This document shows, piece after piece, positions 1 through 41,594 of a stretch of 41,594 nt of DNA. The notes beneath the pieces were generated by a model. That model was not told the DNA's origin. It did no database searches and saw only the letters and a list, made by a program, of their open reading frames with translations. This DNA is from Gemmatimonadota bacterium (GTDB lineage: Bacteria; Gemmatimonadota; Gemmatimonadetes; Longimicrobiales; RSA9): the NCBI GenBank assembly GCA_040905425.1, contig JBBDRO010000003.1:21450-63043 (forward strand), written 5' to 3'. Within the stretch, counting starts at the first letter, position 1, and each line of letters begins with the position of its first letter. A program made the translations under genes and the position numbers.

Positions 1-27
1 CGGAGCGCGGGTCGGAGCGCGGGTCGG
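1..27. repeat. 12-bp tandem repeat (CGGAGCGCGGGT x2 + CGG), possibly truncated by the window edge
   Basis: Read directly: cggagcgcgggt cggagcgcgggt cgg. Confidence 0.7.
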
Positions 28-47
28 TTCGGCCCGCTCGCCCCTTC

Positions 48-980
48 GTGCCCACCGGCTTCCGGGACGCGCGCCCGCCGGGCGCACGCCACCGCGTTGA
101 ATACGCCCTGTTCGCCCTGTTGCGGGCCATCATTACCCTGCTGCCGGTACGCGTGGCGGAGGCGGTGGGTGGATGGGTGGGCCGGCTCGGCTATCCGCTC
201 GGCGTGCGCCGCGCCGTGGCGCTGGCCAACCTGCGTATCGCGTTCCCCGATGCCGACGAGGGCTGGATGCGGACCACCGCGCGCGCCGCCTACGGCTACA
301 TCGGCCGTGAGATGATCACCATGCTGCGGCTGCCGGAGCTGGCGCCGGAGGCCATCCGCGGCCGGACGCGCTTTCCCGACGAGGCGCTCTTCCGCGCCGC
401 CATGGCGGAGGGGCGCGGCGTGGTGATGGTGGCCGGACACTTCGGCAACTGGGAGGTGGCCGCGGCGGGGCTGGCCGCCCGGGGCTATCCGACCGACGTG
501 ATCGTGCGGCGGCAGAGCAACCCGCTGTTCAATCGCCTGATTCTGGCCACGCGGCGCAGCCTGGGGGTGGGGCTGATCGACCTGGAGCGGGCGCACAGGG
601 AGGCCCTGGCCGCCCTCCGCGCCGGGCACGTGGTGTGCTTCGGCGCGGACCAGAACGCGGGGCGGACCGGGGTGTTCGTGCCGTATTTCGGACGCCTGGC
701 GTCCACCTACCGGGGCCCCGCCGTGATGGCACTGCGCACCGGGGCGCCGGTCTTTCTGGGCATGCCGCTGCGCATGCCCGATGGTAGCTACGAGCTGCGT
801 ATTCGCGCGGTCCAGGTGGACCGGGAAGGCCCGCAGGAGGCGGTGGTGGAGCGCATCACGGCCGCCTTCACCCGGGGCCTCGAAGAGGCCGTGCGGGCAA
901 CGCCTGAACAGTATCTCTGGCAGCACCGGCGCTGGCGTTCGCGCCCGCCGGAGGAACAGGGCACGCCCAACGAGGTATGA
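48..980 (+). CDS. Lipid A biosynthesis acyltransferase (LpxL/HtrB-like lysophospholipid acyltransferase family)
   Basis: Motifs GHFGNWE, ADQ, VFVPYFGRLA and PEQYLWQHRRWR are typical of the family; GTG start. Confidence 0.9.
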   Translation: MPTGFRDARPPGARHRVEYALFALLRAIITLLPVRVAEAVGGWVGRLGYPLGVRRAVALANLRIAFPDADEGWMRTTARAAYGYIGREMITMLRLPELAPEAIRGRTRFPDEALFRAAMAEGRGVVMVAGHFGNWEVAAAGLAARGYPTDVIVRRQSNPLFNRLILATRRSLGVGLIDLERAHREALAALRAGHVVCFGADQNAGRTGVFVPYFGRLASTYRGPAVMALRTGAPVFLGMPLRMPDGSYELRIRAVQVDREGPQEAVVERITAAFTRGLEEAVRATPEQYLWQHRRWRSRPPEEQGTPNEV

Positions 981-1116
981 ACATACCGCGCCCGTTGGCC
1001 GACTTTTTCGTATGTTGGGCGTTGAGCGAATCTTTGTGCGGTCGAGCGCGCGCTGCGGCGCAGCTCCCGCCTGACGGGGTCGTGCGCTCGGCGGCCCCCC
1101 CGAGCAGGGAAAAATT

Positions 1117-2388
1117 GTGATCTATATCTGCCTGCCTGCGCACAATGAGCAGCAGACAATCGGCGTAGTACTGTGGAAGATCCGCCAGGTGATGGCCGAT
1201 TTTCCACGCGACTTCCAGATCCTGGTGGTGGATGACGCCTCCACGGACGCAACGCCCCGGGTCCTGGAGCCGTACACCGGCGTGCTGCCGCTGACCGTGC
1301 TGCGCAATCGTGAACGGCGTGGCTACGCCGCGTCGCTCGAGCTGCTGCTGCGGGAAGCCGTGCGCCGCTCCACCTACCCCAAGCGCGACTCGATCGTCAC
1401 CCTGCAGGCGGACTTCACGGAAGAGCCCGAGCACATTGCCGCGCTGGTCAAGCGCATCGAGTCGGGTGCGGACGTGGTGTGCAGTAGCGCCGCCGGGGGT
1501 TCCACGCTGGGACCGCGGGAGTGGCGCTGGGCGCGCCGCCTGGGCCGGCTGGCGCTGCGCCGCATGCGGTGGCCGGCCGAAGCAGGGGATCCGCTGAGCG
1601 GGCTGCGTGCCTACCGGGTCTTCACGATCGGTGGTGCGCTCGAGCAGGCGGGCCAGGAGCGGTTGCTGCAGCGGGAAGGCTGGGCGGCCAACGCCGAACT
1701 GCTGCAGGCGGCGCTGCCGCACGCACGGCGCACCGACGTCGTGGAACTGCCCTTCCGCTACCATCGCCGCCAGCGGGACAGCCGTTTCGGCGGCTGGGCC
1801 ACGCTGCGTGAGGTGCTGGCCTACGCCTTCGGGCAGCGGCGCGCGGAGCCGCTCGCGGCCACCGGCGAACTGGAAGCGGCGCTCACGGCGCCGCGGCGGC
1901 GCGCGTCCGTCCTGACGGACCAGGATGCCCTCGAGGAGGCGCGCACGCAGCGCCGTGAGAACGGCAATGGCGGTGACGAGAAGGGCCGCAACGGTCGCCG
2001 CCGCTCGAGCTCCGGGGGCAAGGCGGGCGCGCGCCGGAGCGGTGGCCGCGAGCGGGGCGGCTCCGCCGGCACGAAAGAGCCCGCGGCGCACAGCGGGGGC
2101 GCTGAGGCCGAGAACGCTCAGGGGACCCGCAGGAAGCGCAGCCGCAAGCGGCGCTCGGGCCGGCAGCAGGCCTCACCCAACGGTGCCGCTCCAGCGCCTG
2201 AGGAGGTAAAGGCGCAGGGCGGAGAGGCCGCGGGGGAGGGGAGCGGGGAGGCGCCGAAGAAGAAGCGGCGCCGGCGCGGCCGGCGGGGCGGACGGAACCG
2301 GCGGCGGGGTGGTGGGGTGGACAAGGGCAGCACGGAGCCGAACGCCAGCCCCGCGGAGGGGGACACGCCGCGCGCCGCGAACGGCTGA
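1117..2388 (+). CDS. Glycosyltransferase family 2 (DPM-synthase-like) with a long Gly/Arg/Lys-rich C-terminal extension
   Basis: N-terminal IYICLPAHNE, VVDDASTDAT, QAD at the DxD position, DPLSGLRAYR; the last ~160 aa are low-complexity and basic. Confidence 0.85.
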   Translation: MIYICLPAHNEQQTIGVVLWKIRQVMADFPRDFQILVVDDASTDATPRVLEPYTGVLPLTVLRNRERRGYAASLELLLREAVRRSTYPKRDSIVTLQADFTEEPEHIAALVKRIESGADVVCSSAAGGSTLGPREWRWARRLGRLALRRMRWPAEAGDPLSGLRAYRVFTIGGALEQAGQERLLQREGWAANAELLQAALPHARRTDVVELPFRYHRRQRDSRFGGWATLREVLAYAFGQRRAEPLAATGELEAALTAPRRRASVLTDQDALEEARTQRRENGNGGDEKGRNGRRRSSSGGKAGARRSGGRERGGSAGTKEPAAHSGGAEAENAQGTRRKRSRKRRSGRQQASPNGAAPAPEEVKAQGGEAAGEGSGEAPKKKRRRRGRRGGRNRRRGGGVDKGSTEPNASPAEGDTPRAANG

Positions 2389-2454
2389 GGCGCCCTGGAC
2401 CAACGTACCGTCGCGCCGCCGGCGCGCCGGCCGCGCAGCATATGAGGATAGCCG

Positions 2455-3279
2455 ATGAAGTCACAGATCCTGCTCCCGAGCGCCCTTGTGGCGCTCATGA
2501 CCCTGCCCTCGTTCGGGGCGGGGGCGCTGAACAGCCAGGTGCGCTCCGCGACGCCGCCCGCCGCGGCCTATCCCGACGCGGCCGCCGTACCGTTCGGGCC
2601 GGGCGAGAAGACCGTCTACAACGTCAAGTACGGGATCGCGGGCACGGTGGGAGAGGCTTCCCTGTCCGTTCCGCAGCTGGCGGAGATCCGCGGGCAGCCG
2701 GTCTACCTCATCGACTTCCGCATGAAGGCCAGCGCGCTGTTCGGTGCGCTCAAGGTCAATGACCACTTTCAGTCGTGGTTCGACGTGCGCCGGCTCCATT
2801 CGCACCGCTACCATCAGGACGTGCACGAGGTCAACTACAAGCGCGTGCGCACGGTGGATTTCTTCACCGACCGGGGGATCTGGGAGCAGCGCCAGGAGGG
2901 CAAGGAGATGCTCGTTGGCGAGCTACCCACCGACCTGCCCCTGGATGACATCTCCTTCCTCTACTTCGTGCGCACCGTGCCGCTCGAGGTGGGCAGGACC
3001 TACACCTTCCGGCGCTACTGGAAGGAAGACGGCAATCCCGTCACGTTGGAGGTGCTGCGCAGGGAGCGCGTGAAGGTGGAAGCGGGGGAGTTCGACACCA
3101 TCGTGGTGCGCCCCATCATCCAGACGGACGGCATGTTCAGCGAGGGCGGCAAAGCGGAGATATACTTCTCCGATGACGAGCGCCGCCTGGTGGTGCAGCT
3201 GAAGACCAAGTTCGGGCCCGCCAGCGTGGATCTGCAGCTCAAGAGCTACACGCCGGGTCAGCCGCTGACCGGCCGGTGA
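2455..3279 (+). CDS. DUF3108-like exported protein
   Basis: Signal peptide; PFGPGEKTVYNVKYG, LDDISFLYFVR, V.V.AGEFDT and IYFSDDERRL patterns. Confidence 0.75.
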   Translation: MKSQILLPSALVALMTLPSFGAGALNSQVRSATPPAAAYPDAAAVPFGPGEKTVYNVKYGIAGTVGEASLSVPQLAEIRGQPVYLIDFRMKASALFGALKVNDHFQSWFDVRRLHSHRYHQDVHEVNYKRVRTVDFFTDRGIWEQRQEGKEMLVGELPTDLPLDDISFLYFVRTVPLEVGRTYTFRRYWKEDGNPVTLEVLRRERVKVEAGEFDTIVVRPIIQTDGMFSEGGKAEIYFSDDERRLVVQLKTKFGPASVDLQLKSYTPGQPLTGR

Positions 3280-4259
3280 CCACGCCGCCGTCCACGGGCC
3301 GCTCCGTGCCGGAGATCGACCTGGCCACCGTGCGCACCGTGCCCGTCAGCGGGCGCCCGAACAAGGTGCGCGCCCGTGACTTTGCCCGGCCGCCGGGTGA
3401 GGACCGTTCCTTCCACGCCTTCCTGGAATCCCTGCCCGACCTTCTCCAGGCCCGGAGCTTCCTGGCCGTGGTCGACGCGCTGGTGCAGGCCCGGCGGAAC
3501 CGCCGCGCCGTGGTGGCCATGCTGGGCGGACACGTGGTGAAGACCGGCCTGGCGCCCGTCTTCATCGATCTCATGGAGCGCGGCGTCATCACGCATCTGG
3601 CCTCCAACGGTTCGGCGGTGATCCACGACTACGAGATGGCGCGCTGGGGCGGTACGAGCGAGGACGTGGAGGCGGGCCTGACCGACGGTACGTTCGGCAT
3701 GGCGGAGGAGACGGGGCGCGAGATGAACGAGGCCATCACGCGCGGCGCGGCGGAGGGCCGCGGGCTCGGTGAGGCGCTCATGGAGGCGCTCGTGCGGGCC
3801 GACGGCCTGGCCAACGGTGACCTCTCCCTGCTGCTGGCTGCGCGGCGCCTGCGCGTCCAGTTCACGGTGCACGCGGCGCTGGGTGCCGAGATCATCCATC
3901 AGCATCCGGCCGCGGACGGCGCCGCCATCGGCGCCACGAGCCACCGGGACTTCCGCCGCCTGGCCGCCCACCTCACCGGCCTGGAGGGGGGCGTGGTGCT
4001 GAACATCGGGTCCACGGTGGTGATGCCGGAGGTCTTCCTGAAGGCGCTCACCGTGTGCCGGAACGTGAACGAGGGGGGACCCCGGGCCTTCGTCACGGCG
4101 GACCTGGACATGATCCGCCACTATCGGCCGCGCGTGAACGTGGTGGAGCGGCCCACCCGGACGGGTGGCGGGCAGGGCTATCAGCTCACGGGCCACCACG
4201 AACTGATGGTGCCGCTGCTGGGATGGGCGGTCGCTGAGCGGTTGGACGAAGGGGAGTGA
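3276..4259 (+). CDS. Deoxyhypusine-synthase-like conserved hypothetical protein
   Basis: GGHVVKTG, ASNGSAVIHD, EDV...L.DG.FGMAEETG, GSTVVMPEVFLKAL, TGHHE; GTGA overlap with the upstream gene. Confidence 0.65.
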   Translation: MTTPPSTGRSVPEIDLATVRTVPVSGRPNKVRARDFARPPGEDRSFHAFLESLPDLLQARSFLAVVDALVQARRNRRAVVAMLGGHVVKTGLAPVFIDLMERGVITHLASNGSAVIHDYEMARWGGTSEDVEAGLTDGTFGMAEETGREMNEAITRGAAEGRGLGEALMEALVRADGLANGDLSLLLAARRLRVQFTVHAALGAEIIHQHPAADGAAIGATSHRDFRRLAAHLTGLEGGVVLNIGSTVVMPEVFLKALTVCRNVNEGGPRAFVTADLDMIRHYRPRVNVVERPTRTGGGQGYQLTGHHELMVPLLGWAVAERLDEGE

Positions 4260-4278
4260 GGCGGCGCGGCGTCGTCGC

Positions 4279-6861
4279 TTACCAGCCGTTCGATCCCTCC
4301 ACCCTGAGCGGAGCCACGGGCCCGCCCACCGGCACGCGCAGCAACTCTCCCACCGACAGATCCAGGGCGTAGAGGAAGCGGCCGTCCACCGCCAGGCCGT
4401 AGAAGGCGGCGCCGCGGCGTTCGAAGACGGTGTGGCGCCGCCCGTCCGGCGTGATGCGGAGGATGCGGCCCGCGCCGCCGCGCTCGGCCGCGAAGACTTC
4501 CCCGTGCCTGCCCGCCGCCACCGCCACCAGCCTGCCTCGGGCAAAGCCGGTCTCGAGGCGCCTCACGGTGCCGTCCGCGGCAATGCGCACCACGTGGCCG
4601 TCGAGGGCTGCCCCGTACACCGTGCCGTCGGCGGCCCCGGCGATCTGGTAGAGGTTGGTGCCCAGGTCCGCCCAGAGATGCGGCTGCCCGCCCGGTTCGA
4701 TGCGATGGATACGACCGCTCCACTCGGCCACCAGGAGCGTGCCGTCGGGGAAGGCGGCCGTGCCGTATGCCGGTCCTTCGCCCACGCGTCCCGCCAGGAG
4801 TGTGGCGCTGCCGTCACGCTCCAGCCGATACAGGTAGTTCTCGTCCCGGGCACGGGCCACCACGTACCCTTCGCCGTCGGGGCCAAGGGCGGGCGCGAAG
4901 AGGGCATCCGCGGGGATTCGATAGGCGGTGCTTGCGTGCGTCTCACCCTCGCGGATGGAGAGCACGCGCGGGCGCGGGCGGAGCCCCAGCGGATCCCAGC
5001 CGTAGCTGGCCTGCAGGATGCGGCCGTCACGCGCGGAGAGTCCCCAGCTCCACGGCAGCGCCGTGGCCACGATCTGCCCCACGCCGGGGTGGGCTACGTA
5101 GAGCTCCACGGGGACGCGGCCTACGATCAGTCCGTCCTCTCCGCGCAGGTGCACGGTCCCCCTGTGCATGCCCGCCCCGAGGGCGCCCGGTGCGGCCACG
5201 ACCCCCAGTGTGTCACCGGTGACGCTGACCGTCAGCCAGCTCCGGTCGGACTCGGCCCGCCAGACCACGTCGGTGCCCCCCGCACGCTCCACGTCCACGC
5301 GCCGCACGGCGGGCGCGGCGCCGGGCAGCGCGGTAAGCCGGACCACGCCGGGGCGCGGCACCAGCACCGGTTGCTCACCGCTCACGCTGAGGTGGGCCAG
5401 GACGGCGTCCGCCGAGTCCCGGATCCCGGACAGGCGGAGCGCGCCGAGCGGCCGGATGGCAAAGTCCGTGACGCCGTTCGCGCCGGGGTAGGGGTCGCTG
5501 GAATCCGCCTGCAACCCGCGCCCCAGGTCGTCGCGCCCATCGGCCGCGAGCAGCGTCAGGGCGGGCGCCCGTTCGTCCCGGTTCCAGGCGCCCAGTTCGC
5601 CCCGCTCCGGGTCCACGCGCCACACGAGCAGGCCGCGCCCAGGCAGGTGGGCGTCGCTGCCCAGGCGCTGGCGGTTCTCGATGAGCACGTAGCGGCCCGC
5701 CTCATCCGGCACGTCGAAGCGGAATACGGTGCGGTGGCGCTCCACGGCCGGCACCTCGAAGCGCTCGCTGCCCTCCGTCAACCAGCGCACCGTGACCCAG
5801 CCGAGCTGCTCCTTCTCCCAGGCGCTCGGATGCGCGGGTGAGAAGGTGGCCGCGTGGCTGCCGGTGCCCATGAGCCCCCAGGGGCCGATGCCGCGCGAAG
5901 AGCCGTCGTAATCGTAGAGGTCGGGCAGCCCGAGGGCGTGTCCGGTTTCGTGCGCGAGCACGCCCACGTGCAGGGGACCGCAACTGGCCGGATCCACCGC
6001 CGGCAGGATGATGTAGTCCGCGATGGCTATGGTGCCGCCGCCCGCGGCCGGATCGTCGGTCGGCAGGGGGGGCATGGCGGCCCGGTGCGGCCAGATCCCG
6101 CCCGCGGCGCCGGGGCCGGGGCACGGCGTGGCGTAGGCCAGAATGGCCAGGTCCACAAAGCCGTCGTCATCGCCCGAGTTGGGGATGCCGTCCGGGCCGT
6201 CATTGTCATAGGCACCGTAGTCCACGTGGCGGTCCGCGGCCAGCAGCACGTGGTCCCGCAGCTCCACGATCCGGCCGAAGCTGCCCCAGCCATGGTCCCG
6301 CGCGGGGAGGTAATGGTCGGCGCGCCGCGGCATGGCGATCCAGGGGCTCACGTCCCCCTCCACGCGCAGCAGCCCGCCCGAAACTTCGCGGAAATAGCCG
6401 GCGTAGCTCACCGTGTCTCCCGCGCCCGGCCCGAACAGGCGCTCGTCCAGCTCCGCGATCGGGAACGGCGGACGGCCGTCCGCATAGTGTATGGGGATGA
6501 CGGGGACCCGGAGCGTCCCGGCCAGGGCGGCACCGAGCCGGGCCGCGTCCCGCGGGGCCAGGCCATCGAGCAGGCCGGCGGCGCTCAATTCGGCGCGGCG
6601 GCGCAGGACGCCCTCCACACGACCCAGCCATGCGCGGCTGAATTCGAGTGGCGCGTGCGGCTGGACGTCTACGATACCCGCGATGGGCGTGGGCGGTGTG
6701 GCGCCGGCGGTCCAGGGGGCCGGCAGGCGCGGTGGGGGCGCCTGGGCGGCCGCGGGGGCGGCGGCGAGCAGCAGGATGACGGAGACCACGAGGCTACCCG
6801 TGGGGCCGCGCGGGGAACGCGGTCGGGAGATGGTTCGCTCCTTCGCGATGACCGGCCGCAC
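4279..6861 (-). CDS. Secreted M6-family (immune inhibitor A-like) metalloprotease with a BACON-like domain and C-terminal beta-propeller
   Basis: Zinc motif HETGHALGLPDLYD, YDNDGPDGIPNSGDDDGFVD, W.LM..G, LIENRQ; signal peptide; start codon uncertain. Confidence 0.85.
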   Translation of the reverse strand: MRPVIAKERTISRPRSPRGPTGSLVVSVILLLAAAPAAAQAPPPRLPAPWTAGATPPTPIAGIVDVQPHAPLEFSRAWLGRVEGVLRRRAELSAAGLLDGLAPRDAARLGAALAGTLRVPVIPIHYADGRPPFPIAELDERLFGPGAGDTVSYAGYFREVSGGLLRVEGDVSPWIAMPRRADHYLPARDHGWGSFGRIVELRDHVLLAADRHVDYGAYDNDGPDGIPNSGDDDGFVDLAILAYATPCPGPGAAGGIWPHRAAMPPLPTDDPAAGGGTIAIADYIILPAVDPASCGPLHVGVLAHETGHALGLPDLYDYDGSSRGIGPWGLMGTGSHAATFSPAHPSAWEKEQLGWVTVRWLTEGSERFEVPAVERHRTVFRFDVPDEAGRYVLIENRQRLGSDAHLPGRGLLVWRVDPERGELGAWNRDERAPALTLLAADGRDDLGRGLQADSSDPYPGANGVTDFAIRPLGALRLSGIRDSADAVLAHLSVSGEQPVLVPRPGVVRLTALPGAAPAVRRVDVERAGGTDVVWRAESDRSWLTVSVTGDTLGVVAAPGALGAGMHRGTVHLRGEDGLIVGRVPVELYVAHPGVGQIVATALPWSWGLSARDGRILQASYGWDPLGLRPRPRVLSIREGETHASTAYRIPADALFAPALGPDGEGYVVARARDENYLYRLERDGSATLLAGRVGEGPAYGTAAFPDGTLLVAEWSGRIHRIEPGGQPHLWADLGTNLYQIAGAADGTVYGAALDGHVVRIAADGTVRRLETGFARGRLVAVAAGRHGEVFAAERGGAGRILRITPDGRRHTVFERRGAAFYGLAVDGRFLYALDLSVGELLRVPVGGPVAPLRVEGSNGW

Positions 6862-7062
6862 GCTCGTGGTGACGGCTGGCCGATGAGGCTGTATGCGGAC
6901 GGCCGCGCCGGCGGCGCGGCGAACGCCTGCGGGGGTGACAGCTGCGCCGGGAGGGTCCGGTCCTACGTTATTGGCAAGGAGTCGGCGACCGCATCGATGG
7001 CGGCTGACAACTGCATATATGGCAACGATCTATGGCCGGGTCAAGGGTATCGTTGGGAGGGC

Positions 7063-7090
7063 TTGACCAGGATGACGTCTTTTCTATATT
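7063..7090 (+). promoter_or_regulatory. Probable sigma70 promoter of the tRNA pair
   Basis: TTGACC-16 bp-TATATT in an AT-rich patch ending 33 bp upstream of tRNA-Glu. Confidence 0.65.
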
Positions 7091-7123
7091 TAATGGTCTT
7101 GGGCAGAAAATGCCCGGAGCCAC

Positions 7124-7196
7124 GCCCCCATCGTCTAGTGGCCTAGGACATCTGGTTCTCAGCCAGAAAACCGGGGTTCGATTCCCCGTGGGGGTA
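7124..7196 (+). tRNA. tRNA-Glu (anticodon CTC)
   Basis: Acceptor GCCCCCA/TGGGGGT, anticodon arm TCTGG-TTCTCAG-CCAGA, T-loop GGTTCGATTCC; CCA not encoded. Confidence 0.95.
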
Positions 7197-7274
7197 CTCA
7201 AAGCGACGACGCAACCGAGCGTTCGCCGCTCCCGGCGAGGCTCGCCGGACCGGAAGCTGCACGCTTCCACCCGA

Positions 7275-7348
<74 letters not shown>

Positions 7349-7350
7349 TG

Positions 7351-7395
7351 AACGCCGCAATCCGTTGGTTGACAACGGATTGCGGCGTTTTTTTT
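7351..7395 (+). terminator. Rho-independent terminator after the tRNAs
   Basis: Perfect 17-bp stem AACGCCGCAATCCGTTG/CAACGGATTGCGGCGTT, 5-nt loop, followed by a T-run. Confidence 0.9.
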
Positions 7396-7525
7396 GTGGT
7401 CGGGCCGCTGGCGTGCGCTGCGCGGCACGAATATGGCCCGCACACTCACAACGGAGGCCAGGTGCCCTCCGTATGGTCGTTACGAGGGGCGAGACGTTGC
7501 CACGCCGATCGGGAGAAGCGAATTC

Positions 7526-8701
7526 ATGAGGGAGGGACTACAGTCCGACGAGGCAGCCACACCTGCCGAGCCCGCCTCCAGCGAGCGCGAGCGTCTCGAT
7601 AAGGAGATGCGGGAGGCGGGGATCACGGCCGGCGACATCGTCGAGACCATTCACGATCCGCTCGTCATCCTCACGCCCGACTTCCGTGTCCAGGTGGTGA
7701 ACCCGGTTTTCTACGAGCACTTCCAGGTTTCACCGGTGGAGACGACCGGTTGCCTGATCTACGAACTGGGCAACGGGCAATGGGACATCCCCGAGCTTCA
7801 CACCCTGCTCGAGGAAATCCTGCCGGAGAACGCCAGCTTCAATGGGTACGAAGTCAGTCATCAGTTCGAGAACCTCGGCTGGCGCGCCATGCTGCTCAAC
7901 GCGCGCCGCCTCGACCACCTCCAGCTCATCCTTCTGGTGATCGTGGACATCACCGACCGGAAACGGGCCGAGGAGGCGCTCCGCGCGGCGAAGGAGGCGG
8001 CCGAAGAGGCGAGCGGCCTGGCCAAGAGCCAGTTTCTCGCGACCATGAGCCATGAGCTGAGGACCCCGCTGACCGGTGTGATCGGACGTGCCGACCTGCT
8101 GGAGACGGAATTGCTGGGCCCCACGACCGAGAAGCAGAAGGAGAGTCTCTCACAGATTCGCAGGAACGCGTGGCACCTGGTCGGGATCATCGACGAGATC
8201 CTGTCCTACGCCCGCTCCGAGCCAGGCAAGACCGAGGTCCAACGGGAGCGAGTGCCAGTGACGCAGGTCGTGCGCGATGTCGTGGAGATGCTCGAGCCCG
8301 TGTGGGATAGGAACGAAGTCGCCTTGCGTCTGACGGTTCCCGACGAGCCGGTATTCGTGGTGACGGACCGAGGAAAGCTGACCCAGATCGTGGCCAATCT
8401 CGTGGGCAACGCCCTGAAGTTCTCGGGGGCCCCGGTGCACATCCGGCTGAGCGTGGACGAGGACCGGATGCAGGTCTCGGTGGAGGACACCGGGGCGGGT
8501 ATTCCCCCGGACCGACAGGAGGAGATCTTCGAGCCATTCACTCAGCTGGACGGCTCAGCTACCCGGGAGAAGGGCGGCACAGGCCTCGGCCTGGCCATTG
8601 CCCGACGGCACGCCCGGCTCCTCGGCGGCGACATCGAGCTGGAGAGCGCGGTGGGGGAGGGCAGCACTTTCTTCCTCCGCCTGCCGCGGAATCCTTCGTA
8701 A
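7526..8701 (+). CDS. PAS-domain sensor histidine kinase (cytoplasmic)
   Basis: PAS of the type seen in CheB/CheR fusions ([22 protein letters not shown]); H-box [29 protein letters not shown]; ATG 7526 with GGGAG RBS. Confidence 0.9.
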
Positions 8702-9306
8702 TTTTTCACCGGAGCGGAGCAGGAGCGGAAGTCGAAGGGCGATGCTGCCCCGGATGATGAGGGCGAGTCGACAGCGGCCGAGGAACACGGCGTCGACCGC
8801 GCACGCAGGGGGTTCTCACTGGATGAGACCTTCGCGGAGTACCGGGCGCTGCGAGCGAGCGTCATGAAGCACTGGACCCATGCCGGAACCGGTTCGGGTG
8901 AGTCGGAGTTCGAGGACATCGTCCGCTTCAACGAGGCGATCGACAAGGCCATCGCCGAGTCGATCCACGAGTACTCCAAGGCGGTAGGGCAGTATCGGGA
9001 CATGTTTCTGGCCGTGCTGGGCCATGACCTGCGTTCCCCGCTCAACGCCGTCCTGAACGCTTCGGAGTTTCTGACGGAGGAGGCTCGGCTGTCGGAGCGG
9101 GATCACGGCCTCGTCAAGGCAATCCGCGGCGGGGGTCCCCGGGGGAAGCGGCCGGCGCGGGAGATCGGAGGCGCCACGGGTTCGGGCTCTATATTGCCCG
9201 GCGGATGGCCGAGGCGCACGGGGGAGTCCTGGAGGTGGAGTCCTCCCGCGGAGGGGGCACGACCTTCTCGATTCGCGTGACGCGGGAGGCCGAACGAGTC
9301 CAGTGA
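8702..9306 (+). pseudogene. Remnant of an RsbRD_N-type histidine kinase (5'-truncated, internal deletion plus frameshift)
   Basis: Frame from 8702 reads EQERKSKG..AAEEHGVDRARRGF..EYRALRASV..RFNEAIDKAIAES..GHDLRSPL; a different frame at 9181-9306 reads FGLYIARRMAEAHGG..GTTFSIR*; N and G1 boxes are missing. Confidence 0.8.
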
Positions 9307-9393
9307 CTGACGACGGGGTGCGGTCGGTCACGCACCGGCTGCTCGCCGAAGTGGCGCAGGAGCGCATCGGGTAGGGGGAACCCGCCCGTGTCT

Positions 9394-10836
9394 TTAGTCC
9401 CCTCGATCGCCTGGTTCGGCCGCGCCCGGGAGCCACACGGTGAAGGCGGATCCGTCTCCGACGGCGCTCCGCAGCGTCAGGTCGCCGCCCATGCGGCGGG
9501 CAATCTCGAGCCCGATGGCGAGCCCGAGGCCGGCACCACCCTGCTTGCGGGTGTTCCCGGGATCCGTCTGCACAAACGGCTGGAAGACCGTCTCCGCCTC
9601 GGTCTCGGAGATGCCGATCCCTGTATCCGCGACCCGGATGAAGGTCCACGGTCCGTCCCCGACGAGCGCGGCTTCCTCGTCCGGGGTCGTGCTCGCTCCA
9701 CAGCTCACGGTAATGGTTCCGCCGGGGTCCGTGAACTTGACGGCGTTGCTCAGGAGGATGACCAGGATCTGACGTACCCGATCCTCGTCGCCCAGGTAAA
9801 GGGTGCTCGCATCGGGGCACTCGGTCTCGATCTCCACACCGGCCGAGCTGGCCTGCGGCTCGATCAGGGCCACCGCGCCCGAAATGGACCGCTGGGCCGC
9901 GTTGCTCTCCCGATTGAGGATCATCCGTCCCGACTCCACCCGCGCCAGGTCCAGGATGTTGTCGATTAGCCCGATGAGGTGGCCGCTGCTGGCCGTCAAC
10001 CGCTCGAGGTACTTCTTCTGACCGGCAGTCAGCGGCCCCACGATCTCCCTATCCAGGAGCTCGGCGTACCCGACGATGGCGTTGAGCGGAGTGCGGATCT
10101 CGTGGCTCATCGTGGCCAGGAACCGTGACTTCGCTTGGTTCGCATCCTGCGCTTCCTCCGCGAGCTCCTGCTGCCGTATGCTCGACACTACGAGCTGTTC
10201 GTTCAGCTTCGCGGCACCCTGTCGGGCGGCTTCCAGGTCACGGAACAGGCGGGCGTTGTCGAGCGCGATCGAGCAGCGGGCTGCCAGGTCTTCGGCCAGC
10301 TCGACATCCCGCTCCGTGTACTGGTGACCCACGTCGCCGCTGACGAACGTGATAGCACCGAGCACCTGATCGCGGGCGATGAGCGGCACGACCACCACGG
10401 AGCCGATGCCGAGCGCGCGCAGGTTTTCCAGGTTCCCGGCGCTGACCGCGAAGTCGACGAGCATCTCGTCGGATACGCTCGGGATCAGCTCCGTCGTACG
10501 GGATCGGATGGCCTGGGGCAGGCCGATGGGATCGTCGCGGCCGGGAGGCCAGCCCTCCTTCAGCCGGCGGGCCCGCTCCTGCTTGAGGGGGTCCGGGTGG
10601 ACGATGCCGAGGCGGCGCATGGAGCCGTCCGGCTCGAGGACGTCCACGATGCACCAGGACCCCAGGTACGGGAGCGCGAGCTCCGCCACCGTCACGAGCG
10701 TGTTTTCGTAGTCGAGCGAGGCGGCAAGGAACTGGCTCGCACGCGCGAGGAAGTGCGGCCCGGATTCGGCGCCCCGGGATGGCACACCGTTCGGGGCCCG
10801 TTGCGTGTTGTACTCCGGATCGGGACGCTGGGTCAT
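9394..10836 (-). CDS. GAF-domain sensor histidine kinase
   Basis: GAF (LAASLDYENTL, LGIGSVVVVPL, AIALDNARL-like), H-box SHEIRTPLNAI, SNAVKFT, DTGIGI, GAGLGL. Confidence 0.9.
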   Translation of the reverse strand: MTQRPDPEYNTQRAPNGVPSRGAESGPHFLARASQFLAASLDYENTLVTVAELALPYLGSWCIVDVLEPDGSMRRLGIVHPDPLKQERARRLKEGWPPGRDDPIGLPQAIRSRTTELIPSVSDEMLVDFAVSAGNLENLRALGIGSVVVVPLIARDQVLGAITFVSGDVGHQYTERDVELAEDLAARCSIALDNARLFRDLEAARQGAAKLNEQLVVSSIRQQELAEEAQDANQAKSRFLATMSHEIRTPLNAIVGYAELLDREIVGPLTAGQKKYLERLTASSGHLIGLIDNILDLARVESGRMILNRESNAAQRSISGAVALIEPQASSAGVEIETECPDASTLYLGDEDRVRQILVILLSNAVKFTDPGGTITVSCGASTTPDEEAALVGDGPWTFIRVADTGIGISETEAETVFQPFVQTDPGNTRKQGGAGLGLAIGLEIARRMGGDLTLRSAVGDGSAFTVWLPGAAEPGDRGD

Positions 10837-11022
10837 GACGTGCCTGGCTTCACGGTACTGGACAATAAACTGACACCCACCGGCCCGCGGCGAAACCCGA
10901 GCTGCCCGCAGCGCGCGATGCGTCCGGACTCGCGTATCATCCCCGAAAGGCCTAATTTCAGGGTCACACCTTCACCTGCCGGCGATACCGGCTCTAACGT
11001 GTAGGCCGACACTGCGGGTAAC

Positions 11023-11463
11023 ATGCCACATCCAGGAATGGCCCAATCCACGCCCAAACTCGTTGCACTGGCACGACGGATCGTGGAGCACGAAGCCGGC
11101 GGGTCCAATCCGTCCGCCACGGGCGCCGCAGTCGAAACCGCCTGCCGGAGGCTGAAGGACCATCTGGTCGACGTGCTCGGCACCGGCGGAGTCTCCGCGG
11201 TGCTCGGGCGCGCCCTCCACCTGGCCCAGCGGGAGCAGCCCTTGCTGGAGCAGGTATCCGTGAGCGGGCAGCCAGGCGTGTGCTTCATCGGCCTGGCTGA
11301 ATCGCTACCCGAGAATACTGACGAAGAAGCGACCGCCGCCGCCACGGCCGTACTCGCGCACACGCTCGACTTGCTGATAATTCTCCTCGGCGAGGAGCTG
11401 GGGATGAAGCCCGTCCAAAAGCTCTGGCCGCGGGCGGCCAGCGTCAAGGAGACCGACGAATGA
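11023..11463 (+). CDS. Small helical hypothetical protein translationally coupled to the KaiC-like ATPase
   Basis: 146-aa ORF with ATGA overlap onto the 11460 start; true start may be 11038. Confidence 0.75.
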   Translation: MPHPGMAQSTPKLVALARRIVEHEAGGSNPSATGAAVETACRRLKDHLVDVLGTGGVSAVLGRALHLAQREQPLLEQVSVSGQPGVCFIGLAESLPENTDEEATAAATAVLAHTLDLLIILLGEELGMKPVQKLWPRAASVKETDE

Positions 11464-12938
11464 GTGAGAGGAAAAGCGTTGTAATCAGGCAGTTGTCGAG
11501 CGGAGTGTCTGGCCTCGATCTCGTCCTGGGCGGCGGCGTACCGGAAGGTTCGTTCAACCTCATCGCGGGCGCTCCCGGCACCGGGAAGACCACGCTGGCG
11601 CACCAGTTCGTCTTCGAGAACGCCACGCCCGACCGGACCGCCCTCTTCTTCACGGTTCTCGGCGAGCCAGCGGTCAAGATGCTGCGGCACCAGCAGCAGT
11701 ACACCTTCTTCGACGCGGCGAAGGTGAACGAGAGCATCCGCTTCGTCAATCTGGGTGACGATGTTGTCGAGCGCGGTCTGGAAGGCGCCCTGGAGCGGAT
11801 CATCGAGGAAGTGGAACGGACGGACGCGGGCATCGTGGTCGTCGACTCCTTTCGCTCGCTGGCCGGGATCGTGGCTGCCAGGCCCGACGCGCCGGCCGGG
11901 CTGCCCGGTGTCCTGCAGCGGCTCGCGATGCACCTTACCACCTGGCAGGTAACGTCGTTCCTGGTGGGGGAGTACGAGGAGGGGGACAAGACGGGGAATC
12001 CGGTCTTCACCATCGCGGATACCATCGTCTGGCTCGAGCAGGTGACCGACAACAACTCGGTGGTTCGCAAGCTCCAGGTCGTGAAGATCCGTGGGCAGGA
12101 GCCGATGCCGGGATTCCACACCTACCGCATCACGGACGGCGGCGTGCAGGTATTCCCGCGACTCTCGCTCGTGGTGGACGAACAGGAGCGGGAGACACCG
12201 ACCGGCCGGGCCTCAACCGGCGTGCCCGGACTGGACGAGATGATGGGGGGCGGGATCCCCACGGGCGATTCGGTGCTGGTGGCCGGTCCGTCGGGCTCGG
12301 GCAAATCGGTGCTGGCCACGCAGTTCATCGCCGAAGGGGGGAAGCAGGGCGAGCCGGGAGTGCTCGTGGTCTTCGAGGAGCATCCGAAAGAGTACCTGCA
12401 CCGCGCGGAGGGCCTCGGCTTCCATCTGCGTGAGATGAGCGAGGCCGGTACGCTGGAAGCGCTCTATCTGCGTCCGCTCGACCTCTCGCCGGATGAGACC
12501 CTGCACGAGATCCGGGAAGCGGTGGAGCGGGTGGGCGCCAGGCGCGTGGTCATCGATTCGATGTCGGGCTTCGAGCTGGCCCTGGCTCCCACCTTCCGGG
12601 CGGACTTTCGCGAGTCGCTCTACCGGCTCGTGGGTGCGCTCACCGGCGTCGGGATCACCGTGCTGACCACCATGGAGGTCACCCAGGGGCAGGACCAGCT
12701 CCGGTTCACGCCCAACGTGATCTCCTTCCTGGCGGACGACCTCATCTCCCTCCGCTACGTCGAGGTGGACAGGGCGCTCAAGAAGGTCGCGGCCGTGGTG
12801 AAGATGCGCGGGAGCCAGCACAGCAAGGCGTATCGGGAATACGAAATCACGGACACCGGCTTCGTGGTCGGTGGAGATCTGGGCGGATACACCGGCCGCA
12901 TCAGCGGGGCCGCGACCCTCACCCGCCAGGGCGACTGA
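11460..12938 (+). CDS. KaiC-like double-domain RecA-superfamily ATPase (1)
   Basis: Two Walker A motifs (GAPGTGKT, GPSGSGKS), Walker B VVVDS/VVIDS, VKIRG/VKMRG. Confidence 0.9.
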   Translation: MSERKSVVIRQLSSGVSGLDLVLGGGVPEGSFNLIAGAPGTGKTTLAHQFVFENATPDRTALFFTVLGEPAVKMLRHQQQYTFFDAAKVNESIRFVNLGDDVVERGLEGALERIIEEVERTDAGIVVVDSFRSLAGIVAARPDAPAGLPGVLQRLAMHLTTWQVTSFLVGEYEEGDKTGNPVFTIADTIVWLEQVTDNNSVVRKLQVVKIRGQEPMPGFHTYRITDGGVQVFPRLSLVVDEQERETPTGRASTGVPGLDEMMGGGIPTGDSVLVAGPSGSGKSVLATQFIAEGGKQGEPGVLVVFEEHPKEYLHRAEGLGFHLREMSEAGTLEALYLRPLDLSPDETLHEIREAVERVGARRVVIDSMSGFELALAPTFRADFRESLYRLVGALTGVGITVLTTMEVTQGQDQLRFTPNVISFLADDLISLRYVEVDRALKKVAAVVKMRGSQHSKAYREYEITDTGFVVGGDLGGYTGRISGAATLTRQGD

Positions 12939-13181
12939 CCTTCACACCGGCCCGACCGGTTATCCCACGTTGCGCCCCGGTGGCTTGCGCTGCCGGGGCG
13001 TTTCTTAGGTTCACTGACCGCTGCAACATCCGGGGCCGACCCTGCGGTCCCCGAGGCGGCGCGGATTTCCGGTGCGTGAGGCGGGGGAAACAGGCATGTC
13101 CCTTGCCGTAGAAAGTGGCCCATCGTCGGGGACTGTCGGGCTGCGTGATGCCCCGGACATGATTGCAACGGAGTAAAGTGC

Positions 13182-14657
13182 ATGGAGGAACACAACAACC
13201 GCTGCCAGACCGGCATCGCCGGGCTGGATGAGATCCTCCATGGGGGTCTGATCCGGCGGAGAGCCTATCTCGTGCGGGGTGGCCCGGGAACCGGAAAGAC
13301 CACCCTGGGGCTGCACTTCCTCCAGACGGGCGTGGCCCAGGGGGAGGCGAGTCTGCTGATCACACTCGAGTCCTCCGAGGAGCAGTTGAGGGCGGATGCC
13401 AGTGCCCAGGGCCTCGATCTCTCCGGCATAGCATTCCTGGACCTGAGTCCGAGCCGGGAGTTCTTTGCGGAGAATCAGAGCTACGATCTCTTCTCTCCCG
13501 GGGACGTGGAGCGGGACCCGACCACGCGGCAGATCATCGAGACCATCGAGAGGGAGCGGCCGGCGCGGATCTTCGTTGACGCCATCACGACCATGGGCTA
13601 CCTGGCGCCGGACGCCTTCCAGTTCCGCAGGCAGGCACTTTCGTTCCTCCGCTACCTGGTGGACAACGGGGCTACCGTCCTGATGAGCTCCGAGCCTACC
13701 GGCAGCGTCCCCGATGACGACCTTCGTTTCATGTGCGACGGGATCATCGAGGTCGAGGGCTCGCCGGACCATGGCACGCTGCGGCGGTCCCTGAACGTCA
13801 TGAAGCTCCGGGGATCGGATTTCGAGGGGGGGCGGCACGCCATGCGCCTGACGGATCGCGGCGTTGTGGTCTATCCACAGCTGATTCCGGGCGCGTACGA
13901 TCGGGATTTCGACCCGGAGATCGTGGCATCGGGGATCGCCGAGCTGGACGAGATATTGGGGGGCGGGATCGAGCGGGGGACCATCACCATGGTGAGCGGG
14001 CCGAGTGGCGTGGGGAAGACCACGCTGGGGACGCAGTTCATGAACGAGGCGGCCACGCGCGGAGAGCGCTGTGTCATCTACGCGTTCGAGGAGCAGAAGG
14101 AAACGCTTCTGCACCGCTGCCACGCCATCGGGATGCCCGTGCGCACGATGATCACGCAGGGGACGCTTGCGGTGGTGCATGTGGAGCCGCTGCGCTTCTC
14201 TCCCGCGGAGTTCGCCTTGCTCGTCCGCGAGGAGGTGGAGCAGCGCGGCGCCAGGCTCATCATGATCGACGGCATCGCCGGATACCGCCTCACGCTTGCC
14301 GGAGACGACCTGGTGGCCCAACTGCATGCCCTTGGCCGCTACCTCAAGAACATGGGGGTGACGGTGATCTTCATCAACGAGGTCGAGGGGATCACGGGTG
14401 ACTTCCGCGCCACGGAGATCGGGGCCAGCTACCTGAGTGACAACCTGATCTTCCTCCGCTACCTGGAGATCGACGGCGAACTGCGCAAGGCCATCGGCGT
14501 GCTCAAGAAGCGCCTGGGCGACTTCGGCAAGACGCTTCGGGAGTTGAAGATCACGGCACGCGGCCTCGAGGTTGGCGAGCCCCTCAGCGGGTTGCGCGGC
14601 ATCCTCACGGGCACGCCGGAATCGGTGGCTCCCGGGGGAGCGCCGGTGCCGGAGTGA
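13182..14657 (+). CDS. KaiC-like double-domain ATPase (2)
   Basis: Walker A GGPGTGKT and GPSGVGKT, FEE, MKLRG, SYLSDNLIFLRYLE, VLKKR. Confidence 0.9.
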   Translation: MEEHNNRCQTGIAGLDEILHGGLIRRRAYLVRGGPGTGKTTLGLHFLQTGVAQGEASLLITLESSEEQLRADASAQGLDLSGIAFLDLSPSREFFAENQSYDLFSPGDVERDPTTRQIIETIERERPARIFVDAITTMGYLAPDAFQFRRQALSFLRYLVDNGATVLMSSEPTGSVPDDDLRFMCDGIIEVEGSPDHGTLRRSLNVMKLRGSDFEGGRHAMRLTDRGVVVYPQLIPGAYDRDFDPEIVASGIAELDEILGGGIERGTITMVSGPSGVGKTTLGTQFMNEAATRGERCVIYAFEEQKETLLHRCHAIGMPVRTMITQGTLAVVHVEPLRFSPAEFALLVREEVEQRGARLIMIDGIAGYRLTLAGDDLVAQLHALGRYLKNMGVTVIFINEVEGITGDFRATEIGASYLSDNLIFLRYLEIDGELRKAIGVLKKRLGDFGKTLRELKITARGLEVGEPLSGLRGILTGTPESVAPGGAPVPE

Positions 14658-15736
14658 GCTGCATCCTGCTCCTCCTGGACCAGAAGCGGAACCAGGAACT
14701 CCTGCAGGAAGAGCTCAGCCGCGACCACGAGGTCAGGATCGCGGCCGAGGATGCCGACCTCGAGCAGCGGTTCGACCTGCTCGTCGTGGACGGCCCCGCT
14801 CTGGACCGCGCGTGGGAACAGATTCAGGGGCGCAAGACCCGGGAGCAGCCGCTGTTCCTCCCCGTCCTGCTGACCACGTCCCGACCGGACGTGAAGATGA
14901 TCACTCGCCACCTCTGGCGGAGCGTGGACGAGCTGATCATCACGCCCATCGAGAGACCCGAGCTATCCGCGAGGATGCAGATCCTCCTCCGCGCCCGGAG
15001 CCTGTCGCTGAAACTGCAGGAACGCGCGGGTGCGGCCGAGAAGGCCGCGCAGACCCGCGACGAGATCATGGCCATGGTCTCGCACGATCTGCGGAACCCC
15101 CTCAACCTCGTGCTGTCGAACGCTTCGCTTCTCCTGGAGGCAGGATCCTCCCTGGAGCCGCGGCAGCGAGAACGGATCGAGGGCATCCATCGGGCGGTGG
15201 CCCGGATGACCCGGCTCACACAGGACCTGCTGGACGTCTCGCGACTCGAGTCCGGCCACCTGGATATTCGCCGCCGTCCTGTCTCGCCGGAGTTCCTGAT
15301 ACAGAGCGCGCGGGCACAGCACGATCAAGTCACGGAGGCAAAGTCGATCAGGCTTCTGTGTGAGATCGAGGATGGCCTGCCGGAGGTGTGCGCGGATCCC
15401 GATCGGATGGACCAGCTGTTCGGAAACCTGATCGGCAATGCCCTGAAATTCGCGCCTCAACACGGTGAGATACGGATCGGAGCGGCCGCGGCCGGCAGCA
15501 GCGTCCGATTTTCCGTGGCCGACAACGGCCCGGGGATCGAGGCGGAGGATCAGGCCAGGATCTTCGAGCGGTTCTGGCAGGCGAGGGGCTCGGAGGGTGA
15601 AGGATCAGGCCTGGGCCTGGCCATCGCGAAGACGCTCGTGGAGGCGCACGGCGGCCGGATGGGCGTGGGCAGCGCGGCCGGCGAGGGGGCGGAATTCTGG
15701 TTCGAGATCCCGGTGGCGCAGGCGCAGGGGCCTTGA
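14654..15736 (+). CDS. Hybrid histidine kinase with an N-terminal atypical (pseudo-)receiver domain
   Basis: Receiver-like fold ([25 protein letters not shown]); H-box [29 protein letters not shown]; GTGA overlap with KaiC-like 2. Confidence 0.85.
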
Positions 15737-15762
15737 TATATGCACATGAATTGATGTATTCT
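15733..15762 (+). promoter_or_regulatory. Probable arsR promoter (leaderless) with a degenerate ArsR operator in the spacer
   Basis: TTGATA-18 bp-TATTCT with ATG 6 nt downstream and no RBS; spacer holds ATGCA-N6-TTGAT. Confidence 0.6.
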
Positions 15763-15768
15763 TCCGAC

Positions 15769-16116
15769 ATGGCTTCTGATACCATGCCCGACAGCGCCCT
15801 CGAGGCCGATGCCCTGCTGCAGCGCTTCCAGGCGGTGGCCGAGGAGACGCGCTTCCGGGTCGTACAGATCCTGGCCTCCGGCGAGCGGTGTGTGTGCGAC
15901 CTGCAGGCCGACCTCGGCGGTGCGGCGCAGTCTCGGCTGTCGTTCCATCTGAAGAAGCTCAAGGACGCCGGCGTGGTGTGCGATCGTCGGGACGGCCGCT
16001 GGGTCTACTATTCCCTGGTGCCGGAGACGCTCGAAGAGATGCGAGCCTTCCTGGGCGAGGTGAAGCCGCGTGAGGGGTGGCTGCCGGTGATGCGGAGTGA
16101 CGAAGGGTGCTGCTGA
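15769..16116 (+). CDS. arsR: ArsR/SmtB transcriptional repressor
   Basis: ERCVCDL motif, [22 protein letters not shown]-terminal CC. Confidence 0.9.
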
Positions 16117-16133
16117 GTTTTTTTGGGCGTAAA

Positions 16134-16151
16134 CATCAAATCACGTTGATG
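16134..16151. promoter_or_regulatory. ArsR-type operator upstream of arsM
   Basis: Perfect palindrome CATCAA-N6-TTGATG, matching the ATCAA(N6)TTGAT ArsR site described for Synechocystis ars. Confidence 0.75.
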
Positions 16152-16166
16152 CGCTGCGAGGGTTAC

Positions 16167-17060
16167 ATGAGTAACGATGTGAAGGCGGTGGTGAAGCAGA
16201 AGTACGGGGAGGCGGCGCTGCGGGTCGTGGGCGGGGAGCGTGGCAGCTGCTGCGGACCCTCATGCGGGTGCGGTCCGGGGGAGGCCACGGATCCCATCAC
16301 GCGGGACCTGTACGACGCGGTCACGGCGTCGCAGTTGCCGGAGACGGCGGTGCTGGCGTCGCTGGGGTGCGGGAACCCCACGGCGCTGGCGGAGCTGAAG
16401 GAGGGTGAGGTGGTCCTGGACCTGGGCAGCGGCGGCGGCATCGACGTGCTGCTGAGCGCCAAGCGCGTGGGCCCGACGGGGAAGGCATACGGCCTGGACA
16501 TGACGGACGAGATGCTGGCGCTGGCGCGGCGCAACGCGGCGGAGGCCGGGGCAAGCAACGTGGAGTTCCTGAAGGGGGACATCGAGCGCATCCCGCTCCC
16601 GGACGGGAGCGTGGATGTGATCATCAGCAACTGCGTGATCAACCTGTCCGCCGACAAGGGGCGGGTGCTGCGGGAGGCGTTCCGCGTGCTGAAGCCGGGC
16701 GGGCGCTTCGCGGTGTCGGACGTGGTGGTGCGGGGGGAGGTGCCGGCGGAGGTGCGCCGCAGCATGGAGCTCTGGGTGGGATGCGTGGCCGGGGCGCTGG
16801 AGGAGCAGGAGTTCGAGGCGCTGCTGCGGGAGGCCGGGTTCGAGGATCCCAGCCTGGAGCCCACGCGCATCTACGAGGTGGAGGACGCGCGTGCTTTCCT
16901 GCAGGAGGCGGGGCTGGACGCGGACGCCTTCGCCGCGGCGGTGGAGGGGCGCTTCATGTCGGCGTTCGTGCGGGCGCGGAAGCCGGAGGGGTCCGCGGCG
17001 GGGCCTGCGTTGGCGGTTGAGGAAGCGGAGCCGTGCTGCGGACCGGGGTGCTGCGCGTGA
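16167..17060 (+). CDS. arsM: Arsenite S-adenosylmethionine methyltransferase
   Basis: SCCG, SLGCGNP, LDLGSGGGID, IISNCVINL, WVGCVAGAL; Cys-rich tail CCGPGCCA. Confidence 0.95.
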   Translation: MSNDVKAVVKQKYGEAALRVVGGERGSCCGPSCGCGPGEATDPITRDLYDAVTASQLPETAVLASLGCGNPTALAELKEGEVVLDLGSGGGIDVLLSAKRVGPTGKAYGLDMTDEMLALARRNAAEAGASNVEFLKGDIERIPLPDGSVDVIISNCVINLSADKGRVLREAFRVLKPGGRFAVSDVVVRGEVPAEVRRSMELWVGCVAGALEEQEFEALLREAGFEDPSLEPTRIYEVEDARAFLQEAGLDADAFAAAVEGRFMSAFVRARKPEGSAAGPALAVEEAEPCCGPGCCA

Positions 17061-17503
17061 GCCCGAGCGCTCCGACGCTCCGCCCGGCGTTGCAGGCGGA
17101 CCTCCCGCAGGTGGAGGCCATGCTGGCGGCGGCCAACCTCCCGGTGGCGGGTGTGGCCGAGTCCCTCCAAGGCTTCGTGGTGGCGGAGGATGGCGGAGAG
17201 CTCGTGGGAGTGGCGGGCGTCGAGAGGCACGGGGAGGACGGGCTGCTGCGGTCGGTAGCGGTGGCGCCGGCCCACCGGGGCCGCGGGCTGGGCGCGCGGC
17301 TCACGGAAGGGGTGATGGACGCGGCGCGCTCGGCGGGGCATCGTCGCTTATATCTCCTCACGACGACGGCCGCGGCATACTTTCCGCGCCACGGCTTTCA
17401 CACCATCCAGCGCGAGGAGGTTGCGGCGGCGGTGCGGGAGAGTGTGGAATTCCGCGAGGCGTGTCCGGCGTCCGCGGTGGCCATGGTCCTGGAACTGGAG
17501 TGA
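17057..17503 (+). CDS. arsN2: Arsenic-resistance GNAT N-acetyltransferase, ArsN2-like
   Basis: LLRSVAV, RGRGLG, LYLLTTTAA.YF.R.GF, S.EF...CPASA..M; GTGA overlap with arsM. Confidence 0.85.
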   Translation: MSPSAPTLRPALQADLPQVEAMLAAANLPVAGVAESLQGFVVAEDGGELVGVAGVERHGEDGLLRSVAVAPAHRGRGLGARLTEGVMDAARSAGHRRLYLLTTTAAAYFPRHGFHTIQREEVAAAVRESVEFREACPASAVAMVLELE

Positions 17504-17507
17504 AGGC

Positions 17508-18275
17508 ATGCGTTACGCGTTGATAAGCGACGTCCATGGGAACCTGCCGGCGCTCGAGGCGGTGCTCGCGGACCTCGACGAGCGAGGCAATCTCGGCGGC
17601 GTCTACCATCTCGGGGACCTCGTGGGCTACGCACCGTGGCCGAACGAGGTGGTGGCTGCGCTCCGGGAGCGGGCCGTCCCCGGCATAGCCGGCAACTACG
17701 ACTCGACCACGGCCACGGACTACAAGCACTGCGGGTGCAAGTACGAGGACGCGCGGCAGGAGGAGCTGAGCCACGAGAGCTATGCGTGGACGCGGGCGAA
17801 CGTCTCCGCGGAGACGAAGCGGTGGCTCGGCGCTCTGCCGTTCCGCATCGACGTCCGGCCGCTGGGCGGGCACACCGCGGGTCCGCGGCTCATCCTGGTG
17901 CACGGCAACCCCGTGCTGAACACGGTCTACTGGACGGAGGACCGCTCCGACAAGTTCTGCCTCCAGATGGCGGAGCAGCTGGGCGCCAAGGCCGGGGACG
18001 TGGTGGCGTTCGGCCACACGCACAAGCCGTGGTACCGCACGGTCGAGAGCGTCCACTTCGTGAACACCGGATCGGTGGGCCGCCCGAAGGACGGGGACTG
18101 GCGGGCGGGCTACGTGGTGGTGGCGCTGGACGGGGAGGCGGTGGACGTGACGTTCGTCCGCGTGGAATACGATGTAGCGCGCGCGGCCGCCGCCATCCGG
18201 GAGAGCGAGCTGCCGGACGACTTCGCGGAAGTTCTGGAGACGGGGGGAATGCCGAAGCCGCGGGATGCGGGCTGA
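17508..18275 (+). CDS. Metallophosphoesterase (ars-cluster-associated type)
   Basis: DVHGN, GDLVGY, GNYD, HG, FGHTH, NTGSVG; CGC insertion. Confidence 0.88.
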   Translation: MRYALISDVHGNLPALEAVLADLDERGNLGGVYHLGDLVGYAPWPNEVVAALRERAVPGIAGNYDSTTATDYKHCGCKYEDARQEELSHESYAWTRANVSAETKRWLGALPFRIDVRPLGGHTAGPRLILVHGNPVLNTVYWTEDRSDKFCLQMAEQLGAKAGDVVAFGHTHKPWYRTVESVHFVNTGSVGRPKDGDWRAGYVVVALDGEAVDVTFVRVEYDVARAAAAIRESELPDDFAEVLETGGMPKPRDAG

Positions 18276-18353
18276 GTGGCCCAGAAGCGCACGAGCCCGC
18301 GGCGCGACCAATGGTGTTGCGCCGCGGGCTCGGCGGCTTCGTGGTCTCGGGCC

Positions 18354-19466
18354 TCAGCCTCGTGGCCCGGTGGTCATCGGCGGCGCCACCTCCTCCGGCG
18401 CGCCAACGACTGCAGGCCTGTCATAATACCGCTTCTTGAAGTAGAGCGACACGCTCACCAGGCCGATGAGCACCGGTACCTCGACCAGCGGGCCGATCAC
18501 CGTGGCGAATGCCTCCGCCGAGTGGACACCGAAGACGGCAACGGCAACGGCGATGGCCAACTCGAAGTCGTTGCTGGCTGCCGTCAAGGAAACCGTGGTG
18601 TTCTGCGGGTAGTCGGCCCCGACCCACTTCGCCTTCGCGATGAAGAAGGTGATGAGGAACATGAGGACGAAGTAGATGGCCAGCGGGATGGCCACCCGGA
18701 CCACGTCCAGCGGGAGCTCCACGATCTGCTCGCCCTTGGACGAGAACATGACCACCACGGTGAAGAGCAGGGCAATCAGCGTGATGGGGCTGATCTTCGG
18801 GATGAACGTCTTCGCGTACCACTCCTCGCCCTTGCGGGGCACCAGGAGCGTGCGGCTCAGGAAGCCGGCCACCATGGGCGTGCCCAGGAAGATCAGGACG
18901 ATGCTGGCAATCTGCCACACGCCGATGTCCACCATCACGCTCTCCATACCGAAGAACGGCGGGAGCACGGCCAGGAAGAACCAGGCGTAGACGCCGTAGA
19001 AGAGGACCTGGAAGATGGCGTTGAAAGCAACCAGCCCTGCCACGAGGTCCGGGTCTCCTTCGGCCAGGTCGTTCCAGACCAGGACCATGGCGATGCAGCG
19101 GGCCAGCCCCACCAGGATCAGGCCCACGGCGTACTCGGGCATGTCGTACAGGAACAGGATCGCCAGGGCGAACATGACCACCGGCCCGATGACCCAGTTC
19201 TGGAAGAGCGACAGCCCCAGCACCCGCTTGTGACTGAGGACGTGGTGGAGCTTGTTGTATTTCACCTTGGCCAGCGGCGGGTACATCATGAGGATCAGGC
19301 CGATGGCGATGGGCAGCGGCGCCGGGCCCACCTTCACGCTGTCGATGGCCACCGCCGCTCCGGGCCAGACCCAGCCCAGGAGCACGCCGGCCGCCATGGC
19401 AAGGAAGATCCACAGCGTGAGGTACCGGTCCAGGATATTGAGCTTTACGCTCACTCGTTCCGTCAT
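18354..19466 (-). CDS. acr3: Acr3-family arsenite efflux transporter
   Basis: [56 protein letters not shown]. Confidence 0.95.
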
Positions 19467-19522
19467 CGTTCGCCTCTATCGAATGTCAGGTTGATCGGAT
19501 TGTCGCTGCGTGATCCGGCCCT

Positions 19523-21316
19523 TCACGCCGCCGTTCGGGCGGTGCTCTTCGAGCTGGCGATCATGGCCCGCAGGCTTTCAACGCCCCGGGGCTCGTCCAC
19601 CAGCCGTGGGACCACGTAGGTCCGCTCGGCCAGTTCGGAGGCCACCCGCTCGATCTGCTCCACCTCCTCGGCCGCCCGGCGCCGCAGCAGCGGGTCCGAG
19701 GGCCCGGCCGCCGCCAGGCTGTTGTTCACGACCCAGCCGTACGGCTCGATGCCGGCCCGGGCCAGGTCATCGGCCAGCGCGCTGGCTTCCAGCACCGGCG
19801 TGGTCTCGGCCAGCGTGACCAGGAGCACCCGCGTGTATTCGGGGTCCCGGAGCCGCATGAGGGGCGTGGTGACGGCGCCCTGCCGGTCGCCGGCGTTGCG
19901 CATGATCTCCCGGTGGTACGACCCCGCCGAGTCCAGCAGCAGGAGCGTGTGGCCCGTGGGGGCCGTGTCCATGATCACCAGCTCCCGGCGCGCCCCCGCG
20001 ACGACTTTCGAGAAGGCGTGGAACACCGCCACCTCCTCGGTGCACGGCGAGCGCAGGTCCTCCTCGAGGAGCGCGCGGCCTTCGTCATCCAGGTCCTTGC
20101 CGGCCCGGGCCAGGACTTTGGCACGGTACGCCTCGACCTCGGCCTCCGGGTCGATCCGCGTCACCTGAAGAAGACCCTCCGACTCGCCCACCACGTCGGC
20201 CACGTGGGCGGCCGGGTCCGTGGTGGTGAGGTGGACCGGGACGTTCCGCGACGCCAGCTCCACGGCCAGCGCCGCGGCCACCGACGTCTTGCCGACGCCG
20301 CCCTTGCCCATGACCATCACCAGCCCCCGCTCCCGCTGGACCAGCTCCTCCACCAGCGCGTCCAGCGCCTCGACGTCGGCTGGCAGGGCCGGCACGTAAT
20401 CGGCAGGGAGGGTAGCGCTGGCGCTCCCGTCGCCCACCGGCTGCAGCATCCGCCGCACCGCCGGGAGCCCCACGATGTTCTCACCACGGAGCGGGATCTC
20501 CGACGACGGCACGCTGCGCAGGTTCTCCGGCATCGCCTCAAGCGCCCGGCGGCCCGCTTCCTCCAGCCCCACGGCCAGCGGATCGGTCCGGTCGGTGGCC
20601 TCGAATACGCCATTGACGACCAGCTGCTGGTTGCGGAGCCCCGCCTCCGCCAGCTCACCGCTGGAGCGCGCGGCCTCGTTCAGCGCCCCCGTCTCCGCCC
20701 GGGTCACCAGGACCAGGAGCGTCCGTGCGGCGTCCGACAGCGCCCGCACCGTCTCGGCGTAGCGCTCCTGCTGCATCTGCAAGCCGGACGACGGGCCCAG
20801 GCACGACGCGCCCCGCTCGTTCGTCTCCAGGAACTGCGACCACGCGGCCGGCAGCCGCAGCAGCCGGAGTGTGTGGCCGGTGGGGGCCGTGTCGAACACC
20901 ACGTGGTCGAACCCGGCGGCCGCGCCATCGCCGCCCAGCAGCATGGTGAACTCGTCGAACGCGGCCACCTCCACCGTGCACGCCCCCGAAAGCTGCTCCT
21001 CGATCCCCGCCACCGTCTCGTCCGGCAGCACGCCCCGCACGGGGCCGATCACACGGTCGCGATACGCCTGGGCCGCTTCCTCCGGGTCGATGTTCAGCGC
21101 TTCGAGACCGTCCACGTCCGCGACCGGCCGGGGCTCACGGTCCAGCGGCGTACCCAGGACGTCGTCCAGGTTCGACGCCGGGTCCGTGCTCACCAGCAGC
21201 ACCCGCCGCCCCGCGTCCGCCAGCCGGACGGCCGCAGCCGCCGCCAGCGATGTCTTGCCCACCCCGCCCTTGCCCGTGAAGAACAGGTGCCTCGGTGCCT
21301 CGTCGATCCACTTCAC
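19523..21316 (-). CDS. arsA: Arsenical pump-driving ATPase
   Basis: Two GKGGVGKT, two DTAPTGH, metalloid-binding Cys in GACT, ASCLGP and SPCTEE. Confidence 0.95.
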   Translation of the reverse strand: MKWIDEAPRHLFFTGKGGVGKTSLAAAAAVRLADAGRRVLLVSTDPASNLDDVLGTPLDREPRPVADVDGLEALNIDPEEAAQAYRDRVIGPVRGVLPDETVAGIEEQLSGACTVEVAAFDEFTMLLGGDGAAAGFDHVVFDTAPTGHTLRLLRLPAAWSQFLETNERGASCLGPSSGLQMQQERYAETVRALSDAARTLLVLVTRAETGALNEAARSSGELAEAGLRNQQLVVNGVFEATDRTDPLAVGLEEAGRRALEAMPENLRSVPSSEIPLRGENIVGLPAVRRMLQPVGDGSASATLPADYVPALPADVEALDALVEELVQRERGLVMVMGKGGVGKTSVAAALAVELASRNVPVHLTTTDPAAHVADVVGESEGLLQVTRIDPEAEVEAYRAKVLARAGKDLDDEGRALLEEDLRSPCTEEVAVFHAFSKVVAGARRELVIMDTAPTGHTLLLLDSAGSYHREIMRNAGDRQGAVTTPLMRLRDPEYTRVLLVTLAETTPVLEASALADDLARAGIEPYGWVVNNSLAAAGPSDPLLRRRAAEEVEQIERVASELAERTYVVPRLVDEPRGVESLRAMIASSKSTARTAA

Positions 21317-21672
21317 GCTATACCCCCCACCGCGGACGTCTCGTTTCCAGTGATCTGCTCCAGCGTCGCCCGATCCGGATACTGCCCCGACGCCACCATC
21401 TCCTCACCCCACAGCACCAGCGGGAGACTGGCGGTGCCCCGCTCCTGGAGCGCCCGCCGCACCGCTGGGTTGCTCACGAACGCCCCCGGCTCCTGCGCCG
21501 GATTGTACCTCTCCACCGTCACGCCCCGCCGGATCAGCCAGTCCACGTCCGCCGAGAACCGGGTCAGTGCCGGGTCCACCTCCGGACCGCACACCCCCGT
21601 CGAGCAGCACATCGGCGGATCGTAGACCCGCAGCACCCCATCATTCATTCTTGCCTCGCCGTTCCGGTTCAT
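21313..21672 (-). CDS. arsD: Arsenite metallochaperone
   Basis: YDPPMCCSTGVCGP, RYN...P..F..N, G.YP; start may be 21648; overlaps the arsA GTG. Confidence 0.93.
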   Translation of the reverse strand: MNRNGEARMNDGVLRVYDPPMCCSTGVCGPEVDPALTRFSADVDWLIRRGVTVERYNPAQEPGAFVSNPAVRRALQERGTASLPLVLWGEEMVASGQYPDRATLEQITGNETSAVGGIA

Positions 21673-21681
21673 TTTCCGTTC

Positions 21682-22011
21682 TTACAGCGCCGCCACCAGC
21701 AGCTTCAGCCGCTCGAGCCCCGCTGCGTCAATGCAGTAGCACACCCGCTGGCCATCCACTTCGGCCCGCACCAGCCCCGCCTCCACCAGCACCTTCAGGT
21801 GCTGTGACACCGTCGACTTCGCCAGCGGGAGTCGGTCCGACAGATCCCCGTACTGGCAGCTCTCCTGGGCGGCCAGCAGCCGCACGATCCCCGCACGCAC
21901 TGGGTGGCCCATGGCCTTGGTCAGCACCGCCAGGTCCTCGTCCTCCCGTACGGCTCCCGGCACCGCGCCGGGCAGGTCGAGGGGCGGTCGGGTTGCATGC
22001 TGTGTGGCCAT
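21682..22011 (-). CDS. arsR: ArsR/SmtB transcriptional repressor
   Basis: [30 protein letters not shown]; ATG 22011 with AAGGAG RBS. Confidence 0.88.
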   Translation of the reverse strand: MATQHATRPPLDLPGAVPGAVREDEDLAVLTKAMGHPVRAGIVRLLAAQESCQYGDLSDRLPLAKSTVSQHLKVLVEAGLVRAEVDGQRVCYCIDAAGLERLKLLVAAL

Positions 22012-22023
22012 TACTCTCCTTCG

Positions 22024-22079
22024 TTGTTCGTCGATCACCGAACAATGATAGTGGGACGAGCCAGCATGATCAAGTCGGG
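22024..22079 (-). promoter_or_regulatory. Promoter/operator cassette copy 1 (drives arsR-arsD-arsA-acr3)
   Basis: Minus strand: CCCGAC-TTGATC-17 bp-TATCAT, overlapping the perfect palindrome TTGTTCG-N8-CGAACAA. Confidence 0.85.
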
Positions 22080-22153
22080 GGTTGCCCGCGACCGCCGAGG
22101 GGGGAATTCCCCACCCGCCGGTGAGTGTTTCGCCTCGATCCGATCGGGCTGGC

Positions 22154-22378
22154 TCACCCGCAGCACCCGCCCGGTCCCCCGGGACCACAGGCCGAGCGCC
22201 GGATCGGGTCAAGCCCTCGTGAGGATCCGATGACGAAGGCGCCGGTGAGGAGCTGGCGCGCGCTCTTCGCCCCGCAACGAGGACACGTGGGCGCCAGGCC
22301 GGCCGCCTTTTCCCCGATGGAGGCACGCACCTCGAAGGTGTCCTGACAACGAAGGCACTCGTACACGTAGGTCGGCAT
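22154..22378 (-). CDS. FmdB-family zinc-ribbon protein with a Cys-rich tail
   Basis: MPTYVYECLRC..FEV..CPRCG; tail ACGPGGPGGCCG. Confidence 0.85.
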   Translation of the reverse strand: MPTYVYECLRCQDTFEVRASIGEKAAGLAPTCPRCGAKSARQLLTGAFVIGSSRGLDPIRRSACGPGGPGGCCG

Positions 22379-22401
22379 AGTTCAGTTCTCCGGCCGGTGC
22401 A

Positions 22402-22776
22402 TCAGCAGGTGGCGGTCCCCGCCATCTGAGCGAAGTCGAGGGACAGCAGGGTCGTGACCTCCCGGTTGATCTCCCGCAGAAACGCGACCGCGTCCTGTTG
22501 CGTCCGGAAGTACTCCATCAGAGCGGGATGGGCGCGAACCCGTTGCTGGATATTCTCCAGAGTGCGCAGGTCTTCCGCCTCGAACCGCCCGCCCTGGACG
22601 CGCTCCTGCGCCTGCTCCAGCCCGGTGAGCAGCTCCATGGCCTCGGGGTCGCTCCGGATGGCCTCCAGCGCGTCCTCATGGCGGAGGAAGGCGGCCGAGG
22701 CCACGATGTTTGCCGACAGCACGGTCAGCGCTTCCGCCACGGCCGTGGGAATCTCGATGTCGTTCGTCGATGCCAT
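22402..22776 (-). CDS. YlbF/YmcA-family (Com_YlbF-like) protein with a single C-terminal Cys
   Basis: Helical pattern A...LSANI.AS..F......I.SDPEA..L....HP...EYF..Q; ends GTATC. Confidence 0.7.
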   Translation of the reverse strand: MASTNDIEIPTAVAEALTVLSANIVASAAFLRHEDALEAIRSDPEAMELLTGLEQAQERVQGGRFEAEDLRTLENIQQRVRAHPALMEYFRTQQDAVAFLREINREVTTLLSLDFAQMAGTATC

Positions 22777-22786
22777 CCGTCCACCC

Positions 22787-23203
22787 CTATCCACAGCAGC
22801 CGCCTCCACAGGCGGATGCATAGTCAAACCCGATTTCGCCGGAGAGCCTGTCGCCCAGGGCCTGGCAGAGCTCCTTCAGGCTTTCCTGTGCCTCCAGAAA
22901 CGCCCGCACAGAGGGCTGCTCGACCATGGACTGTTGGAAACGCCCCAGCTCCTGCTGCTCCTCCTCGCCGATGGCGCCTGAACGGAGGCCGGACGCCAGA
23001 GATGCGCGCCTGCGCCGGTACGCATGGATGGCGCTCTGTGCCGCCGCGTCGCTCCGCAGGGTACGTTCGGTTTCCTCGAAAGCCCGGTACGCATCCGTAT
23101 CGGCCAGCGCCCCCGCAAAGTCCCGGGCCGCCTGCTTCACCACCGTGTCCGGCGCCACGTCGAGCACCGTGCGGTCTCGGCGTCTGAAGGCGGGATCATT
23201 CAT
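22787..23203 (-). CDS. YlbF/YmcA-family protein with a Cys-rich tail
   Basis: AARDFAGALADTDAYRAF..L.SD.....P.VRAFLEAQE.L; ends ACGGGCCG; GGAGG RBS. Confidence 0.78.
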   Translation of the reverse strand: MNDPAFRRRDRTVLDVAPDTVVKQAARDFAGALADTDAYRAFEETERTLRSDAAAQSAIHAYRRRRASLASGLRSGAIGEEEQQELGRFQQSMVEQPSVRAFLEAQESLKELCQALGDRLSGEIGFDYASACGGGCCG

Positions 23204-23271
23204 GCAAACCTCCCTCGAGTCTGCTCCAGGTCCGGGCGTAGTCCCAGAGCTGTGTCACAGTACTCAGTTCG

Positions 23272-23327
23272 TTGTTCGTAGATCACCGATACATGGTAGT
23301 GGGACGAGCCGGCCCGATCAAGTCGGG
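23272..23327 (-). promoter_or_regulatory. Promoter/operator cassette copy 2 (drives ylbF-ylbF-fmdB)
   Basis: Minus strand CCCGAC-TTGATC-17 bp-TACCAT; operator (plus strand) TTGTTCG-N8-CGATACA. Confidence 0.85.
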
Positions 23328-23992
23328 AGTTGCCCCACCGAGGGCCGGCCGTTTCCCCACGGGTGGCCCCGGGGGTCGGTCCGTCGGGCCGTGATCAGGA
23401 ACAGGGTGTACTCACGGGCGGGGCCGGCCTGTTCGGTGCGGATCGTGTAGGCGGTCTCGGCCCGACCTTCCGTCAGGCCCGCCTGGTCGAGGACCGCGAG
23501 CAATTCCTTGCGGTCGAACCCGTGGTGCACGTTCGCCGCGGGATCCTCGTGGAACGACCCGTTCTCGGTGTCGAGGTCGCACAGCGCCAACCAGCCGCCC
23601 GGCGTGAGGTGGTCGGCCAGGAGCCGGATGGCGGGTGTGATCTCGGGGATGTGGTGCAGGGTCAGCAGGGAGACGATGGCGTCGTACCGGCGAGGCAGGC
23701 GGGGGGTGTCGGGATCGAGTCGCAGGACGCGGCCCTGGGGGTGCCGTCCGGCGCGGAGCTTCTCGCGGACGCGGTCCAGCATCCCGTCGGACGTGTCGGC
23801 GAAGGTCACGCTCGAGACATGGGGCAGCAGCTCGAACCCGAGCAGTCCGGTGCCGCTGCCGAACTCAAGGATGTCCATGTCTCGGTCCAGCGGGACGGCT
23901 TCCATGATCCGCTGCGCGACGACCGCCGCGCGATCGATCCGGGCCGGGTCGTCGTCCCAGGTCAGGGCCTTCGCGTCGAAGTCCTCGTTCAC
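23318..23992 (-). CDS. Class I SAM-dependent methyltransferase
   Basis: FDAKALTWD, LEFGSGTGLL, DTSDGML, TLHHI, DL..E.GSFH, HHGF; GTGA overlap with cfa. Confidence 0.88.
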   Translation of the reverse strand: MNEDFDAKALTWDDDPARIDRAAVVAQRIMEAVPLDRDMDILEFGSGTGLLGFELLPHVSSVTFADTSDGMLDRVREKLRAGRHPQGRVLRLDPDTPRLPRRYDAIVSLLTLHHIPEITPAIRLLADHLTPGGWLALCDLDTENGSFHEDPAANVHHGFDRKELLAVLDQAGLTEGRAETAYTIRTEQAGPAREYTLFLITARRTDPRGHPWGNGRPSVGQLPT

Positions 23993-25137
23993 GCCCAGGC
24001 CTCCGCCCGGCTGAGTCGGCGGATGGACCGGTAGCCGCCTGGAACGCCGTGCCTGGAGAGCACGATCTGCCAGAGCTGGATGTGCCGGGCTCTGAACGCG
24101 CCGGCGCTGGACAGCAGGTAGAACCTCCACATCCGGTAGAACCGCTCGTCGTATTGCTCCCTGATCCGGTGCCAGTTTGAGGTGAAGTTCTCGTGCCAGG
24201 CCAGGAGCGTGCGGTCGTAGTGTGCGCCGAAGCCGTGCCAGTCCTCCATGACGAAGAGGTCCTCCATCGCCGGTCCGAGCTGGGCGATGGACGGAAGCAT
24301 GCCGTTCGGGAAGATGTAGCGCTGGGTCCAGGGCTCGGTGCTGGTGGCGGAGCGGTTGCCGCCGATGGTGTGCAGGAGGAAGAGGCCGTCGTCGGCCAGG
24401 CAGCGGTGGGCCACCTCCAGGTACGTCCGGTAGTTCTTGTAGCCCACGTGCTCGATCATGCCGATACTGACGATCCGGTCAAAGGTGCCCTCGAGGTCCC
24501 GGTAGTCCATGATCTCGAACTGCACCGGAAGCCCCTCGCACAGGCGCCTACCCAGCTCCACCTGTTCCTTCGACACCGTGACACCGAGCACTTCCACGCC
24601 GTACCGCTCCGCCGCGTACCTGCCGAACGCCCCCCAACCGCACCCGATGTCCAACACACGCATCCCCGGTTCCAGCTCGAGCTTCTGACAGATGAGCTCC
24701 AGCTTCTGCTCCTGGGCCTCGTCCAGCGAGTACGCATCCTCCCAGTACGCACAGCTGTAGTTCATACGTGCGTCCAGCATGTTACGGAACAGCTCGTTGC
24801 CCCGATCGTAGTGCCGCTCCCCGATCTCGAAGGCGCGGCGCCGGGACTGGAGGTTGAGCGTCCGAGCCATGACGACCGTCATCAGCGTGGACCACGAGCG
24901 CCGGACCTCCCGGTCGAGACGCGCCCGCAGGACCCGGGCAATGAACTCGTCCAGCTGGTCGGCCTCCCACCACCCATCCATGTATGCCTCGCCCAGCCCG
25001 AGTTCCCCCTTCGTCAACACCCGCCGGAACAGCCGCGGGTCCTTCACCTGGATGTCCCACCGGTTCGGACCGTCTACAGTTATTTCGGCTTTATCCAGAA
25101 GGTCCTCCACGAGGGCGCGGAAACGATCTCGACTCAT
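23989..25137 (-). CDS. cfa: Cyclopropane-fatty-acyl-phospholipid synthase
   Basis: GELGLGEAYMDGWW, HYDRGN, MNYSCAYW, LDIGCGWG, SIGMIEHVG, YIFPNG, HY.RTL..W; AAGGAGG RBS. Confidence 0.93.
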   Translation of the reverse strand: MSRDRFRALVEDLLDKAEITVDGPNRWDIQVKDPRLFRRVLTKGELGLGEAYMDGWWEADQLDEFIARVLRARLDREVRRSWSTLMTVVMARTLNLQSRRRAFEIGERHYDRGNELFRNMLDARMNYSCAYWEDAYSLDEAQEQKLELICQKLELEPGMRVLDIGCGWGAFGRYAAERYGVEVLGVTVSKEQVELGRRLCEGLPVQFEIMDYRDLEGTFDRIVSIGMIEHVGYKNYRTYLEVAHRCLADDGLFLLHTIGGNRSATSTEPWTQRYIFPNGMLPSIAQLGPAMEDLFVMEDWHGFGAHYDRTLLAWHENFTSNWHRIREQYDERFYRMWRFYLLSSAGAFRARHIQLWQIVLSRHGVPGGYRSIRRLSRAEAWA

Positions 25138-25185
25138 CGGTAGCCTCCTTCGACGGGCCCGGCAGGACACCGAGAACTATGTTCG

Positions 25186-25247
25186 TTGTTCGTCGATACA
25201 CGAATAACGGTAGTATAAGGTGCCCGGGGGCCCCGGATCAAGTCGGG
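25186..25247 (-). promoter_or_regulatory. Promoter/operator cassette copy 3 (drives cfa-methyltransferase)
   Basis: Minus strand CCCGAC-TTGATC-18 bp-TATACT; operator TTGTTCG-N8-CGAATAA. Confidence 0.8.
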
Positions 25248-25373
25248 AAAACCTCCATTTCCAGGAGGGGGAACGCCCTACGCGGACAGCCGCCGCCGCG
25301 GTGCCATGAGGGTTCGGATCAAGATGTCACGGTCGTCTCCCCGGGAGGGATCGCCACTCTCAAGCGTCCGGGC

Positions 25374-25407
25374 TTGACGGACCCGCTTTTATCGTATATC
25401 TACGATA
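25374..25407 (+). promoter_or_regulatory. Probable promoter and ArsR operator upstream of arsR (25441)
   Basis: TTGACG at 25374 and the perfect palindrome TATCGTA-N4-TACGATA (= ATCG-N8-CGAT). Confidence 0.7.
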
Positions 25408-25440
25408 GACGATGACTCGTCCGCGAGGAGTGCCTCGATC

Positions 25441-25779
25441 ATGAAGTCGACCCCACAGTGTTGCCCGCCCTCCGGGACGGCTGCCGCGGTGCCGCGCGAC
25501 GAGGCCCTCGCCGACGAGCAGCTCGCGCGGCTCGGGAAGGCGCTGGGTCACCCGGCCCGGGTGGCGATTATCCGGCTGCTCCTCCGGCGCAACGAGTGCA
25601 TGACCGGGGAGATCGTGAATGAGCTTCCGCTCGCCCAGTCGACGGTGTCGCAGCACCTGAAGCAGCTCAGGGAGGCGGGTCTCATCCGGGGTGGGGTTGA
25701 CGGCCCCCGGGTCTGCTACTGCGTCGATGAGGGGTCGCTCGCGCTGCTCCAGGCGCTGGTCGAGGGGCTGAGACAATGA
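25441..25779 (+). CDS. arsR: ArsR/SmtB repressor with N-terminal vicinal Cys
   Basis: [36 protein letters not shown]; GAGGAG RBS. Confidence 0.88.
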
Positions 25780-25792
25780 CGAGAGACGAGCG

Positions 25793-26233
25793 ATGACGAC
25801 GAGCGTCTACAGAGCCAGGGGCTCCAACGCGCCCGGTAGCGACGCGAAGATCGAGACGCTGGCGGCCACGATCGCGTTCGACGGGAGTCAGGGTATGGAT
25901 GACGCCGTTCCCGGGCCCGCGCACCTTCTGGCGGGCTCGCTGGTGGCGTGTCTGCTAAAGAACGTGGAGCGTTTCCATCACATGCTGCCCTTCGCCTACT
26001 CGACCGCGTCGGCGGACGTAGAGCTCGAGCGACGGGACGCGCCGCCGGCCATCGTAGGGGCGCGCTACGTCCTCGAGGTGCACAGCGATGAGCCCGCCCC
26101 TCGCTGCGCGCTGCTCCACAAGAACGTGCGCAAGTTCGGGACGATCACCAACACGCTGGCGGCCGCGTGCGAGCTCGAGGGTACGCTGCGCGTGGTCCGG
26201 TCCGACGACAGCGCCGAGGAGTTCACGGCATGA
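25793..26233 (+). CDS. OsmC/Ohr-like protein
   Basis: PGPAHLLAGSLVAC, R.D.PP.I, K.GTITNTL. Confidence 0.75.
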   Translation: MTTSVYRARGSNAPGSDAKIETLAATIAFDGSQGMDDAVPGPAHLLAGSLVACLLKNVERFHHMLPFAYSTASADVELERRDAPPAIVGARYVLEVHSDEPAPRCALLHKNVRKFGTITNTLAAACELEGTLRVVRSDDSAEEFTA

Positions 26234-26260
26234 TGCTCCCTCTTCTTTCACGACCTGCCT

Positions 26261-26276
26261 ATCGCATTCGGACGAT
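26261..26276. promoter_or_regulatory. Candidate ArsR operator upstream of the arsD fusion
   Basis: ATCG-N8-CGAT, same geometry as the other operators. Confidence 0.5.
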
Positions 26277-26298
26277 GGATGACAACCAAGGAGAACCG

Positions 26299-26943
26299 AT
26301 GACCCCGAAGGACATAACGATCTACGATCCCGCGATGTGCTGCTCGACAGGCGTGTGCGGACCGGAGGTCGACCCCAAGCTGGCGCGATTCTCGGCCGAC
26401 CTGGACTGGCTGTCCTCCCGGGGCGTCACCGTACGGCGCCTCAACCTCGCCCAGGAGCCGGGGGCCTTCGCCGAGGACGCCGATGCCAGAGCAGCGCTGC
26501 AACGCAGCGGCGAGTCTGCCCTCCCGCTCATCAAGGCGGGCGATGCCGTCGTCAGCAGCGGCGCCTACCCGTCGCGCGATGAGCTCGCGGCCTGGGCCGG
26601 GCTCGCGTCCACCCCGAGCCTCTACACTGAAGCAGTGGCCGAGCTCGTCGCCATCGGCGCGGCCCTCGCCTCGAACTGCGATCCCTGCTTCAAGTTCCAC
26701 TACGACAAGGCGCGCAAGCTCGGCGTGTCACGCGAGGACATGCTGCGGGCCGTCACGACCGCGCAGAACGTCAAGGACACCCCGGCGCGGGCGATGCTCG
26801 ATCTCGCGCAGCGCTACCTTGGGCGTGAAGATGAAGCGCAGGACGGAGCAGCGCCCGCCGGAGCAACGCCCGCCGGCACGAGCGGGTGCTGTGGGTCCGA
26901 TGCGGCGCCCATTGCCATCGGGAATACGTCGAGCTGCTGCTGA
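26299..26943 (+). CDS. arsD: ArsD fused to an AhpD/CMD-like CxxC domain
   Basis: N-terminal YDPAMCCSTGVCGP; C-terminal ELVAIGAALASNCDPCFKFH...A.KLG; tail GCCG...SSCC; AAGGAG RBS. Confidence 0.85.
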   Translation: MTPKDITIYDPAMCCSTGVCGPEVDPKLARFSADLDWLSSRGVTVRRLNLAQEPGAFAEDADARAALQRSGESALPLIKAGDAVVSSGAYPSRDELAAWAGLASTPSLYTEAVAELVAIGAALASNCDPCFKFHYDKARKLGVSREDMLRAVTTAQNVKDTPARAMLDLAQRYLGREDEAQDGAAPAGATPAGTSGCCGSDAAPIAIGNTSSCC

Positions 26944-26955
26944 GGGGAGATCCCG

Positions 26956-27309
26956 ATGGAACGCTTCCCGCTCGTCTCCGCGAAGAACCTGCCGGCCTAC
27001 GCGGTGGTCATGGGGAGCTGGCTGCTCATCTCGTTCGCGCTCGCCGTCGGCCTCCGCTGGCTGACTGACGCGGCGCTTGCCTGGCCGGCCGCACTCGGCT
27101 TCGCGGCGATCGCCGTGATGCTGGGGATGTCGATCATGTTCGTGGCCAGCGCCGTGAACCTGCGCAAGCTCCGGCCGGGGTTCGAGAGGCTCGCCGATGG
27201 CGCCGTGGACCCCGGGATCCCGGCCGTCTGGTGCCCGGTGCTCACCATGGCCACCCGCTCGGCGGTCGAATTCCGCGAAGGTCACACGGAGCGATGCACG
27301 AACGTCTGA
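26956..27309 (+). CDS. Small two-TM membrane protein with a HAMP-like segment and WCPVL motif
   Basis: Two hydrophobic stretches, then FERLADG..DPGIP; GGGGAG RBS. Confidence 0.65.
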   Translation: MERFPLVSAKNLPAYAVVMGSWLLISFALAVGLRWLTDAALAWPAALGFAAIAVMLGMSIMFVASAVNLRKLRPGFERLADGAVDPGIPAVWCPVLTMATRSAVEFREGHTERCTNV

Positions 27310-27367
27310 GAATCGCTATTGTGTCGCCGACGCGCTGTGACACCTCGACCTGGAACCTTTAGACGTC

Positions 27368-28321
27368 GTGTCCCGATTCGAGCTCCCGACCCAGGGACGT
27401 TATCAGCAGCTGATCGCCCCGACGCCGCTGGTCGCGGTTTCGCTCGACCGCGACTCGCCCCGGGTCTGGGTCAAGCTGGAGTTCCTGAATCCGAGCGGCT
27501 CGATCAAGGACCGCATCGCGCGCTACATGATCGAGAAGGCGTGGCGGCGCGGTGAGTTGCGCCCGGGCTCCGAGGTGGTCGAGGCGTCGAGCGGCTCGAC
27601 GAGCATCTCGCTCGCGCTCGTCTGTGCGCAGTTCGGCCTGCGATTCACGGCGGTGATGCCCGAAGGCGTGAGTCGCGAGCGGCGCCTGATCCTGTCGGCA
27701 CTCGGCGCGCGTTTCGAGCTGACGCCGCGCGACGAAGGCATGCGTGAGACCCTGCGGCGGGCTGCCGCGATCGCGGAGGAGCGAGGCGCATTCGAGACAC
27801 GGCAGTTCAAGAACCCCGAGAACGCCGAGGCGCATCGCATCTGGACCGGCCAGGAGATCCTGTCGCAGCTACCGGGAGGCTCGGTCGACGCAGTCGTCAG
27901 CGGCGTCGGCACCGGTGGCACGATCGTCGGTCTCTTCGCGGCGTTCCGCGAGAACGGCTGTCCGGTGACACCGTACGCCGCGCGTCCGGTGGACGGCAGT
28001 GTGGTCTCGGAGCTCGAGTGCTGTAGCATCTCGCCGCGATTCTCCTCGCGCGTGCCCGGCGTTGTCGACTGCGTCTCGGAACTGTACACGCCGGAAGCGC
28101 TACCGGGCCTCGTGGAGCTCGACGTCAGCGACGAACTCGCGATTGAGACGACGCGGCGGCTGATCCGGCGCGGATTCCCGGTCGGCCCGAGCTCCGGCCT
28201 GAACTTCGCCGCGGCGATCAAGGTCGCGCGACAGCTCGGAGACGGCGCCGAGGTCGTCACGGTCTTTCCGGACCGGATGGAGCGCTACTTTTCGACGGAG
28301 CTCTTCGCGGGCGAGGAGTGA
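27368..28321 (+). CDS. PLP-dependent cysteine-synthase-family (fold type II) enzyme, atypical
   Basis: KLEFLNPSGSIKDR (PLP Lys), EASSGST, GVGTGGT, GPSSG, VFPD..ERY.ST; extra ECCS. Confidence 0.88.
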   Translation: MSRFELPTQGRYQQLIAPTPLVAVSLDRDSPRVWVKLEFLNPSGSIKDRIARYMIEKAWRRGELRPGSEVVEASSGSTSISLALVCAQFGLRFTAVMPEGVSRERRLILSALGARFELTPRDEGMRETLRRAAAIAEERGAFETRQFKNPENAEAHRIWTGQEILSQLPGGSVDAVVSGVGTGGTIVGLFAAFRENGCPVTPYAARPVDGSVVSELECCSISPRFSSRVPGVVDCVSELYTPEALPGLVELDVSDELAIETTRRLIRRGFPVGPSSGLNFAAAIKVARQLGDGAEVVTVFPDRMERYFSTELFAGEE

Positions 28322-28360
28322 GCAGGCTGAGGGCCGTCAGTGGCCGCCGCGGCCAATCCG

Positions 28361-28438
28361 GGCTCACCCGCAGCAGCCGCCCGGCCCCCCGGGACCACAG
28401 GCCGGACACCAGGGCGGGTCGATCCTCGTGAGGATCCG
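28361..28438 (-). repeat. Degenerate copy of the 3' end of the FmdB gene (22151-22229)
   Basis: ggctcacccgcagca.ccgcccgg.cccccgggaccacaggccg...cctcgtgaggatccg is shared; encodes ACGPGGPGGCCG*. Confidence 0.85.
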
Positions 28439-28448
28439 GGGAAACGCC

Positions 28449-28793
28449 CTACTTTCCCGCGCCCGGGGCGGTCGATAGGCCCACCACCCGCCCCATCGCT
28501 TCACGGTCCGGGTACGCCCCCGTCGCCACCTTCTCCTCGCCCCAGAGAACCACCGGCAGCGATCGGGTCCCGTTCGTACGGAGGTCGCGTCGGACCACGG
28601 GATTCTCAACAAATTCCCCAGGTTCCCGCGAGGCGCTGTAGCGCTGTACGGCCACGCCCTGCTTCTTCAGCTACTCCAGGTCCGCAGCGAAGCGGGCCAG
28701 TCTCGGATCCAACCGGGGCTCGCACACCCCTGTCGAGCAGCAGAGCGCGGGATCGTATACCTGGAGCATCTTTCCATTCACCTTCTCGGTCAT
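28449..28793 (-). pseudogene. arsD: arsD pseudogene with an in-frame TAG at the conserved Trp
   Basis: MTEK..YDPALCCSTGVCEP..ARFAADLE* (TAG 28671-28673), then same frame LKKQGVAVQRY..EPGEFVENP..SLPVVLWGEE.VA.GAYPDRE. Confidence 0.85.
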
Positions 28794-28870
28794 TGCAATC
28801 GAGTCCCTTTGGAGTCCCGGCTCAGCGCCTCGAGGCAACGCGGCCCGGCGACAGTGTGGGCGTCCCATTT

Positions 28871-28926
28871 TTATTCGTTATTTGACGAACGATGGTAACC
28901 GGGCCGACGCCCTGGCTCAAGTCGGG
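28871..28926 (-). promoter_or_regulatory. Promoter/operator cassette copy 4 (upstream of the arsD pseudogene)
   Basis: Minus strand CCCGAC-TTGAGC-17 bp-TACCAT; operator TTATTCG-N8-CGAACGA. Confidence 0.8.
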
Positions 28927-29032
28927 AACCGTCCCGCACTCCTTGGAGGGAAAAGCGCCACGGAAGTCTGGGCGGTCTCCCGATCCCCAATGAACGCGGT
29001 CGCGCGTAAATTGACGAACGGGATGGAAGCCA

Positions 29033-29356
29033 ATGAAGACGCCAAGCGAGAAAACGCTGGAAGGGTTGAAGGCCCTGGGCGACGCGCATCGGCTGCGGAT
29101 CCTCGAGGTCCTGGGGGACGGGCGCAAGTGCGTCCGTGACCTGACGGATGCGATGGGCTGCGGGCAGTCGCTGGTGTCGTTCCACCTCCGGATCCTGTTG
29201 GAGGCGGGGCTGATCGAGCTGGTTCCGGAGGGGCGAATCCACTGCTATGCCATCCGTTCGGCGGGGCTGGAGGAACTCGATGAGGAGCTGAAGGGACTCG
29301 GCGACCGAGCCGCCGCGGCGGGACCGTGCTGCGCCAGGGTGGACGCTCCGCGCTGA
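29033..29356 (+). CDS. arsR: ArsR/SmtB repressor with C-terminal vicinal Cys
   Basis: KALGD..RLRIL, KCVRDL, QSLVSFHL..L.EAGLI, GR..CY, GPCC. Confidence 0.85.
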   Translation: MKTPSEKTLEGLKALGDAHRLRILEVLGDGRKCVRDLTDAMGCGQSLVSFHLRILLEAGLIELVPEGRIHCYAIRSAGLEELDEELKGLGDRAAAAGPCCARVDAPR

Positions 29357-29376
29357 CGGTAGCGTGACTCTCTTAC

Positions 29377-29415
29377 AAAGCCCCGCCCGGGACGCGATCC
29401 CGGGCGGGGCTCTTT
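29377..29415. terminator. Bidirectional terminator between the convergent arsR and molybdoenzyme genes
   Basis: 14-bp stem AGCCCCGCCCGGGA/TCCCGGGCGGGGCT, 5-nt loop, flanked by AAA and TTT. Confidence 0.8.
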
Positions 29416-29470
29416 CGGCCGGCGGGGCCTGGTCGATCGGCGGGGCGGACGGCGCTGGTGGCTTGCCTGC

Positions 29471-32400
29471 TCAGCCGGCCACCGGTACGAGCTTCACGTG
29501 GGTGTCGTAGAAGCTGACGCTGCCGCCGACGGGGTCGATCATGCAGGTGTTCTTCAGGGCGGGGTCGACCCACATGGCGGCGTTGGCGTGGATCCCCTTT
29601 GCGCGTCGCGGCTCGCCCTGGACGGTGTGGCCGTCGATGAGCATGTCGGCGGCGCCGGTGGCCCAGTGGCCGAAGCCGAGGGGGAAGCTGATGACCCCGG
29701 GCCGGACCTGCTGCGTGATCTGGACCTTGCCGACCATGGGCTTGGTTCTGCCGTTGCCGAGCGGCCATTCTCCGGCGGTGTTCGTGGCGCTCACGACCCG
29801 GACCTCCTGCCCGTGCTCGAGGCCGAGGCGTTGCGCATCGGTCGGGTGGACCTGAATGCCGTTTTCGGGCATGAGGGCGGAGAGCCACGGGTCCGCGATG
29901 GTGCGGCTCTTGGTGTGGACGATGGTCCGGTTGGTGATCATAGCGAGCCCGTAGCCGTCACGAAGCGCGTGGGGCTCGTTGCCGTGGAAGTCCCGCACGG
30001 GCATCCAGGTGGCGAGGCCGGGATGATGCTCGCCGGTGCCGCTGTGGATCTTCGAGGCCGTCTTCTCCTGGTAGAGCGAGAGCTGGGCGGCGTGGGGGTG
30101 GGCCAGCAGGTCCCCGTCGTAACCCAGCTCGTGGTCCTCGAAGCGACCGCCACGATTGAGGGCGTACACCACCCTGGGCCACATCTCTTCGCCGACGATG
30201 CGTCGCCAGCGGTCCGGGTCGAACACGCTGGCCGGCAGGTGTCGTCGGGCACTGAGAAACAGCTCCATCTCCCGGTGGTCGGCTTCCGGGAGGTTCTGTG
30301 AGCCGTCAGGCTTCTCGCCGAACGCGATGTTGCCGACGCAGCGGAGCATGAATTCGTCCATGTGCCGCAGGTGCGTTCCGTTCCCGAAGCCTTCTTCCCC
30401 GAAACCGGGAAGCCCCATCTGTTCCGCGATGCCCAGCATCATGGTCTCGAAGCAGATCGGCTGGGTCTCGCCGAACACCGTGCACGCTTCCGGGATCGGC
30501 GCGATCACCGGCTGGCGGATCGGGTTGGACTTCCACGTCATGTTGGGATGGCTCTTCTGGAACTCCCAGCGTTCGAGGTAGGAGGTGTCGGGGAAGATGT
30601 AGTCCGCGTACATGGACGTGGGGCCCACGAGGATGTCGCTGGCCACGAAGAGGGGGACCGTCGCGAGGTCGCAGAGGATCTCGATGTTGGTATGGCCCGC
30701 CGGGAGCGCATACGTGGGGGCACCCATGTACAGGAAGAACGCCTTGATGGGATAGGGGTACGCGTCGCCCATGGAGGGGATGATCTCTTCATAGACGTCG
30801 GACGACAGCGGGTACCAGTTGCGCCGGGCGGGGTACCCCTCGAAGAGCGTGGTCTGCTCGTAGTCCACGTCGTGGCGGATGGCGCTGATCCCGAAGGCGG
30901 TGGCCTTGCCCGGCTGATCCTTGAGCTGGAACCAGCCGCCCTTCCCTTCGATGTCCCAGCTGCTGGCTTTGCACATGCCGCCCTTATGGTCGAAGTTCCC
31001 GAGCAGCATGTTGATGGTCATCCACGCCAGCACGTTGTAGAAGCCGTTGGTGTGCTGGGCGGGCCCGCGGTGGATATCCACCGCCGCCCGCTTGCCGTGG
31101 CTGGTCAGCTCCCGCGCCACGTCGATGACGTGTCGGGGCCGGACGTCGGCGATCCGGCACCATTCCTCGATGGTGTGCCGGTGGCATTCCTCCCGGAGCA
31201 GCTGGAGGCCGGTCTTGACGGCCGTGCCATCGGGCAGCGTCGTGTCCGCGTACAGGTCGCCGTGCACGGGGCGGGTGGCGTCGTTGGGGTCGAAGGCCAC
31301 GGGGCGGCCGTCGACCATCACCACGAGCTCGTTGCCGTAGGCGAGGCCGACGTCGCGGGCCCGGACGAACCCGCCGGGCCGGCCTTCGGTGACATCCACG
31401 AGCCACGTGGCGTTGACCCAGCTCGGATCTCCGTTGGCGTTGGCGGCGGCCCTGTTCGCGCACGAGACGAAGTCCCGGTCGAATCGGTCGTTGTCCAGCA
31501 TCCACCGGATCATGGCCATGGCCAGCGCGGTGTCGGTGCCCGGCTTCAGGGGCAGCCAGCGCCAGGACTTGCTGGCCAGCTTGCTGAAGCGCGGATCGGC
31601 GCACGCCACCTTCACCCTCCCCGACACCAGGTTGTTGGTCAGGCGCGGGGACCGGTTGGGCGGACCGTAGTTGGCTTCGAACAGGTTGGCGCCCACGAAC
31701 AGGATGAAGCGGCTGTTCTCCGTGTCGGCCTGCCAGTAGAACTTGCTGCCGCCACCGAATTCGCCCGTGGCGGTGTCGTACTGCTCGCTGATGGCCTTGC
31801 ACGTGAAGTAGAGCGAGCCCTGGCAGACGGTGGTGTGGCCGTGCAGGTTGACCGAACCGAGGCCCGCTGCGAAGCGCTTGTAGAACTCGCTGCGCCCGGC
31901 CTTCAGTCGGCCGTAGGCCATGAGGATCTGGTTGTTCTTCGGACCCAGGTCGGGGTGGTCCGGGTCGATCAGGACGTCGAGGTGGTCCGCGTGCCGGCGC
32001 TTGAACGCCTCCACCAGCGCCTGCTTCCGGGCCCGGTCTTCCTCCGCCAGGATCCCGTCCACGTCCGCGGCCATCTCCTTCGCCACGGCCGGGTCCCGTA
32101 GCGCCATGATCTGGTCGAGACCCTCCACCACGCGATCTTCCTCGCCGGGCGCGTCCGCGAAGAGGCGACCCCCCTCGCAGATCTCACGGACCGCCTGCTC
32201 GAACGGCATGGAGACCCAGCGGTTCTCGCCCCGCCGGCCGGCCCGCTTGAGGACCCGGCGCAGCCGGTAGGGATCATAGGCCGTCTGCAGGCCGGCCTGG
32301 CCCTTGGGGCAGATGGCCCCGTCCACGGCCACGGCGTCGTCGAGCGGTACGGCCTCACGCAGGTGAGGCACCAGGGTCCAGGGGCTGTAGGGGTTCCCAT

Positions 32401-32674
32401 CGATCTTGGTGAGGACCCCGTCCTGGATCTTGCACTTGATCCCGCAGCCGGTGTTGCACTGGAGGCAGGTCGAGTGGATCACGTTGCCCGGATCGGCCAG
32501 GTCGTACGGCGCATCGGGCCGATCGCTGCGCAGCACGGCCCCGTGCCGCCGGGCCACGGCGCCCGACGCCGTTCCGGGTAGGACGAGGCTGCTGCCGAGG
32601 AGCGCGCCTCCGGCGAGGAACTCCCGGCGAGACTGGCGCTTCGGGTTCGGCGTGGATCCGGACTGCGGGCTCAT
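29471..32674 (-). CDS. Tat-exported DMSO-reductase-family molybdopterin oxidoreductase catalytic subunit, TtrA/SrdA-like (1067 aa)
   Basis: Tat SRREFL; CLQCNTGC...GAICPKG [4Fe-4S]; GNPYSP; HGHTTVCQ (putative Mo ligand); YADYIFPD..YLE.W; GFGHW; true start ATG 32674 overlaps the upstream TGA. Confidence 0.88.
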   Translation of the reverse strand: MSPQSGSTPNPKRQSRREFLAGGALLGSSLVLPGTASGAVARRHGAVLRSDRPDAPYDLADPGNVIHSTCLQCNTGCGIKCKIQDGVLTKIDGNPYSPWTLVPHLREAVPLDDAVAVDGAICPKGQAGLQTAYDPYRLRRVLKRAGRRGENRWVSMPFEQAVREICEGGRLFADAPGEEDRVVEGLDQIMALRDPAVAKEMAADVDGILAEEDRARKQALVEAFKRRHADHLDVLIDPDHPDLGPKNNQILMAYGRLKAGRSEFYKRFAAGLGSVNLHGHTTVCQGSLYFTCKAISEQYDTATGEFGGGSKFYWQADTENSRFILFVGANLFEANYGPPNRSPRLTNNLVSGRVKVACADPRFSKLASKSWRWLPLKPGTDTALAMAMIRWMLDNDRFDRDFVSCANRAAANANGDPSWVNATWLVDVTEGRPGGFVRARDVGLAYGNELVVMVDGRPVAFDPNDATRPVHGDLYADTTLPDGTAVKTGLQLLREECHRHTIEEWCRIADVRPRHVIDVARELTSHGKRAAVDIHRGPAQHTNGFYNVLAWMTINMLLGNFDHKGGMCKASSWDIEGKGGWFQLKDQPGKATAFGISAIRHDVDYEQTTLFEGYPARRNWYPLSSDVYEEIIPSMGDAYPYPIKAFFLYMGAPTYALPAGHTNIEILCDLATVPLFVASDILVGPTSMYADYIFPDTSYLERWEFQKSHPNMTWKSNPIRQPVIAPIPEACTVFGETQPICFETMMLGIAEQMGLPGFGEEGFGNGTHLRHMDEFMLRCVGNIAFGEKPDGSQNLPEADHREMELFLSARRHLPASVFDPDRWRRIVGEEMWPRVVYALNRGGRFEDHELGYDGDLLAHPHAAQLSLYQEKTASKIHSGTGEHHPGLATWMPVRDFHGNEPHALRDGYGLAMITNRTIVHTKSRTIADPWLSALMPENGIQVHPTDAQRLGLEHGQEVRVVSATNTAGEWPLGNGRTKPMVGKVQITQQVRPGVISFPLGFGHWATGAADMLIDGHTVQGEPRRAKGIHANAAMWVDPALKNTCMIDPVGGSVSFYDTHVKLVPVAG

Positions 32675-33861
32675 GCGGCACCTCGGGTGTTCGTCGCGCT
32701 CCTGGTTTCGACGGCGCGGTTGATCTTCCGACCGATGTAGAACACCGCCATGCCCACGGCCAGCAGGAACAGGCCTACCAGGTACTCCATGGGCGTGGCG
32801 CGGTAGATGTAGCGGAGGCGTTCGTGGGAGAAGGCTTCCTGCAGGCCCTGGATCTCCGCCACGGCCTGGCCCGGGATCAGCACGTTGAGACGGGCGCTCA
32901 CGAACGTGATGGCCACGAGCAGCGCCCCCGCGGCCCAGAGTCGGGGCCGTCGGGAAGCCAGCAGGATGAGTGACACCACCCCACCGATGGCCAGGTGCAC
33001 GATCCAGAAGACCCACCAGTACGGCCCCCAGAGCACCAGTTCCACGGCCGGGGCATCGCTGATGGGGTTCCACAGGGCGATGGAGAACTCAGCGAACTCG
33101 AACACGAAGTACACGCACAACCCGACGATGGTGATGAGCCGGAGCCGCCGGACGGCCGCCTCGTGCTCCTCGGCGCTCTCGTCCGCCCGGGTCAACATCC
33201 GGACCAGCAGGAGGGTGGCCGCGCCCGCGGTGATGGCGGACGTCAGGAACACCATGGGGAGCAGGGCGCTGTGCCAGTATGCCTTTGCATCCACCACGCC
33301 GAAGAACGCGCCGCTCTGACTCGGGAACAGGACGGAGAACACCAGCGCGAGGAACAGCACCGGCTTCAACCACTCCCGGTCGTCGCGGAAGCTCAGCAGC
33401 CAGGCGACGACGGCGCAGAGGGTGAAGATGTTATACATCCACGCGTTGAACGCCATCATGCTGGTGAACGCCGGCGACGTGAAGATGCGATGCGCTCGCT
33501 CCATGTGGCCCAGATCGAGCCAGACGCCCATGAACGCAGGGATGATGGCGGCAACGCTCAGCACGATGACCGTCCGGAGCGCGCGTCGGCTCCGGAACCC
33601 CGGCAGGTCCAGGATGTACCCGCCGGCCCCGAGCACGAACGCCCCGCCGGCAATCCCCACGCCGTGGAAGTAGAGAGCCACCCACAACCCCCAGGGCACG
33701 TAGGAGCCGTATCCGGCGGGCAGGTGACCCTGCGTAAACCGCAGGTAGACGCCGATCGCGCCCAGGATGAACAGGCCGATCCACAGCGCCCATAGACCCG
33801 TTCGAACGCCGCGTCCCTGTATGCTCCAGCTACCTGGAGCAGGTGTCGTCATTGTGGTCAT
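32671..33861 (-). CDS. NrfD/PsrC/TtrC-family membrane anchor
   Basis: VPWGLWVALY, DLGHMER, TSMM, YWHSALLP..FL.SA; multiple TM helices. Confidence 0.9.
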   Translation of the reverse strand: MTTMTTPAPGSWSIQGRGVRTGLWALWIGLFILGAIGVYLRFTQGHLPAGYGSYVPWGLWVALYFHGVGIAGGAFVLGAGGYILDLPGFRSRRALRTVIVLSVAAIIPAFMGVWLDLGHMERAHRIFTSPAFTSMMAFNAWMYNIFTLCAVVAWLLSFRDDREWLKPVLFLALVFSVLFPSQSGAFFGVVDAKAYWHSALLPMVFLTSAITAGAATLLLVRMLTRADESAEEHEAAVRRLRLITIVGLCVYFVFEFAEFSIALWNPISDAPAVELVLWGPYWWVFWIVHLAIGGVVSLILLASRRPRLWAAGALLVAITFVSARLNVLIPGQAVAEIQGLQEAFSHERLRYIYRATPMEYLVGLFLLAVGMAVFYIGRKINRAVETRSATNTRGAA

Positions 33862-33915
33862 GGTTCAAAGCTCGGCCGCGTCGGTCGCCTCGATCCGTCG
33901 CCTCGACCAGTCGAA

Positions 33916-34824
33916 TCAGTCAATGTAGAACACGCGCGGGCGCGTGCCGTGGTGTGGGAGCAGCGTGTGCACGTTCTCCCGTGCGATCAGCTCGGTGACC
34001 AGCGCGTCCGGATCGCTCTGATCGCCGAAATACGTGGCCCTGCCGATGCACGTGGTGGTGCACATGGGCAGCTGACCCACCTCCAGTCGGTGCAGGCAGA
34101 AATGACACTTCCGGGCATTGCCCACGGGCGACTGGTGGTGATCCCGGTCCCAGTGCTTGGCGTACTCGTGGCTCGGGCGTTCCTCCCAGACCGACGCGCC
34201 CTCACCCAGCGTGGCCGGACTGTCCGCATTCTGCCCGCCGTCCGCATCCGTGTAGTAGAGACCGAAATCACTGGTCCGCGCTCCGTACGGGCAGGCTGTC
34301 AGGCAGTACCGACACCCGATGCACTGGTCGTAGTCGATGACCACGATGCCGTCCGGCCGCTTCCATGTGGCCTTGACGGGGCAGACGGGGATACACGGCG
34401 GCGCGTCGCACTGCATGCACGGGCGTGGCGTGAACCGGATGTTGATGTTCGGGAACTCCCCTGACTCCTCCGTCACGACCGGGCGATACACCACGCCGGG
34501 CGGCAGCTTGTTCTCCGCCACGCACGCGATGGTGCAGGCGTGGCAGCCCACACACTTGCGACGGTCGAGGACCATCACCCACCGGCGCTCCTCCACCGGC
34601 TTGGCCATCGCCCGTTTCAGATCCCGCTGCATCCGAAGCAGCAGGTCCTCGCCCTGCTCCTCGGGGATGTTGTTGAGGACCGGGAGCCGTCGGACGGTGT
34701 CGGGCCCGGTGGGGTCCGCCGGTGGCGGCGCCAGCCGGTCCTTCACCACCACGGCCCCCGCCCCGGCCACCCCCAGGCCCGCCAACGCTCCAGCCCTGGC
34801 GAACTCCCTGCGACTCATGCCCAT
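33916..34824 (-). CDS. 4x[4Fe-4S] electron-transfer subunit (TtrB/NrfC-like) with a Tat signal
   Basis: MSRREF; [41 protein letters not shown]...CTTTC; ATG 34824 with GGAG RBS. Confidence 0.92.
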
Positions 34825-34897
34825 GGCTCGGTCTCCATACCTTCTGTCCTCGTCCGCCGGCAATGCCCGCGCGCTTCGCCCGCGACCCCTCCCGGCT

Positions 34898-35275
34898 TCA
34901 GCTCATCCCTTCCGTGGTGACGGTGCGACTCTCGCCGGCGGCCTTCAGCTCGTCCTCCACCCACAGGAACGCCGCCATCATGGCGGGCCACCCCATCGTG
35001 GGCGCCGCCAGAAGCGCGGCGTGGCGCAGCTCGTCGGGCTGGAACCCCGCCGCCAGCGCCTTGCGGGTGTGGGCGTGCACCGCACCCTCGTGGCGCATGC
35101 CGATGGCCATGCCCAGCTTCAGGAGATGGACCAGCCGGGCCTCCAGCGGGCCCGCCTCGGTGGCAGAGCGGCCGAATCGCTCGTACGCCTCCGCCATCTC
35201 CGGGTACCGGCTCGTAAGCTGCTCGAACTGCACGGGCGGCTTGACCGCCTCGACGCTCCCGGCCTTCCTCGTCAT
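34898..35275 (-). CDS. Carboxymuconolactone-decarboxylase (CMD/AhpD-like) family protein without Cys
   Basis: YPE....Y, AGPL.....L.KL..AIG...EGAVH.H.RKA...G...EL, PT.G.P; GGAGG RBS. Confidence 0.85.
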
Positions 35276-35332
35276 CGGTCCTCCAGTGATGATGGTTGGT
35301 TGCTGGACGCGACGGCCCCGCGCCGCCGTCCG

Positions 35333-36457
35333 TCATTGTGGCCCCTTCGGTCGATGGAATGGTAGTGAGTGAGGGCCGACCGCGGTGTCGGGAATATCCC
35401 GCGGCAGGGTGTGGGGCGCTCTCCACTGGTTCTCGTTCGTGACGAGCTCGATCTCGGCGCTCATCAGCATCTTCCGCGGGCACCGGTGCCCCAGGCCGAC
35501 GGCCTGGAGAAGGCGGAGCCTGGACTTGGGCTCGTAGACGGCGCAGAGCGGCTCGGGCAGCCCGTCGTGGGGGCTCGTGTACGCGGTGGCGAAGCGGAAG
35601 GGCGAGCGGTGGGCCAGCAGGCGGAGGATGCAGGCGTCGTCGATGAAGGGCAGGTCGCACGTCACCACCAGCCACGCGGCCCCCGGGTGCTCCTGCATGG
35701 CGGACAGGATCCGGCCCGTCGGCCCCAGGCCGAGGAAGCGGTCCTCGATCCGCGGCACGCCATCGAACGCCTCCTCATCCGCCTGGTCGGGCCGAACGGA
35801 GAGGAAGGCCGCGTCGCAGTGGGCCGAGACGAGGCGGTGGAGGCGGTGGAGGCGGTGGACGTCGAGGGCGAGGGGCCCGCCGCCCGCCAGCACGAGGCCG
35901 TACAGCGGGACGGCGGCCGCCGCCTCCCGCCAGAAGGTCCGGATGAACTCGGTGATCCCGTCCACGTCGTCGCGGGGGAATAACGGCACGGGGACCTCTT
36001 CCGGAGATGACCCTCCCACGCACGCCTGTACGTTCCGGAATCGCCCGTCCCGCCATTCCCGCTCCGCCCGCCCCTCCCTGTCGAGGACCAGGATCTTCGG
36101 GAGGTCGCTGTGCTTGTAGCCCTCGACGAAGACCCAGTCGCAGTCGAGCAGGGTGAACGCCGCGTCGAACAGCCCCAGGGGCCGCGCGGAGATCCGCGCC
36201 GATCGCCCGGCGTCGTTGATGAGGATGTCCACGGCCCCGGCCGCCACCGCCCGGGCGGTGTCCTTTCCCGGCCGGTCCATCTGGAAGCCGTGGGCGTCGT
36301 GCTTCACGTAGCCGATCCGGTGCTCCGGCGACAGCGCCTCGATGAGCTCCACCAGCAGCGTGGTCTTCCCCGAACCCGAGTAGCCGCACACGGCCAGCGC
36401 GTGGGGATGCGGGTTGGGTCGTTCCTGCGGGTCGACAGGGCTCAACGCGTTATCCAC
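35333..36457 (-). CDS. mobB: MobB-MobA fusion (molybdopterin guanine dinucleotide biosynthesis); MobA half apparently degenerate
   Basis: GYSGSGKTTL, VKHDAHGF..D.PGKDT, VEGYK; then LVLAGG, GP...I, CDLP, EPLCAVY, but no S.RMG.DK or N.NTP motif. Confidence 0.78.
   Translation of the reverse strand: MDNALSPVDPQERPNPHPHALAVCGYSGSGKTTLLVELIEALSPEHRIGYVKHDAHGFQMDRPGKDTARAVAAGAVDILINDAGRSARISARPLGLFDAAFTLLDCDWVFVEGYKHSDLPKILVLDREGRAEREWRDGRFRNVQACVGGSSPEEVPVPLFPRDDVDGITEFIRTFWREAAAAVPLYGLVLAGGGPLALDVHRLHRLHRLVSAHCDAAFLSVRPDQADEEAFDGVPRIEDRFLGLGPTGRILSAMQEHPGAAWLVVTCDLPFIDDACILRLLAHRSPFRFATAYTSPHDGLPEPLCAVYEPKSRLRLLQAVGLGHRCPRKMLMSAEIELVTNENQWRAPHTLPRDIPDTAVGPHSLPFHRPKGPQ
35831..35857. repeat. 9-bp tandem repeat x3 (GAGGCGGTG; encodes HRL x3 on the minus strand)
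   Basis: Read directly; lies shortly after the LAGG motif of the MobA domain. Confidence 0.85.
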
Positions 36458-36487
36458 CGATCTGGTACATCCCTTCCTCCATCGACT

Positions 36488-36772
36488 CTATGCGCCCGGG
36501 GGTTTCATGGTCATGACCTCCGCCAGCGCGCCCGGGTAGGCCTCAGGCGGCCGGGACGCAGCACCGGACGGGGATCTCGTGCGCCGCGCGTCGTCGCCGG
36601 CCTGGCCGGGTCGCATGAGGAGCGATCCCGTGCGGCACACCCCGGCCGCGCCCAGTTCGCACGACGCGCACCCGGCCGACTCGCGGCTGGTCCTGCGCGC
36701 GATCAGCCCATACGCCACGAAGAGGCCGGCGCAGCCGCCCACCCCGCCGAGGATTCCCGTAAGCACTACCAC
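36488..36772 (-). CDS. Small membrane-anchored Cys-rich protein (resembles FeoB-associated Cys-rich proteins)
   Basis: GTG start overlapping the transporter stop; TM segment, then GCASCELGAAGVC. Confidence 0.55.
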   Translation of the reverse strand: MVVLTGILGGVGGCAGLFVAYGLIARRTSRESAGCASCELGAAGVCRTGSLLMRPGQAGDDARRTRSPSGAASRPPEAYPGALAEVMTMKPPGA

Positions 36773-37767
36773 CCCAGCCCGGTCCAGTTGCCGACCCGCT
36801 CTGCGTGCCCCAGTGGGCTGCTCTTTGCCTTGAATATCTGGTAAAAGACCACCGCGGTCAGCATCTGGAATGCAAAGGCGACGGCTACCGGCAGCATCTC
36901 GGCACCGTTGAAGCTGAGGGCGGCGATCCCGATGGCGATCGGCAGGTTCTTCATGCCGGACGAGTACGTAATGGCGATGTTCCGCCCCCTCGAGAACAGC
37001 CGGGTACCGACCAGGTATGCCGTGCCGAACAGAATCGGGAACAGCAGCACCGTCGAGGTCAGCAGGGGCGTGATCAGCTCGGCGTTCTCCACGATCGTGG
37101 GCACGTTCGTGTTGATGGCCATGAACAGGAGCAGCGCCGCCGCGGCCGCCGAGACCACCGGCATGAGGGGCAGGATTCGCCGGACCCGAACCCGTTTCTC
37201 CAGCGCCTCCCTGACGATGACCCCAGCCAGCAGGGGGAGCAGGACCGTGAGGGTCAGCTGCAGGAACATCTGCCCCGCGCTGACGGTGACGAACGCGCCC
37301 GCGAGGAGGGACATGAGCAGCGGTACGAGGAATGGCGCGAGGACCATAGTGGCGGCGTTGATGACCGAGGCCAGGGGCACGTCGCCTTCGAGGAGGCCGG
37401 CCCATACCAGGGCCATTCCGGCGCAGGGCACGGTCCCGATCAGGATGAGCCCGGTGGCCAGATCGGGGTGCGAGGAGAGGAACGCCGCGGCGAGGACCCA
37501 GCACACCAACGGCGCGAAGACGAAGTTGAGGGCGAGCCCGAAAGAGAACCCTCTCCAGTCCCGGGCCGCCGCACCCAGGCTGCGGAACGTGATGGTGAAG
37601 CCCATGGCGGCGATCATGACCGCAATGAGCGGGGCATTGACTCGGCGGATGAGCTGACCGGGGGTGGAGGTGAAGAACCCCAGGATCAACCCGGCGATGA
37701 GCGTGGCCGTGATGATGGCCGAGTACCTCGAGCGGACGAAAGCGGCGCAGGCTTGGATGGCGCTCAT
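36766..37767 (-). CDS. Divergent Acr3/bile-acid:Na+ symporter-family transporter
   Basis: GLILIGTVPCAGMALVWAGLLEGD resembles the Acr3 Cys motif; GMKNLPIAIGIA; about 10 TM helices. Confidence 0.82.
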   Translation of the reverse strand: MSAIQACAAFVRSRYSAIITATLIAGLILGFFTSTPGQLIRRVNAPLIAVMIAAMGFTITFRSLGAAARDWRGFSFGLALNFVFAPLVCWVLAAAFLSSHPDLATGLILIGTVPCAGMALVWAGLLEGDVPLASVINAATMVLAPFLVPLLMSLLAGAFVTVSAGQMFLQLTLTVLLPLLAGVIVREALEKRVRVRRILPLMPVVSAAAAALLLFMAINTNVPTIVENAELITPLLTSTVLLFPILFGTAYLVGTRLFSRGRNIAITYSSGMKNLPIAIGIAALSFNGAEMLPVAVAFAFQMLTAVVFYQIFKAKSSPLGHAERVGNWTGLGW

Positions 37768-37844
37768 GGCACAGCTTCCCGGGTGGAGGTCCCGGGCGGC
37801 AGCCACACGGTGTCGATGCCCACCGCGAGCACATCGGCGTACAT
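37764..37844 (-). CDS. 26-aa micro-ORF bridging the RND and transporter genes
   Basis: MYADVLAVGIDTVWLPPGTSTREAVP*; ATG 2 nt after the RND TAA, TGA overlaps the next ATG. Confidence 0.35.
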   Translation of the reverse strand: MYADVLAVGIDTVWLPPGTSTREAVP

Positions 37845-37846
37845 GG

Positions 37847-40800
37847 TTACCCCCCTGCCGCGGAAGTGGCGGCGGCAATCTGTCGCTCTGCCTCGAATCG
37901 CCGCAGCCGGTTCCCCGGTCGATCCGCGAGGGAGTACGCCGCCGGCAGGAAGAACAGAGTCAGGGGCAGCGAGTACAGGAGCCCGCCGATGACGGCGATG
38001 GCCATGGGCTGGAGCATGTCGGCTCCCTCGCCCAGGTTCAGGGCCAGGGGCGTGAGCCCGAGGATCGTAGTAAGCTGGGTCATGAGGATCGGGCGGAGCC
38101 GGATGGGGGCGGCCTGCACCATGGCCACGTATGCGTCGTCGCCCCGTTTGCGGTACTGCTCCGCCAGGTCCAGGAGGACCACGCCCTGGGACGTGATGCC
38201 GCCCATCATGATCACGAGCCCGATCAGGACGGTGGAGCCGAGGGGCGTTCCGGTGAGGAAGAGTGCGAAGAAGGCGCCGAAGAGGGCGAACGGCACGTTC
38301 AGCATGATGAGGAGCGGGAGGCCGAAGGCCTCGAACTTGACGGCCAGGACCACGTAGGCGAAGAGGGTGGCGAAGGCCAGGACGAGGCCCATGGCCTTCC
38401 GGTCCTCGGCCATCATCTGTGCCTGGCCGCCCATCTCCACCCAGACGCCCGGCGGCCGCTCGAGGGCCGCCACAACCTGCTCGGCCGCCGCCGCGGCCTC
38501 GCCCACGCTGGTCCCCAGCGCGTCGGCCCGTACGATCACCTCCTTGGCCTGGTCTTCCCGGATGATCTCGACGGGCCCCACCGCCCGGCGCACCTGCGCC
38601 ACGTCCCGGAGGTAGATGGCGCCGCCGGGCCGGTCCTCGAGGACCAACCCTTCCAGATCTTCCCGGGATGTGAGCTGGGACTCAGGCACCATGATCCGGA
38701 TGTCGTAATACTCGCTACCGTCCCGGTACTGGGAGGCGACGGCGCCCGTCACCAGGTCCCGGAGCCGGGCGGCCACGGCGCCCACAGGAACGCCCAGCGC
38801 CGAGGCCCGGGTCCGGTCGATGTGAACCCGGTACTCGGGCTTGGTCATCTCCATGGAGAGGTTGACGTTGGTGAGGCCGGGGGTCCGGTCCAGCTCGTCG
38901 GTCACAGCCCCGGCGAACCCGAAGATGACCGGGATCTCCTCGCCCTTGATCTTGATCTCCACCTGCTGTGTGCCGACCTGCCGGATCCCCTTCGTCTTCA
39001 TCTGCATCACGCCGATGCGCGCGCCCGGCGCCGAGACGCTGGCGACGCGCGGTCGGATCCGCCGGATGAACTCCGCGGTGGAAACGCCGCGCTGGCCCTT
39101 GGGCACGAGCAGGATGTCGACCTCGCCCTCGTTGGCGATCTCGTACGTGGCCAGCCCCCACACCTTCCCGCCCGCCAGCGAGAACGTGCTCCGGATCTCG
39201 GGCTCCCCCTCGATGACCTGCTCGATCTCGGCCAGGACCCGATCGGTCTCGGCCACGGCCGTCCCCGTGGGCATGACGACCTTCACCATGACGCGCCCGT
39301 CGTCGACCCGGGGGAGGAACTCCGATCCCACGCTTCGCGCCATCCCGACCCCGGCAACGAAGAGGATCACCGCTCCGGCCACCACGATCCCCGGGCGCCG
39401 CAGGCCGGCGGCGAGGATGGCGCGGTACCGGTGTGTGAGGCGGCCGAGCGCGGCGTCGAAGACACGGGCCGGCCCGCGGGGGGCGCTCTCTCGCTCTCCG
39501 GCCAGCAGGCGCCCGGTCAGCGCGGGCGTAAGCGTCAGGGCCACGAGCAGGGAGATGGAGACGATCCCGGCCACCACCAGCACCAGTTCCTTGAACAGCA
39601 GCGCTGACAGTCCCGCGACGAACAGGAACGGGAGGAAGAGGGCCAGGAACGTCAGGGTCGCGGCGACAATGGCGGGGGCGACCTCGTCGCTCCCCCGCCG
39701 CGCGTAGTCTTCTTCCCCCTCGTCCTTGAATCGCGTGATGTTCTCCATCACCACGATGGAGTTGTCCAGGATGACGCCGAGGGCGACCACGAGCCCGCCG
39801 AGGGAGAACAGGTTCAGCGAGAACCCGGCGGTCTTCATCAGGAAGAAGTTGGCCAGCACGGTCACGGGCAGCGCCGCCGCCATGACCAGGATCTGTCGCC
39901 ACCGGCCCAGGAACAGGTAGACCACCAGGATCACCAGGAAGGCGGCGAGGAGCGCGGAGCCCTGGACGCTCTGGATGGCGCCGCGCACGTAGTCGCCCTG
40001 GTTCTCCACCACGCCGAATCGGATGTCGTCGGGTATGTCCCTGCCGAGCTCGTCGAGCCGGGCCTGGACGCCGTCGGCCACGGCCACCGTGTTGGCGTTG
40101 GCCTGCTTGAGGACGTTCAGCTTCACGGCCGGCTCGCCGTTGAAGCGGGTGTTGACACGCATCTCCCGGTGCGAGTCCTCCACGGTGGCCAGATCCTTCA
40201 GGTACACATGCCGACCCTCGGAGCCCGTGGACACCACCACGTCGCGGATCTCGTCCAGCGACTCGAACTCGCCCATGGTGCGGGCGATGATCTCCCGGCT
40301 CTCCACCGTGACGCGCCCGGCGAACATGGCGCGGTTGCTCTCGAACACCGCCCGGGCCACGTCGCCGGGGGCCAGGCCGTAGGCCAGGAGCCGCTGCGGG
40401 TCGATGTGAATGCGGATCTCCCGCTCCAGGCCCCCGACCACCTCCACGCCGGCCGACCCTTCCACGGTGGTGAGCCGTTCCGCGAGCCAGTTGTCCGCCC
40501 ACTCCCGGAGCCAGACCAGGTCGCGGCTGTCGGACGCGATGGCCAGCTCCATGACCGGGAGCTGGGAGGGGTCCGCCTTCAGGACCACGGGCGGGTCCAT
40601 GTCCGGTGGCAGGCTCCGGTTCACCCGACCCATGGCGGCCATGACGTCCTGGTACGCCACGTCCACATCCACGCCGTAGGAGAAGTTGACCAGCAGGGTG
40701 TACATCCCCTCGATGGTGGAGGACTCCAGGTAGTCCAGGTCGTCCACCGTGGCCAGCACCCGCTCCACGGGCTCCGCGATGTTGGTCTCGATCTCGTCCG

Positions 40801-40966
40801 GTGTGGCGCCCCGCCACCAGATGTGGACCTTCACCATGGGGTACGTGACGTCCGGCAGGTAGTCCACCGGCAGGCGGGTGAGGCTGAAGAGACCGGTCAG
40901 GAAGACGGCCACCGTGAGCACCGTCACGGCCACCGGGCGCTTCAGGGCTGCGGCGGTCAGGTTCAT
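37847..40966 (-). CDS. RND efflux permease (AcrB/AcrD/AcrF family)
   Basis: ALKRPVAV, LPVD.LP...YP, GVILDNSIVVMENI, RLRPILMT.LTTILGL.PLA, PMAIAVIGGL. Confidence 0.95.
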   Translation of the reverse strand: MNLTAAALKRPVAVTVLTVAVFLTGLFSLTRLPVDYLPDVTYPMVKVHIWWRGATPDEIETNIAEPVERVLATVDDLDYLESSTIEGMYTLLVNFSYGVDVDVAYQDVMAAMGRVNRSLPPDMDPPVVLKADPSQLPVMELAIASDSRDLVWLREWADNWLAERLTTVEGSAGVEVVGGLEREIRIHIDPQRLLAYGLAPGDVARAVFESNRAMFAGRVTVESREIIARTMGEFESLDEIRDVVVSTGSEGRHVYLKDLATVEDSHREMRVNTRFNGEPAVKLNVLKQANANTVAVADGVQARLDELGRDIPDDIRFGVVENQGDYVRGAIQSVQGSALLAAFLVILVVYLFLGRWRQILVMAAALPVTVLANFFLMKTAGFSLNLFSLGGLVVALGVILDNSIVVMENITRFKDEGEEDYARRGSDEVAPAIVAATLTFLALFLPFLFVAGLSALLFKELVLVVAGIVSISLLVALTLTPALTGRLLAGERESAPRGPARVFDAALGRLTHRYRAILAAGLRRPGIVVAGAVILFVAGVGMARSVGSEFLPRVDDGRVMVKVVMPTGTAVAETDRVLAEIEQVIEGEPEIRSTFSLAGGKVWGLATYEIANEGEVDILLVPKGQRGVSTAEFIRRIRPRVASVSAPGARIGVMQMKTKGIRQVGTQQVEIKIKGEEIPVIFGFAGAVTDELDRTPGLTNVNLSMEMTKPEYRVHIDRTRASALGVPVGAVAARLRDLVTGAVASQYRDGSEYYDIRIMVPESQLTSREDLEGLVLEDRPGGAIYLRDVAQVRRAVGPVEIIREDQAKEVIVRADALGTSVGEAAAAAEQVVAALERPPGVWVEMGGQAQMMAEDRKAMGLVLAFATLFAYVVLAVKFEAFGLPLLIMLNVPFALFGAFFALFLTGTPLGSTVLIGLVIMMGGITSQGVVLLDLAEQYRKRGDDAYVAMVQAAPIRLRPILMTQLTTILGLTPLALNLGEGADMLQPMAIAVIGGLLYSLPLTLFFLPAAYSLADRPGNRLRRFEAERQIAAATSAAGG

Positions 40967-41594
40967 GGCCGGGCCCCGTCCCCGGCGGCCGGGCGCGGCG
41001 TGACGGTCATGCCCTGCCGCAGGTTCCTCTGCCCCGATATCACCACCCGCTCGCCGGCCTCGACGCCGGACAGGACCTGCACCCGGCGCCCCGATTCGAT
41101 CCCCGTCTCGATCCGCCGGCGATCCACGACGCCGTCCCGGACCACGTAGACCGTCAGCTCACCGTCTGTGTCGACGACCACCGCCGCGTCCGGGACCACC
41201 AGCGCCTCCGGCGCCTGCTCGAGCTCGAAGGCGACCCGGGCGAACATCCCCGGCGCGAGGTCCGCGCCGGGGACTGCCACCTCCACCGTCCGCGTTCGGG
41301 TCTCGCGGTCGAGCTCCGGAAAGATACGGGTGATCCGGCCCCGGAACTCACGGCCGGGATACGCGTCCAGATAGATCCGAACCGGGAGGCCTTCCCGGAC
41401 CTCCGCCGCGCCGGATTCCGGGATGGCGAGCCGGACCACGAGGACGCCGGGATCGAAGAGCTCCACCAGCGGCGCTCGGGGCGCCACGTAGTTGCCGTCG
41501 TGGACGTGGACCTTCGCCACCACACCACGCCACGGTGCCCGCACCTGGTAGTCGCTCGACAGCTGCTCCGCCTGCTGGAACTGGGCCCGGGCCC
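40963..41594 (-). CDS. RND periplasmic adaptor (membrane fusion protein), 5'-partial
   Basis: VRAPWRGVV, I.PELD..TRT..V, L.PGMFA, LVVP..AV, G...GERVV..G; frame stays open to the window edge. Confidence 0.9.
   Translation of the reverse strand, partial: ARAQFQQAEQLSSDYQVRAPWRGVVAKVHVHDGNYVAPRAPLVELFDPGVLVVRLAIPESGAAEVREGLPVRIYLDAYPGREFRGRITRIFPELDRETRTRTVEVAVPGADLAPGMFARVAFELEQAPEALVVPDAAVVVDTDGELTVYVVRDGVVDRRRIETGIESGRRVQVLSGVEAGERVVISGQRNLRQGMTVTPRPAAGDGARP

Follow-up and report, generated by a model that had tools for sequence, protein, structure and literature searches.

Three short genes lie in a row on the minus strand of the window, by which we mean the whole stretch of 41,594 nucleotides that was analysed, from a Gemmatimonadota metagenome-assembled genome (MAG). 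Gene 1 is ylbF-like (22787..23203, minus strand) and encodes 138 aa; the C-terminus of its product is ASACGGGCCG, with a tail, IGFDYASACGGGCCG, of the form C-x3-CC-G, and a further, internal cysteine (Cys113) is conserved. Gene 2, also ylbF-like (22402..22776, minus strand), encodes 124 aa ending in AGTATC (tail LDFAQMAGTATC), where the cysteine is the last residue. Its reading frame had been called as 22402..22827 from a TTG, and alignment of orthologues moves the start to the ATG at 22776. The third gene (22154..22378, minus strand) encodes a 74-aa FmdB-type zinc ribbon with N-terminal CxxC motifs at residues 8/11 and 32/35, in keeping with the spacing of about 17-20 residues expected between the pairs of this family, and a tail, ACGPGGPGGCCG (CGPGGPGGCCG), of the form C-x8-CC-G. 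The trio carries seven tail thiols: C-x3-CC in gene 1, the terminal C of gene 2 and C-x8-CC in the ribbon. Only 10 nt separate gene 1 from gene 2, and 23 nt gene 2 from the ribbon gene; both gaps contain a GGA-type ribosome-binding site.

The first-pass annotation had read this as a unit of two YlbF-family proteins and an FmdB ribbon with cysteine tails, and profile searches bore the families out. Genes 1 and 2 match Com_YlbF (Pfam PF06133) at 57.4 and 42.7 bits (gathering cut-off 23.9), and the ribbon passes both Zn_ribbon_8 (Pfam PF09723; 46.4 bits, cut-off 34.4) and FmdB (NCBIfam TIGR02605; 46.8 bits, cut-off 31.3). The AlphaFold model of the gene 1 protein is a helical YlbF fold (pLDDT 82.1). 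Its ten best PDB matches in Foldseek are all YmcA, RicA, RicF or YheA chains (2pih, 6prh, 2iaz, 6prk A/B, 2oeq), with probabilities of 0.99-1.00 and target-normalised TM-scores of 0.63-0.76 with E-values no better than 4e-3 to 0.5. For gene 2, a sequence profile finds 2oee and 6prk.

Across orthologues, the cysteines of the tails are conserved. C136 and C137 are invariant in 21 gene 1 sequences, where C132 and C113 are conserved in at least 90%; the terminal cysteine is invariant in 17 gene 2 sequences, some of which end in GCC; and C8, C11, C32, C35 and C64 are invariant in 16 ribbon sequences, with C72/C73 conserved in at least 90%. Several orthologues end exactly in CC, while gene 1 of the window ends in CCG and gene 2 in a single C. 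Since the order of all three genes and the tail cysteines are conserved in other phyla, the trio is not a chance unit. The region is found in 13 public sequencing runs, all of sediment, soil or mat metagenome DNA. Short contigs from four runs differ from the window in gene 1 by 17 non-synonymous and 15 synonymous changes and leave the tail cysteines untouched, among 40 of 145 differences, a partial sample of mixed strains. The 23335/22100 joint that these read-derived contigs seem to show is artefactual and stems from the paralogous promoter of arsR1, which falls just beyond the stretch compared.

Promoter and ars genes of the window

Repeat families (D2 and D4), a four-copy alignment and the sequence itself delimit a promoter/operator ahead of the trio (23259..23335, minus strand), which extends over the stop codon of the methyltransferase gene lying upstream. 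It comprises a -35 element TTGATC (23321-23316), a 17-nt spacer, a -10 element TACCAT (23298-23293) and then an imperfect 7-8-7 inverted repeat. Related copies precede three other ars units, in agreement with the ars-type promoter proposed at first pass. One copy (22015..22087, minus strand, with 22011-22087 as the span of the repeat; repeats, consensus scan and alignment) lies directly 3' of the ribbon gene and ahead of arsR1-arsD-arsA-acr3, and reads TTGATC-17-TATCAT followed by TTGTTCG-N8-CGAACAA. Repeats and alignment place the others before a CFA-synthase/methyltransferase pair (25173-25250) and before an arsD pseudogene (about 28862-28930). All four copies share CCCGACTTGA(T/G)C, a spacer of 17-18 nt, TAyCrT and the 7-8-7 inverted repeat, best preserved as TTGTTCG-N8-CGAACAA. 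A scan with the consensus promoter gave 3 sites against 0.4 expected, including the arsR1 and CFA copies; the trio promoter is absent from this list because it matched at 8 of 12 positions, just under the threshold. As an element repeated before other ars units the trio promoter is real, and we infer from its sequence that ArsR controls it.

The main ars unit of the window (18354..22011, minus strand) lies downstream of the trio and runs in the same direction. Pfam identifies arsR1 (21682-22011), arsD (21313-21672; NCBIfam ArsD 112 bits, cut-off 90), arsA (19523-21316; TIGR04291 784 bits, cut-off 650) and acr3 (18354-19466; NCBIfam ACR3 427.6 bits, cut-off 282.8), all on the minus strand. In the divergent ars unit, Pfam detects redox domains that resemble OsmC and AhpD. 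The arsD pseudogene (28449-28793, minus strand) has an in-frame TAG (28671-28673) at the position of an ArsD Trp, and is followed by an out-of-frame 3' remnant of a ribbon gene (28361-28440, minus strand). This remnant of about 80 nt, detected as repeat D5 (85% identity over 65 nt), retains the CGPGGPGGCCG codons and the stop. We considered a Chloroflexota-type operon as the source of pseudogene and remnant, and found no support for it: the pseudogene is 54% identical to the arsD of the window, against 35-37% to the ArsD of the related loci described below.

Distribution of the module

The trio occurs with the same gene order in 20 public MAGs, 19 of Chloroflexota and 1 of Spirochaetota, in which a gene-1 profile found 23 loci whose neighbours we identified by tblastn. 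The link to ars genes on which the first-pass annotation had made its proposal depend is strong: arsA lies upstream in 18 of the 23 loci, and in the remaining five the sequence ahead of the module runs to 1.25 kb or less. Twenty loci have gene 2 after gene 1, the other three being cut inside gene 1. The ribbon is present in 16 loci, out of 18 whose sequence continues for 300 nt or more past gene 2. The trio of the window has another position: it stands upstream of arsR-arsD-arsA, with its own promoter, instead of following arsA. The ArsA differs as well. Those of the four loci tested are halo-like (NF041417, 630-647 bits), and an extra conserved cysteine is found in all six halo-like ArsAs aligned (from these four loci and two haloarchaeal plasmids), unlike the ArsA of the window, which is of the classical three-Cys type. 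To judge by sequence, the usual ArsA partner of the trio may thus be missing from the window. A fourth small protein, without Pfam or NCBIfam match, accompanies the module in 15 of the 23 loci; one query gave no match to it in the host genome.

Among the best 150 of 1,328 family representatives, 125 have a cysteine within the last four residues and 107 have CC there; at least three cysteines within the last 12 residues are found in 76 of these 150. Natural fusions of gene 1 to gene 2 (260-269 aa) make up nine of the same best 150 of 1,328. Their linkers keep at least one cysteine in 9/9 cases and a multi-Cys motif in 6/9, and the one fusion that was modelled is a compact two-domain protein (pLDDT 87.7, pTM 0.79).

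Within the phylum of the host, a match was found in 1 of 401 sampled genomes, the host itself. Sixty genomes related to the host at family or order level gave no trio orthologue, only weak YlbF matches (8 of 61 genomes including G000, a tally that takes in one unpublished genome, G038). With Chloroflexota, Spirochaetota and haloarchaea among its hosts, the module appears to move horizontally.

The haloarchaeal version has two genes, which NCBI names hcsL and hcsS (for halo-CC-star proteins), and it lies on plasmids after arsD-arsA. Among the 11 plasmid matches we inspected nine: hcsL-hcsS overlap the end of arsD-arsA in eight of them, and an Rdx family protein follows hcsS in three. One hcsLS pair adjoins a P-type ATPase and a transposase instead of arsA. 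HcsL and HcsS are the best-scoring curated family for both YlbF proteins of the window, though below the cut-offs: HcsL (NF041416) scores 71.2 bits on gene 1 and 51.7 on gene 2 (cut-off 140), and HcsS (NF041415) 13.8 bits on the C-terminus of gene 1 (cut-off 55). HcsS was also considered as the counterpart of the ribbon and rejected, its weak match being to gene 1 and not to the ribbon. Like genes 1 and 2, HcsL and HcsS are YlbF-like helical, cysteine-ended, paired and linked to arsD-arsA. HcsS ends in C-x4-5-CC and HcsL in GGGCC, so that in both pairs one tail is C-x(3-5)-CC and the other ends in C or CC; an IG-x-(D/E/N)-(F/Y) motif stands ahead of every one of these tails. The window set differs in that both partners are full length (HcsS has about 62 aa), in its bacterial host, in the FmdB ribbon as a third subunit, in its place upstream of arsR with its own promoter, and in a classical ArsA instead of ArsA_halo.

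The first-pass annotation knew of no description of such a module in ars clusters. This stands for the main texts of open-access papers that we searched, which gave no paper on the trio or on an ars-linked YlbF/FmdB module, nor, among the matches listed, on HcsL or HcsS; it does not stand for databases, given the names NCBI already uses for the haloarchaeal genes after arsD-arsA.

A candidate thiol-tail complex

The arsenite sites described in PMC11868830 are three-coordinate, with a vicinal cysteine pair and a third cysteine (C95/C96/C102 in AfArsR; C15/C16 and C55 in CgArsR). ArsD (PF06953) has a vicinal pair and a third cysteine as well, seen as CC-x4-C in the ArsD copies of the window, and it lies in the same operons as the trio. 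By analogy, the trio is a candidate functional counterpart of ArsD and would, like it, carry As(III) in solution to ArsA. The folds are unrelated (ArsD is thioredoxin-like, YlbF a helical bundle), the trio has no ArsD HMM match in Pfam or NCBIfam, and it accompanies ArsD rather than replacing it.

The fusions (nine in the best 150 of 1,328), the two-domain model of one of them (pTM 0.79) and the tight gene coupling hint, indirectly, at a YlbF heterodimer. For the ribbon against the YlbF pair, complex prediction gave a score of 0.34, with 0.01 for the best control, a partner pLDDT of at least 63 and agreement between runs in at least 55% of contacts. This is a weak pass. Of 80 solved complexes 58 attain the same mark, as do 2 of 110 mismatched pairs, but only 7 of the 80 solved complexes, and both passing mismatches, had scores of at most 0.60. 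The prediction weakly suggests that the ribbon joins the YlbF pair, and to that extent agrees with the earlier idea that it takes the place of RicT.

The ribbon is a member of the FmdB family with its four ribbon cysteines invariant. To our knowledge, no function has been established for this family. Its tails vary widely and are typically of low complexity. Elsewhere in the host genome there are three further FmdB copies, two without cysteine tails and one, away from ars genes, whose Cys/Gly tail is of another form. Such tails are therefore not specific to arsenic, although the CGPxxGPGCC(G) form is specific to the ars-linked copies among those aligned.

Protein families, tight spacing, conserved tails, linkage to arsD-arsA, fusions and the shared promoter/operator are what we observe. 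On this basis we tentatively favour, at somewhat less than even confidence, a heteromeric thiol-tail complex that would bind As(III) and work with ArsD and ArsA. The three genes would form one arsenite-inducible operon, whose products would assemble into a small cytosolic complex, a YlbF-fold heterodimer of genes 1 and 2 joined by the zinc ribbon. Each subunit would contribute a flexible C-terminal thiol tail, and these tails, with seven thiols in total, would build three-sulfur sites capturing cytosolic As(III) (or Sb(III)). The complex might then buffer the metalloid, or pass it to ArsD/ArsA for export through Acr3. The joining of the ribbon to the YlbF pair, control by ArsR, the binding of As(III) and its hand-off are inferences.

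Comparison with RicAFT and with redox and maturation systems

The closest characterised parallel is the RicA (YmcA), RicF (YlbF) and RicT (YaaT) set of Bacillus subtilis (PDB 6PRK, 6PRH, 2PIH), whose first two proteins share their Pfam family with the window pair and their fold with the model of gene 1. Both systems have two paralogues with cysteine-bearing C-terminal tails and a third cysteine-bearing protein. According to PMC6751060, the tail cysteines of RicF (C134/C146) and RicA (C141) and one cysteine of RicT (C167) ligate [4Fe-4S] cluster 2, as the first-pass annotation had said. The correspondence that it supposed, with the long tail as RicF and the single cysteine as RicA, finds no support in the sequence profiles: gene 1 is closer by profile to RicA/YmcA (36 bits, against 17 for RicF), and gene 2 to YheA and RicF (35.8 and 32.6 bits, against 24 for RicA). 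The systems also differ in the third protein, here a 74-aa zinc ribbon and not a PSP1-domain protein, in their genomic link, here to arsenic genes and not to RNase Y, and in the tails, which here are short CC-terminated motifs.

The main rival to arsenite binding follows from this parallel: the YlbF and ribbon tails could jointly ligate one or two [4Fe-4S] clusters, in a sensor that responds to arsenite or to redox state, or else, given that Fe-S proteins are attacked by As(III), in a factor that carries or repairs Fe-S clusters and tolerates arsenite. The YlbF family of both proteins and the fold of gene 1 speak for this explanation, as does the count of four ligands reached by the three tail cysteines of gene 1 and the one of gene 2. 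After the module, 4 of 23 loci have DUF59/FeS_assembly_P genes and locus L018 has SufC-SufBD. These Fe-S assembly genes are nevertheless minority companions, whereas arsD-arsA is constant, and RicT is absent from the island. The invariant feature, moreover, is the terminal vicinal CC, and the third cysteine of gene 1 is often absent (CC in 107 and at least three cysteines in 76 of the best 150 of 1,328 representatives). We regard a shared Fe-S cluster as unlikely, yet as an explanation to be taken seriously.

RicA and RicF also raise the prospect of a post-transcriptional regulator, in which the YlbF pair would dock on the RicT-like protein and RNase Y of the host and redirect RNA processing under arsenic stress. 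In B. subtilis, RicAF is required for the RicT-RNase Y complex (PMC10245838). The window has no PSP1 (RicT) gene; on other contigs the genome has one PSP1 gene, for a RicT-like protein (108.8 bits), and a gene for RNase Y (682.8 bits, above its cut-off). The module, however, appears to travel with arsD-arsA into Chloroflexota, Spirochaetota and haloarchaea, it is found in 1 of the 401 genomes sampled from the phylum, and a housekeeping YlbF without a tail is already encoded beside prmC/prfA in the host genome. Housekeeping YlbF is treated as a biofilm protein in PMC6016940. Taken together, these points make redirected RNA processing very unlikely.

Vicinal cysteines could also act as a thiol-disulfide relay that keeps the cysteines of ArsD/ArsA reduced or feeds arsenate reductase, and certain flavoprotein reductases, with their redox-active C-terminal tails, provide a parallel for such dithiol/disulfide cycling. 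In 9 of 23 loci, genes for thioredoxin-coupled ArsC adjoin the module. The Rdx protein after hcsS (3 of the 9 plasmids inspected) and the OsmC-like and AhpD-like domains of the divergent ars unit point the same way. Yet the trio has no recognisable redox-active fold, the window has no dedicated reductase, and it is arsD-arsA, not arsC, with which the module is linked. We therefore give this relay a small chance.

The tails could instead be substrates, their cysteines being modified, for instance by oxidative decarboxylation or cross-linking, into a peptide-derived product. That FmdB-family proteins typically have tails of low complexity hints at this, and in L012 and L017 a CoaC/HFCD-type flavoprotein (PF02441, 90 bits), with a weak match to the peptide-Cys decarboxylase CypD (50 bits, cut-off 215), is encoded between gene 2 and the ribbon. 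This flavoprotein is found in just 2 of 23 loci and is absent from the window; a Gly follows CC in most tails, and no other maturation genes were seen. Such a product is highly improbable.

Discussion

Our analysis identified a conserved set of cysteine-tailed proteins that travels with ArsD and ArsA in several phyla and in haloarchaea, and for which we found no published function. ArsD and ArsA themselves have been under study for decades. The window adds a case where the module has left its customary place and the type of ArsA that it normally adjoins, has an ars-type promoter of its own, and occurs in a phylum otherwise without it among 401 sampled genomes.

Several observations sit uneasily with arsenite binding by the thiol tails. 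The nearest characterised relatives, RicA and RicF, ligate a [4Fe-4S] cluster with their tail cysteines, and Fe-S assembly genes stand beside the module at some loci (DUF59 in 4 of 23, SufC and SufBD in L018). The ArsA of the window is classical rather than halo-like, the fourth protein of the module was not found in the host genome (one query), and one hcsLS pair lies beside a P-type ATPase and a transposase without arsA. The complex score of the ribbon, finally, is only a weak pass. The proteins of the trio are small and soluble, which makes them easy to test.

If the tails bind arsenite, the module would represent a new soluble step in arsenic detoxification, which may bear on arsDA operons without a pump. 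Should their ligand be an Fe-S cluster, the shared-cluster chemistry of the Ric type would extend beyond Firmicutes and beyond RNA processing. A stronger version of the arsenite-binding proposal, which we consider possible but doubtful, is that the trio is a self-contained, horizontally mobile, arsenite-induced relay in which the seven thiols of the tails bind As(III) and pass it to any ArsA that the host has. Were this the case, the trio would belong to a widespread and unstudied class of ArsA accessory factors, with hcsL/hcsS as its two-gene form, and could explain the resistance conferred by ArsA in operons without a pump. The YlbF/Ric fold would then be a general scaffold for shared metal and metalloid sites built from protein tails.

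A three-gene module in an arsenic island

Our analysis places two genes for YlbF-family paralogues and one for an FmdB zinc ribbon side by side on the minus strand of the window (41.6 kb, G+C 68.6%). Gene 1 (22787-23203) encodes 138 aa with the C-terminus ...IGFDYASACGGGCCG. Gene 2 encodes 124 aa with the C-terminus ...LDFAQMAGTATC, when read from the ATG at 22776, which we chose from an alignment with 16 orthologues in place of the TTG at 22827 given in the ORF list. Gene 3, the ribbon (22154-22378), encodes 74 aa with CxxC motifs at residues 8/11 and 32/35 and the C-terminus ...ACGPGGPGGCCG. The first two match Pfam Com_YlbF at 57.4 and 42.7 bits (cut-off 23.9), the third matches Zn_ribbon_8 at 46.4 bits and the NCBIfam FmdB model at 46.8 bits, and the gaps between the genes are 10 nt (genes 1-2) and 23 nt (genes 2-3). 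Given these positions, scores and spacing, the first-pass annotation was correct in describing two YlbF-type proteins and an FmdB ribbon here, with these tails. Another Cys/Gly-tailed FmdB ribbon (...GGCCGGGACGLN) is encoded on host contig C54 (L040:1408-1647, minus strand), between an amidohydrolase gene and a TetR gene and away from any ars context; two more FmdB copies in the host genome have no Cys tail.

A large arsenic island encloses the trio. On the trio's own strand, arsR1, arsD, arsA (TIGR04291, 784 bits) and acr3 (427.6 bits) follow downstream, and a methyltransferase gene and a CFA-synthase-family gene lie upstream. A divergent unit comprises arsR2, an OsmC-like gene, an ArsD-AhpD/CMD fusion (26299-26943, plus strand; ArsD domain PF06953, 127 bits) ending in Cys pairs (SGCCG...SSCC), a small membrane protein and a CysK-like gene. 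In the outer part of the island, a TtrA-like molybdopterin oxidoreductase set (29471-36457, minus strand) adjoins arsR3 and includes TtrB/DsrO-like and NrfD-like subunits, a CMD protein and MobB-MobA; the oxidoreductase scores 449 bits, far under the TtrA cut-off, and only 97 bits against ArrA. At 11460-17503 (plus strand), two tandem KaiC-like ATPases and a histidine kinase lead straight into arsR4-arsM-arsN2, in which ArsM (NF008823, 363 bits) and ArsN2 (164 bits) both score above their cut-offs.

About 70 nt located 5' of gene 1 (23259-23335) are 87% identical to the sequence preceding arsR1 (22020-22087), and related copies precede the CFA-synthase/methyltransferase pair (25173-25250) and an arsD pseudogene (about 28862-28930). 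On the minus strand all copies share one layout: CCCGACTTGA(T/G)C is separated by 17-18 nt from TAyCrT, and an inverted repeat of the 7-8-7 type follows, which in the arsR1 copy is TTGTTCG-N8-CGAACAA. A consensus promoter scan returned 3 sites where 0.4 were expected, including those before arsR1 and the CFA pair; with 8 of 12 consensus positions matched, the trio copy lies slightly under the scan threshold. An ArsR protein presumably binds this putative operator. Since no terminator was found between gene 3 and the arsR1 promoter, the trio may be regarded as the leading member of two tandem units that share one operator type. The pair behind the CFA copy (23318-25170, minus strand) consists of a class I methyltransferase and a CFA-synthase-family protein (NF008686, 621 bits; cut-off 400), and such an apparently arsenic-controlled lipid-modifying enzyme is unusual.

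The segment 28361-28793 (minus strand) comprises the arsD pseudogene, in which an in-frame TAG (28671-28673) replaces a conserved ArsD Trp, and after it a remnant of about 80 nt of the ribbon 3' end, out of frame and 85% identical to 22151-22215. The pseudogene product is 54% identical to the ArsD of the window, against 35-37% to Chloroflexota ArsD. This segment looks like a deleted second copy of the arsD...ribbon unit.

Related loci and probable horizontal acquisition

A word-indexed search returned 15 relatives of gene 1, of which all 14 full-length ones end in CGxxCCG; the last (116 aa) stops before the tail. Scanning one genome per species with a gene 1 profile gave 23 loci in 20 assemblies, of which, according to record titles, 19 belong to Chloroflexota lineages and one is a Spirochaetota. 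Gene content was counted by tblastn with the window proteins and ORF extraction. In 20 of the 23 loci gene 2 comes immediately after gene 1; the remaining three end inside gene 1. The ribbon is present in 16 loci, and of the 18 that extend 300 nt or more past gene 2, only L016 and L034 lack it. An upstream arsA was found in 18 of the 23, the other five having at most 1.25 kb of upstream sequence. These loci typically run arsR-arsD-arsA-(acr3 or arsC)-gene 1-gene 2-ribbon, unlike the window, where the trio stands upstream of arsR-arsD-arsA with its own promoter. A fourth small protein (about 90-100 aa, beginning PIVVQIIGAPVACAEG...) accompanies the module in 15 of the 23 loci, its gene lying downstream of the ribbon or else in the interval from arsA to gene 1 (for example, L029:4461-4766); it had no Pfam or NCBIfam match, and the single query used did not find it in the host genome.

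The host belongs to Gemmatimonadota, judging from ribosomal protein S3, for which every named match among the best 120 is from Gemmatimonadota or Longimicrobiales (87-92% identity). The gene 1 profile matched only one of 401 sampled genomes of the phylum (148 genera), the host itself, and no orthologue was found in 60 closer relatives (a tally including one unpublished genome, G038). The module was thus very probably acquired horizontally. The ArsA neighbours also differ. The sole ArsA of the host assembly (96.7% complete) is of the classical type, whereas the module-linked ArsA of four related loci (L012, L018, L024 and L030) score higher with ArsA_halo (630-647 bits) than with TIGR04291 (510-528 bits). 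These four, and those of haloarchaeal plasmid loci L042 and L044, share one additional conserved Cys, in the helix that follows the first P-loop (TSxxC...), and the second half of the Chloroflexota and Spirochaetota module-linked ArsA has one as well; the window ArsA (19523-21316) has Ala at both positions.

Tblastn against PLSDB matched 11 haloarchaeal plasmids, of which we inspected nine (all but H4 and H6). In eight of these the match is annotated hcsL and is followed by hcsS, both overlapping the end of arsD-arsA; in the ninth, from Haloferax alexandrinus (L043:4941-5494), the pair adjoins a cation-translocating P-type ATPase and a transposase instead. HcsL ends in ...EFAxSxGGGCC. HcsS, of about 62 aa, ends in ...IGxxYGxxC-x4-5-CC and looks like the final helix plus tail of gene 1, consistent with a weak match of its model, NF041415, to gene 1 residues 107-137. 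The HcsL model (NF041416) scores best for the window proteins, at 71.2 and 51.7 bits, and since its cut-off is 140, the YlbF proteins of the window are, by these profile scores, relatives and not members of the HcsL family.

Fold, probable pairing and comparison with Ric

AlphaFold predicts a bundle of helices for gene 1, with the tail disordered (pLDDT 82.1), and the best ten Foldseek PDB matches of this model are all YmcA/RicA, RicF, SP1372 or DUF964 chains (probability 0.99-1.00, TM at most 0.76, no E-value under 1e-3). The first-pass annotation had likened the long-tailed paralogue to RicF and the single-Cys one to RicA. Profile-to-PDB sequence scores do not support this assignment: gene 1 is nearest RicA/YmcA (36 bits, against 17 for RicF), and gene 2 is nearest YheA (35.8 bits) and RicF (32.6), against 24 for RicA.

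A HMMER search of 1.84 billion representatives with the gene 1 profile gave 1,328 proteins at E<=1e-3, of which 296 reach E<=1e-10 and 51 reach E<=1e-30. Among the best 150 of the 1,328, 107 have CC and 125 have Cys in the last four residues, and 76 have at least three Cys in the last 12; the remainder mostly look like fragments. The same 150 include nine natural fusions of gene 1-like and gene 2-like proteins (260-269 aa), whose linkers all keep at least one Cys, six with a multi-Cys motif. The predicted structure of one fusion is a confident two-domain fold (pLDDT 87.7, pTM 0.79) in which only linker and tail are disordered. These fusions and this model are good indirect evidence that the two paralogues pair. 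Prediction of the ribbon with the YlbF pair (custom alignments) scored 0.34 (runs 0.34, 0.35 and 0.32) against 0.01 for the best control; the runs shared no fewer than 55% of contacts, and partner pLDDT did not fall below 63. In the calibration of the method, 58 of 80 solved complexes attained this mark, as did 2 of 110 mismatched pairs; scores of at most 0.60 came from only 7 of the 80 but from both of the mismatches that passed. Overall the prediction weakly supports binding of the ribbon to the pair.

Possible roles of the tails

Across 21 aligned gene 1 sequences C136 and C137 are invariant, and conservation is 90% or more for C132 and the internal C113; gene 2 ends in Cys in 17 of 17; and in 16 ribbons the four ribbon Cys and C64 are invariant, with C72/C73 at least 90% conserved. 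The tails have as their invariant feature a vicinal Cys pair at the terminus, and a third Cys usually lies 3-8 residues from it. The three-coordinate As(III) sites of AfArsR (C95/C96/C102), CgArsR (C15/C16 with C55) and R773 ArsR (C32/C34/C37) have the same Cys arrangement (PMC11868830). Because of this likeness, of the CC-x4-C of ArsD at the window locus, and of arsD-arsA as constant partner, we tentatively favour the reading that the tails bind As(III).

The main rival, a shared Fe-S cluster, seems rather unlikely; it is based on the sole characterised relatives, the Ric proteins (PMC6751060), and on Fe-S assembly genes following the module in a minority of loci, namely DUF59 in L015, L017, L028 and L029 (with an NCPGCP motif in L017 and L029) and SufC with SufBD at L018:11020-12740. 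A thiol-disulfide relay and an RNase Y-linked regulator are both less likely still, the latter with PSP1 and RNase Y encoded by the host genome in its favour. Host contigs C100, C39 and C33 (L001, L053 and L054) carry a tail-less YlbF gene adjoining prmC/prfA, a PSP1/RicT-like gene and an RNase Y gene, and these may form a housekeeping Ric-type system outside Firmicutes. Equally among the less likely readings, the tails could be substrates of modification, as suggested by a CoaC/HFCD-type flavoprotein between gene 2 and the ribbon in 2 of the 23 loci (L012:6736-7305 and L017:2152-2718; PF02441, 90 bits, with a weak match to the peptide-Cys decarboxylase CypD). In these two loci all three trio proteins end in Cys without the final Gly.

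Our literature search turned up no publication about YlbF-like or FmdB proteins of ars operons, and the haloarchaeal pair is already named in NCBI curated models. This kind of module is already known, though uncharacterised, and the form in the window is a variant of it. What is new is that a ribbon is conserved as a putative third subunit, that the module has an ars-type promoter of its own, that the neighbouring ArsA is classical and that the host phylum is a new one.
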